Below, one piece after another: positions 1 through 64,000 of a stretch of DNA of 64,000 nt. This DNA comes from Bacillota bacterium (GTDB lineage Bacteria > Bacillota > JAAYKD01): NCBI GenBank assembly GCA_963666425.2, contig OY762825.2, forward strand, positions 1,408,001 to 1,472,000. The letters run 5' to 3'. The first letter of the stretch is position 1; each line of letters begins with the position of its first letter. The translations under genes were made by a program, and so were the position numbers. Below the pieces are notes generated by a model that had not been told where the DNA came from, made no database searches, and saw only the letters and a program-made list of their open reading frames with translations.

Positions 1-832
1 CGACGATGGCATTGGCTTGCATTGCCGCTGTGCCCATACCGGAAAGCAAAACCGCCACGACCACTTTGGCTCCCTGAAAAATCAAAGAATCCACGCCGGA
101 AGGGATGCCGATATCCAGGATCGGCCGAATCAAAGCCATATCCAACTTCAGCCGAATCTTGGGTAAAACCAAAGATCCATCCGCTCTGCGCCGAACCGCA
201 AACAGCATAAATGCCGCCGCACTGATCCGAGCAGCCAACATGGCAATGGCTACCGCATAGATTCCCATGTGCAAGCCATAAATCAGAACGACTGCTACAG
301 TGATGTTGATGATATTGGCCAGCAAGGCAGCGATCATCGGTGTTTTTGAATTGCCGGCTGCCCGTGTCACCCCGGCGCAAACACTGGATAAACCGAGGAA
401 CACATAGCTGGCACCGGAAAAATACATATATATTTGACCCATTTGCAGCACATTGGCAGCCGATTTGCCATATAAGCCATGTAAAATCGGTCCGGCAAAG
501 CAGCCTGCCGCCAGCCCTACGACGGCGGCGATGCCAACCACCAGCACGATCGCCTGTGCCGCCGTTTCACCGGCCTCCTGATTGCGCCGGGCACCGATGC
601 GCTGCGCCACAACGACCGTAGCGCCGGACGCCAGGGCATTGAAAAATATGATGATCATATTATTGATGGAATCGACGAGATTCACCCCAGCCACCGCATA
701 ATCGCCGACATTGGAGACCAAAATCGTAGAAAAAATACCAACCAAAATAGTGAGTCCCTGCTCGATTAAGATAGGCCAAAACAGCTGCAGGAATTTTTTG
801 TTTTCCGGTGCAAGCTTTTGCTTTTTCTGCAT
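1..832 (-). CDS. MATE family efflux transporter (partial, runs off window start)
   Basis: Not in the ORF track. Manual translation from ATG at 832 gives MQKKQKLAPENKKFLQLFWPILIEQGLTILVGIFSTILVSNVGDYAVAGVNLVDSIN..., a close paralog of 1120..2511. Confidence 0.85.
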   Translation of the reverse strand, partial: MQKKQKLAPENKKFLQLFWPILIEQGLTILVGIFSTILVSNVGDYAVAGVNLVDSINNMIIIFFNALASGATVVVAQRIGARRNQEAGETAAQAIVLVVGIAAVVGLAAGCFAGPILHGLYGKSAANVLQMGQIYMYFSGASYVFLGLSSVCAGVTRAAGNSKTPMIAALLANIINITVAVVLIYGLHMGIYAVAIAMLAARISAAAFMLFAVRRRADGSLVLPKIRLKLDMALIRPILDIGIPSGVDSLIFQGAKVVVAVLLSGMGTAAMQANAIV

Positions 833-1119
833 TTTATGCCTCCGTAGCCGATTCCGCCCCCCAGGCCGGCTGGAATCGATGATCAATCTGTTTCGATCTG
901 TCTGCTGGTCAGAAAAGAGGAAGAGAGTAAATATAAAATTAAGAATACCATGTTACGCTTCTTTCTGCAATCGAAATTGTTCAGGGAAATTGTTAGCTTT
1001 CTGTCAATTTCTAACTTCTCTGCCGAATCCATCCCAAAAAGCGCTGCCTCAAAGCAAAGCCGATAAAAAAGGAACCGTTTTCAAAAAAACAGCTCCCGTT
1101 TTATTTCTGTGCAGGTGTT

Positions 1120-2511
1120 CTATTCCGGCAGACTGGCCGGCTGCGCCGACAGATTTCCTTCGTCGAGTGGCAGCTTACCGCCGTGCCATTTGTTCTTCTC
1201 CAGGCGCCAAGTGAAGCCGATGGCGCGTCCCAGCCAGTCGGCCAGCATACCCATCCAAACCCCAAACACACCCCAACCCAGATAAATTCCCAAGAACCAA
1301 CCCACCAATAAACGCATACCGAATAAACTGATGACAGAAACCACCATCGTATATCGGGCATCCCCGGTCGCGCGCAGGCATTGCGGTAAAACAAAGGCCC
1401 AGGCATAAATAAACGGCTGCACTATGGCGCAAATCATCAGAATCCGATAAGCCAGCGCCGCACTTTCGGCAGATGCGCCGTAAAAAGAGATGAGCCCTTT
1501 CAGGATCAGCAGATAAGGCAGCAGCAGCACAGCTTGAATTGCGGCGGTGTAGAGATTCAATTTACGCATCCAAAGCTTAGCGGTATGATACAGTCTGGCG
1601 CCGTACGCTTGTCCTACCATGGTGACCGCAGCCGCCTGCATCGCATTGCCGGTCAGCCAGATATAACCGCCCGCCGAATTACAGATCGCATTGGCCTGCA
1701 ATGCGGCAGTACCCATGCCGGCGATGAAAACAGAAATTAAAACCTTGGCACCTTGAAAAATCAGATTATCCACACCGGAGGGAACGCCAATATTCAGCAC
1801 CGGGCGCAGTAATTTAAAATCAAGTTTGAGACGCAAAGCCGGCAGCAGCAAGGGGCCGTTTTTTTCTCTCTTGATGGTGAAAAACATGAACAAGCCGCTG
1901 ACCATGCGGGCAGCCAGCACGGCAATCGAAACCGCATAGACTTCCAGGTGAAAAATATAGATCAAAACAGCAGCAATGCTGATATTGACCAGATTAGACA
2001 GCAGCGCGGCCATCATCGGCGTGCGCGAATTGCCGGAAGCACGCGTAACGCCGGCCGAAACGCTGAATAAGGCCAGAAAAATGTAACTGATGGCGGAGAA
2101 ACGCAAATAAATGACGCCCACCTGCAAAACATTGTCCGCCGCGGAGCCGTAAAGCAGATTGAGCAGCGGTTTCGCAAAGCAAAAGGCGGCGGCACCCAAC
2201 AAAATCGAAGAACCAACAACCAGGACAATCGACTGCGCGGCTGTTTGACCGGCCTGCTGATTGCGGCCGGCTCCGATATGCTGCGCAACCATCACAGACG
2301 CACCAACCGCCAAGGAATTAAACAAAATAATGATCAGCTGATTGATCGTATCGACCAAATTGACGCCGGCTACGGCATAATCACCGACATTGGAAACCAG
2401 AATGGTGGAAACCATACCCACCAAAATGGTGAGGGCTTGTTCAATCAGGATCGGCCAAAACAGGGAAAAAAGTTTTCTATTTTCCGGGCTGATTTTAAAA
2501 TGATTCCGCAT
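1120..2511 (-). CDS. MATE family efflux transporter
   Basis: About 12 TM segments with MATE motifs (VSNVGDYAVAGVNLVD, RASGNSRTPM, LRATGDARYTM). Start placed at the ATG after the GAGG RBS; the ORF track starts at 2535. Confidence 0.9.
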   Translation of the reverse strand: MRNHFKISPENRKLFSLFWPILIEQALTILVGMVSTILVSNVGDYAVAGVNLVDTINQLIIILFNSLAVGASVMVAQHIGAGRNQQAGQTAAQSIVLVVGSSILLGAAAFCFAKPLLNLLYGSAADNVLQVGVIYLRFSAISYIFLALFSVSAGVTRASGNSRTPMMAALLSNLVNISIAAVLIYIFHLEVYAVSIAVLAARMVSGLFMFFTIKREKNGPLLLPALRLKLDFKLLRPVLNIGVPSGVDNLIFQGAKVLISVFIAGMGTAALQANAICNSAGGYIWLTGNAMQAAAVTMVGQAYGARLYHTAKLWMRKLNLYTAAIQAVLLLPYLLILKGLISFYGASAESAALAYRILMICAIVQPFIYAWAFVLPQCLRATGDARYTMVVSVISLFGMRLLVGWFLGIYLGWGVFGVWMGMLADWLGRAIGFTWRLEKNKWHGGKLPLDEGNLSAQPASLPE

Positions 2512-2693
2512 TTCCTCTACGCCCTCTCCGCGCATTTATTCTTACCGTTAGCATAACATGCACTATTCCGCTGCGCAAGCGAGTTTCAGAAAATATCTGA
2601 TTTCTGCCGAATTTGAAAAATCGCACTTTTTTCATTTACCTGCTCTATTGATTCATGTTATACTGTAAGCCTAAGATTGAAAAAGAACGGTTG

Positions 2694-4076
2694 GTGAATC
2701 AATTGGTTAAGCTCGAACGAAATTCCGACTTTTACCGCCTTCTGCTGGCAATCACCTTCCCCATCGCGCTGCAGAATATCATCTCCAATGGCGTCAGCCT
2801 GATCAACAGCCTGATGCTGGGTCAATTGGGCAGCACACAGATTGCCGCGGTTTCTTTGGGCAATCAACCGAATTTTATTTTTATGCTGCTCACCATCGGC
2901 TTAGCCAGCGGCGCTACCGTCCTGACGGCACAATATTGGGGTAAACATGATATGATCGCCATCCGTCATGTGGTGGCGATCGTACTGCGCTTCGCTTTTT
3001 TTGCCTCTCTGGTTTTTGCTTTCCTCGTGGGCGTTTTCCCGGAACCGGTGATGCGGCTGTTCTCCTCAGAGCAGGATGTGATTGCCGAAGGGGTGCGCTA
3101 CTTGCGCATCGCAGCTTTTTCCTATCCCTTCTTTGGACTGACCAATACCATCCTATATGTTCTGCGCAGTGTGGAAAAGGTTTGGATGAGTTTCTGGATC
3201 ACCATCGTTACGTTTATTACCACCATTGCCTTTAATTGGCTGTTGATCTTCGGCAAGCTGGGCTTTCCGCCGTTGGGGGTTGTTGGCGCAGCCTGGGCCA
3301 ATGTATTGGCCCGTGCCCTGGCTTTTTTACTGGTGCTCTATTACCTGCTGGTCCATGAGAAACAAATCCATTTCCGCTTGAAAGACATTTTTCTGCAAGA
3401 CACCCTGCTGACTGCTGATTTCCTGCGACACTGCAGCCCGGTCATCCTGAATGAGTTCCTCTGGGGTTTTGCTTCTGCCGCGCAGAACATGGTCTTAGGT
3501 CATCTGGGCAAAGAAGGCGTCACCGCCTACAGCATTGCCTCCGCCGTACAGCAAATGGCCATGGTGGTCATGTACGGTATGGTCAGCGCTTCCAGTGTGA
3601 TCTTCGGCAAAGCCTTGGGCGCCAACCAAACCGAAAAGATCCGGCCTTATCTGAACACGATGAAGCTGCTCTCTCTGTTGGTCGGTCTGCTGGCCGCCGG
3701 CTTGATCTTACTTTTAAAAAATCCGATCATCGCGTTCTATCAGATCGACGCTTCCACCAAGCTGCTGGCGAATCAATTCATGCTGATCGTAGCGATCGTT
3801 GCTTTATTACAAAGCGCGTATTCACCGATCAGTCTGGGAGCGCTGCGGGCGGGCGGCGATACGCGCTTTGTCTTGTTTACCGATGTCTCCTTTATGTGGC
3901 TGCTCGGACTGCCTCTGGGTATCCTTGCCGCACAAGTCTGGCATCTTCCCGTCGTTTGGGTCTACGTCCTGCTCAAGATTGACGAACCGGTTAAATTGCT
4001 GCTGATTTATTGGCGCAGCAATGGCACAAAATGGATTCGTAATCTAACCAGAGAAATTGACGATACCGTGAGGTGA
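2694..4076 (+). CDS. MATE family efflux transporter
   Basis: FPIALQNII, MLGQLGSTQIAAV, AQYWGK, LRAGGDTRF. The ATG at 2655 overlaps a TGtTATACT extended -10, so a later start (GTG 2694) is more likely. Confidence 0.88.
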   Translation: MNQLVKLERNSDFYRLLLAITFPIALQNIISNGVSLINSLMLGQLGSTQIAAVSLGNQPNFIFMLLTIGLASGATVLTAQYWGKHDMIAIRHVVAIVLRFAFFASLVFAFLVGVFPEPVMRLFSSEQDVIAEGVRYLRIAAFSYPFFGLTNTILYVLRSVEKVWMSFWITIVTFITTIAFNWLLIFGKLGFPPLGVVGAAWANVLARALAFLLVLYYLLVHEKQIHFRLKDIFLQDTLLTADFLRHCSPVILNEFLWGFASAAQNMVLGHLGKEGVTAYSIASAVQQMAMVVMYGMVSASSVIFGKALGANQTEKIRPYLNTMKLLSLLVGLLAAGLILLLKNPIIAFYQIDASTKLLANQFMLIVAIVALLQSAYSPISLGALRAGGDTRFVLFTDVSFMWLLGLPLGILAAQVWHLPVVWVYVLLKIDEPVKLLLIYWRSNGTKWIRNLTREIDDTVR

Positions 4077-4082
4077 TTTGAG

Positions 4083-4913
4083 ATGGTGCATCTAATCGGA
4101 CTGCAAAAACAGAATACAGCGCTGCAATCTGCGGAATATCCTTTCAGTGTTGCCGTGATTCGTACTTTGCAGGCGCTGACCTTTCGCGCACCCGTTTGTT
4201 TTTGGGTGGGGGAAAATGGCAGCGGCAAATCTACCCTGTTGGAAGGTTTAGCCGCTAAATTGAACCTGCCGACAGTCGGCGCCAAACCAATCAGCACAGA
4301 CCCCAGCCTGGCAGCGGCGCGCAGTCTGGCGCAGTGCTTGCGACCTGTCTGGCAGAGCAAAGTCATCCATCGCGGCTTTTTCTTACGGGCAGAAGATTTT
4401 TTCGGCTTTATACAAGGGATGGGCCGCATGCGGCAGGAATTGGCGGCGGAAGAAGAGGACATCCGGCGTGAAATGAGCGAACTCGGTTCCTCCGCTTACG
4501 GCATCGAACTGGCAACCGGCTCCATGCGCGGCAACCTTAACGCTGTGACGAGAAGATACGGCGAGAATCCGGACGGCATGTCCCACGGTGAAAGTTTCTT
4601 GCACTTATTCAGCTCCCGCCTCAGCCCGAACGGTATCTACCTCCTGGATGAACCGGAAGCCGCCCTCTCACCAATGCGGCAGCTGGCTTTTCTGGATCTG
4701 CTGCTGCAAGGAGTGCAAAAAGGCAGCCAATTTATCATTGCCACCCATTCCCCCATTATTCTCTCCTATCCCGAGGCACAGATTTTTCAATTTGACGGCG
4801 GCAAATTAAAAGAAACCGCTTATCAGGACTTGGAACATGTCCGCTTTACCAAAGATTTTTTACAGAATCCCAAAGCTTTTTTGCATCATATCACCGATGA
4901 AAACCCGGAATAA
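4083..4913 (+). CDS. AAA/ABC-type predicted ATPase (COG3910-like)
   Basis: Walker A GENGSGKS, signature MSHGESF, Walker B YLLDEPE, ATHSP. Confidence 0.85.
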   Translation: MVHLIGLQKQNTALQSAEYPFSVAVIRTLQALTFRAPVCFWVGENGSGKSTLLEGLAAKLNLPTVGAKPISTDPSLAAARSLAQCLRPVWQSKVIHRGFFLRAEDFFGFIQGMGRMRQELAAEEEDIRREMSELGSSAYGIELATGSMRGNLNAVTRRYGENPDGMSHGESFLHLFSSRLSPNGIYLLDEPEAALSPMRQLAFLDLLLQGVQKGSQFIIATHSPIILSYPEAQIFQFDGGKLKETAYQDLEHVRFTKDFLQNPKAFLHHITDENPE

Positions 4914-5020
4914 AGATGCCTGCCGAACACTTCCACCTGCCAACTGCTGAGTTTCGTTCCCGCTGCGCCGGAGCGAACGCAGTTGAGATATGATTTTACA
5001 AGGAAAGGTTGTTTTGAGTC

Positions 5021-6040
5021 ATGAATTCCTCACCGTTAGCGCTTCTGAAAAAAGCAGGGAAGCGTTACTTCATTGATGCTATGGGCGCCATGGCATTGGG
5101 TCTGTTTTCTTCTCTGATTATTGGCTTGATCATCTCTCAGTTAGCCAGATTACCCGGCTTGAGCCTGCTGCAGCCGATCGGCGCCGCGCTCTCCGCAGCT
5201 TCGCCGGTCACCGGCTGCGCCATTGGCGTTGCCATTGCCTGGAGTTTAAAAGCCAAATCCCTGGTTCTCTTCTCCAATGCCGCGGTCGGGGCAGTTGGTT
5301 ATCTCGCCGGCGGTCCGGTCGGCGCTTATGTGGCGGCGGTGATCGGCACGGAAATCGGCGGTTTGGTGATTGGACATACGCCGGCTGATATTATCCTGGT
5401 TCCCTTATCCACGATCGTCAGCGGCGGTTTGGTCGGTGTCTGGTGCGGGCCTACGGTGCAGCAGGCGACGACTTATATCGGCAGTATTGTTAATGAAGCG
5501 ACGACCTTAGCGCCGATTTCGATGGGGATCTTCGTCTCCGTGATCATGGGCATTGTGCTGACCCTGCCCATCAGCTCGGCTGCTTTGAGCATCATGCTGG
5601 GCTTATCCGGACTGGCAGCGGGCGCATCCACGGCGGGCTGCTGCGCGCAAATGATCGGCTTTGCCGTGGCGAGCTTTCAGGATAACGGCATCAACGGCTT
5701 ACTGGCTCAAGGGTTGGGCACTTCCATGCTGCAAATGCCGAATATCATGCGGCGGCCGCAGATCTGGCTGGCTCCCACCCTGGCTTCCGCCATTACCGGA
5801 CCCTTAGCGACCAAGGTGTTTGCTATGAGTAATACTTCTTACGGCGCCGGTATGGGGACCAGCGGTCTGGTGGGCCAACTGGGAACCTTTGAAACCATGG
5901 GTTATTCCTGGGATGTTCTGCTGAAAGTCTTATTGATCTGCTTTATTTTACCGGCCATCTTCACGCTGTTCTTTCACCGCATTTTTCTCAAACTGGGTTG
6001 GGTCAGACCGGGTGACATGAAACTGAAAACCATGGACTAA
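5021..6040 (+). CDS. PTS EIIC-2 family / PfoS-R-like membrane protein
   Basis: DAMGAMALGLFSSLIIG, LPISSAA, GCCAQMIGFA, GMGTSGLVG are typical of this family. Confidence 0.85.
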   Translation: MNSSPLALLKKAGKRYFIDAMGAMALGLFSSLIIGLIISQLARLPGLSLLQPIGAALSAASPVTGCAIGVAIAWSLKAKSLVLFSNAAVGAVGYLAGGPVGAYVAAVIGTEIGGLVIGHTPADIILVPLSTIVSGGLVGVWCGPTVQQATTYIGSIVNEATTLAPISMGIFVSVIMGIVLTLPISSAALSIMLGLSGLAAGASTAGCCAQMIGFAVASFQDNGINGLLAQGLGTSMLQMPNIMRRPQIWLAPTLASAITGPLATKVFAMSNTSYGAGMGTSGLVGQLGTFETMGYSWDVLLKVLLICFILPAIFTLFFHRIFLKLGWVRPGDMKLKTMD

Positions 6041-6299
6041 ACGCCGGCGGTGTCTTAAAAACGCAGCGCTTGTTTTAAATAGTCTTGGCATACGGCTGAA
6101 TCGTAAAAGATTCTACTGTATGCCTTTTTTTCTGGCTGCCAGAACAAACGGTTGTTCTTTGCACACGTGCACGGCTCATTCGACACAATACGACTGGATG
6201 CTGCCAATATTACCCATTGTTTTATCTTGAATTTATTCTGTTTTAAATATATAATCAATATGGTAATTAATGTGAATTCAGCATTGAGGGGGAACCGGT

Positions 6300-8432
6300 A
6301 TGAGCGATGATTGGCAAAGCTATTTTATATCTGTCCGGCGAGACAGCGGGCGGTTCGCGCACCGGCACAGCTCCGTCTTTGCTCATAGGTTCCGATGCTG
6401 CCTGACCGGCTGTCTGCTTCTTATTCTGCTCCAAATGCCGCTTTTTCTGCAGGCGGCAGAGGGAGATCCGACCGAACTGGATCTTGCCAAAGGCGCCATC
6501 ACACTGAATACTGACAGTATCAGCGGTTGGGCTGCCGACGGCAGCGAAATCACCGCGCTCAATCCATTTGGTTATCGCATCACAGGCAGCTTAAGCTCCG
6601 ATCTGCTGACCAGCGGCATTACGGTAACCGGCGGGCGGCACCGCGTGGAACTGCAGGGCTGTCTCATCTCTCTGACGGCAGCCGACAGCATTGCTTTACA
6701 GATTACGGGTGATGCTTCGCTGACGCTGGTCCTGGCCAAAGACAGTCTGAATACTTTCTCGGCCGCAGCCGCCGCAGTGCAGTTTGGCCGCGGTTTGCTG
6801 ATTGTTTGTGACGCTGCGCTGACGATTCAAGGCGAAGGCAGTCTGACGCTGCAATGCAGCGCCGGCAGCGCGGTGGTTGCCAGCAGAGGCAGCAACGATG
6901 TTCAGCATTTGAGCATCGAAGGCGGCCGAGTCAATCTGATCGGCGACAGCAACAAAGCCATCGGCTTCCAGGGCAACGGCGGCTCTGATTTTACGATGAG
7001 CGATGGCACAGTGACTGCCATAGAGAATATCTCCACCGGTATCAGCAGTTATCAGCGCTTCCAGATCAGCGGCGGCAGTTTACGCGCCACAACCAATTGC
7101 CTGGCAACCGCTCCGGCGCCAAACGACACCACCGCACTCTTTCGCCGCATACTGACAGGCTTGCCCAAAGCAAACGCGGTTGATTTTCTATCCGTCTCTA
7201 CTGCCGGTTCTGTCAACCACTACCATTTCGTTTCTACCTACACGAATGCCACAGAAGCCAGCGGTTATCTCTATTTATGGCTGCCGCTGGGACAAAATGA
7301 AATCATCTTACAGACAGGCGGTCAAACCTACCAACTGAACGCAGACTTCCATTCCGAACTCGCAACTTCACATACCATGACTGCCATAGAGCAGCCGCTG
7401 CTGCATGTCAGCGCTTCTGCAGCAGATTTATTTACCAACAGTCTGGCCGCAGCGCCCGAGACTGCCGTACCCGCCTCTACGCAGACACACCCGAGCAACA
7501 GCGAATTTAGCCTCACCGCCGAGGGAGAACGCTTTTGGTATTGGTATGACAGCCTGAATCGGCGTGTGGTTTCTCTGCAGCCCACTTACCAGGCGAGGCT
7601 TACCCGCGATACTTTTTTGGAAGCCGTTGAAAAACCGAGCGGCGAACCATTCTGCGTTGTATTTCTTGCTTTGGACGGACAAATCATCGCCACAAAAACG
7701 GCTGACTTGGGCAGTGTAAGCGCACCGCTGCAAATTCCCTACTATTACGGTTATCGCTTTACCGGCTGGTCGCAGGATTTGCAGCAAATTAACGCTCATA
7801 CGCTGGTGGAAGCGCAGTACAGCCGTGTCGCCGGTCCCTTTGCCATTGAAGTCACCAATCACGGCGAGATCACAGAGCCCGGCGGACAAACCCAGTATGC
7901 CTACGCCGCCAATGTCAGCGCAGCCGCCGCTGCCACCGTAGCCGGACAGGTCTTCGCCGGCTGGCAAGCGAACGGTCAGATTGTTTCGTATCAAAATCCC
8001 TATCGCTTTATCGTCAGTCACGCCGTTCGTCTGACACCGCTCTATGCGGCGACGGCGCCTTCACCGCTGCCGCTGGTTAGCCTGCCCTATCTGCAAAGAG
8101 AAACAAGCGAAGCGGCAGCCACTGCCGAAGCGGTGCATCTGATCACGGAATATGAGATTCCCGCCGGTTTCACCTCGCTGGAATGCGGTGTACTGCTGAC
8201 CTTCTCCGCAACGGAACCGAATCCGGCCGATTTGATTCCCGGCTCGGCGGCAGTGCAATTTCAGCGCAGTCATACTCCCAATCCGACCGGCGGCACATAC
8301 ATTGTCAGCACCTCCGCCCTGGCAGCCGAGACACTCTACGCCCGTTCTTATCTGATCTACCTTGATTCAGCCGGCAGAGAGCAGACTGTTTTCAGCACGA
8401 TGGTCTGTTCACCGGCTCATGACACGGAATAA
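6300..8432 (+). CDS. Secreted protein with beta-helix/carbohydrate-binding-like region and InlB B-repeat-like domains
   Basis: GAGGGGG RBS; hydrophobic signal-like segment ending LQA-AE; Gly/Thr-rich beta repeats (LTIQGEGSLTL, LSIEGGRV, FQISGGSL); GYRFTGWS and FAGWQANGQIVSYQNPYRF repeats. Confidence 0.6.
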   Translation: MSDDWQSYFISVRRDSGRFAHRHSSVFAHRFRCCLTGCLLLILLQMPLFLQAAEGDPTELDLAKGAITLNTDSISGWAADGSEITALNPFGYRITGSLSSDLLTSGITVTGGRHRVELQGCLISLTAADSIALQITGDASLTLVLAKDSLNTFSAAAAAVQFGRGLLIVCDAALTIQGEGSLTLQCSAGSAVVASRGSNDVQHLSIEGGRVNLIGDSNKAIGFQGNGGSDFTMSDGTVTAIENISTGISSYQRFQISGGSLRATTNCLATAPAPNDTTALFRRILTGLPKANAVDFLSVSTAGSVNHYHFVSTYTNATEASGYLYLWLPLGQNEIILQTGGQTYQLNADFHSELATSHTMTAIEQPLLHVSASAADLFTNSLAAAPETAVPASTQTHPSNSEFSLTAEGERFWYWYDSLNRRVVSLQPTYQARLTRDTFLEAVEKPSGEPFCVVFLALDGQIIATKTADLGSVSAPLQIPYYYGYRFTGWSQDLQQINAHTLVEAQYSRVAGPFAIEVTNHGEITEPGGQTQYAYAANVSAAAAATVAGQVFAGWQANGQIVSYQNPYRFIVSHAVRLTPLYAATAPSPLPLVSLPYLQRETSEAAATAEAVHLITEYEIPAGFTSLECGVLLTFSATEPNPADLIPGSAAVQFQRSHTPNPTGGTYIVSTSALAAETLYARSYLIYLDSAGREQTVFSTMVCSPAHDTE

Positions 8433-8443
8433 AGGAGACGAAG

Positions 8444-8638
8444 ATGACAATTTTGAGTTCTGCACAAGAGAAAAAACCGAAACCGCTCAGCTCATCGCCA
8501 AAACGCAAGCCGTTTTTGCCGCCGGTTGTAGAGATTACTTATTTCTCCGCAGAAGATGTAATCGTTGCCAGCGGACCGGCGGACAGTTTCTCCACGCTAA
8601 GCCAATTGGGTATTCACCTCGACTACATCCCACGCTGA
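8444..8638 (+). CDS. Small hypothetical protein with a (Y/F)xxPxxEi...eDvI.aSG motif
   Basis: AAGGAG RBS 11 bp after the upstream stop; KPFLPPVVEITYFSAEDVIVASG. Confidence 0.65.
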   Translation: MTILSSAQEKKPKPLSSSPKRKPFLPPVVEITYFSAEDVIVASGPADSFSTLSQLGIHLDYIPR

Positions 8639-8656
8639 TATTTCCTGTTGAAAGAC

Positions 8657-8703
8657 AAAAAGAGCTGCCGCAATGACCGGATGGTCGCCCTGCGGCAGCT
8701 CTT
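8657..8703. terminator. Intrinsic terminator between convergent genes
   Basis: AAGAGCTGCCGCA / TGCGGCAGCTCTT inverted repeat with an A-run on the left (U-tract on minus strand). Confidence 0.75.
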
Positions 8704-8715
8704 GCACTGTAAAAA

Positions 8716-9873
8716 TTAGATTTGGTGATAAATCACGCCGTCAATCATCGTGAAGCAGCACTTGCTCAAATTGCTCAGCGGATCTCCCGTGAAGATGGCG
8801 ATATCGGCATCTTTGCCAACTTCCAGAGAACCCATGCGGTCGCCCACACCCAGCATTTCGGCGGGGATGATGGTCATGCCGCGAATGGCGTCGTCATATT
8901 TCATGCCTTCGCGGACGGCAATCCCGGCCATGATGGGCAGGTAACGCGTATTGGCGGAGGTATCATTCTGTAAAGCAACCGTCACGCCGGCTTCGGCTAA
9001 AACAGCCGGGTTTTGCCAGGATACTTCCCACAATTCCTGTTTGCTGTGGCCCATATTGAGCGGACCGACTGTGGCGCGCACATGTTTTGCTGCCAGGATA
9101 TCGGCGATTTTATAGCCTTCGGTGCAGTGTTCGATGATATAATCGAGGTTGAACTCTTCGGAAATGCGGATAGCGGTCAGGATATCATCAGCGCGATGCG
9201 CATGGATACGAGCTTTCATCTGACGTTTCAAAACCGGAATCAACGCTTCGGAATTAAGATCGTGGTCGGGAGCCGGTTTGCCTTCCGCTTTGGCGGTTTC
9301 CACTTTGCGCATATAATCGGTGGCTTTCAGCAAAGCATCGCGCAGCACAGCCGCATTACCCATGCGGGTGCCGTTGGTTTTGCCTTCATAATTACGTTTG
9401 GGATTCTCGCCCAAAGCCATCTTCATGCCTTCCGTACCGGGAATTACCATTTCTTCCGCACTGCGGCCGCGTAATTTCATCACAAAGCCGGTGCCGCCAA
9501 TTAAATTGGAACTGCCGGGGCCGGTATAAACAGCGGTGAAGCCGCCTTCCCGCACGACGGGAATGGCAGGATCCTGCGGATTGAGAGAATCGATCCCGCG
9601 CAAACGTGCTTGAATGGCGCCGCTCTTTTCATTGCCGTCACCGGTCGCCCAAACGGAAGGATCTCCAAATAAGGAAAGATGCGTATGAGCATCAATTAAG
9701 CCGGGCAGAACGATTTTACCGGTCGCATCAATCACGGTATAATCGGCTGGAATCTTCGTCTTCGCGTCGCCGATTTTCACAATTTTCTTATCTTCTACCA
9801 ATACAACACCGTTTTCAATTTTGCCATTGGTAATCGTCCAGACGGATCCGCCTTGAATCGCATATTTAGCCAA
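8716..9873 (-). CDS. Metal-dependent amidohydrolase (imidazolonepropionase-like)
   Basis: PGLIDAHTHL (HxH), KMALGENPK, HAHRADDI, GSLEVGKDAD; TTG start with AGGAGG RBS. Confidence 0.9.
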   Translation of the reverse strand: MAKYAIQGGSVWTITNGKIENGVVLVEDKKIVKIGDAKTKIPADYTVIDATGKIVLPGLIDAHTHLSLFGDPSVWATGDGNEKSGAIQARLRGIDSLNPQDPAIPVVREGGFTAVYTGPGSSNLIGGTGFVMKLRGRSAEEMVIPGTEGMKMALGENPKRNYEGKTNGTRMGNAAVLRDALLKATDYMRKVETAKAEGKPAPDHDLNSEALIPVLKRQMKARIHAHRADDILTAIRISEEFNLDYIIEHCTEGYKIADILAAKHVRATVGPLNMGHSKQELWEVSWQNPAVLAEAGVTVALQNDTSANTRYLPIMAGIAVREGMKYDDAIRGMTIIPAEMLGVGDRMGSLEVGKDADIAIFTGDPLSNLSKCCFTMIDGVIYHQI

Positions 9874-10017
9874 AGAAAAACGCCTCCTTAAGAATATTTC
9901 TTGTTTATCATTTCGACAAGCTAAAGATTTTTCCTGCCGTAGGAATAAAATTTATGTTTCTTTTTCGTGTAGGATTTGCTATAATGAATTACGCTCAATG
10001 TAAAGGAGGCGCCAGAT

Positions 10018-12804
10018 ATGAAGAAGAAATTGCTATGGTTTTTAGCAGTTTTATTCCTTTTAGTGGGTAGTACCGGAACCCTCGCCTATTATTTTACCGA
10101 ATGGCAGTGGTTTCAATCTCTAGACTACCAGCAAGTGTTTACTACCGTACTTTTCTCAAAAACCATTATCGGTGTGGCAGCAACGGTTCTCACCTTTCTA
10201 TTCGTATTTCTCAATTTGAAATGGCTGCAAAAATGGCTGGCCCGCTCTGTGCCGGAAGACAATAACGAACCGGAAGTCATTCAAGTGGATTTCAGCGGTC
10301 AACGCCAGAGAGTGCAAAACAATTTTTCCGAATGGGGACGGGTCATTTCCCGCAGCCCTCTGTTAAGCTGGATTATTTTCCTCTTCTCCGCCGTAGTCAG
10401 CATCAGCAACGGCTTAGCCTTTGCCTCCCATTGGCTGGCGATCCAGTCTTATTTCAAACAGACCACCTATGGTGTGGCAGATCCCATTTTCAACAAGGAT
10501 ATCAGCTTTTATCTGTTTTCCCTGCCGATTTTTGAACTGGTTCTGGAAGTGCTGTTTGGTTTGGTGCTTTTCTTATTTGCCATCTGCGCTTTCCTCTATC
10601 TCAGCAACGGCGGTTTCCGGCGCACACCGCTGGATCGCCGACCCTACACCCATCTGGGGATTTTAGGCGCCATTGCTTTTCTTCTGCAAGGCGGCAATTT
10701 CCTGATGAAAATGTATAACCTGGTTTATTCACCCAAAGGAGTCGCTTTTGGCGCCAGTTATACCGATGTACATGTCACCATTCCGGCTTACTATATCTGC
10801 ATCGGTCTTTGCGTTTTAAGCGCCTTGCTGATGCTGTCGCAAATTGTCAAACCACGTTTAAAAACTGCTTGGGTGCCGCTGGCTATGGTAGCTCTGGTCG
10901 CCGTGCTGGGCGAAAGTATCGTCCCGGCTCTGATGCAAAACTTGCAGGTCAACCCCAACGAATTCACCATGGAAGAAAAATACCTAGATTACAACATCAC
11001 CTATACCCGCATGGCTTATGACTTAAACAATACCAATGAAATTAATTTCCCGATTGCAAACAACAGCACAGCCAACTGGACCGAGCTGGAAGAGTACTCC
11101 ACCAGCCTGGATACGGCGCCTTTGCTCAATTACCAGCAGACGCATGAAGCCTTCAGCCAATTGCAGGGGATGCGTCTGTATTACCGCTTCAACGATGTAG
11201 ATGTCGACCGCTATCAGATCGCCGAAAAATTAGTGCCTGTGATGATCAGCGCCCGCGAACTGCCGGTGGACGCGCTGCAAACCGAAGCCGATACCTGGGT
11301 CAATCGTCATTTGAAATATACCCATGGTTATGGTGCCGTGGTAGCGCCCAGCAACGAAATCACCAGCGACGGACAGCCAAAACTGATTGTCAAGGACATC
11401 CCGCCGCGCACGGATGTAGCGGAACTGGCGATCACCCGTCCGGAAATTTATTTTGGCGAATTGACCAAAGATTATGTGATTGTTGGCACCAAGTCGCAGG
11501 AATTCGACTATCCGCAAGGCGACGCCAATGCCGAAACCAGTTATGAAGGAAAAGCCGGTCTTTCCATCAGTTCTTTCTTCACACGCGTTCTGTTCAGCAT
11601 CCGTTTGAATACAATCAATCCGCTGCTGACCAACGAAATTACGGCCGACTCCAAAATTTTACTGCATCGCGAAATCACGGAGCGCGTCAAGACATTGGCT
11701 CCTTTCCTCTCCTACGATAAAGACCCTTATCTGGTCATCTATGAAGGCCGCTTAATGTGGATTATCGACGGTTATACCGTCAGCAGTCAATTCCCCTACG
11801 CGCAATCCTGGCAGACCAATGATCAGGATAAAGGCGCCAACTATCTGCGCAACAGCGTCAAAGTCACCATCGACGCCTATGACGGCACGACGGTTTTCTA
11901 TCTCTACGATGAAGAAGACCCGATTATCCAAACCTATGCCAAGATCTTCCCTAACCTCTTTACCCCATATTCTGCCATGCCGCAGGGCTTGAAAGATCAT
12001 ATGCGTTACCCGGAAGACTTTTTCACCGTGCAAACCAGTATGTTCCTCAACTATCACATGACCGATGCCAAAGTGTTTTACAACCGGGAAGACGCCTGGG
12101 CGGTAGCGACCACCAATGGTGTGACCGTGCAGCCCTATTATGATATCCTGGAATTCCCTGGCTCTGATAAAGCAGAATTTATGAATCTGTATCCTCTGAC
12201 ACCGGCGCAGAAAGATAACATGGTCGCTTTCCTGGCAGGTGCTGTTAGTGAAGATGGAACCGGTAAGCTTTCCGTCTATATCTTCCCGAAAGATAAGCTG
12301 ATTTATGGTCCGGCGCAGATTGAAGCCAGAATCAATCAGCAAGCGGAAATTTCCAAAGACCTTTCGCTCTGGGGTCAGGGCGGTTCTACGGTAACCAAAG
12401 GACATACGATTACCGTGCCGCTGAAAGATTCCCTGATCTATATCATCCCGCTCTACATCACTTCCGACTCCAGCTCCTTGCCGGAATTGAAAAAAGTCAT
12501 CGTCACCTATGGCAGCAGTGTTGTCATGAAAGATAACTTAGAGCAGGCTTTGGCTGTCATCTTCGGCAGCCGTGACGGTGAAGGCGGCACCGACGTGCCT
12601 TCCGGCACCAGCGGAGACGACCGTAGCCTGACCATCCTGATTCAGGACATCCTGGCGCAATATGCCATTGTGACCGAGCAGCGCAAAGCAGGCAATTGGA
12701 CCGAGTACGGCGCCGCCATGGATGCTTTGGAAGTCATGCTCGCCGAACTGGGCAATGCGGATTTGGCTTCCCAAATCATTTCACTGCCAACCATTACGCC
12801 GTAA
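10018..12804 (+). CDS. UPF0182 family membrane protein
   Basis: WFQSLDY, DPIFNKDISFYLF, DVDVDRY, NRHLKYTHGYG, NYLRNSVK, YGPAQIEARI. Confidence 0.93.
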   Translation: MKKKLLWFLAVLFLLVGSTGTLAYYFTEWQWFQSLDYQQVFTTVLFSKTIIGVAATVLTFLFVFLNLKWLQKWLARSVPEDNNEPEVIQVDFSGQRQRVQNNFSEWGRVISRSPLLSWIIFLFSAVVSISNGLAFASHWLAIQSYFKQTTYGVADPIFNKDISFYLFSLPIFELVLEVLFGLVLFLFAICAFLYLSNGGFRRTPLDRRPYTHLGILGAIAFLLQGGNFLMKMYNLVYSPKGVAFGASYTDVHVTIPAYYICIGLCVLSALLMLSQIVKPRLKTAWVPLAMVALVAVLGESIVPALMQNLQVNPNEFTMEEKYLDYNITYTRMAYDLNNTNEINFPIANNSTANWTELEEYSTSLDTAPLLNYQQTHEAFSQLQGMRLYYRFNDVDVDRYQIAEKLVPVMISARELPVDALQTEADTWVNRHLKYTHGYGAVVAPSNEITSDGQPKLIVKDIPPRTDVAELAITRPEIYFGELTKDYVIVGTKSQEFDYPQGDANAETSYEGKAGLSISSFFTRVLFSIRLNTINPLLTNEITADSKILLHREITERVKTLAPFLSYDKDPYLVIYEGRLMWIIDGYTVSSQFPYAQSWQTNDQDKGANYLRNSVKVTIDAYDGTTVFYLYDEEDPIIQTYAKIFPNLFTPYSAMPQGLKDHMRYPEDFFTVQTSMFLNYHMTDAKVFYNREDAWAVATTNGVTVQPYYDILEFPGSDKAEFMNLYPLTPAQKDNMVAFLAGAVSEDGTGKLSVYIFPKDKLIYGPAQIEARINQQAEISKDLSLWGQGGSTVTKGHTITVPLKDSLIYIIPLYITSDSSSLPELKKVIVTYGSSVVMKDNLEQALAVIFGSRDGEGGTDVPSGTSGDDRSLTILIQDILAQYAIVTEQRKAGNWTEYGAAMDALEVMLAELGNADLASQIISLPTITP

Positions 12805-12840
12805 GCAATAAAAACCGAGCGGCTCACCGCAGTTTCGTCA

Positions 12841-12889
12841 AAAACAGCACAGGACTCACCGTTTGATGCGGTGGCCGCTGTGCTGTTTT
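12841..12889. terminator. Bidirectional intrinsic terminator
   Basis: AAAACAGCACAG / CTGTGCTGTTTT inverted repeat between convergent genes. Confidence 0.75.
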
Positions 12890-12913
12890 GCTGTACTTCA
12901 CGCTTTTATTCTT

Positions 12914-13384
12914 CTATAACGGCAACTCTCGCCCGTTCAGACAGGCGTTTTTTAGAATCTCCGCCTCATAACTTAATTTTAAGGAGAAAAAGGGCGACTG
13001 CTCTGCCAGAAGCCGCAGGAAAATGCGATCACCAGCCCATAAATTCAACTGGTGCAGCTGCTTTTTCTCCACCCATTGCAGCACCCCTTCATCACAGTCG
13101 ATCTGCTCGCCGCTGAAATGATCCGCGGTAAACAGGCACATATACTCTGTTGGCCATTGATTGGAGACAAAGGTGATCAGCCCTCTAAACTGATAGGACA
13201 GCAGAGTCAGCCCGGTTTCTTCTTTTACTTCGCGCAGCAAACACTCTTCCGGACTTTCGCCCGCTTCAAAACGTCCGCCGATGCCGATCCATTTATCTTG
13301 GTTTTCATCGTTTTCTTTGACAATGCGATGCAGCATCAAATAGCAATCGTTGCGTTCGAGATAACACAGTGTTGTCAGTTTCAT
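12914..13384 (-). CDS. mutX: NUDIX hydrolase, 8-oxo-dGTP diphosphatase (MutX/MutT-like)
   Basis: Nudix box GGRFEAGESPEECLLREVKEETG; TLCYL and CDEGVLQWV. Confidence 0.85.
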   Translation of the reverse strand: MKLTTLCYLERNDCYLMLHRIVKENDENQDKWIGIGGRFEAGESPEECLLREVKEETGLTLLSYQFRGLITFVSNQWPTEYMCLFTADHFSGEQIDCDEGVLQWVEKKQLHQLNLWAGDRIFLRLLAEQSPFFSLKLSYEAEILKNACLNGRELPL

Positions 13385-13485
13385 GTTTTATTTTCCCTGT
13401 TCCTCCGCTGGCAGCCAAGCCGAACTCCTGCGTCGGTTTGGCAGATTGTTCTGTTTGGCCGCAGCGTGATCTGTCGAAATCAACT

Positions 13486-15822
13486 TCAGCGGTCGGCGCT
13501 GTTTTGTTTGAGTCTCGATTTTAAGTAAAATTGCTCAAATTGCTCCGGCGGCAGCGGTTTGCCCAAATAATAGCCCTGTACCTGCTCGCAGCCAAGTTCC
13601 AGCAGCAACTCCATTTGTTCTTCCGTCTCCACCCCTTCGGCAATCGTTTTGATTCCCATTGCATTGGCCAGCTCGATCGTATATTTCGCAATACTCTGGT
13701 TGAGATTCTCCTTGCTGACAGCATCGATCAGCGGCTTGGCGATCTTGATTTTATCAATGGGGAACAATTTCAGAGAGCTTAAGGAAGAATAACCGGTGCC
13801 AAAATCGTCAATTGAAATATCGACTCCCAGCTGCTTCAGCTGTTTCGCTATTTCGCTGAAGGGAAAGCGTCCCTCCCGTGCCACACTTTCTGTGATCTCC
13901 AGATCCAACCAGGCGGGTTGGATGGCACAGTCAGTCAGCAAACCTTGCAGCTGCTCGATAAAATCAATTTGATTCAGTTGTTTGGGAGAAACGTTGACCG
14001 ACATTTTCAAATCCAGACCAAAGCCGGCGTTCCACACCGCTATCTGCTGCATGGCTTTTTTCATCACCCAACCGCCGATGGGGATGATATCGTTCGTCTC
14101 TTCCGCAATGAGGATAAACTCCGCTGGTTCGAGCACACCCTTTTGCGGACTGTTCCAGCGCAGCAAGGCTTCCATGCCGATTAACTTCTGCTCCTGTAAT
14201 GTATATTGCGGTTGAAAATAAAGCGTCATTTCGTGTTCATAATCGGCATGCTTCAGGAGCATTTCGATTTCGTTTTTACGCTGCACGATATCATTCAATT
14301 CCCGGCTGAAGGTCACATATTCGTTGTAACCTTGTTTTTTTGCCTGATACATGGCCATATCGGCATTTTTCAGCAGCATACCAACGTCTTTTGCATCCAA
14401 AGGAAAAATAGAAATGCCGATGCTGACGGTCAAATAAAAAGTATATTGATCAATCCAGATCGCCTGGCTGCATTCATTGATAATCTGCTCGGCAATCGAC
14501 TCTATTTCTTCATAGGCAAAGCCGGAACGCACCGCCAGAATAAACTCATCACCGCCAAAACGCGCCAGGGTTTGATCCTGCCGGGTCAGGGCTTGCAGGC
14601 GTTTGGATAATTCCACCAGGACCCGATCGCCGATGGAATGACCGTAGGTATCGTTGATGGTCTTAAAGCGGTCCAGGTCGATAAACAACAAAGCCAGCGT
14701 CTCATTCGGCGCGATGTTTTGCAGCATTTCTTCCAAGGCACTCAAGAAATAACGCCGATTGAAGAGATTTGTCACCGTATCCTGATTGGACAGATAATCC
14801 AGCTGCCGGTTCTTCTCTTCCAATTCCCGAGTGCGCTCCATAATGCGCAGTTCCAATACCTGATTCTGATCGCGCAAAATCTTTTCGTTCTTAATCGATA
14901 CCTGAATATAAGCGGAGGCGCTGGCATAAAACAGGCCGAGCGAAAAGAAATTGATCAGGACAAACAGATCAAAACCGCGAAAAAACAGCGTCATCAGCGG
15001 AGCGATGCAAATATAAATAATTTTACTCCAAAGGCCGCGCTCACCGGAAAGCGATTCGCTATACTCCAATTCTTCCGGATGCTGCAGATAGATCGCTGCA
15101 CCTAAGGCGATGATCATGAAAGCAGCCATATAAGCAGCGTCCACCAGGCCATCCGGTAAATAGAGCCGGTTCAAATCCAAATAGATCCAGCAAACATCCG
15201 TGACTAGATACAAAATGACGCCGATGGCTGTGATCGGGATAGTGAAGGACGGTTTTCTGTCTCGGTAGGAGACAAACCAGGTGGCAACCCCGATGGTTAA
15301 GACAAAGTCGAGGAAAATAGTCAGAATCGTGATCATTCCGCTGCCGCCGAATTGATAAAGTAAATCGTAACTTCCTTTGAAAAAAATATTCCAGGCTAAA
15401 AGCAAAGTGGTAATTGTCACGATGGAAGCATCCAAAATCAGTTGGATCCTGCTCCATTTACCAAAATTGACCATGCCGTAAACCGCAAAAGCAGCCAGGA
15501 TAAACGCGTTTGTGCCCAAATACAGCAAAGCGATGAAGGTGTTGCTTGCAGCGTTTTGCTGCAATACCTGTTCATCAATCAGCCAAAACAGATCGCCAAG
15601 CAGCCAACAAAGGCTGGCAAAGCTCATCAGCAGCCAGGCATAGCGAATCCTTCCCTGTTTTGGCGAATGAAAGAAAGCGCTCAGCAGGATCCCAAAGCAA
15701 AGCAAGCTGCCAATGGGAGCCAAAAGCGCGGTGAGATACTGCTGTTCCGCCCAAATGGAGAGCGAGTAAAGGATGAAATAAAGGCTGACGATAATCATAA
15801 TAAAACGCGTTTTTCCATGCAA
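13486..15822 (-). CDS. Membrane-bound GGDEF-EAL diguanylate cyclase/phosphodiesterase
   Basis: Multi-TM N-terminus; DLDRFKTINDTYGH, RFGGDEF, MEALLRW, DDFGTGYSS, AEGVE. Confidence 0.93.
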   Translation of the reverse strand: MHGKTRFIMIIVSLYFILYSLSIWAEQQYLTALLAPIGSLLCFGILLSAFFHSPKQGRIRYAWLLMSFASLCWLLGDLFWLIDEQVLQQNAASNTFIALLYLGTNAFILAAFAVYGMVNFGKWSRIQLILDASIVTITTLLLAWNIFFKGSYDLLYQFGGSGMITILTIFLDFVLTIGVATWFVSYRDRKPSFTIPITAIGVILYLVTDVCWIYLDLNRLYLPDGLVDAAYMAAFMIIALGAAIYLQHPEELEYSESLSGERGLWSKIIYICIAPLMTLFFRGFDLFVLINFFSLGLFYASASAYIQVSIKNEKILRDQNQVLELRIMERTRELEEKNRQLDYLSNQDTVTNLFNRRYFLSALEEMLQNIAPNETLALLFIDLDRFKTINDTYGHSIGDRVLVELSKRLQALTRQDQTLARFGGDEFILAVRSGFAYEEIESIAEQIINECSQAIWIDQYTFYLTVSIGISIFPLDAKDVGMLLKNADMAMYQAKKQGYNEYVTFSRELNDIVQRKNEIEMLLKHADYEHEMTLYFQPQYTLQEQKLIGMEALLRWNSPQKGVLEPAEFILIAEETNDIIPIGGWVMKKAMQQIAVWNAGFGLDLKMSVNVSPKQLNQIDFIEQLQGLLTDCAIQPAWLDLEITESVAREGRFPFSEIAKQLKQLGVDISIDDFGTGYSSLSSLKLFPIDKIKIAKPLIDAVSKENLNQSIAKYTIELANAMGIKTIAEGVETEEQMELLLELGCEQVQGYYLGKPLPPEQFEQFYLKSRLKQNSADR

Positions 15823-16020
15823 TGCAAGCTCATCTCCTTTGCTGCGAAATTAACAAATCCATCGTCACTTATGAGCAGCGAGTCTGTTCAGTGATGTATT
15901 ACTAAATATATCACATACGCCGATTGATAGCAATCGGATGCTTCATGCATCGATATAATTTTTCTTCTTCTATGCCTTTGCGTCACGCTTCCGACGCAAC
16001 CTTACCTTTAGAATATAGCA

Positions 16021-16054
16021 AACAGCGGGATCGCATTGCTGCCGTCCCGCTGTT
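16021..16054. terminator. Hairpin / probable terminator downstream of MFS gene
   Basis: AACAGCGGGA / TCCCGCTGTT inverted repeat. Confidence 0.55.
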
Positions 16055-16103
16055 GATCGGAAATCTGCCTGATCAAAGGTTCCTGCTGTAACACAGCTTG
16101 TCT

Positions 16104-17321
16104 TTAAGCAGCCGTTGCTTCGTCTTCTTTTTGGCTGCGCCGCTGATAGATAACAGCGCAGACTGTGGCCAGAGCAAAGACTACCATACACATCACAAAC
16201 GGTGATTTTGGCGCAAAGGTGTACAGTGCGCCGGAAGCAAAGGCACCGATGATGCCGCCCAGCGATTTCATGGAATTATAAAAACCCATGATCAGATTGC
16301 TTTCGCCGCCGTGCGCTTTTTTAGCCACCATGGACTGCAGCACCGGAATGGTGACCGCGCTGCAGGCATAGAATAAGACATTGATCACAATAAACGGCAG
16401 CACACTGCCGGTCAGCACAATCCCCAGCATGGTGACGGCACAAACTGCCAGCACGCCGATAATCGAGCGTCGGACATCGGTGCGGTTGATCATCCAGAGA
16501 CCGATGGTGGCATTGGCGGTCAGCGTGATCAGACCCATGATGCCCTTGAGAACGCCATTGTAGCCGGAAGTAAATTGGAACTGATCCTTGATGTAATAAT
16601 TGAAAGACTGATCAAAAGCAGTGCCGCCCAAGTTCTGCAAGGCGCAGATACCAAAAAGTAAGGCAAAGGTGAGGGTCATAAACTGGCGGCTGGCAAAGAA
16701 GGCGGAAAAAGGATTGACTTCTTTGGCGAGTTTCGATAGCTTCAGGCTGCGGAAAGACACTTGCGTATCGTCTTCGCAGATCAGGAAGAATAAGATACCG
16801 CAGCTGAACAAAACGGCCGCCTGCGCCCAGATGGCGTAATAAGTGGAAATCTCGCCCAGCAGGCCGCCGATCATATACCCAAAGGCACCGCCGACCGATT
16901 GAATGGTGGCGATCACCGTTAAATCGCGCCCGCGCTGCCGCTCGTCCTTGGCGGTATTGACCACATAAGTCAGCAAGCCAACAAACGAGCCGCTGACGAA
17001 CAAGCCGGTAAACATGCGGGCAGCAATAAAGCCGCTTTCGGTCCGCGCCAGGCCAAAGAAGACCTGCCCCAGCGCATAACCAGCGCAATTGATTAAAAGG
17101 CATTTCCGGCTGGAAATATAAGTGATGATTTTACCCCAAAAGGGAGAAAACATAAAATTCACAATCATCATGGAGCCCAAAGCCACACCAAACATATAAC
17201 TGCCCAAATGCAAACTCGTAAAAATTGTTGGCGTTACCGGATGAGCAAAACTGGCTGCCAGATTGAACAGAATGGCGGTGACATAGAATAAAATCTTGCG
17301 CAAAGAACTTTTTTTCTCCAC
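16104..17321 (-). CDS. MFS transporter
   Basis: 12-TM pattern; FSPFWGKI, ARMFTG, MGFYNSMKSLGGIIG. Start placed at GTG 17321 after GGAGG/GAGG. Confidence 0.85.
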   Translation of the reverse strand: MEKKSSLRKILFYVTAILFNLAASFAHPVTPTIFTSLHLGSYMFGVALGSMMIVNFMFSPFWGKIITYISSRKCLLINCAGYALGQVFFGLARTESGFIAARMFTGLFVSGSFVGLLTYVVNTAKDERQRGRDLTVIATIQSVGGAFGYMIGGLLGEISTYYAIWAQAAVLFSCGILFFLICEDDTQVSFRSLKLSKLAKEVNPFSAFFASRQFMTLTFALLFGICALQNLGGTAFDQSFNYYIKDQFQFTSGYNGVLKGIMGLITLTANATIGLWMINRTDVRRSIIGVLAVCAVTMLGIVLTGSVLPFIVINVLFYACSAVTIPVLQSMVAKKAHGGESNLIMGFYNSMKSLGGIIGAFASGALYTFAPKSPFVMCMVVFALATVCAVIYQRRSQKEDEATAA

Positions 17322-17378
17322 GGCGAACCTCGCCTCCCAGCGTAACCGAAGCAAAAATCGGGATATCTGCTCAACGGT

Positions 17379-18479
17379 CTATTTTACTTCGATCAATTCG
17401 TATTCCAGGCTGCCCATACCGAGCTTGGCGCCTTGCTCAACGCAAGTCTGCCAATTCGTTTCCGGAAACATGGCGTGGAAATGATCGTGACCCTGCTCTG
17501 CCAGCGGCGCCAGGTAACTGCCCAGCAACGCGGCCTGACGGTTGCAGGCATCGGCGCAAGCCACATCCAACGCGACAGGATCAAAAGAAGCAAACATGCC
17601 GACATCGGGGATGATGGCCGCATCGTTTTCGGAATGACAGTCGCAGAAGGGAGAAACATCCACAATCAGACTGATATGGAACTGCGGACGATCTTTGACG
17701 ACCGCCCAGGCATATTCAGCGATTTTCCGGTTGAGAATATCGTTCGCTTCGTCCCATTTGACAGCGATGGCATCTTTGGGACAAACAGAGATACAGCGGC
17801 CGCAGCCGACACAATGATCATCGTTGATCATAGCCTTGCGGTTGGTGACCGTCACCGCTTGATGAGCGCAGACCGTGGTGCACTTGCCGCAGCCAATGCA
17901 GAGTTCCTGCCGCACAAACGGTTTGCCGCTGTTATGCATTTCCATCTTGCCGGCGCGGGAGCCGCAGCCCATGCCGATATTTTTCAAGGCGCCGCCAAAA
18001 CCGGTGCTCTCGTGACCTTTGAAATGAGAGAGAGAAATAAACACGTCGGCATCCATGACGGCACGCCCGATTTTAGCTTCTTTGACATAATCGCCCTCGA
18101 CAGGCACCAGGACTTCGTCATTGCCCTTTAAGCCATCGGCAATCAGAATATGGCAGCCGGTAGAAAAGGGACTGAAGCCATTTTCGTAAGCGGCTTCAAT
18201 ATGCTCCAGAGCATCCTTGCGGCGGCCGACATAGAGCGTGTTGGCATCGGTTAAAAAAGGTTTGCCGCCCAGCGACTTGACCATGTCGGCCACTGTTTTG
18301 GTGTAATTGGGCCGCAGATAAGCCAGGTTGCCCGGCTCTCCGAAGTGGATCTTAATAGCAGTAAATTTTCCGGAAAAATCGATCTGCCCAATGCCTGCCT
18401 GCTGCATCAGTTTGGTCAGCTTTTGCTGCAGATTCCAGCCCGGTTCGGTGCGCATATTGCTAAAATAAACTTTACTCAA
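17379..18479 (-). CDS. DUF362 domain protein with 2x[4Fe-4S] ferredoxin domain
   Basis: AIKIHFGEPGN, SHFKGH, GGALKNIGMG, CIGCGKC...C and CVGCGRC...CP, DPVALD. Confidence 0.92.
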   Translation of the reverse strand: MSKVYFSNMRTEPGWNLQQKLTKLMQQAGIGQIDFSGKFTAIKIHFGEPGNLAYLRPNYTKTVADMVKSLGGKPFLTDANTLYVGRRKDALEHIEAAYENGFSPFSTGCHILIADGLKGNDEVLVPVEGDYVKEAKIGRAVMDADVFISLSHFKGHESTGFGGALKNIGMGCGSRAGKMEMHNSGKPFVRQELCIGCGKCTTVCAHQAVTVTNRKAMINDDHCVGCGRCISVCPKDAIAVKWDEANDILNRKIAEYAWAVVKDRPQFHISLIVDVSPFCDCHSENDAAIIPDVGMFASFDPVALDVACADACNRQAALLGSYLAPLAEQGHDHFHAMFPETNWQTCVEQGAKLGMGSLEYELIEVK

Positions 18480-18540
18480 AACTGTTTGGCCTCCTCTTTA
18501 AATTTTACTATCTTTAGATTACCTACCGCAACGCTGCCTG

Positions 18541-19938
18541 TTATTCTTCTCTTGGAAAAACCGGATAGGGATGCTGCAGGAACGATTCGTAAACCACACC
18601 CTCGGTGGCTTTGTTGAATTCTGCTTTGGCAGCTTTGACCAGGGCTTCGTCCTGAATAAAACGCAAACCGGCCGCTGCCATAGCTTTGGCGGCGAAGATC
18701 ATGCCTTTATGCCCAATAGAACTGGCGGAGGAAGAGGCGATCATCCAGGAATGTCCGGGAATCGCCCAGGGATTGGTGACGGTACCGAACATGCAGGTGG
18801 GGCAATTCCAACTGGTATCGGCCACATCGGTAGAACCGGCCATGGTAGTGCCTTTGCCGGATGGTTCTTCCACTCCGCTGAGCAAAGGTACACTGGCATC
18901 AATCTTCATCATGGCAGCTTTGGTCTTGCGCTCTTCCGGATCGACATTGGCCGATAAGTCCGCGGCAAACTGCAGATCGGCCGCATCCCAAGGTTCGGGA
19001 CCGACTGCAACCAGGGCTTCGTGCATGACTTGGCTGACCACTTCGTTGGGCAGCGTGTTGTAAACGCCGCTCTCCAATAAAATATCCACTTCGGTTTCTG
19101 TCATCATGGCGGCGCCGTGCGCGATTTTCTTGACCCGCTCGACGATATCGCGCAAAACCTGCACTTGCGGTGCGCGCACAAAATACCAAACCTGCGCCCG
19201 ATCCGGCACAATATTAGGGGCCATACCGCCTTCGGTGATGACATAATGAATTCTGGCCTGAGTGATGATATGTTCTCTGAGGTAATTGCTGCCGATATCC
19301 ATCAATTCCACTGCATCCAAGGCGCTGCGGCCGTTATGCGGATCGCCGCCGGCATGGGCGGTGCGGCCGTGGTAGGTGAATTTTAAAGAATTATTGGCGT
19401 TGGAGCTGTTCAGCTGCACACCGTTTTTGCTGCCGGGATGATAAGCGATGGCGATATCAACCTCTTTAAAGCAGCCGTATTTAGCCATCATGGCCTTGGC
19501 ACTGTAGTTTTCTTCCGCCGGGCAGCCAAAATAAACGATGGTTCCGGGCAGATTGCCGGCTTCCATCTCTGCTTTCAGACCCAGCACGGCGCCGACGCAG
19601 GCGACACCCAGCAGATTATGGCCGCAGCCGTGGCCGGGAGCCCCTTCTTTCAACGGCACTTTTTTACTGGAGGCCGGCAGATTGCTCAAGCCGGGCAGCG
19701 CGTCGTATTCGGCTAAAAATCCGATCACCGGCTTGCCACTGCCCCAGCTGGCGGTAAAAGCAGTCGGCACGCCTGCCACATTCTCTTCAATCCGAAATCC
19801 CTTGGAAGCCAAATAATCTCTGCTCGCCTCGGCAGAACGGTATTCTTTTAACGAAGTCTCGGCAAAACCCCAGATCGTATCACTCAATTGGATCAGTTCA
19901 CTGCGATTGTTTTCAATTGCCTGTAATGCTTTCTGCAT
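18541..19938 (-). CDS. M20 amidohydrolase, AbgB (p-aminobenzoyl-glutamate hydrolase subunit B)-like
   Basis: AEYDALPGL, GHGCGHNLLG, GCPAEE, GRSALDAVELM, GSTDVAD. Confidence 0.9.
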   Translation of the reverse strand: MQKALQAIENNRSELIQLSDTIWGFAETSLKEYRSAEASRDYLASKGFRIEENVAGVPTAFTASWGSGKPVIGFLAEYDALPGLSNLPASSKKVPLKEGAPGHGCGHNLLGVACVGAVLGLKAEMEAGNLPGTIVYFGCPAEENYSAKAMMAKYGCFKEVDIAIAYHPGSKNGVQLNSSNANNSLKFTYHGRTAHAGGDPHNGRSALDAVELMDIGSNYLREHIITQARIHYVITEGGMAPNIVPDRAQVWYFVRAPQVQVLRDIVERVKKIAHGAAMMTETEVDILLESGVYNTLPNEVVSQVMHEALVAVGPEPWDAADLQFAADLSANVDPEERKTKAAMMKIDASVPLLSGVEEPSGKGTTMAGSTDVADTSWNCPTCMFGTVTNPWAIPGHSWMIASSSASSIGHKGMIFAAKAMAAAGLRFIQDEALVKAAKAEFNKATEGVVYESFLQHPYPVFPREE

Positions 19939-20124
19939 GCTAATCCCTCCACTTTAAAATTCTCTTTCTTACTTTGCTTTTCACCCCATGATTTCCTGCC
20001 GCTCGTGGCAGCAGATTCTGATTTTTTACGTGACACGAAAGAGCGACAGGCAGGTTTTTCCGGCAGAATGCCGAAATAAACAACAAATTGGAGCGCAGAT
20101 TAAAAAAAGAGGAGTGAATTTTTC

Positions 20125-20634
20125 ATGCCGGATCAGAAAAAATTAGAGATCAGCCCTGAAATTGAACAAGCCTGGACCCAGGATGTGCGGCTGGCGGTGC
20201 GGCGCTTATCGCTTTTTTACCATGCCATGACCACTAACCTGATTGCCGAATTTAGCGAAGCGGAAGCCAAACGCCTGACCGAGAAAATTGTTTGGGACTA
20301 CGGCACCCTCTGCGGCGAAGCCACTCGCGACGCCGTGCTCGCCCAAGGCAAACCCTTGAGCTACAAAAATTTCCGCTCCATCCCCGACTTGCCGAGCAAA
20401 GGCTGGGAAAGCGGCATGACCACGGGAGCGGATGGCAAAGCGCAGCCCTGTGTTGCTTACTGCCCCATTGCCGATGTTTTCTCGCAGTACAACACGCCCC
20501 TGGCCCGCTCCTACTGCCTGGTAGACCCGGCCAAATATGAAGGTTACGATCCCACGCATACCATGAAGCACACCAAACACGTGATGGACGGCGACGGCTG
20601 CTGCGTGATTGAAGTGGCGGAGAAAGTGAAATAA
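20125..20634 (+). CDS. L-2-amino-thiazoline-4-carboxylic acid (ATC) hydrolase family protein
   Basis: YG...G helix followed by YCPIA, YCLVDPA.YEGY and MDGDGCC cysteine pattern. Confidence 0.75.
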   Translation: MPDQKKLEISPEIEQAWTQDVRLAVRRLSLFYHAMTTNLIAEFSEAEAKRLTEKIVWDYGTLCGEATRDAVLAQGKPLSYKNFRSIPDLPSKGWESGMTTGADGKAQPCVAYCPIADVFSQYNTPLARSYCLVDPAKYEGYDPTHTMKHTKHVMDGDGCCVIEVAEKVK

Positions 20635-20661
20635 AAAGACCAAAGCTGATATGTGGTAAGC

Positions 20662-20711
20662 AATAGAAAAGGTCGGTCCCCCCCTTAACGGAGTGGCCGA
20701 CCTTTTCTATT
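20662..20711. terminator. Bidirectional intrinsic terminator
   Basis: AATAGAAAAGGTCGG / CCGACCTTTTCTATT perfect 15-bp arms between convergent genes. Confidence 0.85.
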
Positions 20712-20840
20712 AATATGCCAAAATAGTCATTCAGTTTTGCCAGTTTCCGTCAGTTCAGCTGCCACCTGACGTTTTCCCGTTTATCTGAGAAATTATCTAC
20801 ACTGCGTTCTTTGGCATACCTTGGTTCTGAGCGCGCGACA

Positions 20841-22736
20841 TTATTTTAATTTTGCAACATCTTTTCTGGTGTGATCGCCGCTTTCCGGCCATTCGTTATA
20901 TAAAGCGTCGACATGCTGCGCCAGCTGCTGCTTTTTTGCCAGCAATTCATTCATTTTTGAGAAATCCGCCCTCGTTAAATCCGCTTCGATAGCCGCGTCG
21001 ATTTTACCAAGCTCCGCTTCCGCCTCAAGAATTTGCTGCTCGATGCTAATCTCCTTTGCTTTTGAGGATGTTGCTTTCTCTCTGTTTTTTATTGTGGGCT
21101 GAGGGCTGCTTTTCTTTGGTGCTGTTTCTGCAGCCTTGTCTTGACGAACAGCTACAAGATAAGCCTCAAAGCCGCAGTCATACGGGGTGATCGTGCCATT
21201 TTCCATATTCCAGACTTTCTCCGTGAATTTGTTGAGAAAATATCTGTCATGGGAAACAAAAAGCATTGTCCCCTCAAAATCGGCGAGCGCAGTTTCGATC
21301 CATTCCCTGGAAGCGATATCCAGATGATTGGTTGGCTCATCCAACAGCAGAAAATTGATATTTTTCTGCATCATCAAACAAAGTTTTAATCTGCTTTTTT
21401 CTCCGCCGGAAAGAACACTGACTTTTTTGACGACATCGGCCGCGGAAAAATGAAACTTTGCCAGTATGCTGCGGGAATTTTCCTCAGACCGGTTGGTCTC
21501 GGAGCGAAAAAGCTCCAAAATTGTAGCATTGTCATCCTCAAAGCGGATGATTTGCGGCAGATAACCGATTTTAACATTGCTGCTGATGCTGATTTCACCG
21601 CTGTCAAGCGCTTCTTCCCCCATCAGCATTTTTAAGAGCGTGGACTTACCGCAGCCATTGGCTCCCACAAAGGCGATTCGCTCATTGCGGAGGATTTTCA
21701 AATTCAGATTATGCAGAAGAACTTTCTCACCGTAACGCTTGCCTACCAAAGCAAACGACACGATTTCTTTTGACGCATAACCGCCGCTGTCAAACCCTGC
21801 CGCCAGCTTTCTTGCCGTGACAGGCTTTGCGACCTTATCCATTTGTTCAATCCGTTTTTCCATGGCCAGGGCGCGCTTCGCCAGGCTGGAGTTATTCTTA
21901 TTGATATCTGCCCAAATGCGCTGCCTTTTTACCGCTTCCTCCAGCTGGCTGATTTTATGTTGTTGTTGTTTATATTGTTCTGCCTGGGTCAGGTAACGTT
22001 GCTGACGCTCTTCCAGATAATACGAATAATTTCCCGCATAGAAGTTTGCCTTGCCATCCTCAATTTCGATGATTCGCGTCACCACACGGTCGAGAAAGAC
22101 CCGGTCATGCGATACGACAACCACCGTGCCGGGGAAGTTATGCAGAAAGTCTTCCAGCCATTGCAGGGAAGCCAAATCGAGATGATTGGTTGGCTCATCC
22201 AGCAGGAGAATATCGCACTCGCGCAGCAGAATACGCGCCAGGTTCACTCTTGACTTCTCACCGCCGCTTAATTGCTCGAAAAGGCTCTGGCGCACCTTTG
22301 AATCGATTTGCATACCGGCACAGATTTTATCGATCCTGACCTCGGTTTCATAGCCGCCGAGCTGTTCGTAGCGCTCCATCAGCCGCCCATAACGAGCGAG
22401 GATGGCAGGGGTGGCATCCCCCTCGATTGCTTTCATCGCTTGAAAAACTTCGGTGATTTCCGCAAACGACGAGCGCAAAATATCCTCCGCTGTCTCGTTT
22501 GCACCAAAGACAGGAATTTGTGCCAGCATTTCGATCTTTTTACCCGTTGCTTTGGCGATGCTTCCGCTCTCAAAGGGTTCTTCACCGGTGATTGTTTTAA
22601 ACAGCGTTGTTTTACCCGAACCGTTTTTACCCAACAGTCCGACTTTCTCACCGCTGTAAACTTCAAACGAAATGCCCTTCAGCACTTGATTTGCACCGTA
22701 ATATTTATTCAACTCATTCATTGCAATCTCAATCAT
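20841..22736 (-). CDS. ABC-F family ribosomal-protection-like ATPase
   Basis: Two ABC domains (GKNGSGKT/LSGGEK/LLLDEPTNHLD and GANGCGKS/LSGGEK/LLDEPTNHLD), interdomain linker, no TM segments; ATG 22736 after AAGGAG. Confidence 0.92.
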   Translation of the reverse strand: MIEIAMNELNKYYGANQVLKGISFEVYSGEKVGLLGKNGSGKTTLFKTITGEEPFESGSIAKATGKKIEMLAQIPVFGANETAEDILRSSFAEITEVFQAMKAIEGDATPAILARYGRLMERYEQLGGYETEVRIDKICAGMQIDSKVRQSLFEQLSGGEKSRVNLARILLRECDILLLDEPTNHLDLASLQWLEDFLHNFPGTVVVVSHDRVFLDRVVTRIIEIEDGKANFYAGNYSYYLEERQQRYLTQAEQYKQQQHKISQLEEAVKRQRIWADINKNNSSLAKRALAMEKRIEQMDKVAKPVTARKLAAGFDSGGYASKEIVSFALVGKRYGEKVLLHNLNLKILRNERIAFVGANGCGKSTLLKMLMGEEALDSGEISISSNVKIGYLPQIIRFEDDNATILELFRSETNRSEENSRSILAKFHFSAADVVKKVSVLSGGEKSRLKLCLMMQKNINFLLLDEPTNHLDIASREWIETALADFEGTMLFVSHDRYFLNKFTEKVWNMENGTITPYDCGFEAYLVAVRQDKAAETAPKKSSPQPTIKNREKATSSKAKEISIEQQILEAEAELGKIDAAIEADLTRADFSKMNELLAKKQQLAQHVDALYNEWPESGDHTRKDVAKLK

Positions 22737-22763
22737 GATTAAAACTCCTTTATCGTTGGACAT

Positions 22764-22800
22764 AAAAATACCCTGAGCAGACCGCTTTGACTGCACAGGG
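22764..22800 (-). promoter_or_regulatory. Attenuator terminator in the ABC-F leader
   Basis: Minus strand CCCTG-T-GCAG...CTGC-T-CAGGG followed by TATTTTT, about 28 nt upstream of the ABC-F start. Confidence 0.7.
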
Positions 22801-22824
22801 CCGACCAAACATAAAGAAGCGAAT

Positions 22825-23046
22825 TTAGGCCGCTATCTTATGTGGTGACAGGCATTCAAAACAATCTTTACCTTCAAAAAAGGCAGACTTCTCCCCTCTA
22901 ATGGCAAAACCCATTGCAAGGCGATGGTTTGCTCTTGCCAAAAGGGCATAGTGATCCCATCTGCCGATTGTTTTGAATGAATATCTACGCACGATGTCAC
23001 TGCCCGGAAAAAGCTCCTTCGCACGTAAAAATCTAGATTGCTTCAT
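22825..23046 (-). CDS. Putative leader peptide (uORF) of the ABC-F gene
   Basis: GGGTGGTG RBS then MKQSRFLRAKELF...RANHRLAMGFAIRGEKSAFF; lies between the promoter and the attenuator. Confidence 0.55.
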   Translation of the reverse strand: MKQSRFLRAKELFPGSDIVRRYSFKTIGRWDHYALLARANHRLAMGFAIRGEKSAFFEGKDCFECLSPHKIAA

Positions 23047-23081
23047 GCTGATCACCACCCTTCAATTCCATAATAAATAAT

Positions 23082-23110
23082 AGTATACCCTCTTTTTCCG
23101 AACGAGTCAA
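23082..23110 (-). promoter_or_regulatory. Sigma-A promoter for uORF/ABC-F
   Basis: TTGACT-17 bp-TATACT on the minus strand. Confidence 0.75.
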
Positions 23111-23280
23111 GAATATAAAAATTATAGGGAACGACTTCAGTGCGTCACCTTTATGAGAGCGGGCGCACAACGAACCGTTCGGGGATGACATTTTCGCACT
23201 CAATGCTTCCCTTTTTCTCAGCAATTTTTAAGGTATTGGTGTCAAAACTCAATAGGACTTTACAGGATTCTTCTGGTTAT

Positions 23281-24555
23281 TCAATCCTTCAAGCATCCAA
23301 TCGGAACTACATACACCCCATCTGCGCGACGAAATGCAAAATCGCCTGTCCCAGTCAGTATCATCAAGAAGGAAGGTTCTTTCATTTTTTTCGTATCGAT
23401 CAACCTTTGAATTTTTTTTAATGTCGTCACTCCATACTCAATAGCGCTGTCTCCTCCCAGTTTGATCTCAACCAACCCATAGGACCCGTTTCTTAAATGC
23501 ACAACGGCATCGCATTCCAAACCATTCTTGTCACGGTAATGGTAAACAGATCCATCCAATGCATCCGCAAATACACGTAAATCTCGAATACACAAATTTT
23601 CAAACAGCAAGCCGAATGTATTCAAATCATTAATCAAATCGTTCTGTCCCAACCCCAGTGCTGCAGCGCCAATTGACGGATCGGTAAAATACCTGGTATC
23701 GGCTGTCCTGATTGCTGTTTTTGAGCGAAGATTCGGATTCCACGCAGGCATGTCCTCCACTACAAAAATCTTCTTTAAGGCATTCTGATAGGAATATGCT
23801 GTTGCATTAGAAAACTCAGTGCCCTCATTTGCGGCCATGTCTTCACAAATTCCTGTAATAGGCGTTTGTGTACCGAGATAGCGAGAAGAGGAGCGTATAA
23901 AACGCTTGACCCGTTCTGGGTTTTTGACAACACCATCCGCTCTGTTAATATCAGAACGAACAACTGCTTCATAATAGTCTATTGCCTGGGATAGCGCAAT
24001 ATCCTCTTCCATTTCACATGCTCTCGGCCAGCCACCCCGACAAGTTAGAAATGCGATGTCTTGTAGCGTCAACTTGTTTCTACCAATTATTTCATCAGGT
24101 GCTTGAAACAATTCTCTTAGGCTGACTTCTCCCGTAGATTCACCGGATTCATAAAGGCTCATAGGCCGCATCAAAAGCCAGGAGAATCTTCCAGTTCCGG
24201 TGTGATGAATTAAATCTGTATCAACCGGTGTAGCAGAACCTGTTAATATGAATTGCCCCATCTCATCACGGTGGTCGACCGTAAATCTGATTGCATCCCA
24301 CAGTTTAGGAGCAAGCTGCCATTCGTCAATCAATCTAGGAGAATTGCCTTCCAGCAAAAGTGCCGGATTGATATCGGCTAATTGCAGGTTTTGTTTTTCG
24401 GTTTTCGGATCATCCATATACAGGATACTTTTCGCCACCTGCTCTGCCGTTGTTGTTTTCCCACACCATTTAGGACCTTCTATCAGTACGGCCCCTTTCT
24501 CTCTTAATTTTTTATACAGAATCCGGTCAACAATTCTGGCTTTGTATTGTTTCAT
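23281..24555 (-). CDS. AAA_14 ATPase with DUF4143 domain
   Basis: GPKWCGKTT, LIDEWQ, ILTGS, GGWP, FTDPS, FENL, YHYRDKNGLECDAV...VEIK (PD-(D/E)xK-like C-terminus); GGAGG RBS before MKQYKAR. Confidence 0.9.
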   Translation of the reverse strand: MKQYKARIVDRILYKKLREKGAVLIEGPKWCGKTTTAEQVAKSILYMDDPKTEKQNLQLADINPALLLEGNSPRLIDEWQLAPKLWDAIRFTVDHRDEMGQFILTGSATPVDTDLIHHTGTGRFSWLLMRPMSLYESGESTGEVSLRELFQAPDEIIGRNKLTLQDIAFLTCRGGWPRACEMEEDIALSQAIDYYEAVVRSDINRADGVVKNPERVKRFIRSSSRYLGTQTPITGICEDMAANEGTEFSNATAYSYQNALKKIFVVEDMPAWNPNLRSKTAIRTADTRYFTDPSIGAAALGLGQNDLINDLNTFGLLFENLCIRDLRVFADALDGSVYHYRDKNGLECDAVVHLRNGSYGLVEIKLGGDSAIEYGVTTLKKIQRLIDTKKMKEPSFLMILTGTGDFAFRRADGVYVVPIGCLKD

Positions 24556-24589
24556 TGCAACCTCCGAATAATTATGTGATGATGCAACT

Positions 24590-24618
24590 ATTATACACTC
24601 TATGGGAAAAAGAATCAA
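24590..24618 (-). promoter_or_regulatory. Sigma-A promoter of the AAA-DUF4143 gene
   Basis: TTGATT-17 bp-TATAAT on the minus strand. Confidence 0.7.
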
Positions 24619-24628
24619 CGACATTTAG

Positions 24629-24707
24629 ATAGTTGGCGCATATTTACTTTGATAGTTGGCGATTAATCACTTGTATAGTTGGCGCATATTTACTTTGATA
24701 GTTGGCG
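24629..24707. repeat. Four direct repeats with exact 23-bp period (core ATAGTTGGCG)
   Basis: Core at 24629, 24652, 24675 and 24698; units 1 and 3 are identical (ATAGTTGGCGCATATTTACTTTG). Confidence 0.92.
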
Positions 24708-24870
24708 TACAGCTTTTATGGTGAGCGAGCAACAGACATACAGACTACATCATAGAAAGCAAAAAACGGAAACGGGATTGTCAATACAATGACGATCTCT
24801 TTTTTTTTATTCATTTTACTTATAGCTTACCGTAGGCAAATGATCCGGCAGCGAACCTACCATAAATGTG

Positions 24871-26343
24871 TTAACGCACACTCACTACTGGTTTTATCAC
24901 GAATCCCCTAATAATTTTTGTAATGAGAGCATTTGGTTGTTGGTCCTCATCACCGCAGAGGATATCAAAGACCCGTTCTAAGACTTTCTTTTGTTCAACA
25001 GTAATGTTTGTTTGCAGATTCAATGCCTTGTATTTTGTCCTTGACTGCTGTGCACCAATGAGTATGTCAAGAGCCGCCACCAGTTCCGTGTGGTTTACTT
25101 GCTCCGTTTCAGCTTTATTCATCAATGTTACCTCAGGCATAACAACAGCGATTGTAGATTCGATATCAGGCTTAGTTTCGTTTTGAGCGAACTCAATGAT
25201 CCTCTGCGCCTTTTTATCTGAACTTCTTTGATTGGAGGTTTTCCTTATTTCGGAAGTTATATCGTCCGCCCAAGTCCGCAGTTCAATAATCATCGCTGAG
25301 TAGGCCGCATTTTTCTCCATCTCGTCCCGTCGTGCATTGGGTATCAACTTGTCAGATAGAATGTGAAGTTCACCAAGCAGCCACCCGTTAAACCGCTCAT
25401 CTTTGAACACGTGATTCAAAGTGGTTCTGTCCCCAATAAGAATATTGCCTTTTCTCACACGAAGTCCTTTGATTGCCTCGTCTTGCAAGGTGCCATAAAA
25501 ACTCGTTCTCGCATACCAAAGGTAAGCTACAGTTTCACCTTCATAGCTGAAAACCTTTGTTTCAACTTCAGAGATGTTATCTTCGAGTTTTCTGAGACGG
25601 TCTGAAATTACGGTGTCATGATATGCTTTCAAAATAGGGGCGCTTGTATTGCCATCGCCCACAAAAATATTATAACTTGATGGGTTGAAGCCATAAACTT
25701 TCAATTTTGATTTGATAATCTTACCCCAACCAAAATCTCTATCGAAATCAACCGGTGCAACTTGCTCAAGGTATTCCCGAACTTTGTCCACATCCAATAT
25801 GTCGTCAGTGCCTCCGACCCCTGTCATTATGACACTGAAGTAGTGTTTTGTCCGTGCCTCTTGTTCGACTTTGATCGTCACCACGTCTGAGATAAGCGAG
25901 ATCAGGTCAATATCAATATTTTCGTTGAGCATTCGCTCGCAAAGGGTTTGGGCATCAAATTCAATAACCGTCCGCTTGTCTTCGCCGACAGCGGAGGTCT
26001 CGAAAATCAATGTGTTGCAATATGCCAATCCTGCCAAGCGCCCAATTCCTCGAAAGCCTCGCGCATTTGTAAATCTTTTTGGAGAACGGCCAATATCCAA
26101 CAGATACTTGACAGCGTAATCAACACCTATACCAGTGCCGTTATCGGATATCCGTATAGACCGTCCCTCTTTGTCAATCTTGAGGTTGATTCGAGTCTCG
26201 GCCGCTTTTATCAGATTTGAAGACACGGCAATGTCAATAGAATCGACAGCGTTCTGAATGTATTCGCGGTATATGTCTTTCGGACTCTCATACATTCCCG
26301 ATGTTAGGGTTTCGAGTGTGAATTTTCCTATCGTGATTTCCAC
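24871..26343 (-). CDS. GHKL (HATPase_c_3) MORC-like ATPase, copy 2
   Basis: REYIQNAVDS (N-box), DNGTGI (G1), GFRGIGRLAGL (G2), LIPNARRD; GTG start at 26343 after AAGGAGG, 1 bp after the upstream stop. Confidence 0.85.
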   Translation of the reverse strand: MEITIGKFTLETLTSGMYESPKDIYREYIQNAVDSIDIAVSSNLIKAAETRINLKIDKEGRSIRISDNGTGIGVDYAVKYLLDIGRSPKRFTNARGFRGIGRLAGLAYCNTLIFETSAVGEDKRTVIEFDAQTLCERMLNENIDIDLISLISDVVTIKVEQEARTKHYFSVIMTGVGGTDDILDVDKVREYLEQVAPVDFDRDFGWGKIIKSKLKVYGFNPSSYNIFVGDGNTSAPILKAYHDTVISDRLRKLEDNISEVETKVFSYEGETVAYLWYARTSFYGTLQDEAIKGLRVRKGNILIGDRTTLNHVFKDERFNGWLLGELHILSDKLIPNARRDEMEKNAAYSAMIIELRTWADDITSEIRKTSNQRSSDKKAQRIIEFAQNETKPDIESTIAVVMPEVTLMNKAETEQVNHTELVAALDILIGAQQSRTKYKALNLQTNITVEQKKVLERVFDILCGDEDQQPNALITKIIRGFVIKPVVSVR

Positions 26344-26344
26344 T

Positions 26345-28357
26345 TTATTTGACCTCCTTACGGTAAATTTTCTGCAGCAGGACAATAATTTCTTCGATTT
26401 TATCGAGTATAACCTCACCTGCAATTTCATCTGCGTTTTGCTCTCGCAAGGCTTCCCTCAGTTGCTTTGACTTATGGTATAGGCGATCTTCAATTTTCTT
26501 TTCATCGCATTCAAGGCCTAACCTGAGTATATTCTTCAACTCTGTATCTGAGATTGCGTTAGCTGTTCGATATCGCAAGGCAATATCCAAACTGCGGGTG
26601 TCCAGAACTACCTTTTTCAAATCTTTTTGAGCCTTATACAAAGCATCGAAGACATTCGTGGTAAAGTATGGCTCCTCTATAAAGGCACGAATAACATCGG
26701 TGATAAAAACCGTTCCTTGGAGTGTAAGCATTCCCTTGAGGCAAGAAAACCGAGTATGCTCCGAGCGAATTACATACCTTAGAAGTTCAATATATAACAT
26801 AGGTAACTCAACTTTAACGTATATGAGCATCTCGATACCCAACGTCTCAATGTTTCGCAGAATACTAAGATACGAAAGGTTGTGAATGAACATCTTACGG
26901 AGCGTCGAAGTATTTGCCCGTTCGTAGTTATCCATTGAGAAGGAATTATCTTTAATGAGTTCCAAATAGTTTATGTAATCGTCACCCAGAGAACGGTAAA
27001 GTCTTATCCACTCGTCAATTCGGCCATGATTGACCTCCCAATGGGCGTAGCGTTTCTTTCTGTCTTCATTAGATTCGTTGATGCGCTCCACAAAGTGTCC
27101 GCGAAGGCCCAGAAGGTCTTCCGGCATAGCTAGATTTTCAATGAATTCTTCGGCAGTTGTGCCAAAATCTGCTTCAAAGAACGAGCGGGTGGATACGCCT
27201 TTTCCTTGCGTTGGAATCAGCATCCGCTGCACGGCACGGAGGTATTTTTTATTCCAGTGCGTACCGACAAAAGATCTATCTGTAGCGTTAAGCGGTATAT
27301 ATTTCATCGGGAAAGAGAATATATGCACCTTCCCGCTGCTTCCATATTTAGCGTTTAGTTCGTCGCAGAAATCCATTGAAATTTTCATGCGGTTAAATAA
27401 ATCCTGCGGTGTATCAGCATGGTAATACTGACCCTTGCCCGTAAAATCTTCCCCATTATAAAGGATATAGTTCGATAAATACTTTATACCGTTCTTGGCA
27501 CAGAGTTCCAATGCTCTTTTATACTGCTTCTCGTCTTCAATATGATCAAACGCTATCCGGGCAGGGCTAATCGCCAACTCACCGAGCCGCTGTGCTTTAT
27601 GCTCGTTCAACAGTTTGGCATCCAACCCTTGGTTAAAGTCAATGTAACGTTGAAGAGGTTTCCCAGTGTGCGTGCTTGGATAGGTACAACCTTTTCCGAA
27701 GCCTAATTCTTTCAGTTCGTCAACAATGCGGTCGAACTGATTTGAGCGTAGTACATTATTGTCCATCAAAAGCAAATTGCGTTTTGCACCGAAAAGACTA
27801 TCCACCTCAGCGATTTGCTCGCGAATTGAGATATATGGCACATACTCAGGCTCAAGGGTCTGCACGGCACAGAACTGGCACTTCATTCCGCAACCGCGTG
27901 TCATATAAAGAAAATAAGCATCAGTTGCCGGGTACTTATAATCGACATCGTCAAGAATGTCATAGTCTGGAGTCAGGCGGTCGATGCAACTTTCATCGCG
28001 CAAGCCAAAGGTACCATTGCGATTTAATAAACCCTTAATAAGGTTAATCTTCGGAAAAGTCTCCATAAACAGTTCAGGCATAAGGGTGGCCATAATACCG
28101 CCAACGAAAACCATATGCCTATCCTTAACGACAGCAAAAGCATATTCAATGCTCTTTTTGGTTTCTTTCCATTCAAAGGTAAACAGCGTCGAAACATAGA
28201 CCCTGTCCCATCTTTTTTCTGCCAGTTCATCTGGTAGTTTTCCTTTAGCGAATACTACACAGTCACCTAATCGTTTGTGGAAAGTTGATATCTTCATTAA
28301 CCCCAAAGGCGGATATTTATTTGCGTAATTTGGCTCTATCAGTAGAATGTCCTCCAT
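26345..28357 (-). CDS. Radical SAM protein with N-terminal B12-binding-like domain and helical C-terminal extension
   Basis: TRGCGMKCQFC (CxxxCxxC); N-terminal LLIEP..YPPLGLMKISTFHK..GD, STLFTF, VGGIMATL; LMDNN, DFNQGLDA, RIAFD. Confidence 0.85.
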   Translation of the reverse strand: MEDILLIEPNYANKYPPLGLMKISTFHKRLGDCVVFAKGKLPDELAEKRWDRVYVSTLFTFEWKETKKSIEYAFAVVKDRHMVFVGGIMATLMPELFMETFPKINLIKGLLNRNGTFGLRDESCIDRLTPDYDILDDVDYKYPATDAYFLYMTRGCGMKCQFCAVQTLEPEYVPYISIREQIAEVDSLFGAKRNLLLMDNNVLRSNQFDRIVDELKELGFGKGCTYPSTHTGKPLQRYIDFNQGLDAKLLNEHKAQRLGELAISPARIAFDHIEDEKQYKRALELCAKNGIKYLSNYILYNGEDFTGKGQYYHADTPQDLFNRMKISMDFCDELNAKYGSSGKVHIFSFPMKYIPLNATDRSFVGTHWNKKYLRAVQRMLIPTQGKGVSTRSFFEADFGTTAEEFIENLAMPEDLLGLRGHFVERINESNEDRKKRYAHWEVNHGRIDEWIRLYRSLGDDYINYLELIKDNSFSMDNYERANTSTLRKMFIHNLSYLSILRNIETLGIEMLIYVKVELPMLYIELLRYVIRSEHTRFSCLKGMLTLQGTVFITDVIRAFIEEPYFTTNVFDALYKAQKDLKKVVLDTRSLDIALRYRTANAISDTELKNILRLGLECDEKKIEDRLYHKSKQLREALREQNADEIAGEVILDKIEEIIVLLQKIYRKEVK

Positions 28358-28360
28358 TCA

Positions 28361-29992
28361 TCAAGCCCTCCCACTTTCTTCGAAATCCAATTCATACAAG
28401 TAGAATCGCGCTCTCGTTTGCGCCGTGTAGAGGGTGGCACGGACACTTACGGTTTTCGGCTCGTTCTTGTATGTATGGTTAATATAAATCACGACATCCG
28501 ATTCAAGCCCTTTGAAACTCTGTATAGTCCTATAAGCTATTGATTCTGCGTCGGGCAAAATACGCTCATCACTGAGATTGTGACCGCTGACAAAGGCAGT
28601 TTCACTCAGGATAGAGTTTTCCTTCTTTCGATTGCTCAGAATAACTATCTTCTGTGCAGCGACACCTTCTCTATTAACCAACTTGTTAATAACAGAATCA
28701 ATGAATGCTACGGCTTGCGCTTTCCGTGTGAACTTTCGACAATCAGGTTCAACGCCCTCAATCTGATTAGCGATAGTGTCCAGATCTAAATTCGTCTGCT
28801 CTTGGGTATACCGAAGTATGTTCGCAGTGTTCCTGATGTTATAGCGAAGCACAAACGACGGCACATCGATAAAAAATTTTTCCCCAAAATTTCGCTTGAA
28901 AATGTTTTGGTTTTCATCGTAAAACACATAGAGCGAGCCACCGTCTTTCACCATCAAATTGGCGCAAAAAGCCCAATCCTCGGTAAAGTCCTGCCCCTCG
29001 TCAACAACTACCAAGTCATATCTTTGAAGGTTCGGCAAACCGCCTATGAGGCTACTATATTCCTTGTTGCCGTTTCGCTCAGGTGCAGTTGCGGCTTTAT
29101 CCCTGAGAAGCGAATACGCGTATGAATCAATGTTGTGGCAGTCGATATGGGGGTAATTAATAATTGATGCCACGGTATCGGCTAATGCTTTGTTGTAGCA
29201 AAGATATAAAGCATTACCTCCGCCTTGCACACAGCGGATAATTTTTTTGATTCCAATCCACGTCTTGCCCGTCCCAGCACCGCCGACAACAAACGCTTTG
29301 GGATAGTGCGTTAACAAGTCGATGACCGTGTCCTGTGTCCTGTTAATTTCGAGTAGTTCACGTTCTTTCTCCTGAATCAGTGCACCCGCTGAAATAGATA
29401 GGGCAATGCGCTTGTTAACCACGCTTATAAACTTCTTTTGGGCATCCGGGGACAGAAATGATGTCCCACCACGTCGCTGATTTCGAAAGAAACGGAAAAT
29501 CTCAGTCACTCGTTTTTGAAGGCTGTTCATCGCCGAAAGGTCAATGGTGGTTTCCATTGGCGATCCGACAGTAATCGGCGAGTTGATTGTGTAGTTGGGA
29601 TACGCCACCGCACATCCATATATGCCTGAAAATTGTGTCTCAATCTCGTCCTCATAGTATTTCTTAAAGAAACGCATACTCTGCTCAGCTTGGTCATATG
29701 GGGAACGCTTGAGCTTGCGTTCGCCATCGTGGTCGATCATATACCATACATTGTCCTCAACCCGCATTCCTGTGCCGCCTTTAACTTCAACGCAAAGGAA
29801 CCCATAGTCAGGGTTGAAAAGCAGGAAGTCACATTCACTATCCTCTCTGATGCCGTTGTTTGTAGAGTACCATCTGACTGAATAGAAAACATGATACTTA
29901 TCTGATAACTGCTCCTTGCAGGCATTGAAAAATTTCATCTCTGAGTAGGCGTGGTAGGCTTCGGGTATTTGAACGGGGTGCATAATAGCCAT
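28361..29992 (-). CDS. NERD nuclease fused to SF1 (UvrD-like) helicase
   Basis: SE...ECDFLLF...LCVEVKG (NERD catalytic residues); GGAGTGKT, VDEGQD, YDENQ, NIRNT, FKGLE, YTAQTRA. Confidence 0.85.
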   Translation of the reverse strand: MAIMHPVQIPEAYHAYSEMKFFNACKEQLSDKYHVFYSVRWYSTNNGIREDSECDFLLFNPDYGFLCVEVKGGTGMRVEDNVWYMIDHDGERKLKRSPYDQAEQSMRFFKKYYEDEIETQFSGIYGCAVAYPNYTINSPITVGSPMETTIDLSAMNSLQKRVTEIFRFFRNQRRGGTSFLSPDAQKKFISVVNKRIALSISAGALIQEKERELLEINRTQDTVIDLLTHYPKAFVVGGAGTGKTWIGIKKIIRCVQGGGNALYLCYNKALADTVASIINYPHIDCHNIDSYAYSLLRDKAATAPERNGNKEYSSLIGGLPNLQRYDLVVVDEGQDFTEDWAFCANLMVKDGGSLYVFYDENQNIFKRNFGEKFFIDVPSFVLRYNIRNTANILRYTQEQTNLDLDTIANQIEGVEPDCRKFTRKAQAVAFIDSVINKLVNREGVAAQKIVILSNRKKENSILSETAFVSGHNLSDERILPDAESIAYRTIQSFKGLESDVVIYINHTYKNEPKTVSVRATLYTAQTRARFYLYELDFEESGRA

Positions 29993-29994
29993 AA

Positions 29995-31884
29995 TTAATC
30001 CTCCCAGAAACCTGACAGCTTCTCTTGCTTCTGCTTGTCGAAATATCCGCAGAGGTAGCCTCGGTCTAAATCTTTATTGAAGTGTTGGCATGATACTTCG
30101 TTTAGGAACAAGCAACCTGCACAAGCTTTTTCTTTATCGATGCAGATTGGGTCAAAGATGCATTTCTTTGAGCGGTCTTTCGCGTATTTCAACCAACGGT
30201 CAAAATGCGATTGAAATGCGCTGTACAATGCTCCCATATTGAAACCTTGCGAGTTCGAGCAATAAACGAACACTGCAGGAATGTTTGGCAAAATGTATTC
30301 CGAAAGTGAACTCTTGTCCAATCCGCATATTTCCGATGCTTCGTTTATCAATGCGTGAGATATACTGTGTATCAGGGTATAAACCCTCTTCGTAATTACT
30401 CCATATGTGTCGGTTTCATCGATTGACGTAAAAAGAGTTATACGGTCTAGACGAATACGGTCTAGAAACCACATTTTAATACCGTAATCACTCATATCCT
30501 GCGGAAAGTCTTCATTTTGAATCAACTTATTGTCCAGCAGCCAGTCTAGAACCTTTCGGCGGTCGAGTTCGAACAATACACCTTCGGTTTCTAGACGTGT
30601 AGCGTAGATGTTTTTCTTCTCCATCTCTTGTGGGAAGCCATGTAGCTTAACACCTTCTTTACATTCTCTTTCTTTGCGGGTGTAACCATATGCCGCAAAG
30701 ACGATGGGGACGCCAGAGCACATCTGAACATTGGAGAATCCCAGTGTCTTGGAAAGGACGACATAGTCTGGCTTGATGCCGTCATTGACGATTTCAGCGT
30801 CACATTCGGCATCCTCAAGTGACAGGACAACTTTCGCACGAACAAGCTCGTCGTACTCAAGAATCTCTTCGGCAATCGGCTTGATATCATCAGCACTTAC
30901 GACTGAGAGACCTTGTCCGACACGTTCGATGGCTTCGAAAACTTTCCCGCTTGGGTTTACCCGACGCTTAGCATCTAACACCATAGTAATAGTGGCTTCA
31001 TCCAGGCCGCCAATGCGGAGATTGTCTGCTTCTTTTTGCAAAGCTGTTTCAAACTCATCTTCTTGGGTGACATTCCCCTTTGCAATGATTCCTGCGTATT
31101 CATCTTGCGGTATCAACCCCAAGTATTGGGCGATAACAACTTTTTCGCCGCGCCTATCTTCCTCATTATCTAAGAACACATCTTTCCGCTTATCAAGAAG
31201 GTCAATGAGCGAAAGAGTAAAAGGAAAATAGTGTGATGAATCCAGTGCCGGTTTGATATCGAGCTTTGATTTGCACACAGGGCAATAGAATGGAATGTCT
31301 GCTTTCTGTCCACATTTCGTACATACGAAATCAATTCCGCTGCCGCGACGGGTCATATATTTTGTGCCGTGTTCTTTATTATGGCATTTTGGGACGAAGA
31401 TTCCATCTGCGTATCCACACTTGCAAAAGCGAATCATCCTTAGTTGGGTCATGTGCTTTCCGCACACATCGCATGGCTCGTGTTCGCGGCGTTTGAATTC
31501 TTCGTAGCTATAATATTGCCTTACACGTCCACAGGAGCTGCATACAAACACCCAAGGATTAACCGATGTAACAATGGCTCTTTCTTGCTCGCTAACCTTT
31601 GGAGTCAGCACATAGTAGTTTTCCTCGTTTATAACCGTTGAGAAGTTGACAATGGACGCTGCTCCATCAGGACTTCCGCTTTTGAATTCGCTAACACGCT
31701 GATTCACCACACGCAACAGGCGCTTGTTGTTGATGTCTGTCAAATGAACGCTGTTCCAACGGTCAACATGAACAGCATAGGTGAGACCACCGCCGCTTTG
31801 AGTAAAGTCCACCCAACTTCCGGGCAAATACTTATACAGGGCTTGGCGAACCCCACGACTCATTGTATTCTTGTCAGCTGGCAT
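29995..31884 (-). CDS. DUF1998 (MrfA-like Zn-binding) protein, DISARM DrmB-like
   Basis: Several CxxC pairs; YGYTR, TEGVLF, LIHSISHALI, SLSEYI and C-terminal CIFDPIC...ACAGC...EVSC..FN..LDR. Confidence 0.85.
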   Translation of the reverse strand: MPADKNTMSRGVRQALYKYLPGSWVDFTQSGGGLTYAVHVDRWNSVHLTDINNKRLLRVVNQRVSEFKSGSPDGAASIVNFSTVINEENYYVLTPKVSEQERAIVTSVNPWVFVCSSCGRVRQYYSYEEFKRREHEPCDVCGKHMTQLRMIRFCKCGYADGIFVPKCHNKEHGTKYMTRRGSGIDFVCTKCGQKADIPFYCPVCKSKLDIKPALDSSHYFPFTLSLIDLLDKRKDVFLDNEEDRRGEKVVIAQYLGLIPQDEYAGIIAKGNVTQEDEFETALQKEADNLRIGGLDEATITMVLDAKRRVNPSGKVFEAIERVGQGLSVVSADDIKPIAEEILEYDELVRAKVVLSLEDAECDAEIVNDGIKPDYVVLSKTLGFSNVQMCSGVPIVFAAYGYTRKERECKEGVKLHGFPQEMEKKNIYATRLETEGVLFELDRRKVLDWLLDNKLIQNEDFPQDMSDYGIKMWFLDRIRLDRITLFTSIDETDTYGVITKRVYTLIHSISHALINEASEICGLDKSSLSEYILPNIPAVFVYCSNSQGFNMGALYSAFQSHFDRWLKYAKDRSKKCIFDPICIDKEKACAGCLFLNEVSCQHFNKDLDRGYLCGYFDKQKQEKLSGFWED

Positions 31885-31896
31885 TTCTCGTCCCTC

Positions 31897-34800
31897 CTAT
31901 TTCATCTCAACGATGAGTTGTTTGTCAGTGTCTCGAAGGCTCAACATAACTCGGAAATAGCAATGTTTGAAAACTTCTGTGATATACAAATTACCGTCAA
32001 GCGAACTATTTTTCAAAGCATCAACCAACTGGTCAATCAATCTGTCAATTGTCTGACGATAGAGCTTTCCAACCGCACTATCACCATCGGAACACTTGTA
32101 AACGCCGTAAGCATGTTTCTTCAATTCTGCCGCTGTAATCTTATCTGCTAGAAAAGCCAACTTGAGGTTCGAATACTTGCTGATATCGCTCATACCTGCC
32201 TCATATTTCAGCAAGTACAGGTAGTAGTTGAGAATCAAACTTGAGATAACGCCTGGCAAAGTGCTCTCAACTGATTTTGTTGCCCATCGGTTAATAGAAA
32301 CCGAGTCTACAAGGATATCTTTATACTCGTGAAACTTAATAAAGTTTTTTAGATAGCTTTGGTCTTTTTCACGTGATGGACGCATAATGTCGATAACCAA
32401 ACCAGTGTACTTTCTGCCGACACGCGAGTAAGCTTGAATATATTCAGCTGTATTTCCGGGTATTCCATAGAAAAGCATCAGGTTGAACCTATCAGCATCC
32501 ACGCCATGAGAAATCATACTGGTAGCAGCAATCATATTGAAATCAATACCATCTATCATGCTCTCGGCGTGTTCGATGGTTGAAAGCGTAGCCCTTACCT
32601 CCTGGAATGTATCATCACCAGTCATCTTCTTAGCGATGAGCGGTTGAACACCTTCATCAATTAGTTCTGTATTGATAGGGTCTTCCAACGCTTGAAGTAC
32701 TCGGTTGCTTTCAAGTTTGACATTGTTGTATTCAAGAATAATCCAATATTCTTCCAATAACCGCTTAACCTCTGCTGTCTGCTCCTCTTTTGAGCCTATG
32801 ATTTCAATTCCCGTAAAAGAGAGAACCAATTGAGGGTTAGAATAAAGATTCCAGACTACCCGTTTCAGATATTGTAACGAGTAAGCAACGCTATTCACGA
32901 TTGCTTTGCCGAATGGTGCATATCCAATAATGATTCTGCCAATGTCCTTCATGTCAATGAACGAATAGAAGTTGTGATCAAGGTAGGGAGAGGCAGCAGG
33001 AAAGCGAATTGAACCTTTATAATACAAATGCTTAGCTTGTTCAGCGTAAGCAGAAATTGTAGCAGTTGCCCCGATTACCTTTATTCCTCTGTTACAGCCC
33101 GACAAAACCTTGATAAAATACTCAATTAGGGTTTCGTAATGGGAGTCATATGCTCCCAATGACTCTCTGATAAGATGCAACTCGTCCTGAATCATCAGCG
33201 TTGGTGCGGGGTCCTTCATCGACACTTTTTTGTAATCAGCAGGGTCACATTGACAACCGTATACCAGACATTTTGTCTTTGAAGTAAACCCATGCTTTGG
33301 ACATTCGAAATCTGCTCCGAACAGGAAGTTGTGAAAGTTCGAATTAAATCCGAGCGCCGTCATCTTATCCACGGTGGAAATAATTACGGAGGGCAAGTAT
33401 CTGTATATATCGTTATCCACCATATAGAGCGGAATAACACCCCGTGAAGCACACTCTGAATTACTGCAAATGTGCCTTAAACAATTGGCCTCGACATCAT
33501 AAACCACATGAACGGTTTCCTGCCCACAGAACGGACAAACATCTATCAAACGATATTTCGCGTCCATCTCGTCTGGAGAAAGCTCAAGCAATGTACTTTG
33601 AAGGTCTTTATCGATATTATTCGGCGTATTGCCGTCACCAACATAATATCCAAGGCTGAACGGACTACCCCCCAGTTCTTTTGCTTGGCGTATTACCTCG
33701 GCAGTAGCAAGTATGTTAGCGACACGCTGAACCTGTTGTACAGATAGCAAGCGGAGCGGATACTTCAACATCGCAGTAACGCCATAATTCTTACCACGTA
33801 AGCGGTCAAAGAACAAATTAAAAACGAGAATACCCAAAAACGCCTCTGTTTTACCACCGCCAGTTGGGAAATATAGGATATCAACATCATCAGTTTTGGC
33901 TTTGCTTTTGATATCATCATCGAGCATTAGGTCTTGCTCGTGTGCCACGACATCAAGAATCAACGAAACGATAAAGACAATCTGAAATAAACGCCAACTG
34001 TCATAACCTTTACTCTTAGCGGAATCCCTGAAGGATTGATTCATATAACAAAAAGCGTCACTGAGCATATTGTGTTTACTGAGCAGTTCAATGCCTGTGG
34101 CAAACCGCGTCATTTCCAAATTAAAAGCCGCAATCTCATTGCCGAACTGTCGCACACCATTCGGGGTAAGAAAACTGCGCCTTTGTTCAAAATCAGCCAC
34201 CCAACGCCTAATTTCATTTTGCATCTGTACGTGAATGCCTTTTAGAGTTTTAATCGGTTCAGTAATCAGGTCGTCAAATTTGATTGCCATTTTATCGTTC
34301 GTCTTTAAGCGATACTGAACATAGTACGGCACATGGGTTGTCTGTATCTCGACATTGTGCATGTCATATGACACATTGCAGTTATTGCCAAGGGCATAAA
34401 CGAATCTATCGTATTTATAATCGTCGGCGAAATAGTCCAGTTCAATTGGGACAAATTCTGTGTCAATGCATCTAATCTTTATGCCAGAATTGAACAGAGT
34501 GGCTATTCTGTATTTGTCTGTCTTTGCTGAAGACTGCCCAAAACCCGCACTTTCGTCGCTCCAAGGTGTCTCGTTGCTTAGTGCGACGGTCACATTAAGG
34601 TGATCACCGCTTCCTTTCAAATCCACACTCAGAGAGTAATCAAAACGAAGGAACATGTCAAATTCCTCGCGAGTCTGTTGCTTCTTGATATAAGCCTGCC
34701 AATTTTCCTCGGTAATCAAGTCATCAATCTTAAGTTTATCCCTAAACTGACACTGCATAATGTTTGGGCGGGCTTTTGCCTCTGCGCAAAGAGCCTCGAC

Positions 34801-35352
34801 TTGCCGCTTAATCTCTTTATAAAACGGAGAATCTCCTGGTACACTTCCGCACTCAAACGTGGGATTGTAGATGTCTGCAATTTTCACTTCAACGAAAAAT
34901 TTTCCTCTGTCGATGGCAATCTTCTCATAAATTGGTAGAAGCTGAACCTTGTGGGCTTGCATCTCCGAAGTTAATTTGCCTGTGCTGAACGCTTCAGTAA
35001 GTGCAAAAAAGTCGGCAAACTGGGGTTCGGTGAATGTTGCTATAAAATTCTTCAGAAAAAATTCCCGCTGCTGATCAAGAACCGGCAAAACCCTAAAGAA
35101 AAAATTACCCTGCGGATAGATCTGCAATACAGCAGTGCCAATATCCTTTTGGGGGATTCGGAAGTCTACACTTATTTGTTTAATCAGCACGCTCGACGAA
35201 AAACCATCCTCTGCACTTTGCGGAGATAGCTTACCAACATAGATGCGGTCTTCGGGACTGTTGAACAACCACTGTTCCTTGTCTGTGCCAGAAATCGCAT
35301 CTACAAACCTATCCATGATGTTCTCTGCCAAAATTTCTCTATTGTTATGCAT
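31897..35352 (-). CDS. Large SF2 DEAD/DEAH-box helicase, DISARM DrmA-like
   Basis: WRLFQIVF, YFPTGGGKTEA, YPLRLLSVQQ, STVDK, IQDELHL, ATATI, ATSMISHGVD, YIQAYSRVGR. Confidence 0.88.
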   Translation of the reverse strand: MHNNREILAENIMDRFVDAISGTDKEQWLFNSPEDRIYVGKLSPQSAEDGFSSSVLIKQISVDFRIPQKDIGTAVLQIYPQGNFFFRVLPVLDQQREFFLKNFIATFTEPQFADFFALTEAFSTGKLTSEMQAHKVQLLPIYEKIAIDRGKFFVEVKIADIYNPTFECGSVPGDSPFYKEIKRQVEALCAEAKARPNIMQCQFRDKLKIDDLITEENWQAYIKKQQTREEFDMFLRFDYSLSVDLKGSGDHLNVTVALSNETPWSDESAGFGQSSAKTDKYRIATLFNSGIKIRCIDTEFVPIELDYFADDYKYDRFVYALGNNCNVSYDMHNVEIQTTHVPYYVQYRLKTNDKMAIKFDDLITEPIKTLKGIHVQMQNEIRRWVADFEQRRSFLTPNGVRQFGNEIAAFNLEMTRFATGIELLSKHNMLSDAFCYMNQSFRDSAKSKGYDSWRLFQIVFIVSLILDVVAHEQDLMLDDDIKSKAKTDDVDILYFPTGGGKTEAFLGILVFNLFFDRLRGKNYGVTAMLKYPLRLLSVQQVQRVANILATAEVIRQAKELGGSPFSLGYYVGDGNTPNNIDKDLQSTLLELSPDEMDAKYRLIDVCPFCGQETVHVVYDVEANCLRHICSNSECASRGVIPLYMVDNDIYRYLPSVIISTVDKMTALGFNSNFHNFLFGADFECPKHGFTSKTKCLVYGCQCDPADYKKVSMKDPAPTLMIQDELHLIRESLGAYDSHYETLIEYFIKVLSGCNRGIKVIGATATISAYAEQAKHLYYKGSIRFPAASPYLDHNFYSFIDMKDIGRIIIGYAPFGKAIVNSVAYSLQYLKRVVWNLYSNPQLVLSFTGIEIIGSKEEQTAEVKRLLEEYWIILEYNNVKLESNRVLQALEDPINTELIDEGVQPLIAKKMTGDDTFQEVRATLSTIEHAESMIDGIDFNMIAATSMISHGVDADRFNLMLFYGIPGNTAEYIQAYSRVGRKYTGLVIDIMRPSREKDQSYLKNFIKFHEYKDILVDSVSINRWATKSVESTLPGVISSLILNYYLYLLKYEAGMSDISKYSNLKLAFLADKITAAELKKHAYGVYKCSDGDSAVGKLYRQTIDRLIDQLVDALKNSSLDGNLYITEVFKHCYFRVMLSLRDTDKQLIVEMK

Positions 35353-36424
35353 GACTAGACCACCCCTTTTCGCTGAGCCGCTTGTGGACGAATTCAGATT
35401 TCAATCCAAGGTTCGAGATAAGCTGTTCGTAAATCCAGCAGTAGACCTCTTTACTTATAATGTCACCATACATTTGAAGAATGCTCAGGGCTCTCAACAG
35501 TTCAGAATAGCTACTGATGGTACAGACTATTTCATTGGCGTTATCATGAATCAAGTCAGCGAAATGTTGGTCAAACATAATAAACATTTCATCAATTCTG
35601 AGCCAGTTTCGAAAGTGGTCTGAGCCAGCTACTTCAGATAGCCAAATTAGCTGAACAGCATTTTTGCAACTTTCAATGGAGAGGTAATTCGATTCGATTT
35701 CTGACAGAATGATTTTCCATCGTTTGAACTTTTCTCGTTCTTCATCATCATGCGCCTTTGCTATGACAAAATCTAAATACCCACAATAATCATTTTCCAG
35801 CTCAAAGTTTTTTTCACCCATCTGAATAGAATTTTCTTCAGGAGTTGAATTTATATGGCTATCAGCAGGTGTAGTGAGCTTTCTGGATATTTGATTTGCG
35901 CTATCATCTTTTGTGAATACGGCATCTTCTCCATCATCCAAATCCAACGGCTCGCCCGTAAAAAGCGTAGGGGTACTTACAATTCCCGACCCATATATTG
36001 TTTCTCCACAGATAATTGCTTTTTTGCTTTCAGCAGTGCTATCAATATCAAGAGTCTGAGCAATAAGAATGCTTCCTTCAGCAATAATGGTTTTTGCCTT
36101 GAGCGCTTGTGCTGTTATTCTACTGTTGGTTTCAATGCTTATCGCTGTAATTTCCTCCGACCATATTTCATCATAAACAATAATAGTGTCAGCTTTACAC
36201 TTACCCATACAGAGAAATCTACCCTTGACATCAATTTCGTTCGCTTCCAAGTCGCCAACGACTATTAAATCAAAAAGAGCCGTTATCTTTCCTTTACACT
36301 TGATGTTGGATGCAACAATGTAACTGGCTTTGAATGTCACATCGTCACAATCTATGCAATATGGTAGAATAAATCTCCCGTCTGACGCAACTATACCTAT
36401 GGTCTTGTCATTGTATGTTGTCAT
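35345..36424 (-). CDS. Hypothetical protein with bactofilin/polymer-forming-like beta-helix N-terminus and helical C-terminus
   Basis: Short repeats of hydrophobic-x-hydrophobic-x-Gly (NIKCKGKI, LIVVGDL, IDVKGRF, IIAEGSI); overlaps both neighbouring genes. Confidence 0.6.
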   Translation of the reverse strand: MTTYNDKTIGIVASDGRFILPYCIDCDDVTFKASYIVASNIKCKGKITALFDLIVVGDLEANEIDVKGRFLCMGKCKADTIIVYDEIWSEEITAISIETNSRITAQALKAKTIIAEGSILIAQTLDIDSTAESKKAIICGETIYGSGIVSTPTLFTGEPLDLDDGEDAVFTKDDSANQISRKLTTPADSHINSTPEENSIQMGEKNFELENDYCGYLDFVIAKAHDDEEREKFKRWKIILSEIESNYLSIESCKNAVQLIWLSEVAGSDHFRNWLRIDEMFIMFDQHFADLIHDNANEIVCTISSYSELLRALSILQMYGDIISKEVYCWIYEQLISNLGLKSEFVHKRLSEKGWSSHA

Positions 36425-38405
36425 TGGTTTTTACCCCCTGCATTGATTGTCTAATCAAATCCATATATATTGATTCACCCTTCGGAGCAGAGAGTATAAT
36501 GGTTAATTCATCTTTTGCTCTCGTACAGCCAGTATAAATAAGGTTAATGTTCATTTTGAATGCTTCAAGCTTATCAGGCAATTGTTCCTGAGTGGCCGAT
36601 TTAAACTCTGTCAGTGTTCTTGTTTTTTCGTGTGTTCCCAAAGGCCTTAATCCAGCCAACACAACTGCCTTGAAGTCGAGCCCAAGAGCACCTTCGATTG
36701 AAACAACCGTAACGCCTCGCCGAGACCCGTAGGTTACGCCTTCAGATTGACCTTGATATAAAAACGCCGGTGTTTCCCACCCATGATTGTTGAAGTATTG
36801 AATAATATACGGTCTAAGTTTGTAATAATGTGTTTGCCAACCCCTTGTCGTGTATTTAGCATTTTCATTAAAAAGAATAATGGCTATATCAACTTCGCTT
36901 AGGCCTTTATCATTGATCAGGCACTCGATAGCATCCCCAATGGCGTTTGCTTCCCCAATGTTGCTTAACTCGCTCAATTCAACCAATATAGGTGCATTGC
37001 CGGGTCTAAAAGCAGTTCCGCGCAAGAATAATTCAGGGTCAGAGGTTAGGTCGATACCTAAATTTGAGCCCAATTCCTTCGCCACCGAAACATATCTATC
37101 TATGGCATCATTAATTGGCTTAGAGTTGCGATAATTCGTCTCAATTGGAAGAGTTTTACCTCTGTATTCAGGGTATGTGTCACCCCCACCTTGCCAAGGT
37201 GCTTTGCTACGTTTAATGTTGTTTTTTACATCTTGCGATTTGTCACCGGCGATGACAAAAAAATGATCATCTGCTCTTTTGCTTTTAAGCAGGTTAAAGC
37301 AGAAGCGATACCATTCTGGTTTGAAAATCTGAATTTCATCAATGAAGATTCCGCAGAATCTCTCTTTGATTCTGCCTTGCGCTAGCGCGTTATTAGCCAC
37401 TTCAAACAATCTATCGTAAGAGTCGTTTTGATCGTGATGGTTAGCCGAGGGAAGCGGTATACCATTGCTCTCCAATAACGATTTACATAAGGAGAAAAAA
37501 GTTGAGCAACGCACATTTTTATTCATGAATCCTGCTTGGGCTATTGCCCAAGTATAGTAGTTGTTAAGATTTCTGTTGTAGCAAGTGATGAGAAAGTTTT
37601 CGCTTGGATTAAGGCTTGCCAGTTTGAAACATTTGGAAATGAGCAACACGCTTTTCCCACTGCCTGCACAAGCAAGAATAAGTTGGTTGCCCTTAGCGAT
37701 CTTGTTTATGATTTCAATTTGTTTGCTATCCAAGCGGTAAGACTGTACGGCTCTGTCCGTTGAACCTAAAGCTCCATCTGTGCCGGGCATGGTGTTGTTC
37801 TCGTCCAGGATATATTTTCGCGGTATCGTGATTTCAGGGCAAAGCCTCTGAAACACGTTGTTAATTTGGTCTTCCTGAAGTTCATCAGCCTCGCCTAAAT
37901 AGTTCTTGACCGCATCTGCACCTTCTTTGCGAATCTGTGCTATGGTCTCTTTGAAAAGTACGTGATTGGAGCAAAACTGACGTTCACTTTCATCAAGGCC
38001 AGATGTCACTTGACTTTCGTCAGCTTTCGGAAATACAAAGCAAATATTAAGCTCAAACCGTAGTTTACCCGACGGATCAGTGAGGTAACGACTTTCTTCA
38101 AGTCTTTTTGCGATATCACTTCTAAGCATTCCGTACACGGCAGGGTTGCCCAGCGCCTTGATGGCCATCTGTGCTGCAGCATCTAGTACTTCAATAAAGC
38201 GAAACAAGAGTATCCCTTTGTCGACGAGTAAAAGATTGAATAGTTCAGGTTTTCCACCACCTGCATCCTTTTTGCGCGGGTTTATGTGCAGTACATAATA
38301 CGCCAACTTCTCACTGGAAAAAGCCCGCTCAACTGTCCGCAGGAATGATTTTTCGTCAACTGGAAGTTCCAGCTGCTCGCTTTTTTCGGGATAGACTTGC
38401 ATCAT
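36408..38405 (-). CDS. SF1 (UvrD-like) helicase with degenerate NERD-like N-terminus
   Basis: ACAGSGKS, FIDEIQ, GDKSQ, TNYRNS, LGLDF, YTGCTRA. N-terminal PELFNLLLVDKGILLFRF aligns by eye to the NERD core but lacks D..ExK. Confidence 0.8.
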   Translation of the reverse strand: MMQVYPEKSEQLELPVDEKSFLRTVERAFSSEKLAYYVLHINPRKKDAGGGKPELFNLLLVDKGILLFRFIEVLDAAAQMAIKALGNPAVYGMLRSDIAKRLEESRYLTDPSGKLRFELNICFVFPKADESQVTSGLDESERQFCSNHVLFKETIAQIRKEGADAVKNYLGEADELQEDQINNVFQRLCPEITIPRKYILDENNTMPGTDGALGSTDRAVQSYRLDSKQIEIINKIAKGNQLILACAGSGKSVLLISKCFKLASLNPSENFLITCYNRNLNNYYTWAIAQAGFMNKNVRCSTFFSLCKSLLESNGIPLPSANHHDQNDSYDRLFEVANNALAQGRIKERFCGIFIDEIQIFKPEWYRFCFNLLKSKRADDHFFVIAGDKSQDVKNNIKRSKAPWQGGGDTYPEYRGKTLPIETNYRNSKPINDAIDRYVSVAKELGSNLGIDLTSDPELFLRGTAFRPGNAPILVELSELSNIGEANAIGDAIECLINDKGLSEVDIAIILFNENAKYTTRGWQTHYYKLRPYIIQYFNNHGWETPAFLYQGQSEGVTYGSRRGVTVVSIEGALGLDFKAVVLAGLRPLGTHEKTRTLTEFKSATQEQLPDKLEAFKMNINLIYTGCTRAKDELTIILSAPKGESIYMDLIRQSMQGVKTNDNIQ

Positions 38406-39937
38406 TATTTTTTTCCTCCCGACTTCAGTTCCTCTATGAATTCGCAGTACAGACTATCGACAGTCGCACGCTCAAAGTTGCGTGACAAAACTTCCATCAT
38501 CGCTTGTACAACCTTTTTCTCTGATTTTGAAAAGTTAGAAGGGATGTCCTTCTTCACTCTGAAGTTCGTTGATTCATCAACTTCATACGCAAGTGTGGTG
38601 AGCCGTTCCATTAGACCGTTTTTTTGCTCTACAACTTCAACAGGAGCATTTTTCGGAATAGCATATAGGTCGCGTCTTGTCGCGGCAAGTCCAGCTATAA
38701 CCTGTTCTTTTTCGGTGGCTGAATGAAATCCTGTAGTGAGAACTTCTTCAAACTTAGATACATCGTATTCAACCTTTTTGATCGTCTTTTGCATCGGGTT
38801 GTTTCTAACCTTGGATGCTGCACGGATTTTATCACTTATCTCCGTACCGATTGTTTCCCTTAAACCAATGGTAAACTCTGAGAAAGTTGTGCTTTTCTCA
38901 AAGTCGTCGCGGCGGGCATTCGGAATTAGGTTAGGAGAGACAACATAAACTTCACCAACCGCCCAACCGTTGAAACGGCTCTCTTTGTAGTAAGGAGCGA
39001 GGGTTCGTCCTCCACCGATAAGAATATTACCTTGTCGTAACCTTAACCCAGAAATACGCTCGTCAAACAGTGTTCCTGAAAAATCCGTGTTAGCGTACCA
39101 ACCGTAGGCAATCATATTCTGATTGCAATCATTTATTCTAAAGAAGGAGAGACTGAGGATTTCATCTTTCGTTACACCTGTACGTGAATTTGACTCAAAG
39201 GACACCTTATATGGCTTGTATACTTGAGAAAGAGATTCAAATGACTCACCTATAAAGACGGGGTATTCGGCAATAGTGATTCCGTTTTTCAACAACTCTT
39301 TTTTTATTTCTCGTTCCCAATAGAATCTGTCTCTAAAAGGTATAGGTGCAACCTGTGAAATATAGTCTTTGACCGTTTCTAAATCCAAGAGAGATGAAAT
39401 ATCGTCGACATCTTCCATTTTTACGATGAAGTAATGCGCCGATGACTGTTCCTGCATAATCTTGATTTCAGTGACGACTTCGATGACGCTCTGGAGATTA
39501 TATTCCGTGCTTTGACCCGGGACTAAAAGGGCTTTCAATTTCTCGCAATCAAAAGTAATAAGCGTCTTTTCGTTTTCACCTAATGCAGTAGTACAGAAAC
39601 TGAGCTTTTTACAATACGAAAGACCTCCAAGACGACCTATACCGCGAAAACCGCGATTTGTCGTATGTAGTTTGGTGGAATTACCGATATCAAGCAGCAT
39701 CTTCCTAACCAAGTCTTTCTTAATGCCTGTTCCATTGTCACGAATACTGATTTCCTGCTTTGTTCCATCAACGATTATCTCAATACGGAAGTGCTCTGCC
39801 TGTGTTAAACCTTCTGCAAGCGCAGTATCAAGTGAATCTACCGCGTTCTGAATATACTCTCGATAGCAGGACTCTGGTTCACTGTACATACCAGTAGTCA
39901 GCGATTCGAGAGTGAATTTACCGATTTCAATTTCCAT
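38405..39937 (-). CDS. GHKL (HATPase_c_3) MORC-like ATPase, copy 1
   Basis: IGKFTLESLTTGMY, REYIQNAVDS, DNGTGI, GFRGIGRLGGL, LIPNARRDDFE; GGAGG RBS. Confidence 0.87.
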   Translation of the reverse strand: MEIEIGKFTLESLTTGMYSEPESCYREYIQNAVDSLDTALAEGLTQAEHFRIEIIVDGTKQEISIRDNGTGIKKDLVRKMLLDIGNSTKLHTTNRGFRGIGRLGGLSYCKKLSFCTTALGENEKTLITFDCEKLKALLVPGQSTEYNLQSVIEVVTEIKIMQEQSSAHYFIVKMEDVDDISSLLDLETVKDYISQVAPIPFRDRFYWEREIKKELLKNGITIAEYPVFIGESFESLSQVYKPYKVSFESNSRTGVTKDEILSLSFFRINDCNQNMIAYGWYANTDFSGTLFDERISGLRLRQGNILIGGGRTLAPYYKESRFNGWAVGEVYVVSPNLIPNARRDDFEKSTTFSEFTIGLRETIGTEISDKIRAASKVRNNPMQKTIKKVEYDVSKFEEVLTTGFHSATEKEQVIAGLAATRRDLYAIPKNAPVEVVEQKNGLMERLTTLAYEVDESTNFRVKKDIPSNFSKSEKKVVQAMMEVLSRNFERATVDSLYCEFIEELKSGGKK

Positions 39938-40120
39938 TTTGAATACCTCCCATTAGCATATTAGTATTGGCGTTTTTCTCACGTTTAGCTCCTTCTGATA
40001 CAATTCTCATGATATCTCCGACGTCACACATCAATGTCGTGTAAATTCTTATCAAAATTTCTGTATTGACATTTCTATATTGGTTTAGGAAAACTCGACA
40101 AAATAAGTGCGCGAAGATGA

Positions 40121-40304
40121 TGAACCTGCTGTGTTGAAGCCCAAGATAAGAACGCCGGACAAAGAGAAGAACAATTAGAGCCGTTTGTTTTGGAAGATCA
40201 TTTTGGATACATGTTCCGGTGTGGCAGTGCCCTGGGTCGAGATGTGTGATACCCACTTCTCGGACTTCACAACGTGAACGGTAAGCCGCTAAACACACTA
40301 TTCA
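40121..40304 (+). ncRNA. Candidate structured ncRNA (6S RNA-sized rod)
   Basis: 184 nt with nested pairings TGAA/TTCA, TGTGTT/AACACA, AGC/GCT, GCCGTTT/GAACGGT, GAAG/CTTC, TCCG/CGGA, GTGG/CCAC; unpaired purine-rich 5' strand; TTGACA at 40066 but weak -10. Confidence 0.3.
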
Positions 40305-40864
40305 CTCAATAATTAAATGCGAACTGTATATTCACCATTCTTTTGTGTGAAACGAGATCGCTGCGCGGGTCTCACCAATTAATCCGCCATTGGTTTATTT
40401 TGATCTGTTTAATTCCCGTTCTTTTGTTTAGTGTTTGAAAAATCTAATGAATTTTCTTTGAGCACTTCCAACTATTTCAGTTTTTAATTATACTTATCTA
40501 AAATGTTATTATATCATTCTAAATTCCTCTTTTACTAACTAAATTCCTTTCATTTTTGAATTATTTAATTATCAAGCTGATTAACTGGAATAGTGAAAAT
40601 CTATTCATCCCACACTTTAAACAACGAATAATCTGAAGGATACATATCAACGGTCCACATTTTAACAACCCCCTAAGGGGTACGAATTCTACCTAACCGT
40701 TACTATTTCAGCGATGATAGTTCCCTCCCCTTTCCTTGCCCAAATAATGAAAAACGAGCCTTCAAAGCAGACTTTTTCAACTTGAAAGCTCATTTTAATC
40801 ATATAATTGGCACGTTTTACAGAAAAAATTAAATAATCTATTGTATCAATAGCTGAATCCTGAT

Positions 40865-40890
40865 TGAGAAGAGAGGTGTGATTCGAACCT
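40865..40890 (-). other. Degenerate tRNA 3'-end remnant (possible att site)
   Basis: Minus strand AGGTTCGAATCACACCTCTCTTCTCA resembles the T-arm plus acceptor end GGTTCGAATCCC.CCCTCTCCGCCA; no 5' half is visible. Confidence 0.35.
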
Positions 40891-40965
40891 ATACCGGAAC
40901 GTTATTCAACAAGGTTTACTTCTTTCATTCAACTCATATATTTGCATAGCAACTAACCAACAAAA

Positions 40966-41006
40966 AAAAATCCAATCAGAACATAAGCTGTTCTGATTGG
41001 ATTTTT
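40966..41006. terminator. Terminator duplicated with the transketolase 3' copy
   Basis: AAAAATCCAATCAGAAC / GTTCTGATTGGATTTTT; same arms as 44195..44235. Confidence 0.85.
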
Positions 41007-41035
41007 AGTAATATCGACTTTTTTTATCGACTATC

Positions 41036-41650
41036 TTACTTTCTCGCCAAGGCTTCCTTCGCCGCCTGCACAATGTGGGCAGTGGTCAAGCCGTATTTTT
41101 CCAGCAACGCGTCCGGTTTGCCGGACTCGCCAAAGGTATCGTTAATGCCAACTCTTAGCAGCGGAGCCGGGTATTGTTCGGCCAGCAATTCCGCCACGGC
41201 GCTGCCCAGGCCGTTGATAATGCTGTGTTCTTCTGCAGTCACAATGGCGCCGGTTTTCTGCACGGAGGCAAGGATGGTGGCACTGTCAAACGGTTTGATA
41301 AAGAGCACATTAATCACTTTGGCCGCAATGCCTTCTGCCGCCAGCAGATCGGCCGTTTCCACCGCATCGGCAGGCGCAATCACCACCATATTGGGAATGC
41401 CGAGCATCAGACCGAGATCTTCCACCGATTGATGAGTGGCGCCGTCTTCTCCCACGGTTAGTCTGGCGTGGGTGGCCACAATTTTTACGTTCATTTTAGG
41501 GTAGGCAATGGAGTTACGGATTTGGTCATAGGCACGTCCGGTCATAAAGATGGCAAAGGTGCTGATAAAGGGGGTCTTGCCGCTGGCGGCAAAACCGGCG
41601 GCGATGCCGGTCATATCGGCTTCGGCAATGCCGCAACTGAAAAAGCGCTC
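41036..41650 (-). pseudogene. tkt: Truncated, internally deleted copy of transketolase C-terminal subunit
   Basis: Matches 44283..45082 from ERFFSCGIAE onward. It lacks the N-terminus, has a 62-codon in-frame deletion, and carries substitutions in conserved motifs (THAG->THAR, LMRG->LMLG). Confidence 0.88.
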
Positions 41651-41680
41651 TATGTTAAGCGCACCACCGGTATGGAACAG

Positions 41681-41818
41681 GATAGTACGGTTGTTTTGAA
41701 CGTGCTCATCGGTAATTGGTGCTTCGCCATGCAGATCTTCTTCCTCCACATTATAATTCATCGTTTCTATTGCATGATTCTTTGCGGCAATCGTCAATGC
41801 AGGCAGAAAATCCGCAAG
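41681..41818 (-). pseudogene. dinD: Fragment of DNA-damage-inducible protein D (DinD) C-terminal region
   Basis: LADFLPALTIAAKNHAIETMNYNVEEEDLHGEAPITDEHVQNNRT resembles the DinD LADFLP.LTIAAK...EHV.NN motif (recognised from memory). Confidence 0.7.
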
Positions 41819-41908
41819 TCAAAACCTAGATATTATCGCGACCAATTGAGCTTGTTAAAGAGCCTTAAAGAAGAATATGATCTCGATATCATAGATAAAA
41901 CTATGCTT

Positions 41909-42970
41909 TTATACCTTTGCTTCTCTAAAACTCAAAAGTTCAATACTCTTGTACCAATAAAAATAAGCTTCCGGATCAAACTTCATAATGGACTTGAATT
42001 TTTTGAAATCAGGATGTTCGATGACAAATTCTCTTAGGTCTATTTTAGGATTGAATTTCTCAACCTCAGAAATATCATACTTTAAAAGAAGAGCCAGGTA
42101 TGCTGCCTTAGAAGCACTATTAACAGCATTTTCCAAAATGTAATTCTTAGAAAAGATGTAGTCCTTTATTCTATTCACTCCGGTTTGTAATTGAGCAAAG
42201 GTCTCCTTTTCAATCCGTCCTCTTTCACTTAAAATCTTTGAGGTTTCAAATATATCATTAAGAACATCCGCATAAGATAGATCTTCGTCTTTTTTTCTGT
42301 ATGTTAATTCTTGTTTTGCCATATGCCTAAAAGTATTCCTTACGTCATCTATATCTTCCATTTCGTCAAATAAGTTACCTACATCAAACAGTTGCTTTAT
42401 GATTTCCAATTCTTTGTTTTTCCCATAGGGTATGCCTGTAGTATTCGGTGCATAGGCTGTAAGTTTGTCACCGAGGATACAGTCGACACTCGGCATTGTT
42501 ACTTTCACTGCTGGTTCTGAGTACTCAATTAAGCTACAGTCAATAATTTTTTCTATTACTTTTACATAGTGGCTTTTATCAAAGAGCACATCTAGTAGAA
42601 TATAGCTTTCTTCACCGTCAAGAACCGATGTATAGACCATTTTATAATGAGCTTTAGGTACTTCATTATTTCCTTGTCTAACATTCTCCTCAAAGCGAAT
42701 AAAAATCTCACTTCCCTCTACGATTTTAGAAAGCACCTCTTCCATGTCAATATCCTGCTTCTTTTCCTCTATAATGATGTCAATATCAATTGAAAACCTA
42801 TGCATTTTATTGAGCAACAGTAATAACGATGTCCCACCTTTGAATATGAATTTTAAGTCCGTTCTTGCCAGCTCTTCTAATAAGTGAAGTGCTTTGGTTA
42901 CTTTTTCAATAAGCGTAGGATCTGCTTTTTTTTCCCTCTCACATATTGACTGCTTTTCTTTAATATCCAT
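41909..42970 (-). CDS. abiEii: AbiEii/AbiGii family nucleotidyltransferase toxin (type IV TA)
   Basis: IEK..., FKGGTSL, RFSIDID (DNA pol beta-like NTase motif), DKLTAY, KQLFDV. Confidence 0.9.
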   Translation of the reverse strand: MDIKEKQSICEREKKADPTLIEKVTKALHLLEELARTDLKFIFKGGTSLLLLLNKMHRFSIDIDIIIEEKKQDIDMEEVLSKIVEGSEIFIRFEENVRQGNNEVPKAHYKMVYTSVLDGEESYILLDVLFDKSHYVKVIEKIIDCSLIEYSEPAVKVTMPSVDCILGDKLTAYAPNTTGIPYGKNKELEIIKQLFDVGNLFDEMEDIDDVRNTFRHMAKQELTYRKKDEDLSYADVLNDIFETSKILSERGRIEKETFAQLQTGVNRIKDYIFSKNYILENAVNSASKAAYLALLLKYDISEVEKFNPKIDLREFVIEHPDFKKFKSIMKFDPEAYFYWYKSIELLSFREAKV

Positions 42971-43008
42971 TCTTTTGTGTAAGTTGTCTCATTTATCATT
43001 TGTGCACC

Positions 43009-43758
43009 TCACATTAATAATTCGTCTTCCTCAATATCAGTCTCCTTTTTAAGAAAAAAAATCAATCTATCCTTTACATGTCTCTTGTTGGCATACTGCC
43101 CTAATGTTGACTGGTTGATATTGAAAATCTTAAAAAACTCCTGAAATATATTCTGAAGCTCTGCTCCTTGATAGGTGGCGAACAACTCATCATCCGTAAA
43201 AATATCTACCATGATCTTCTCAATTGTAGGAACTTTTAAATCTTCTCTTTCTGTCAAAGGTGATGTCATCGTAAGTTTTTTTATGATAATATTGTTTTGA
43301 CCGGATATTACATAATTCTCTACTTCAAACTTTCCTGGGTTTAAGTAGACATCTCTATACGATTCTTTCAGAAAGGCAAATACCGCAGGTGCAGCATCCT
43401 TCTCTACTTCCAAGATTATGTTGCTGCTGAATGCCTGATGTACCATGTAGTTATTCAACCACGAAGTCTCCCAGATAGCCACATCCGTATAAGGAAACTG
43501 TTTTTTAACTTTCACAAACAAACTGGTGAGTTTTCTATCTATTGCCGGTTCAAAATCTTTTTTGCTATTTGTTGCATAAACACCTTTCTTCAGCGTGCTG
43601 ATTACTCCATCATTTTTTAGAGTATAAACCCTCGACCTAAAAGTTGTTTTCTTTAAGTCCGGCTCACAATCTGCATAAAAACGATACAAATCATTACTAC
43701 TAAATGGTTTATCACCGAAATATATCTTTATTTCTTTTGTTCTTAACTTATCATTCAT
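43009..43758 (-). CDS. AbiEi-like antitoxin (DUF6577-like) with N-terminal wHTH
   Basis: RVYTLKNDGVISTLKKGVY wHTH and PTIEKIMVD; directly upstream of abiEii. Start placed at ATG 43758 after GGAG; the ORF-track extension runs through the operator repeats. Confidence 0.8.
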   Translation of the reverse strand: MNDKLRTKEIKIYFGDKPFSSNDLYRFYADCEPDLKKTTFRSRVYTLKNDGVISTLKKGVYATNSKKDFEPAIDRKLTSLFVKVKKQFPYTDVAIWETSWLNNYMVHQAFSSNIILEVEKDAAPAVFAFLKESYRDVYLNPGKFEVENYVISGQNNIIIKKLTMTSPLTEREDLKVPTIEKIMVDIFTDDELFATYQGAELQNIFQEFFKIFNINQSTLGQYANKRHVKDRLIFFLKKETDIEEDELLM

Positions 43759-43783
43759 TACAATCATCTCCATTTCAGAACCC

Positions 43784-43888
43784 AACATAAGGAGCATTTT
43801 AAATTTTAGCTCCTTATGTTTAACTATCGAAATCACTATTTTCTACCCAACATACGGAGCCTTTTTTATTTTTGCTCCTTATGTTTGG
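43784..43888. promoter_or_regulatory. Two operator inverted repeats of the AbiE operon
   Basis: AACATAAGGAGC-13 nt-GCTCCTTATGTT (43784-43820) and CCAAACATACGGAGC-13 nt-GCTCCTTATGTTTGG (43846-43888). Confidence 0.8.
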
Positions 43889-43896
43889 TTGTTACA

Positions 43897-43925
43897 ATTA
43901 TATAACAAATGATTTTATTATGCAA
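43897..43925 (-). promoter_or_regulatory. Sigma-A promoter of the AbiE operon
   Basis: TTGCAT-17 bp-TATAAT on the minus strand, just upstream of the operator repeats. Confidence 0.75.
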
Positions 43926-44194
43926 GAATTAAATCAAACATTCGGATCGGATGACCAACTATCGAGCAATTTTTCAGATGACAGCATAAAGTCCTTTACA
44001 TCACGTTTTGAACCGCTACCCAATTGAACCATTTTCGTGGTCTCACGGAAATGGGTGGCCGCCTCTATTCCTATAATCTAGCAGGTACCTATTGCACGAG
44101 AAATTGCATTATCGTAATTTTCCCATCGCTCAGAGCCGAGTAACGGCATCAACTCTCTGGCAAACCAAAATGTGAAATAAGACCTAGCTATAAC

Positions 44195-44235
44195 AAAAAT
44201 CCAATCAGAGCCTAGGCAGTTCTGATTGGATTTTT
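44195..44235. terminator. Terminator of the transketolase operon
   Basis: AAAAATCCAATCAGA / TCTGATTGGATTTTT. Confidence 0.85.
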
Positions 44236-44282
44236 ATATGTTTAATATTTATAGGGTTATCGGCTTATTCTTTTCAAACTGA

Positions 44283-45221
44283 CTACTTTCTCGCTAACGC
44301 ATCCTTCGCCGCCTGCACAATATGAGCGGCTGTCAAACCGTATTTTTCCAACAGTGCGTCTGGTTTGCCGGATTCGCCAAAGGTGTCGTTGATGCCAACT
44401 CTTTGCAGCGGAGCCGGGTATTGTTCGGCCAGCAGTTCTGCTACGGCGCTGCCCAGGCCATTGATAATGCTGTGTTCTTCCGCAGTCACAATGGCGCCGG
44501 TTTTCTGCACGGAGGCAAGAATGGTGGCGCTGTCAAACGGTTTGATAAAGGGCACATTAATCACTTCGGCCGTAATGCCTTCTGCCGCCAGCAGATCGGC
44601 CGCTTCCAGTGCGAGTGCGGTCATCATGCCGGTGGCAGCCAGGGTAATGTCTTTGCCTTGGCGCAGGACATTGGCTTTGCCCCATTCCAGTTTATAATCG
44701 TCGCCGAAGAGGACCGGTATGGCGGAGCGGCCCATGCGGATGTAGACCGGGCCCTGATAAGCGGCAGCCAGGCGAACCGCCGCGGCTGTTTCCACTGCAT
44801 CGGCGGGTGCAATCACCACCATATTGGGAATGCCGCGCATCAAGCCGAGATCTTCCACCGATTGATGGGTGGCGCCGTCTTCTCCCACGGTCAACCCGGC
44901 ATGGGTGGCCACAATTTTTACGTTCATTTTAGGGTAAGCCACCGAGTTGCGGATTTGGTCATAAGCGCGGCCGGTCATAAAGATGGCAAAGGTGCTGATA
45001 AAGGGCGTCTTGCCGCTGGCAGCCAAGCCGGCGGCGATGCCGGTCATATCGGCTTCGGCAATGCCGCAGCTGAAAAAGCGTTCCGGATACACCTTGGCAA
45101 AACCGATGGTCAAGGTGGAGGTGGCCACATCGGCATCCAGAACAACAATATTAGGGTTTTCGGCGCCAAGCGCAATTAAGGTTTCCTGATAGGCCTCACG
45201 GGCTGCTTTAAGTGTTGTCAT
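44283..45221 (-). CDS. tkt: Transketolase, C-terminal (pyrimidine-binding) subunit
   Basis: GIAEADM, RAYDQIR, GEDGATHQ, TAEEHSIINGLGS. Confidence 0.95.
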   Translation of the reverse strand: MTTLKAAREAYQETLIALGAENPNIVVLDADVATSTLTIGFAKVYPERFFSCGIAEADMTGIAAGLAASGKTPFISTFAIFMTGRAYDQIRNSVAYPKMNVKIVATHAGLTVGEDGATHQSVEDLGLMRGIPNMVVIAPADAVETAAAVRLAAAYQGPVYIRMGRSAIPVLFGDDYKLEWGKANVLRQGKDITLAATGMMTALALEAADLLAAEGITAEVINVPFIKPFDSATILASVQKTGAIVTAEEHSIINGLGSAVAELLAEQYPAPLQRVGINDTFGESGKPDALLEKYGLTAAHIVQAAKDALARK

Positions 45222-45232
45222 CTTAATCTCCT

Positions 45233-46042
45233 TCACTCCGCCAATTCCGCCAGCGCCAGCGCCAGTTGTTCTGCATTGGGCGCGGTGCCATGCCAGGACG
45301 CTTTGTTTTCCATAAAGGAAATCCCTTTGCCCTTGACCGTATGGGCTAAAATAAGGGTTGGTTTTTCGGTTTCGCGGCGGGCGGCGGCAAAACCTCGGCG
45401 AATGTCGTCGAAATTATGGCCGTCAATTTCTACCACGTTCCAACCAAAGGCCAAGTATTTTTCTATTAAGGGGAATACGCTCATCACGTCGCAGACTTTT
45501 CCGGTGATCTGCAGATCATTGTTGTCTAAGATTGCCGTCAGGTTTGCCAAATTATAATGGCCGGCCGTCATGGCAGCCTCCCAAATTTGCCCTTCCTGCT
45601 GTTCGCCATCGCCCATCACCGCGTAAATCCGGCTGCTGCGCTGGTCCATCCGAGCCGCCAAAGCCATGCCGACGGCTATGGAAAGGCCCTGCCCCAGCGA
45701 ACCGCTGGTGAAGTCAACCCCGGGCGTTTTGTTCATATCGGGATGTCCCTGCAGACGGCTGTTGATCTGCCGAAAGGTCATCAGCTCCGCTTTGGGGAAA
45801 TAACCCCTGGCTGAGAGGGTGGCGTAATAAACCGGCGTGGCGTGCCCTTTGCTGAGCACAAAGCGGTCGCGGTTGGGGTCACGGGGGTTCTTCGGATCAA
45901 TCTGCATTTCTTCAAAATAAAGGACGCTCAGCAGTTCCACCAAAGATAAGGAACCACCGGGATGACCGGATTTAGCTGTGGCGACCATTTTCACAATGTC
46001 GCGCCGGGTTTCTTTGGCAAGGGCAAAGAGGTCGGTTTGCAT
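45233..46042 (-). CDS. tkt: Transketolase, N-terminal (TPP-binding) subunit
   Basis: SGHPGGSLS, DRFVLSKGH, GSLGQG, GDGEQQEG...DNN, HTVKGKG. Confidence 0.95.
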   Translation of the reverse strand: MQTDLFALAKETRRDIVKMVATAKSGHPGGSLSLVELLSVLYFEEMQIDPKNPRDPNRDRFVLSKGHATPVYYATLSARGYFPKAELMTFRQINSRLQGHPDMNKTPGVDFTSGSLGQGLSIAVGMALAARMDQRSSRIYAVMGDGEQQEGQIWEAAMTAGHYNLANLTAILDNNDLQITGKVCDVMSVFPLIEKYLAFGWNVVEIDGHNFDDIRRGFAAARRETEKPTLILAHTVKGKGISFMENKASWHGTAPNAEQLALALAELAE

Positions 46043-46157
46043 TTGTTTCACACTCCTGCTTTCTTTTATCGGTTTGTGCCGGATTGCTTGTTTCTGAAGC
46101 CTTTTCGCAGGCGAACAAGCGAATCCCTTTTTGTATTTTCAATCCTGTTGAAAGCGG

Positions 46158-46901
46158 CTATTTCTTATTTGCCGCTCTTTTTTGCTTTTTTACTTCCCGC
46201 ATGAATTTGGGGATGGCCAGCAATCGTCCCATACGTTTGGGGTCGCGCAAAGCCCGGTAAAGCCATTCCATGCGAATGGATTGAATCCAGTGCGGCGCCC
46301 GCTTTTCCACGCCGGCCATGACATTAAAACTGCCGCCCACCCCGATGCAGACAGGCACGTTCAATTCTTTCAGGTGTTTCTGAATCCACAATTCCGCCGG
46401 GCGTGGTTTACCCAAAGCGCAGAAGAGCATATCTACTTTTGCTTCGGCAATGGTTTTAATCATGATGGCTTCTTCCGTTTCATCAAAATAGCCGTCATGG
46501 GTGCCGCATACCACCAAACCGGGGTAGCGCGTCACCGCCTGGATCACCGCTTTTTCCGCCACACCGGGCGCCGCGCCTAAAAAGTAGGTGCGGTATTTTT
46601 TTCCGGCCGCTACTCGCAGCATTTCCTGCATTAAGTCGTAACCGGCCACCCGTTCCGGCAAAGGGCTACCCAGTTCCCGTGCGGCCCAAAGAATCCCGCT
46701 GCCATCGGGCACCAGCAGATCCGCCTTTTTTAAGGCCCGGCCGAATTCTTTTTCTTGCAGGCCGTTCCAGGCAATTTCCGGATTGATGGTGACGATATGC
46801 GACGGCGTGCGTTTTTCAATGCGCTTTTCTACCCAGGCTACCGCCTCCGGCATGGTCAGGCCGCTGACCTGAAAGCCAACAATATTCACCGTTTTATTCA
46901 T
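46158..46901 (-). CDS. tagA: WecB/TagA/CpsF family glycosyltransferase
   Basis: VTINPE, PDGSG, ERVAGYDL, HDGYF, GVGGSF, KRAP, EWLYR. Confidence 0.9.
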   Translation of the reverse strand: MNKTVNIVGFQVSGLTMPEAVAWVEKRIEKRTPSHIVTINPEIAWNGLQEKEFGRALKKADLLVPDGSGILWAARELGSPLPERVAGYDLMQEMLRVAAGKKYRTYFLGAAPGVAEKAVIQAVTRYPGLVVCGTHDGYFDETEEAIMIKTIAEAKVDMLFCALGKPRPAELWIQKHLKELNVPVCIGVGGSFNVMAGVEKRAPHWIQSIRMEWLYRALRDPKRMGRLLAIPKFMREVKKQKRAANKK

Positions 46902-48060
46902 GGCGATCCTCCTCAATGGCGGCAAAAGCCAATTGCGCGCTGAGCATGGCCTGCTCGCGTAACTGATTGAGGGTTCGCAGTTCCGCTTCGCCCAAAGTGC
47001 TGCCGCTGTCCAATTGTGCTGTTACCAACGCATACAATTCTTCGCTTCGCAAATCCAAAATATTACCGGCGATGGTTTGCTGCACGCGCCGGGCAAAATG
47101 ATCCACTTTGGGATCATAGCGAATGGCAATGGCTTTGGTTTGCGCCACCGCCGCAAAAACCAGGGCATGCAGCCGCACGCCAATCAGCAAATCACAGGCG
47201 TCAATCAGGGAGATGACTTCCTCCACATGATGCCCGGTGGGTAAGACAGCGGTTTGTTGCTGGTTCTTCATGCGGGCCAGGATGGCTCTCGATATTTTCT
47301 CATCATCATTTTCCTGCATGGGAATAAAGACGATGCGCGCGTTTCTTTCTGCGACCAATCGGTCTAAGGTGAGCGCCAGTTGTTCCACCCATTTTTCGTT
47401 GTCACCCCAGGGGCGAACGGAGACGCCAATCAGCGGGCCGCTGCCCGGCTGCAGCTGCAATTGCTGCAGCAGCTGCTCGCCTAATTTGGCTTCCGGCCGG
47501 GGAAACAGGAGCACCGGGTCAGCGGAGAGTTGAATGCGCTCGGCTTTTAAGCCAAGCCGCTGCAGTTCTTCCACCGATTCGGCATCGCGCACCGTAATTG
47601 CCCTGGCGCGTTTTAAGATCAGCGAGGTCAGGCGTCGGTTCCACTTGCCGTTCAAGGGTCCGATGCCTTGCGCATAGATCATGAAAGGGCAGCGGTGCAA
47701 AATCGCCAACAGCAAAATGGCCAGATAATAGCGCAGGCTGCGTGAACTGGTCACGTCCTGTAAGAGACTGCCGCCGCCGCTGATCAGCAAATCACTGCTG
47801 CCCAAGGCATGCCAAATGGCGGCAAAGTCGGTGCGCGAGAGAGAACGCACACCGTGGCTCTGCCGGGTGACATTCGGATTCGCCGATAAAACGGTCAGCT
47901 CCGCCGCGCTGTTCTGCTGCAGCAGGGCTTTCTGCACGGAAGTCAGAATGGCTTCGTCGCCCAGATTGCTGAAACCGTAATAACCGGAAATTAAAATCCG
48001 CGCCGCTCTCGCAGCTCCAGGCCGCTCTGCTGCTTTAGAGTTCTGTTTGCTTGTTGTCAT
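46894..48060 (-). CDS. csaB: Polysaccharide pyruvyl transferase CsaB
   Basis: ISGYYGFSNLGDEAIL, SGGGSLLQDVTSSRSLRYY, YAQGIGP, VRLHAL, YDPKV. Confidence 0.93.
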   Translation of the reverse strand: MTTSKQNSKAAERPGAARAARILISGYYGFSNLGDEAILTSVQKALLQQNSAAELTVLSANPNVTRQSHGVRSLSRTDFAAIWHALGSSDLLISGGGSLLQDVTSSRSLRYYLAILLLAILHRCPFMIYAQGIGPLNGKWNRRLTSLILKRARAITVRDAESVEELQRLGLKAERIQLSADPVLLFPRPEAKLGEQLLQQLQLQPGSGPLIGVSVRPWGDNEKWVEQLALTLDRLVAERNARIVFIPMQENDDEKISRAILARMKNQQQTAVLPTGHHVEEVISLIDACDLLIGVRLHALVFAAVAQTKAIAIRYDPKVDHFARRVQQTIAGNILDLRSEELYALVTAQLDSGSTLGEAELRTLNQLREQAMLSAQLAFAAIEEDRHE

Positions 48061-50182
48061 CACTTGGTTCCTCCCAATATCGTTTCCGGAGCCAAAGCGC
48101 AAATCTCATCACAAAATAAGCGCCGAGCCCCAGGCAAACGCCCAGTAAGATGCCCCAGAGGCCACGCTCAATAGCAATCATCATTCCGGAACGCACATGA
48201 GCAAAGGAATTCACCACGGAGACCCAACCAACGGTTGCCATGGCCAGCAGCGGTCCCACCAGGAAGGCAAAGCCGGCGGCTAAAATGCCGGGGATCAGCA
48301 GAGACGCCGGGTAGCCGATCAGGAATTCCTTGATCCGCGGTCTTGCTACCAAGACCTTCTCCAAGAACGCGCGCATCTGCAGCTCCAGGGGGCTGATGCT
48401 GCTGACGGCAGCGTTGCCGGAACGCAGCAGATAATAATAAGCGGCAAAGAGAGCGACTCCGGTGATCGTCAGCCACATCACACTAATCGGGCTGCCGAAT
48501 AAACTCTTGATATCGCTGCGAATTTCCAGCCAGCCGCGTTTGCCGGCCGGTTTGTGGAAGCTGTAACCGTAACGCAGGAAGAACCACAACCCTAAGATCA
48601 GCAGCGGCAGGATGAAGCCGGCTTTTACACCGCGGAAATACTGCAGTTCCAGCATAAAGTTGTTGTCACTCATCATGATTCCCAGCAAAATACCGCCGTT
48701 CAGGGCAATCAGGAAGCTGCCGAGAGCCGCTTTGATGCCATAAAACAGGACACCGCCGGTTTTTAAATTTTTCGGCATTTCTTCCAGGTAGCGCATGGCA
48801 AAAATACCCGCCAGGACCGGATAAAGCACCTGCACCGCAAAGGCAAGCAACTGCCGCAGCGTTACCCAGCTGCCGGCGACCGTGCCGCCGGAGCGGGCCA
48901 GATAACCAACCGCCAGGGCTGCCGCAGCGGCGAGTGCCGATAAGATCAGCCAGTACTTGGTTTTGCCTTCCACACCCCACTGCATTAAAAGCAAGACAGC
49001 GGAAAGCGCCAAGGCCAAGGGAAGCAGGATCATGCGTCCGGCTAAATGGAACGATTCAATCGAACGCGCCGCCCCCACGGTATAACCGGAGTTTTCAATA
49101 CTGGCGACCGCGGTTTTCACCATGGCCTGATTCTTGCTGAGGATTTCACTGGTAATCACGGAACCGTTGGTAAAGAGCCGCAGATACATGATCCGTATGT
49201 TGCGGTCTACCGCAGAGCGCTGCCAGCGTTCCGCAATGCCGTCATAGGTCAGCCAATTCTTTTTATCCAATTCCGCCCGCTGGATGGAATAGACGCGGAC
49301 CGCCTGAAAATCCGTTGCCTGCAGCAGCGCGCTGTCGCCGGTCAAACGCAGACTGTCCAATTGGGTGGCATTTTCTACCAAACCGTAATTCCAGCCGTAT
49401 TGGTTGAGAATCTCTATAAAAGCGTTGAAAGCGCCATCTTGTGGGATTTTCTCATACGCCACACCGCTAAAATCGGTGGTGCCGGGCAGCACTTTACCGG
49501 TAGCAATGATATTCGAAACCTTGCCGCAGGCAATCAGCGGCTGATAAAGAGCACGCAGCTGCGCCGCTGTGATGCCGGGCATTTCTGCGGGCCGCGGTTC
49601 AATCAGGAAGCCCAACGCCAGATATTCCTGCAGTTCGGTTTGGTCATACCACAAACCGGCTGTTTTATAAACATCCCAATAAGCGGAAGGAATTTCTAAG
49701 ATCCCCATCTTGTCGTTCTGAAAGCTGCGCCAGCCAAAATGCTGAATCGGACCGGACAACGACGCGGTGATTTGAGCAAACATCGTCAGGTTCTCCGTGA
49801 CGACATAGCGGCTCATCGTTTTTAAATTGTTCTGCAAAAGCAGAGCAAAGCTGCTTTGCCCGTCGGTACGCAGCGCATTCGCCGCTTCAGGATAATCCAA
49901 CACGGTCAGATCGCCGCGCTTCTCCAGATCTTCAAAGGTTTTCTGATTCAGCGTAGCCGTGGTCGCGCCGGCGGCTTTAAACCCAGCCAGCGCATCCAGA
50001 TATGCTTGCCGATCGCCGTAACCCGCGGCGGCGAAATAGATCTCTTCGGTATCCAGAGAGATCTCGACCGATTTGGCCTTGCCTTCTGTCTGAATTCTCT
50101 CATAAGCGGTAAACCAGACAGGCAGCATCGAGAGTACAATCAGTAGAATCAGAAGTTTTTGCAGACGTTTAAAATTAAGCAT
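48035..50182 (-). CDS. DUF5693 family membrane protein
   Basis: DRNIR, FRGVK, YLLRSGN, LE..R..LE..L.ARPRIKEFLIGYP, NSFAH; adjacent to csaB. Confidence 0.85.
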   Translation of the reverse strand: MLNFKRLQKLLILLIVLSMLPVWFTAYERIQTEGKAKSVEISLDTEEIYFAAAGYGDRQAYLDALAGFKAAGATTATLNQKTFEDLEKRGDLTVLDYPEAANALRTDGQSSFALLLQNNLKTMSRYVVTENLTMFAQITASLSGPIQHFGWRSFQNDKMGILEIPSAYWDVYKTAGLWYDQTELQEYLALGFLIEPRPAEMPGITAAQLRALYQPLIACGKVSNIIATGKVLPGTTDFSGVAYEKIPQDGAFNAFIEILNQYGWNYGLVENATQLDSLRLTGDSALLQATDFQAVRVYSIQRAELDKKNWLTYDGIAERWQRSAVDRNIRIMYLRLFTNGSVITSEILSKNQAMVKTAVASIENSGYTVGAARSIESFHLAGRMILLPLALALSAVLLLMQWGVEGKTKYWLILSALAAAAALAVGYLARSGGTVAGSWVTLRQLLAFAVQVLYPVLAGIFAMRYLEEMPKNLKTGGVLFYGIKAALGSFLIALNGGILLGIMMSDNNFMLELQYFRGVKAGFILPLLILGLWFFLRYGYSFHKPAGKRGWLEIRSDIKSLFGSPISVMWLTITGVALFAAYYYLLRSGNAAVSSISPLELQMRAFLEKVLVARPRIKEFLIGYPASLLIPGILAAGFAFLVGPLLAMATVGWVSVVNSFAHVRSGMMIAIERGLWGILLGVCLGLGAYFVMRFALWLRKRYWEEPSDDNKQTEL

Positions 50183-51932
50183 GCTGATCCGTTCCTTTCA
50201 CAGTGGCATTGGGTTCCGATTCCGGTTCGGTTTCCGGTTGATTATTTTCTTCTTTTGGCTTTACTTTTGCCAAAATCCAGGTCAAGGCAAGAAAGGCAAT
50301 CAATCCCAGCAGGCTGCCCAAGACCAAACCCCAGCCGGTACGCTGCAGAGATAATAAAAAGGGTGTATGCAAATGCATATAGGTATTGAAGATCGAAACC
50401 TGCCCGGTGGCAGCCAGCAGCAGGGCCAGAAAACTCCAAGCCGGCTGCCAAGCCAGCAGCGGCAGGATCAGTAATACCGGATAACCGATCAGGAATTCTT
50501 TAAAACGGGGGCGCACCCCAAAGAAACGGTCCAAAGCCTGCCGCAGCCACAATTCAAAACCGCTGACGGCTCCGGTTTCATTACCGCTGCGCAGAATATA
50601 AAAACCGATGCCGGCCAGCGCAATGATACCCACGATCAGCGTTTTCCAGGTCAGGCGTTCTTTCAAACGGCTCAGCTGCTGGCCGTGTTCCGTCTGCTGC
50701 CACAGCCAATAGGCGGCAATTAAGACGAGCGGCAGCAGGTACGCCAGCTTGACACCCCGAAAACTGCGGGCTGCCAGCAAATAGGCGTTTTCCGATAAGA
50801 GGGCGTTGCCCAGGATGGCGCCGCTTAAGGTCAGGGCCGTCACAGCCAGCATGCCAAGCAATGCTGTGCGCAATTGAGTCGCTCTGCCAGGCGGCGGACC
50901 ATTGTGCCATTGCCGTAAGTATTTTTGGTAAAGGGTCAAACCCAAAGTGGGAAAGACAATCGCCGCCAGCAGCGCCATGCCTTCCAGTAAAAGATAACCG
51001 GAGATCCATAGGTTGGTATAACAAAAAGACGCCAATAAGAGCGCGCTTAAAGCAAAGGCATACAATAAGGGTTCTGAGACACGGGGGAACCAGGCGGCAA
51101 ATAGAAGCGCCGCGGCAGCCAGAATTCCTGCCGATAAATAGAGGAAGGGCTGAAATTCCACACCAACCACCGGCAGAGAGGCCGCTTTGCCTAAGGTATA
51201 ATCCTTTTCCAGGAGATCAGTCTTGGTTTGCGTGATCCACTGCTGCAGCGAAGCCAGTTCATTGCCGGCAGTCATATCCATGTGCTTAAATGGTTTGAGA
51301 AATAAAATCCTGACACTGCGGTCGGTAACCGCCAGCTGTAATTCTTCTCTGGTATCATAGGGGTAGCCGGGATGGATGCGGATGGCCTGATAACGATTGG
51401 CAGCTAAATAGTAATCCAGTCCCTCCTGCTCGCCTAAGAACTCTACAATTCCCAGCGGATGACCCGCCATGGCTAAAATTTGCGCGGCAGACAACATGGC
51501 TTCATCGTCGCCCCAGCCATAGGCTTCATAGCCGCTGAAAAATAGCTTACTGCTGTTCGGCAGCAGCAATGCGGCATAGAGAGTCGCTTGCACATCGGTA
51601 TAGCCCTTGGCCGCTAAGGTATTGGATAATTGCGGTATCAGCATCAGATCGTTGGCTTTGGCATAAGTCAGCAGATCCGCATTGGGTGCCAGGGCATCTT
51701 CATCCAGCAGAACCAGCGTCGTCATACCCCAGTCTTGCGCTTCTGCCACCAACTGCAGCGTTTCCATTTGACAGCTCGCAGCGATTGCTTGCAGATCGCC
51801 ATATTCCAAGGCAATCTCAACCGCTCGGTTTGCTTCCTCGTATGGAACCCGGATGGCTAATTGCTTGCCGGCCATAACGAGAGCCGCCACCAGCACGATC
51901 CAGAGGGGAATATAGCGCAATCGTTTTATCAT
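50175..51932 (-). CDS. DUF5693 family membrane protein (second paralog)
   Basis: DRSVR, FRGVKL, YILRSGN, RPRFKEFLIGYP, NTYMHLHTP. Confidence 0.85.
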   Translation of the reverse strand: MIKRLRYIPLWIVLVAALVMAGKQLAIRVPYEEANRAVEIALEYGDLQAIAASCQMETLQLVAEAQDWGMTTLVLLDEDALAPNADLLTYAKANDLMLIPQLSNTLAAKGYTDVQATLYAALLLPNSSKLFFSGYEAYGWGDDEAMLSAAQILAMAGHPLGIVEFLGEQEGLDYYLAANRYQAIRIHPGYPYDTREELQLAVTDRSVRILFLKPFKHMDMTAGNELASLQQWITQTKTDLLEKDYTLGKAASLPVVGVEFQPFLYLSAGILAAAALLFAAWFPRVSEPLLYAFALSALLLASFCYTNLWISGYLLLEGMALLAAIVFPTLGLTLYQKYLRQWHNGPPPGRATQLRTALLGMLAVTALTLSGAILGNALLSENAYLLAARSFRGVKLAYLLPLVLIAAYWLWQQTEHGQQLSRLKERLTWKTLIVGIIALAGIGFYILRSGNETGAVSGFELWLRQALDRFFGVRPRFKEFLIGYPVLLILPLLAWQPAWSFLALLLAATGQVSIFNTYMHLHTPFLLSLQRTGWGLVLGSLLGLIAFLALTWILAKVKPKEENNQPETEPESEPNATVKGTDQHA

Positions 51933-52183
51933 CGTTTCTCCATCTCCAGCAATTCTTTTCCATGCTTGATCCTATTTCTTGCCCACTCAGGCATAATGAT
52001 TATGGTTTCCACCTCTGCGCCGGAAAACCCTTTTTCCTGCGCTGCCTTTCTCTGCTTCAGCACGGCCAATTGCGCGCACCTGCTCGCGCTGGTCAAGCCG
52101 CTGAAAAGATGCTATACTAATGGTGTGATACAAAATAAAGACAGCAGCGCAGCACTGCGCTGATCAAAAATGAGGTGTTTCTT

Positions 52184-54412
52184 ATGGCGAAAACATTGGT
52201 TCTGGCCGAAAAGCCGTCAGTCGGACGCGAATTGGCTCGGGTCCTGGGCAGCAATCAGAAAATGAACGGTTATCAGGAAGGTCCGCGCTATCTGGTGACC
52301 TGGGCTTTGGGCCATCTGGTGACCCTGGCAACCCCGGAAGAATACGATAAAAAATATGAAAAATGGGAACTGGAGGTGCTGCCGATCATCCCGGAACCGA
52401 TCAAGCTGGTGGTGATTCCGGAAAGCGCCCGTCAGTACAACGTTGTCAAACAATTGATGCAGCGGCCGGATGTGACCGATCTGGTGATTGCCACCGATGC
52501 CGGCCGCGAAGGAGAATTGGTTGCCCGCTGGATCATGGAAAAAGCCAATTGGCGTAAACCGGTGCAGCGCCTATGGATCTCTTCCCAAACCGATCTGGCC
52601 ATCAAAGAAGGCTTTCAAAAATTGAAGCCTGGCCGGGAATACGAAAACCTCTATCATTCCGCCCAGGCGCGCTCGGTTGCCGACTGGTTGGTTGGCTTTA
52701 ATGTTTCCCGTGCTCTCACCTGCCGCTACAATGCCCAACTTTCGGCCGGACGGGTACAGACGCCCACTCTGGCTATGATTGCAGGCAGAGAAGAAGAAAT
52801 CCGCCGCTTCCAACCGCAGCCCTTTTACACCATCACCGCCCGCTGCAACGGCTTTACCGCCACCCGGCGCGATCACAGCAACAATACAAGACTCAGCGAT
52901 CTTGCCTTAGCGGAAACAATCACCAATAAATGCCGTCAGGCCAAACAGGTTCAGGTCAGGCAGATTAAAAAAGAGCAGAAGCGGGAAGCACCGCCTTTGC
53001 TGTTCGATTTGACCGAACTGCAGCGGGAGGCCAACCGCCGTTTTAGTTATACCGCCAAGCAAACCCTGCAATTCATGCAGCGCTTATACGAAGAGCATAA
53101 ACTGCTCACCTATCCGCGCACCGATTCGCGCTATTTAAGCAACGATATCCTGCCTACTTTAAATTTACGCCTGCGTTCGCTGGCCGCTTCGGCCGCCTAC
53201 GGCAAACTGGCGGCGCCGTTTGTCAGCAAAAAAATCACCGCCAAACCGCGCTTTATCAATGATGCCAAGGTGACCGATCACCATGCTATTATTCCCACCG
53301 AACAGCCGGTCAATTGGCTGAATCTGACCGCCGATGAAAAACGCATCTACGATCTGGTCGTCCGCCGCTTTTTGGCCGTGCTCAGCGAAGATTTTCTCTA
53401 CGAGCAAACCGAAGTCACGCTCGATTTGGCCGCTGAGATTTTCACCGCCCGCGGTAAAGTGGTGACTTCAGCGGGTTGGAAAAATATCTATGACCAAAGC
53501 TTGTTTAGCAGCAATGAGGAATCGGACGACGAAGAGGAGGAGGAAGAGGATCGCAAGGACAAGCAGCAAACCCTGCCGCCGCTGCAGGAAGGTCAGCGCC
53601 TGCCTGTAACGGAAGTGCAGCTGCTGACCGGCAGCACCAAACCGCCCAAGCGTTATACCGAAGCCACCCTGCTTTCGGCCATGGAGCACCCGGCCAAGTT
53701 TATGACCGACAACAAACTGCAGAGCATCATCGAGGAAGTCAACGGCATCGGCACCCCTGCCACCCGTGCGGAAATTATCGAACGTCTCTTCACCGCCAAT
53801 TACTGCGAGCGGCGCGGCAAAGAGATTTTTCCGCTCAGCAAAGGCGAGCAGCTGCTGAAATTGGCTCCTTCCGATCTGAAATCCCCCACCCTGACGGCAG
53901 AATGGGAACAGAAACTGACGCTGATCAGCAAGGGTACGCTGAAAGACAAGACCTTTATCGACGAAATGAAAGCATATACCCAAAAGCTGGTCAACGATGT
54001 CAAGCAGTTTGTGGGTGATTACCATCATGATAATATGACCCACACACGCTGCCCCAACTGCGGCAAATTCCTCTTGGAAGTCAACGGTAAGAAAGGCAAA
54101 ATGCTGGTCTGCCAGGATCGGGAGTGCGGTTATCGCGAAAACCTTTCTTTCCTGAGCAATGCCCGCTGCCCCAATTGCCATAAAAAGCTGGAAGTCTTCG
54201 GCGACGGCGAGAAAAAGATCTATTCCTGCAAATGCGGTTTCCGGGAAAAATACGATCGCTTCAATCAGATGCTGTCCGAAAATAAGCAGCATGCATCCAA
54301 AGCGGAGATTCAGCGTTTCGAGCAGGAACAGTCTCGCCGCAATGCCGCCAGCGATACGTCGGCGTTTGCCTTGGCCTGGCAAAAAGCCCACGAGAAAGAA
54401 GAAAGCAATTAA
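52184..54412 (+). CDS. topB: DNA topoisomerase III
   Basis: LAEKPSV, ATDAGREGE, SAGRVQTP, TYPRTDS, DHHAIIPT, GTPATR, C-terminal Zn ribbons. Confidence 0.95.
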   Translation: MAKTLVLAEKPSVGRELARVLGSNQKMNGYQEGPRYLVTWALGHLVTLATPEEYDKKYEKWELEVLPIIPEPIKLVVIPESARQYNVVKQLMQRPDVTDLVIATDAGREGELVARWIMEKANWRKPVQRLWISSQTDLAIKEGFQKLKPGREYENLYHSAQARSVADWLVGFNVSRALTCRYNAQLSAGRVQTPTLAMIAGREEEIRRFQPQPFYTITARCNGFTATRRDHSNNTRLSDLALAETITNKCRQAKQVQVRQIKKEQKREAPPLLFDLTELQREANRRFSYTAKQTLQFMQRLYEEHKLLTYPRTDSRYLSNDILPTLNLRLRSLAASAAYGKLAAPFVSKKITAKPRFINDAKVTDHHAIIPTEQPVNWLNLTADEKRIYDLVVRRFLAVLSEDFLYEQTEVTLDLAAEIFTARGKVVTSAGWKNIYDQSLFSSNEESDDEEEEEEDRKDKQQTLPPLQEGQRLPVTEVQLLTGSTKPPKRYTEATLLSAMEHPAKFMTDNKLQSIIEEVNGIGTPATRAEIIERLFTANYCERRGKEIFPLSKGEQLLKLAPSDLKSPTLTAEWEQKLTLISKGTLKDKTFIDEMKAYTQKLVNDVKQFVGDYHHDNMTHTRCPNCGKFLLEVNGKKGKMLVCQDRECGYRENLSFLSNARCPNCHKKLEVFGDGEKKIYSCKCGFREKYDRFNQMLSENKQHASKAEIQRFEQEQSRRNAASDTSAFALAWQKAHEKEESN

Positions 54413-54414
54413 GC

Positions 54415-54506
54415 AAAAAAAGCACCCGTCCGATGAGATACCAACCGGCAGTTCCCTCTGAAAAGAGGCAGCTGCGCCGGATCGTTCTCACTGGGCGGGT
54501 TTTTTT
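54415..54506. terminator. Long hairpin / bidirectional terminator between convergent genes
   Basis: A-run, ACCCGTCC/GGGCGGGT, TGAGA/TCTCA, CCGG/CCGG, CCTCT-GAAA-AGAGG, T-run. Confidence 0.7.
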
Positions 54507-54547
54507 GCCGCTTTGCTCAAGGGGGAAAAAGCCAGACGGCGCTTGAA

Positions 54548-55402
54548 CTAGGACGTTACCTTGAATTTGGGCTGCGCATCGGTCGCCAGCAAGCGCTGCC
54601 AGAAAGGGCTGCAGGCTTTTACCATTACCGGGACAAATTCCGTAAAGCTTTGCAGCAGCGGGCGCAAACTTGAATAATGCTGAAAAGGGTATTGCGCAAA
54701 CACTTGGCTGCAGGCTGCTGAGATTTGGCTGATTTGCGCCGCAAAGGGTGTATCCCGCAGCGGCTGCAGAATATTTTCTCGTTCGCTGCAAGAATCCAAA
54801 GCCAGGGAGCCGCAGAGATAAATGCAGGCTAAGAAGGTCGCTTCAAAATGTGCTTTACGTTCTTCCTGTCGATTGGCAGAGAACGAGGTCATCGTGCGGG
54901 CCAATAACCGCTGTTCGGATAGCAAACCGGTGGTTTTTGCCTGCAGTAACTGCAGCGGTTCCGATTCCGCTGCCATGCGGGTGGCGTAATATTCATCCCA
55001 GACGCGGTAAAAAAAAGTCGTATAATCGGAAACAGCGGCATAAAACTCCCCTGAGATACTGCCCCGGATGGCCTTGAGTCGATTGTTGTTGTCGACATGC
55101 GCCAACTCATGCTCTACCGTATTCTGCAGCAAACGGTTCGCTTCCCGATCCTGCCAGCTGTTTTGCCACAGCACTTCAGAGATGAGAATATAGGATTCAC
55201 CATTTTTGCGGCGAATGAACTCACCGCCGTATTGGCTTAAAAAAAGCTTGGGGGTAAAGAGAATGCCGCTCAAACCGCTTAAATCCAGCGCTCGGCTGAG
55301 GACAAAGGGTTCCAGCCACTGACGAAGCAGTTGGCTGCGTTCCGGGTCTTCCCGGTAGGCAGTATCGTCCACGGCAACAAAGCAAGAAAAGCGATCGCTC
55401 AT
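54548..55402 (-). CDS. Hypothetical protein with HExxH zincin-like motif
   Basis: VEHELAHV plus downstream WDEYYA; ATGA overlap with the upstream gene. Confidence 0.6.
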   Translation of the reverse strand: MSDRFSCFVAVDDTAYREDPERSQLLRQWLEPFVLSRALDLSGLSGILFTPKLFLSQYGGEFIRRKNGESYILISEVLWQNSWQDREANRLLQNTVEHELAHVDNNNRLKAIRGSISGEFYAAVSDYTTFFYRVWDEYYATRMAAESEPLQLLQAKTTGLLSEQRLLARTMTSFSANRQEERKAHFEATFLACIYLCGSLALDSCSERENILQPLRDTPFAAQISQISAACSQVFAQYPFQHYSSLRPLLQSFTEFVPVMVKACSPFWQRLLATDAQPKFKVTS

Positions 55403-56610
55403 TCTATTTCGTCTCCGTTGTTTTTTTCGTTTTCTTCGTTTTCTGCGAGCGCGGCAAACAGGTTTTTCTCATAGAGATGCTTCTCGTCCAGGCGGGCGTG
55501 CACAATTTCCCGCAGTAAAGCGTAGAGTACCGAGACCAGAGGAATGAACAGAAGCATTCCCCAGATGCCCCACAACGTGCCGCCCACGCTGACAGCCAGC
55601 AGTACCCAGATAGCCGGCAGGCCGACGGAATTTCCCATCACCCGCGGATAAATCAAATTGCCTTCCACTTGCTGCAGAACCAGGAAGAGAATGAGAAACC
55701 AAAATGCCTTGAGGGGATCGAGCATTAAAATCAGGAAAGCGCCGATCACACAGCCAATAAAAGCGCCGAAGACCGGAATAATCGCCGTAAAGCCAATGGT
55801 CACGCTAATCACCAGGGCATAGGGGAAACGGAAAACCGTCATACCAATTAAAAACATCATGCCAAGGATGAAGGCTTCCAGGCATTGTCCGGAGAGAAAA
55901 CTGGCAAAAATCTTAGAAGATAGGGTACAAATTCGCAAGATGTTTTCGGTATGGGAACGCGAAAGAAAAGCATACAGCATTTTAGTTACTTGCCGACCCA
56001 ATTCTTCCTTTTGCAGCAGCAGATAAATGGCAAAGACGATGGACAGCACAAAGGTCAGCATACCGCTGAAAATAGAAGTGACGACCGAAACGGTTGAGTT
56101 AAAAATACCGCCTAAGGAGGTTTCGGCAAATTTAGAAATAGCACTATAAATACTGTTCCAATCAAACTGTAGGTCTCGCACCCATTTCACCGCATCCTGG
56201 AATTGCCAGGATGCCAAAGAGTCTTCCAGCCAGATTTTAAATTGATCGAAATAGCCCGGCAGGTTTTTTTTCAGGACCATTAAGGTATCCGTCAGTTCCG
56301 GAACAACCGCAACCATGACAATGGCAATGATGGCAGTCAGGAAAATCACGGTCAGCAGAAGGCTAAGCACGCGGTGGCATTTTTTGGGCAGGGGCAGTCT
56401 GCGCTTGCTGAAAATTTCCCGCTCCACTGTTTGCATCGGCACATTGACAATAAATGCGATGATGCAGCCCAAAATAAAAGGGGCCAGTAATCGAATGAAG
56501 AGGAGAAAAAAACGCCAAATCGCGTGCAAATTCTGCAGTCCCCAGAGCAGCAGAATACCGGCTGCAATGATCTTAAACCAATACATGAAATCATGTTGAT
56601 TGTTGTCCAT
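55399..56610 (-). CDS. AI-2E family transporter
   Basis: PFILGCIIAFIVNVPM, FLSGQCLEA, IPVFGAFIG, QQVEGNLIYPRVMG.SVGLP. Confidence 0.92.
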   Translation of the reverse strand: MDNNQHDFMYWFKIIAAGILLLWGLQNLHAIWRFFLLFIRLLAPFILGCIIAFIVNVPMQTVEREIFSKRRLPLPKKCHRVLSLLLTVIFLTAIIAIVMVAVVPELTDTLMVLKKNLPGYFDQFKIWLEDSLASWQFQDAVKWVRDLQFDWNSIYSAISKFAETSLGGIFNSTVSVVTSIFSGMLTFVLSIVFAIYLLLQKEELGRQVTKMLYAFLSRSHTENILRICTLSSKIFASFLSGQCLEAFILGMMFLIGMTVFRFPYALVISVTIGFTAIIPVFGAFIGCVIGAFLILMLDPLKAFWFLILFLVLQQVEGNLIYPRVMGNSVGLPAIWVLLAVSVGGTLWGIWGMLLFIPLVSVLYALLREIVHARLDEKHLYEKNLFAALAENEENEKNNGDEIE

Positions 56611-57010
56611 AGCGGTTTCACTCCCATCCTATCGATTTCTATTTTTATCATTCATGCACGACAGTTATTCTTAAATATCTTAATTCGTTCCGATAACTGC
56701 CATTTCCTGCAAAAGCAAATCAATACCTGTTTTTCTACCCTGCTTCTTGCTCCGGTATGTTCCAGAAAAAAGCGTTCTTCTGTCTAATTCCTACGCATTA
56801 ATCAGCAATTTATAGTAAGTAAATATAAATATAATATTTTTTAATTTTGTTTTAAATATTAATTTATTCAGCAAGAAATTCGTAGCAACTATTCGCCCTG
56901 TCAGAATATTAACATTTAATTTTCAATAAAAATCGTCTGATTTTTCAATTTTACCATACAATTGACATAATTCTGCTTGCTTTTTTTTCATACTAATTTA
57001 ATTAAATTCC

Positions 57011-57039
57011 TTGACATTACACCATATAAGCGATAAGCT
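57011..57039 (+). promoter_or_regulatory. Sigma-A promoter of the membrane-cluster/peptidase operon
   Basis: TTGACA-17 bp-TAAGCT, preceded by a very AT-rich upstream region. Confidence 0.6.
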
Positions 57040-57122
57040 AGGCTTCGTAAAGTGCCAGTATCCTAAAAAACTTTACAAAGGTAATCCATATTGCTGCGCT
57101 CATTCTGATCATCGTGCGTCGG

Positions 57123-57169
57123 AGGGGGGTGAAGTCTATCGTGTAGATGGCTTGACTCCCCCTTTTTTT
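57123..57169 (+). promoter_or_regulatory. Terminator-like hairpin in the 5' leader (possible attenuator)
   Basis: AGGGGG...AAGTC-TATCGTGTAGAT-GGCTT...CCCCCT followed by a T-run, about 44 nt before the start codon. Confidence 0.55.
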
Positions 57170-57212
57170 AATCCCTTCATTCAAGACAGCAATAAAACCG
57201 GAGGTGACTTTT

Positions 57213-57992
57213 ATGCCTATTTTCAGTGGTCAATTGATTGTGATGCTGATCCAAGTATCCATCGCTGTCGCGATCTATTTTCTGATTCAACATGCGAAAG
57301 CAGGTCATCGTCTTCCTAAAATCCGACGCTTAGCCGGTCTGGATGCCATCGATGAAGCCATCGGCCGCGCAACCGAAATGGGACGTCCTGTCATTTTTGC
57401 CAATGGTTCCAATGGTTTGGATGATGCGCAGACAATCGCTTCTTTCCCCGTCTTATCTTATGCCGCTCATGCCTGCGCCAGATACGATACAAAGCTGATT
57501 GCCGTCAGCTATGTGGCTGCTGTTTTTCCGGTCATGGAAGCAATCGTACGTGCCAGCTATATTGAAGCAAATAAACAAACTTCCTATGACCCCGTCAGTA
57601 CTGTCCGCTTCATTGCATCCGGTTGGGGTGCAGCTGCTTCTGCCTTACAGGGGACGATGCGCCGCGAACGGGTCGCAGCCTGTCTCTACATGGGTGCTTT
57701 CTTCGCTGAAACTACAATGATTTGCGAAGTAGGCGCAAGTCTGGGTGCCATTCAAGTGGCAGGAACAGCGCAGACGGCTCAGTTGCCTTTCATGATTTCT
57801 TCCTGCGATTATACCTTGATCGGCGAAGAATATTATGCCGCCGGCGCTTACCTCTCCAAGGATGTTGTGCAGAGGGCGAATCTGATTGCCCTGGACTATG
57901 CCAAGGTGTTTGCAATCGGTTTGATCCTGCTCGGAGCACTGATGGCCACTTTAGGAAATGCCACTGCTCTGATCAGTTTTCTGATGTTATGA
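57213..57992 (+). CDS. DUF6754 domain membrane protein
   Basis: IRRLAGLDAIDEAIGRATEMGRPV, GAIQVAGT...QLPF, CDYTLIGEEYYAAGAYLS; GGAGGT RBS. Confidence 0.8.
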   Translation: MPIFSGQLIVMLIQVSIAVAIYFLIQHAKAGHRLPKIRRLAGLDAIDEAIGRATEMGRPVIFANGSNGLDDAQTIASFPVLSYAAHACARYDTKLIAVSYVAAVFPVMEAIVRASYIEANKQTSYDPVSTVRFIASGWGAAASALQGTMRRERVAACLYMGAFFAETTMICEVGASLGAIQVAGTAQTAQLPFMISSCDYTLIGEEYYAAGAYLSKDVVQRANLIALDYAKVFAIGLILLGALMATLGNATALISFLML

Positions 57993-58055
57993 TGAAAAAT
58001 CAAAAGCAATTTGGTCATTCTTTTCTTACTTGGATGAGGGAAAGGCAGGTGTCCT

Positions 58056-58673
58056 ATGCTTAAGCGTTATCTTCCATTCATTATGTCGATTGGCATTGGT
58101 TTGTCTTACATCATCAGTGGGTCTTCGCCGGCCATTGCAGGCTGGAAAACCACTTTGGATAAATGGTTTCAAATCTCCACCGCTTTTGCGGTTTTAATTG
58201 GAACCGTCAGTTTATCCCAGGTCCATTGGCGTAATCTACGCCGACCGGACCGGCGAATTTACAGTGCTGCTCTGGGTATTGCTTTATATGGTACCATTCT
58301 ACTTGGCTTGATTCAAACAGGTAAAGGTGCCCAATATCAAACTTGGTATAATATGACGATTGTACCTTTGGAAGCTGCAATCCTCTCCCAAATTGCATTT
58401 TATATCACGGCTGCTGCTTTCCGTGTGCTGCGGATACGCTCCTTTGAAGCGTCCCTGATGCTGATTTCTGCCGTGTTTGTCATGCTATATAATGTTCCGA
58501 TCGGCGCAGCTATCTGGCCTGGCTTCCCGGTCATCGGCAAATGGCTGATGAGTATACCAAATACCGCAGCAATGCGCGCCATCACCATGGGCGCAGCGTT
58601 GGGAGGTTCAGCTACAGCAATCCGCGTTTTTCTTGGTCTGGAACGTTCCTATTTAGGCGGCGGTGATGAGTAG
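58056..58673 (+). CDS. Conserved hypothetical multi-pass membrane protein
   Basis: About 6 TM segments; FYITAAAFR..RIRS.EA and W.MSIPNTAAMRAI...RVFLGLER.YLG. Confidence 0.8.
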   Translation: MLKRYLPFIMSIGIGLSYIISGSSPAIAGWKTTLDKWFQISTAFAVLIGTVSLSQVHWRNLRRPDRRIYSAALGIALYGTILLGLIQTGKGAQYQTWYNMTIVPLEAAILSQIAFYITAAAFRVLRIRSFEASLMLISAVFVMLYNVPIGAAIWPGFPVIGKWLMSIPNTAAMRAITMGAALGGSATAIRVFLGLERSYLGGGDE

Positions 58674-58693
58674 AAATGAAAGGAGGGAGTTCA

Positions 58694-59551
58694 ATGTCCT
58701 TTTGGCGTAAACTAAATCAGATGGATAACCGGATTATTTATACCGCATTATTACTGATATTGATCGGCGCTCTGATCTTCCCAATGGGCCTTCCGATCAC
58801 CATTGGAACTTCTTCTCAGGCCGCCTATGATATATTCAACAATTTCAAAACTGGTGATATCTTATATGTCTCTTTTGATTATGATTCAGCCGGAGCGACT
58901 GATATCCAGTCCTCTGTTGTGTCATGCATCCGGCTTGTTTTTAAAAATGGTGGTCGGGTGGTAGCAGGCGCCCTATGGCCGATTGGTGCGCAGCAAGCTG
59001 AATACGCCTTTCGTGATATGCTGAAAGAATTTCCGGACTTGGTCGAAGGTGTCGATTATCTCAATCTTGGTTATAAACCCGGCGGACAAATGTATATCGA
59101 AAAAGCGATGGATAGTATTGTGGAAGCTTGTGCCAATGTTGATAATGCCGGCCGTAATCTATCGCAGTCTCCCATTATGAAGGACTTAAAAACACTGAAA
59201 GACGCTGCTGCCGTCATCTGCGGCAATCATGGCTCCCCCGGCGCTTCAGAATGGGTACCCATGTATGCGACATCTTATGCGGTACCGAACAAGATTCCTT
59301 TTGTTGTCTGTGCCTCGGCAGTCAATGCGACGATTAACGCACCTTATGTGCAGTCCGGTCAGATCACTGTCTATCTGAGCGGCATCCGCGCCGGTGCAGA
59401 AATGGAAATCCTAACCGAGCATCTGGGCAATGCCGTTGCCGGTATGGATGCGCAGAGTCTGTCTCATCTCTTGGTTCTTGGCTTGATGCTGTTGGGTAAT
59501 ATTTCCTATTTCATGGTTAAAAGAGAAGAGAAAGCCAAAAAGGAGGCGTAA
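58694..59551 (+). CDS. Conserved hypothetical membrane protein (TM, alpha/beta domain, TM)
   Basis: DNRIIY, SFDY, DYLNLGYKPG, PYVQSGQ...G..GAEME, MDAQSLSH; start at the ATG after AGGAGGG. Confidence 0.8.
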   Translation: MSFWRKLNQMDNRIIYTALLLILIGALIFPMGLPITIGTSSQAAYDIFNNFKTGDILYVSFDYDSAGATDIQSSVVSCIRLVFKNGGRVVAGALWPIGAQQAEYAFRDMLKEFPDLVEGVDYLNLGYKPGGQMYIEKAMDSIVEACANVDNAGRNLSQSPIMKDLKTLKDAAAVICGNHGSPGASEWVPMYATSYAVPNKIPFVVCASAVNATINAPYVQSGQITVYLSGIRAGAEMEILTEHLGNAVAGMDAQSLSHLLVLGLMLLGNISYFMVKREEKAKKEA

Positions 59552-59554
59552 AGC

Positions 59555-60196
59555 ATGCAGCTTTCAACAAGTTTTGCCGTATGGTTGACAGCGGGAATGA
59601 CTTTAGCGATTTATAGCGGCGTCTATAAAGAAAATCCATTTTATCGGCTCGTTGAACACATCTATGTTGGTGTTTCCGCCGGCAACGGTGTAGTTTCTAC
59701 CATTGACAACTATATCCGTCCAACGATTCAAATCGATCTTGCTGAAAATGGCACCTGGACCTATTTGATTCCGATCTTTATCGGTTTATTTGTTTATGCC
59801 CGATATAGCAAAAACCGTAAGATCAATTGGTTAAATCGTATCCCCCTGGCTTTTTGGGTCGGTATCGGTTCCGCAGTGGTGATCACGAAAGCCTTTAAGG
59901 CGAATTTCCTTTCTCAGATCACGGCTACTTTCCTGCCGGCTGTCACGAACAACCCTTTGACGATGTTCAATAACATTCTGATGATTGTTGGTGTCGTTTC
60001 TGTATTATCCTATTTCTTCTTTACTTTTGAAATGCCCAAGCCTTTAAAAGTAATGCCGAAATTTGGTCGTTACATTATGATGATCGGGTTCGGTGCTGCT
60101 TACGGCAATACAGTGCTGTCGCGTATTTCTGTTTTGCTTGGCCGTTTGCAATTTTTATTGGGTAATTGGTTGGGAATCATCCAAACCAGGGTCTAA
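59555..60196 (+). CDS. Conserved hypothetical multi-pass membrane protein
   Basis: TLAIYS..YKENPFYRLVEHIYVGVSAG, LSYFFFT, GRYIMMIGFGAAYGNTV..R...L.GRLQFL. Confidence 0.8.
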   Translation: MQLSTSFAVWLTAGMTLAIYSGVYKENPFYRLVEHIYVGVSAGNGVVSTIDNYIRPTIQIDLAENGTWTYLIPIFIGLFVYARYSKNRKINWLNRIPLAFWVGIGSAVVITKAFKANFLSQITATFLPAVTNNPLTMFNNILMIVGVVSVLSYFFFTFEMPKPLKVMPKFGRYIMMIGFGAAYGNTVLSRISVLLGRLQFLLGNWLGIIQTRV

Positions 60197-60271
60197 TCGG
60201 GCCAAGAAAGGAGCTCGAGCGTTTTCGTTCCGGCTCCTTTCATCCATCCAGGGATAAAAACAGAAAGAAGG

Positions 60272-61789
60272 ATGCCAAAGATGTCTAAGGCAGGTTTACT
60301 GCAGGAATTTCATGCTTATCAGCGAAAGACAGCCGCACAGCGTTATGTCAATTTTCTGATCAACTGGGATGCTGCCACAGAAGCACCTAAAAAAAGTATG
60401 CTCTATCGGGCTCAAATGCAGGGTGAATTGGCAGCGAATCAGTTTGCTTATCAAATGGATGCCAAAAATCTTGATCTCCTGGAGAATGTCAGCAGCCGCA
60501 GTGATATAGATGAACTCGATCGCCTCTCCGCTAAAAAATATTTAAAAGAGATCAATAAGATTCGTCATATCCCTCAAGAAAAGTACGTGCAATCGGTGCA
60601 AAACCGCTCGATTATCGCCCGGGTTTGGGAAGAAGCAAAACAGACCAACGATTATCCCTTGTTTGCGCCTTACCTGGATCAGTTCTTGAATGATGTTAAA
60701 ATGGCACTGGACTATCGGGATGTGCGGCAAGATGACCACTTTGACGTCTTGCTAGACGATAATGAAGAAGGAATGGATAGCCGAAAATACGATCTTTTCT
60801 TCACTGCCCTGAAAGCTGAACTCGTCCCTCTCACCAAAAAATGCTTACTCCAAGGCCGCAAAATCGATGACAGTTTACTCTATGCTGATGCAGCAAAAAG
60901 TAAACAGGAGGAGATGGTTCGCTATCTGGCGGATGTTTGCCATTATGATCTCAAAGCAGGCGTTATTAAGACCAGCGTTCACCCCTTTACCAGCAGTGCC
61001 GGTTCTCCGGATGATGTTCGCTTCACAGTTCGCTATCATGAGAATTACTTCACCGGATCACTCATGTCTGCCATGCATGAAATGGGCCATGCCATTCACG
61101 CTCAGCAGTGCGATCCCGCCAGTGCCGGTACGAATCTTTTCGGCGGACCTTCTGCCGGCATCGCCGAATCGCAGTCCCGTTTCAACGAAAACTATATCGG
61201 CCGCAGCCTCACTTTCTGGCAAACACATTACAATAAGCTGCGGCAAGTTTATCCGGAATTGCTGAAAAATGTGGAAGTCACTGATTTCTGGCGGGTGCTG
61301 AACCGGATCAAACCAACTGCCAATCGTTTGGAAGCCGATGAACTCTCCTATCCGTTCCATATCATTCTGCGTTATGAATTGGAAAGAGCTATTTTCTCAA
61401 ATCAAATCAATGTGCAAGAACTGCCTGAACTTTGGCGGGAAAAATCTCTGGAATATTTGGGTGTAGTACCGAAAAACGATAGTGAGGGAGTGCTTCAGGA
61501 TGTGCATTGGGGAGGAAATGTTGGCTTTGGCTATTTCCCGACCTATGCGCTCGGAACCGCTTATGCAGCTCAATTTCGGGCAGCCATGCAGCGCGAACTT
61601 GAAATTGACCAAGCAATACGAGACAATCGCCTTGATTTGGTCAATGGTTGGCTGAAAGAGAAAATCCATTTTCATTGCGGCAGCAAAACACCGGAGCAGA
61701 TTCTGCTGGAGGCAACCGGGGAGGCTTTCAACGTGCGCTATTACATCGATTATCTGAAAGAAAAATACGAAATGATTTATTTCCACTAA
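60272..61789 (+). CDS. Carboxypeptidase M32 (Taq-like)
   Basis: HPF, DVRFT, HEMGHA, ESQSRF, ADELSYPFHIILRYELE, GVLQDVHW, GYFPTYALG. Confidence 0.93.
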   Translation: MPKMSKAGLLQEFHAYQRKTAAQRYVNFLINWDAATEAPKKSMLYRAQMQGELAANQFAYQMDAKNLDLLENVSSRSDIDELDRLSAKKYLKEINKIRHIPQEKYVQSVQNRSIIARVWEEAKQTNDYPLFAPYLDQFLNDVKMALDYRDVRQDDHFDVLLDDNEEGMDSRKYDLFFTALKAELVPLTKKCLLQGRKIDDSLLYADAAKSKQEEMVRYLADVCHYDLKAGVIKTSVHPFTSSAGSPDDVRFTVRYHENYFTGSLMSAMHEMGHAIHAQQCDPASAGTNLFGGPSAGIAESQSRFNENYIGRSLTFWQTHYNKLRQVYPELLKNVEVTDFWRVLNRIKPTANRLEADELSYPFHIILRYELERAIFSNQINVQELPELWREKSLEYLGVVPKNDSEGVLQDVHWGGNVGFGYFPTYALGTAYAAQFRAAMQRELEIDQAIRDNRLDLVNGWLKEKIHFHCGSKTPEQILLEATGEAFNVRYYIDYLKEKYEMIYFH

Positions 61790-61815
61790 GGAGTCAGAAA
61801 GAAGGATGTTTTTCA

Positions 61816-63477
61816 ATGACAGACGTTCAATTGACCCAACTTTATCGTGAACAGGACCTACAGATTGCACTTTTTGCCGATCGTTTGCGGGATGCAAGGC
61901 GCTATGAAACCGATTTATTTATTCCAACTTTCGATGCAAAACTAAAAATGGAACAGCAGCTCAAGACGTTAAGTGCCGGTATTCAACAATTGTCAGCCCC
62001 GGATCCGGTCTATCAAATCATGCAGGAACACTATCGCAATTTTTTAACCGGTCAGGAAAAAGTGCTGCAAACGATGTTTGCGCGCCCCGCTCGTTACCTC
62101 AACAGCATCACCTATACTGTGACCAATTTGAGCCGCAAGGATAGTCGCGATGCGGCGACGCGCAGCAGTATCTTAATCAAACGCTTGGCGCAGGCAGAAG
62201 AGGTCTGGCAGGGTATTCTGGCCTGGTTGGAAACCGCTTCTGCCACTGATATTCAGGAAATGATCAATGCGCAGCAAATTATGGTGGCTACATTAAAAAA
62301 AGAGACTGAGCATCTGGCGGAGAATTTTTCCGGTTTAGCAGCCACGGACATCGGTAAAATTGCATCCGCGATTGAAGAAGTAAGCACACGCAGTCAAACA
62401 TGGCAAGCGGTTGCAGCAGCAATTCTGCAAAAAAAGGGAGTTCCGGTCATGGGAATGCTGCCGGATGACGCTTGTATCGGCTTTGAAGAAGAATATTACC
62501 GTAACCTGCTTTGGAACGAACTGGGTGTAGATTTGAAGGAGCTGTTATCCTGGTATCAGGAGGAAATTGAAAAAACACGCCAAGCCGTGTTTGCCATCGG
62601 CGCTCAGCTGCCCATACCGGAAAAAGCGCCGAAAACAATGCAGGAAGTCAATGCCATCCTGTTAAAATATGCCGGTCCAAAAAACACGCCTGCAGAAATG
62701 TTTGAAGCGGGCCGTAAATATCTGGCCATTTCCCGCGCTGCCTGCCGTTCGCATGTTTGGCTGCCCGATGATGAAACCTGCCAATTGAATCCGGTTCCGG
62801 AACAATTGAAAGTCTCTTATCCTTGGGGAGGTTACGGCGGCGGAGACAGCACACGCCGACCTTTGATTGGTGAAATGTTCCTGAATAATTATAATTATAA
62901 GGCAGTTACGGATGGCTGGATCAAGATGAACACCGTTCACGAAGCCTATCCGGGTCATCATGTCCAGTTTGTGCGCAATGCTCTGGATCATACCCCGGAA
63001 ACAATTAAAATGGGCAGCCGTTCTGTTCCCATTATGGAGGGCACCTGTCACCGCTCGGAGCGCGTCTTCATCGATAATTTTGCCGAGGATCCATTCTATC
63101 CGCTGTTCATCGCGTACCGTCGTCATCACACTTCGGTCCGGATCAAAGTGGATCTCGGTCTGCGCTACTTTGGCAAACCGATTGGCGAAGGCGTCAAGAC
63201 TTTTATGGATGAATTGGATTTTGATTATCACACTGCCCGAGGTCAAGTACAAGCGATGGAAACCATGCAGGGTTATTTCACTTGTTATTATTACGGCTAT
63301 AAGCGCCTGAGCGATTTAGAAGAAAAATACCACTTTGATGAAAAAGCCTATACGGAGCTGCTTTTCTCTGCCGGCAGAGTCAGTCTGGAAACATTTGAGA
63401 AATTTCTGATGCTAAGCCCCACAGACAAACAGCGCTATTGTAACGACTTCGCCAGCTTGCTGCAGTTTGGTGCGTAA
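61816..63477 (+). CDS. DUF885 family protein (putative metallopeptidase)
   Basis: HEAYPGHHVQ, MEG...SE, VD.GL, YYYG. Start placed at ATG 61816; the ORF-track extension overlaps the M32 gene. Confidence 0.8.
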   Translation: MTDVQLTQLYREQDLQIALFADRLRDARRYETDLFIPTFDAKLKMEQQLKTLSAGIQQLSAPDPVYQIMQEHYRNFLTGQEKVLQTMFARPARYLNSITYTVTNLSRKDSRDAATRSSILIKRLAQAEEVWQGILAWLETASATDIQEMINAQQIMVATLKKETEHLAENFSGLAATDIGKIASAIEEVSTRSQTWQAVAAAILQKKGVPVMGMLPDDACIGFEEEYYRNLLWNELGVDLKELLSWYQEEIEKTRQAVFAIGAQLPIPEKAPKTMQEVNAILLKYAGPKNTPAEMFEAGRKYLAISRAACRSHVWLPDDETCQLNPVPEQLKVSYPWGGYGGGDSTRRPLIGEMFLNNYNYKAVTDGWIKMNTVHEAYPGHHVQFVRNALDHTPETIKMGSRSVPIMEGTCHRSERVFIDNFAEDPFYPLFIAYRRHHTSVRIKVDLGLRYFGKPIGEGVKTFMDELDFDYHTARGQVQAMETMQGYFTCYYYGYKRLSDLEEKYHFDEKAYTELLFSAGRVSLETFEKFLMLSPTDKQRYCNDFASLLQFGA

Positions 63478-63504
63478 AACAGTCTAGCCAAATTGAGTAG
63501 AAAG

Positions 63505-63542
63505 GGCTGTAGCAAAATTATAAATTGCTACAGCCTTTTTTT
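63505..63542 (+). terminator. Intrinsic terminator
   Basis: GGCTGTAGCAA / TTGCTACAGCC followed by a T7 run. Confidence 0.85.
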
Positions 63543-63811
63543 GTGTGTAGTTGCTTGTTTCACCGGAGTATGCGCTGTACAGCCGCACACCGGCACGTAG
63601 GTAGCAAAAGTGATGACAGGCTGACCGGTGCTGCACTTGCCCTTTGTGCTTCTTCTGCTCAGTCTGCATTTCGACTTTAGTTTTCTCAACTGGCAGGTGA
63701 TCCAATACCTTTGATGTAACAAGTCCGCCTTGTTCAATTAAGGGGTGCAAATAAACCGCTTACTTTTTTACGGTAAACGGTTAACTGCACTCGACTAAAT
63801 GTAGTATTTTT

Positions 63812-64000
63812 TTATACGGAAATGAACTCAGCAAATCTCCGTAAGGCGTTGATAACAGCATTGTGTGATTTCCTACCAAGAGCCTCTTTGCAGCCACCAA
63901 AATCATATTGAGGTAAAATCGTCTCAATGTTCTCGGCTAAACCCTGCCATGATAAATGCTCGTCCTTGCATATTCTACTGATACGTTTGCCGTAATCATA
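63812..64000 (-). CDS. Hypothetical protein, C-terminal part (runs off window end)
   Basis: Manual translation YDYGKRISRICKDEHLSWQGLAENIETILPQYDFGGCKEALGRKSHNAVINALRRFAEFISV*; followed by a hairpin at about 63755-63782. Confidence 0.65.
   Translation of the reverse strand, partial: YDYGKRISRICKDEHLSWQGLAENIETILPQYDFGGCKEALGRKSHNAVINALRRFAEFISV

Follow-up and report, generated by a model that had tools for sequence, protein, structure and literature searches.

What does a radical SAM (rSAM) protein do in a DISARM-like operon from which the DNA methylase is missing? The preliminary description of this DNA had proposed that the enzyme stands in for the methylase. In the window, that is, the whole stretch of 64,000 nucleotides analysed, the rSAM gene is the seventh of eight genes on the minus strand, located in a low-GC island in the order GHKL, UvrD-like, unknown, DrmA, DrmB, NERD-UvrD, rSAM, and GHKL.

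The operon begins with GHKL ATPase A (38405..39937; 510 aa), which matches Pfam HATPase_c_3 (6.1e-12) and no PADLOC model, and immediately precedes the UvrD-like gene in all five related genomes checked. The latter gene, collinear across the related loci, encodes an SF1 helicase of 665 aa (36408..38405; Pfam UvrD-helicase, 5.2e-7) with matches to the PADLOC NERD+UvrD model C3a187 (2.4e-24) and to GajB models. A 359-aa protein follows (35345..36424), for which Pfam, PADLOC and PHROG gave no match and which was found by tblastn in 12 of the 18 full DrmAB-type loci. The DrmA-like SF2 helicase of the YprA family (31897..35352; 1151 aa) matches the PADLOC DrmA model PDLC02576 at full length (1.8e-155), and the DrmB-like DUF1998/MZB protein (29995..31884; 629 aa) matches PADLOC DrmB (3.4e-52) and Pfam MZB (1e-5). 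Next are a NERD nuclease fused to a UvrD-like helicase (28361..29992; 543 aa; Pfam NERD, 9e-11, and UvrD_C_2; PADLOC RTasNERD-Hel, 2.6e-64), the rSAM protein (26345..28357; 670 aa; ATG start; identified by Pfam and alignments, with phrog_9298 at 7.3e-40), and GHKL ATPase B (24871..26343; 490 aa; HATPase_c_3, 6.2e-8), whose GTG start at 26343 is shared in position by its orthologues.

All eight genes overlap or are spaced by 1–12 nt. In detail, the TGA stop of the NERD-helicase gene lies 3 nt ahead of the rSAM ATG, and the TAA stop of rSAM is separated by 1 nt from the GTG of GHKL B, which is preceded by AAGGAGG 8 nt upstream. The tight coupling to helicase/nuclease and GHKL genes, as originally noticed, is therefore confirmed, and the three genes are translationally coupled. 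A strong terminator is located upstream of the operon only; inside the operon, the search of the minus strand yielded none that is strong. The block is collinear in 20 of the 27 related genome loci, a count that takes in two loci cut by contig ends. Rfam and tRNA scans of the 64-kb window found nothing.

DISARM, which Ofir et al. in 2018 reportedly described as DrmA, DrmB, and DrmC with a DrmMI or DrmMII methylase, shares with the window operon a DrmA-like YprA helicase and a separate DrmB (DUF1998/MZB) in the same order, as well as the multi-gene structure and the setting in a defence island. By contrast, a methyltransferase, the PLD nuclease DrmC, and DrmD/DrmE are all missing from the window operon, which instead includes two GHKL proteins, two UvrD-type helicases (one with NERD), the 359-aa protein, and rSAM. 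Its DrmA and DrmB homologues also remain under the curated NCBIfam cut-offs (358.9 bits against 950 for DISARM_DrmAS and 84.5 bits against 240 for DrmB_fam). No methyltransferase domain was detected in the 11 island ORFs scanned, that is, those of at least 150 aa that are not nested antisense in a larger ORF, and the intergenic gaps in the operon are too short for a methyltransferase gene. Neither Pfam nor PADLOC gave a match to a PLD nuclease or DrmC in the operon; a NERD nuclease domain is present instead. The description of the locus as a DISARM-like operon without a methylase thus stands, with DrmA and DrmB homologues upstream of rSAM.

The available text of a preprint (10.64898/2026.09.30.754977) describes a Tiamat-like “Type III-C” neighbourhood composed of a GHL ATPase, a cytosine methyltransferase, GajB, DrmA, and DrmB. 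Compared by that description, both loci bring together a GHKL-type ATPase, a GajB/UvrD-like helicase, and DrmA/DrmB; they differ in that a C5 methylase is found there and rSAM here, and in that the ATPase is fused to a helicase there and GHKL stands alone here.

The 670-aa protein has the sequence of a true radical SAM enzyme. Its family, large and without a name, has PHROG 9298 as its phage branch. The protein consists of a B12-binding-like N-domain (~1–135), an rSAM core (~136–430), and a C-terminal extension (431–670). Pfam Radical_SAM (PF04055) is matched at residues 151–304 with 35.4 bits (cut-off 29.5; E 1.6e-8), and the same family is found in 36 of 40 relatives with E ≤ 0.01. The CxxxCxxC motif pointed out in the preliminary description (C156-x3-C160-x2-C163) proved invariant in 40/40 aligned relatives and in 14/14 sequences of a second alignment that includes phage forms. 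Other invariant polar residues are family-specific, namely E169, D199-N-N201, D240-F-N-Q243, D246, R267, D271, R323, and W368.

In the search of solved structures, phmmer returned no match for rSAM at E ≤ 1, and the profile searches reached at best E 0.043–0.05, none of them significant. RimO, MiaB, and TM_1862 come nearest in sequence among the solved proteins, none of them significantly (E 0.043–0.54); the substrates of RimO and MiaB are protein and tRNA, respectively, not DNA. Profile comparison by hhalign with proteins of the same genome gave a probability of 34% for a B12-rSAM-like protein and 55% for a MiaB-like protein, values that decide for neither. A methylthiotransferase of the MiaB/RimO/MtaB kind was rejected, because no invariant or near-invariant Cys exists beyond C156/C160/C163 in the 40 aligned relatives, and hence no N-domain Cys triad for a second Fe-S cluster, and because Pfam gave no match to a TRAM domain. 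With the NCBIfam RimO model, the score is 15.4 bits, far under the cut-off of 356.95.

For the N-terminal domain, which had been described as a B12-binding-type region, the homology is supported and the match of the window protein itself is not above threshold. PF02310 (B12-binding) aligns to residues 15–99 with 17.5 bits (E 0.0038), and with 20.2 bits in a second scan, in both cases below the cut-off of 32.1. Since 11 of 40 relatives match this family at E ≤ 0.01 (best 1.6e-8) and the phage homologue L036 clears the cut-off with 33.0 bits, a common origin of the domains is likely. The host genome encodes CobS and three bona fide B12-binding domains, so cobalamin may be available to rSAM. The domain order, a Rossmann-type B12-binding-like domain followed by the rSAM core, is that of class B radical SAM methyltransferases, to which the weak PF02310 matches also point. 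The difference is that the window protein stays under the PF02310 cut-off, and in some relatives the domain is truncated or replaced: it is reduced to a remnant in the 305-aa phage forms and an HNH region takes its place in P0244. The solved class B enzymes showed no sequence match to rSAM at E ≤ 10. The truncated forms in phages argue against an obligatory B12, and cobalamin-dependent C-methylation would be one option among several for the chemistry and is not favoured here.

The C-terminal extension (~431–670) is present as claimed. A helical nature would be consistent with its Pro+Gly content of 3.7%, as opposed to 11% in the core. It matched no Pfam family and gave no usable Atlas match. 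The extension diverges far faster than the core (e.g., identities of 70% against 39% and 25%), a behaviour that suggests a specificity or docking domain.

The GHKL ATPase adjoins the long rSAM forms almost without exception. Across all loci collected, a GHKL gene is located within 3 kb of rSAM in 44 of 115 uncut rSAM ORFs, with a median length of 672 aa, and is missing from that range in the other 71, with a median of 316 aa. HATPase_c_3 is matched above the cut-off by both GHKL A and GHKL B. In GHKL B, the ATP-binding motifs I–III (E27, N31, D67-N-G-x-G71, and G96-F-R-G-I-G101) are invariant in 23 sequences, and those of GHKL A are invariant in the alignment of GHKL sequences. One natural rSAM-GHKL fusion exists (P0152), and in one DrmAB-type locus (L001) the downstream GHKL is missing. 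rSAM with GHKL B immediately downstream is a portable two-gene module. A second rSAM-GHKL system is found in the same genome, directly after a type I restriction-modification system.

The prokaryotic MORC/paraMORC GHKL ATPases offer a parallel. As far as the accessible text of PMC2292703 goes, they belong to operons resembling restriction-modification systems, are encoded with SF2 helicases, nucleases, and modification enzymes, and are proposed to loop or clamp DNA; the word “radical” is absent from that paper.

The rSAM family is patchy, being found in 25 of 401 genomes of the phylum and forming 219 clusters at 50% identity (E ≤ 1e-30). The rSAM-GHKL pair is attached to at least four types of modules: DrmA/DrmB, PbeA/PbeC, SNF2 with ParB-like proteins, and mad8/HerA-like ATPases. 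In the Pbe-type sets, rSAM with or without GHKL is placed directly downstream of PbeA (3.8e-218) and PbeC (2e-188). These sets also include a protein of ~150 aa for which Pfam and PADLOC gave no match, but which corresponds in place and length to PbeD (the DndE cognate, of 152 aa). The SNF2-type sets have a SNF2 helicase resembling ZorD, DpdE, DrmD, and BrxH, together with ParB-like proteins. The best PADLOC match of this helicase is ZorD; Zorya is not known to use DNA modification, which counts against a modification role of the pair. The relatives of the DrmAB, Pbe, and SNF2 modules normally work with a DNA-modification module. For instance, the available parts of PMC6459918 and PMC10853773 describe PbeABCD/CxC-ABC-ATPase-DndE systems without mention of a radical SAM partner, and in the latter such systems are tied to phosphorothioation genes or C5/N4 methylases. 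The Pbe genes themselves are absent from the window operon.

In the phylogenetic tree, the rSAMs from DrmAB, SNF2, and Pbe contexts are mixed within one clade (SH-aLRT 99), which indicates that the rSAM module swaps between different helicase/nuclease modules. One relative carries an N-terminal SAP domain, which is DNA-binding, and another one an HNH domain; together with the position of the phage copies, these fusions link the family to DNA. A metabolic B12-rSAM enzyme placed in the island by chance was also considered and rejected, since the operon is conserved and collinear and the module swaps its partners. The context of the family is that of defence rather than metabolism, given the DrmA/DrmB operon, the second system after the type I restriction-modification genes, and the relatives with Pbe, SNF2/ParB-like, or mad8/HerA-like partners or in prophages and phages. 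The related genome G096 has an rSAM-type locus and a separate DrmAB locus with methylase-like genes at BLAST level. A census anchored on DrmA gave a close orthologue in only 2 of the 401 genomes, both with rSAM, a number too small to tell whether this DrmAB clade ever exists apart from rSAM.

In phages, short orphan copies of rSAM occur in the regions for replication and packaging, and some have an orphan DNA methylase as a neighbour. The copies keep the same invariant residues as the long forms and, as the Pbe-linked short forms, occur without a GHKL partner. Among 39 dereplicated viral groups, four have a DNA methylase within two ORFs of the orphan; a methylase also adjoins rSAM in L103, in the prophages L160 and L165, in LoVEphage, and in phage NatCom_21982. 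This association is modest, and phage methylases tend to sit in the replication/packaging region regardless. Many of the “viral contigs” with a GHKL-linked rSAM may not come from free phages but from prophages or mobile elements of another kind.

As the rSAM-GHKL pair occupies the methylase slot and recurs beside several restriction-type modules, it may provide DNA with a new self-mark. The idea of a modification enzyme in the slot of DISARM's DNA methyltransferase has gained comparative support, although the argument from the slot is one of analogy, and that the pair is a self-marking DNA-modification module seems to us just short of an even call. We infer DNA as the substrate, a protective self-mark as the product, and the chemical details as follows. 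A dimer of the GHKL ATPase would clamp or scan the host DNA, and rSAM would dock through its fast-evolving C-terminal domain. The [4Fe-4S] cluster and SAM would then generate a 5′-deoxyadenosyl radical, by which a non-canonical mark is placed on the DNA. DrmA/DrmB and the two UvrD-type helicases, one of them with the NERD nuclease, would attack invading DNA devoid of the mark. The short orphan rSAM in phages of anaerobes would mark the phage DNA likewise.

A radical SAM enzyme takes part in the thymidine-hypermodification pathways of phages, which are thus a precedent for radical SAM in DNA base hypermodification; they differ in being multi-enzyme pathways that start from 5-hydroxymethyl-dU. 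In the available text of PMC5889632 and PMC8989533, steps of these pathways act on polymerised DNA.

The radical could also serve for attack. The rSAM protein would then be the effector, whose 5′-deoxyadenosyl radical takes hydrogen from the sugar or base of recognised foreign DNA and causes strand breaks or replication-blocking lesions. Spore photoproduct lyase and similar radical SAM enzymes act directly on DNA, DNA-binding machinery is encoded beside rSAM, and one relative has the SAP fusion. An effector role is kept in play because several partner sets, namely the SNF2/ParB-like and the mad8-like ones, show no recognised nuclease. However, nucleases are already on hand: a NERD nuclease in the window operon and, in the Pbe-type sets, PbeA, an HKD nuclease-helicase according to the accessible text of PMC10853773. 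Moreover, the phages carry orphans with unchanged invariant residues in their own replication and packaging regions, which is hard to square with a DNA-damaging enzyme, and we regard this role as unlikely. Even less probable is that rSAM produces a small molecule upon infection, either a viperin-like nucleotide, as had been suggested originally, which would poison phage replication, or a signal that activates the helicase/nuclease partners. Prokaryotic viperins show that a radical SAM enzyme of defence can have a small molecule as its substrate, and some phage orphans are near nucleotide-metabolism genes (NT5C in L091; a small second rSAM is found in L054). A further precedent is Ophion, presented in the available text of 10.1101/2025.09.30.679545 as a three-gene radical SAM defence (rSAM, PHP, and PRTase) acting on small molecules and, by that account, distinct from the rSAM-GHKL operon. 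Against a small-molecule product, rSAM matched no PADLOC family at E ≤ 0.01, and no kinase, cyclase, or nucleotide-binding sensor was found as a partner. We take PADLOC (2.0) to include viperin models. The constant partner is a GHKL ATPase of the DNA-clamp type and the variable partners are DNA translocases; for a small-molecule enzyme, the fast-evolving C-terminal domain would be unexpected. With the SAP fusion of one relative, these findings leave the viperin-like suggestion without support.

Alternatively, rSAM could modify another macromolecule, either a protein of the system, such as its GHKL partner, which would thereby be matured or activated, or a tRNA/rRNA, as is the case for methylthiotransferases. 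The nearest solved proteins and the hhalign result with MiaB point in this direction, as do the natural fusion P0152 and the RtcB RNA ligase gene close to the LoVEphage copy. The missing TRAM domain and the lack of invariant Cys outside CxxxCxxC stand against it. Furthermore, because phage orphans and the Pbe-linked short forms do without GHKL, the latter is not a universal substrate of rSAM; altogether, this explanation appears to be of a similarly low probability.

If the self-marking module is real, it may extend further. A C–H functionalisation of base, sugar, or backbone made by rSAM, other than ordinary N- or C5-methylation, would be a self-label common to the DrmAB-, Pbe-, SNF2/ParB-, and mad8-type systems of anaerobes, written by the portable rSAM-GHKL cassette, and the orphans in phages of Bacteroides, Clostridium, Methanomassiliicoccales, and Marinitoga would be counter-defence; we put this forward as a tentative proposal that is rather doubtful as a whole. 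To our knowledge, self DNA carries methylation, phosphorothioation, or inserted 7-deazaguanine in every modification-based defence that is well understood. If DNA is marked here, this would be a new natural modification through radical chemistry. Such a mark, if real, would be restricted to anaerobes and therefore easily missed in aerobic model hosts, and it would bear on the host range of phages in the communities of gut and sediment, as well as on the genetic tractability of Clostridia. If it applies to the whole set of systems, a new epigenetic DNA mark and a new enzyme class would be added to restriction-modification biology.

The literature searched holds no link of a radical SAM enzyme to DrmA/DISARM, GHKL/MORC, DUF1998, or Pbe/CxC-ABC. 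In the accessible text of the YprA preprint (10.1101/2025.09.15.676423), which refers to “many uncharacterized DISARM-like classes,” radical SAM is absent; its supplements may list the operon. Even if the DNA-marking explanation is wrong, the rSAM-GHKL pair is a widespread module of defence islands without a description in that literature.

Orphan rSAM genes are also present in cultured phages of Bacteroides/Phocaeicola, namely LoVEphage, PV4-TP1, and BI-TP1. In LoVEphage, the RtcB gene is only a few genes away from the rSAM copy.

The radical SAM protein (670 aa, 26345-28357, minus strand) is encoded by the seventh of eight operon genes, all of which lie on the minus strand between 39937 and 24871 and overlap or are 1-12 nt apart. 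In order, they encode GHKL ATPase A, a UvrD-like helicase, a 359-aa protein without a match, a full-length DrmA-like helicase (PADLOC 1.8e-155), DrmB (PADLOC 3.4e-52), a NERD nuclease fused to a UvrD-like helicase, the radical SAM protein and GHKL ATPase B. Both GHKL proteins keep their ATP-binding motifs. A strong terminator is located just upstream of the operon (41006-40966) and no strong minus-strand terminator was found inside it. DISARM tells self from non-self using methylases. The operon shares DrmA and DrmB with that system, but it is not a canonical DISARM, since a methyltransferase, a PLD nuclease and DrmD/DrmE are absent from it in the Pfam and PADLOC searches.

The CxxxCxxC motif of the preliminary description was correctly observed (C156-x3-C160-x2-C163), and the Radical_SAM match (residues 151-304, 35.4 bits) exceeds the curated Pfam cut-off of 29.5. 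The tight coupling to the neighboring genes, also claimed there, is equally evident. In detail, the TGA of the NERD helicase is separated by 3 nt from the ATG of the radical SAM gene. A single nucleotide lies between the TAA of the latter and a GTG with AAGGAGG ahead of it, and orthologues of GHKL B start at this GTG. The B12-binding-type N-terminal region was retained as a probable homology, but its Pfam match is below threshold (residues 15-99, 17.5 bits; cut-off 32.1). Among 40 relatives, 11 match the B12-binding domain at E<=0.01, and one phage relative scores above the cut-off; the N-domain thus appears to be homologous to B12-binding domains. As for the long helical C-terminal extension, the extension itself is present, and its helical nature is suggested only by composition, that is, by the low Pro+Gly content of the last 240 residues (3.7% vs 11% in the core). 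The protein showed no match among PADLOC models, informative NCBIfam models and solved structures.

An exhaustive phmmer search gave 1423 cluster representatives at E<=1e-3, of which 219 reach E<=1e-30. Conservation in these relatives covers residues 1 to ~425, the C-terminus is variable or missing, and sequence divergence is far more rapid in the C-terminal extension than in the core. The 40-sequence alignment contains a distinctive set of invariant polar residues, retained by the short phage forms, and no conserved cysteine beyond the cluster triad. Neither a second cysteine triad (same alignment) nor a TRAM domain (Pfam) was found in the family, and for this reason its assignment to the methylthiotransferases was rejected. 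The host encodes CobS. Because the set of catalytic-core residues is complete in 305-aa phage forms that have only ~90 residues ahead of the cluster, and because an HNH region replaces the N-domain in one representative, obligatory cobalamin-dependent methylation is not favored. Another representative carries an N-terminal SAP DNA-binding domain.

The genomic context was determined for 115 uncut radical SAM ORFs from all loci compared. A GHKL gene is located within 3 kb of 44 of these ORFs (median 672 aa); the remaining 71 have no GHKL gene within this distance (median 316 aa). Several types of partner module were found. The DrmAB type includes 21 loci with GHKL and one without. The SNF2/ParB type (nine loci) has the order ParB-like, small ORF, SNF2 helicase, ParB-like, radical SAM, GHKL. 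The mad8/HerA-like type (10 loci) consists of an unknown protein of ~400 aa, a mad8/HerA-like ATPase of ~560 aa, GHKL and radical SAM. The Pbe type with GHKL (two loci) encodes a ~1000-aa protein, PbeA, PbeC, a ~150-aa protein, radical SAM and GHKL, and five further Pbe loci are without GHKL. In one representative protein (P0152) the radical SAM and GHKL proteins are directly fused. In one locus of the mad8-like type (L041:9740-11940), there is a match to a TIR-like effector downstream of the radical SAM gene, as well as a TIR protein resembling ThsB (PADLOC ThsB 7.2e-69); these are either a neighboring Thoeris-like element or an added effector.

In a tree of 89 dereplicated sequences, all GHKL-linked forms are grouped in one clade (SH-aLRT 98). 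Its subclade of 670-690-aa proteins mixes sequences from DrmAB, SNF2 and Pbe contexts, which indicates that the radical SAM-GHKL pair has moved between partner modules. The window's own genome carries a second system, outside the window and of the SNF2/ParB type (L149, G000:C1:2004000-2023900). It is positioned immediately downstream of a type I restriction-modification set (HsdM-HsdS-HsdR), in the order ParB-like, SNF2, ParB-like, radical SAM and GHKL (514 aa). Its radical SAM protein (681 aa) is 50% identical to that of the window over 574 residues.

Many full-length relatives (~670 aa) exist, named at source only "radical SAM protein" or "hypothetical protein". DrmA, DrmB, the NERD helicase and the radical SAM protein occur in the same order in 18 of 27 related loci of reference genomes, two more ending at DrmB with their contig, and GHKL A is directly upstream in all five genomes checked. 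The hosts are mostly Clostridia; others are MAGs labelled Planctomycetales, Spirochaetales, Synergistales and Nitrospira, and a Runella. A family member was found in 25 of 401 sampled genomes of the phylum, a patchy distribution typical of mobile defence genes.

The family is also found in viruses. PHROG 9298, a "radical SAM domain protein", matches the window's protein at 7.3e-40, and a profile scan of IMG/VR showed at least 495 stretches encoding a relative among the 568 candidates listed. Out of 79 loci kept, 17 have GHKL-linked long forms, which probably reside on prophages or other mobile elements, and 61 have short forms, which fall into 39 groups at 80% identity. Large terminase genes lie no more than two ORFs from the short forms in 6/39 groups, portal genes in 2/39 and replication or recombination genes in 9/39. 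DNA methylases are equally close in 4/39 groups, a link that is suggestive only. Methylase neighbors also occur in locus L103 and the prophage-like loci L160 and L165. In LoVEphage, the radical SAM gene is followed by two short genes and a split Dam methylase; genes for a PAPS reductase and a C5 methylase are found further upstream of it. In Oscillospiraceae phage NatCom_21982, the radical SAM gene starts before the preceding DNA methyltransferase gene ends. Only 17 of 50,697 deposited phage records have a homologue, and the hosts named in them (Bacteroides, Phocaeicola, Clostridium tetani, Methanomassiliicoccales, Oscillospiraceae and Marinitoga) are anaerobes.

Two viral contigs show unusual positions. 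In L040 (6468-10962), a 510-aa radical SAM gene is placed between UDG/3'-5'-exonuclease and family A DNA polymerase genes, as if inserted between two halves of a split polymerase; Dam methylase and clamp loader genes come next. In the phage-like L093 (7902-10250), two radical SAM genes in tandem (paralogues of 394 and 384 aa) are flanked by the portal and head-protease genes, inside the head-morphogenesis block.

At least three of the partner modules have known relatives among systems which use DNA modification for self/non-self discrimination. Pbe/CxC-ABC-DndE systems are associated with phosphorothioation genes or with C5/N4 methylases (PMC10853773, PMC6459918), and a neighborhood of GHL-ATPase, GajB, DrmA and DrmB includes a cytosine methylase (preprint 10.64898/2026.09.30.754977). 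The SNF2 partner resembles DpdE, DrmD, BrxH and also ZorD (PADLOC). Genome G096, which belongs to the family of the window's own genome, has a radical SAM-type operon plus a separate DrmA/DrmB locus (L179, G096:C7:20100-40000), flanked by genes resembling, at BLAST level, C5 and N6/N4 DNA methylases. Given these relatives, the radical SAM protein, usually with GHKL, takes the place of the modification module in several architectures that are unrelated to each other.

This position, together with orphan phage copies such as phages have for methylases, makes, by analogy, a putative self-marking DNA-modification module the best explanation, held tentatively and at somewhat less than even confidence; the radical SAM-GHKL pair would then mark self DNA. 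That the radical SAM protein is instead a DNA-damaging effector seems unlikely. It is very unlikely that it yields a small-molecule product, and action on a protein or RNA substrate is given just as little credence. The operon is rated as a DISARM-like defence system whose putative modification module has no precedent. In the literature searched, which excluded bioRxiv supplements and most subscription papers, no account was found of a radical SAM enzyme encoded in an operon of the DISARM-like, Pbe-like or GHKL/MORC kind. If a DNA mark were shown, the operon would be categorically new.

The low-GC stretch of the window (~22-44 kb, GC 0.41-0.45 vs 0.51-0.55 on either side) has all its large ORFs on the minus strand, and GC falls to 0.34 at 42-44 kb, over an abortive-infection pair (41909-43836) of AbiEii (353 aa, PADLOC 4.6e-130) and AbiEi (275 aa, 1e-79). 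An AAA_14/DUF4143 ATPase (447 aa, 23281-24707; PADLOC candidate PDC-S01, 1.2e-58) just after the operon is not a conserved feature of the related loci; three 23-nt tandem repeats (24622-24707) are directly upstream of its start. The 3' end of a transketolase C-terminal-subunit gene is duplicated with its terminator (40963-41797 and 44192-45236, ~91% identity), the first copy being truncated. The two copies flank the AbiE pair, and the eight-gene operon lies on the far side of the first copy, an arrangement that suggests two insertions, one after the other, at the 3' end of one gene.
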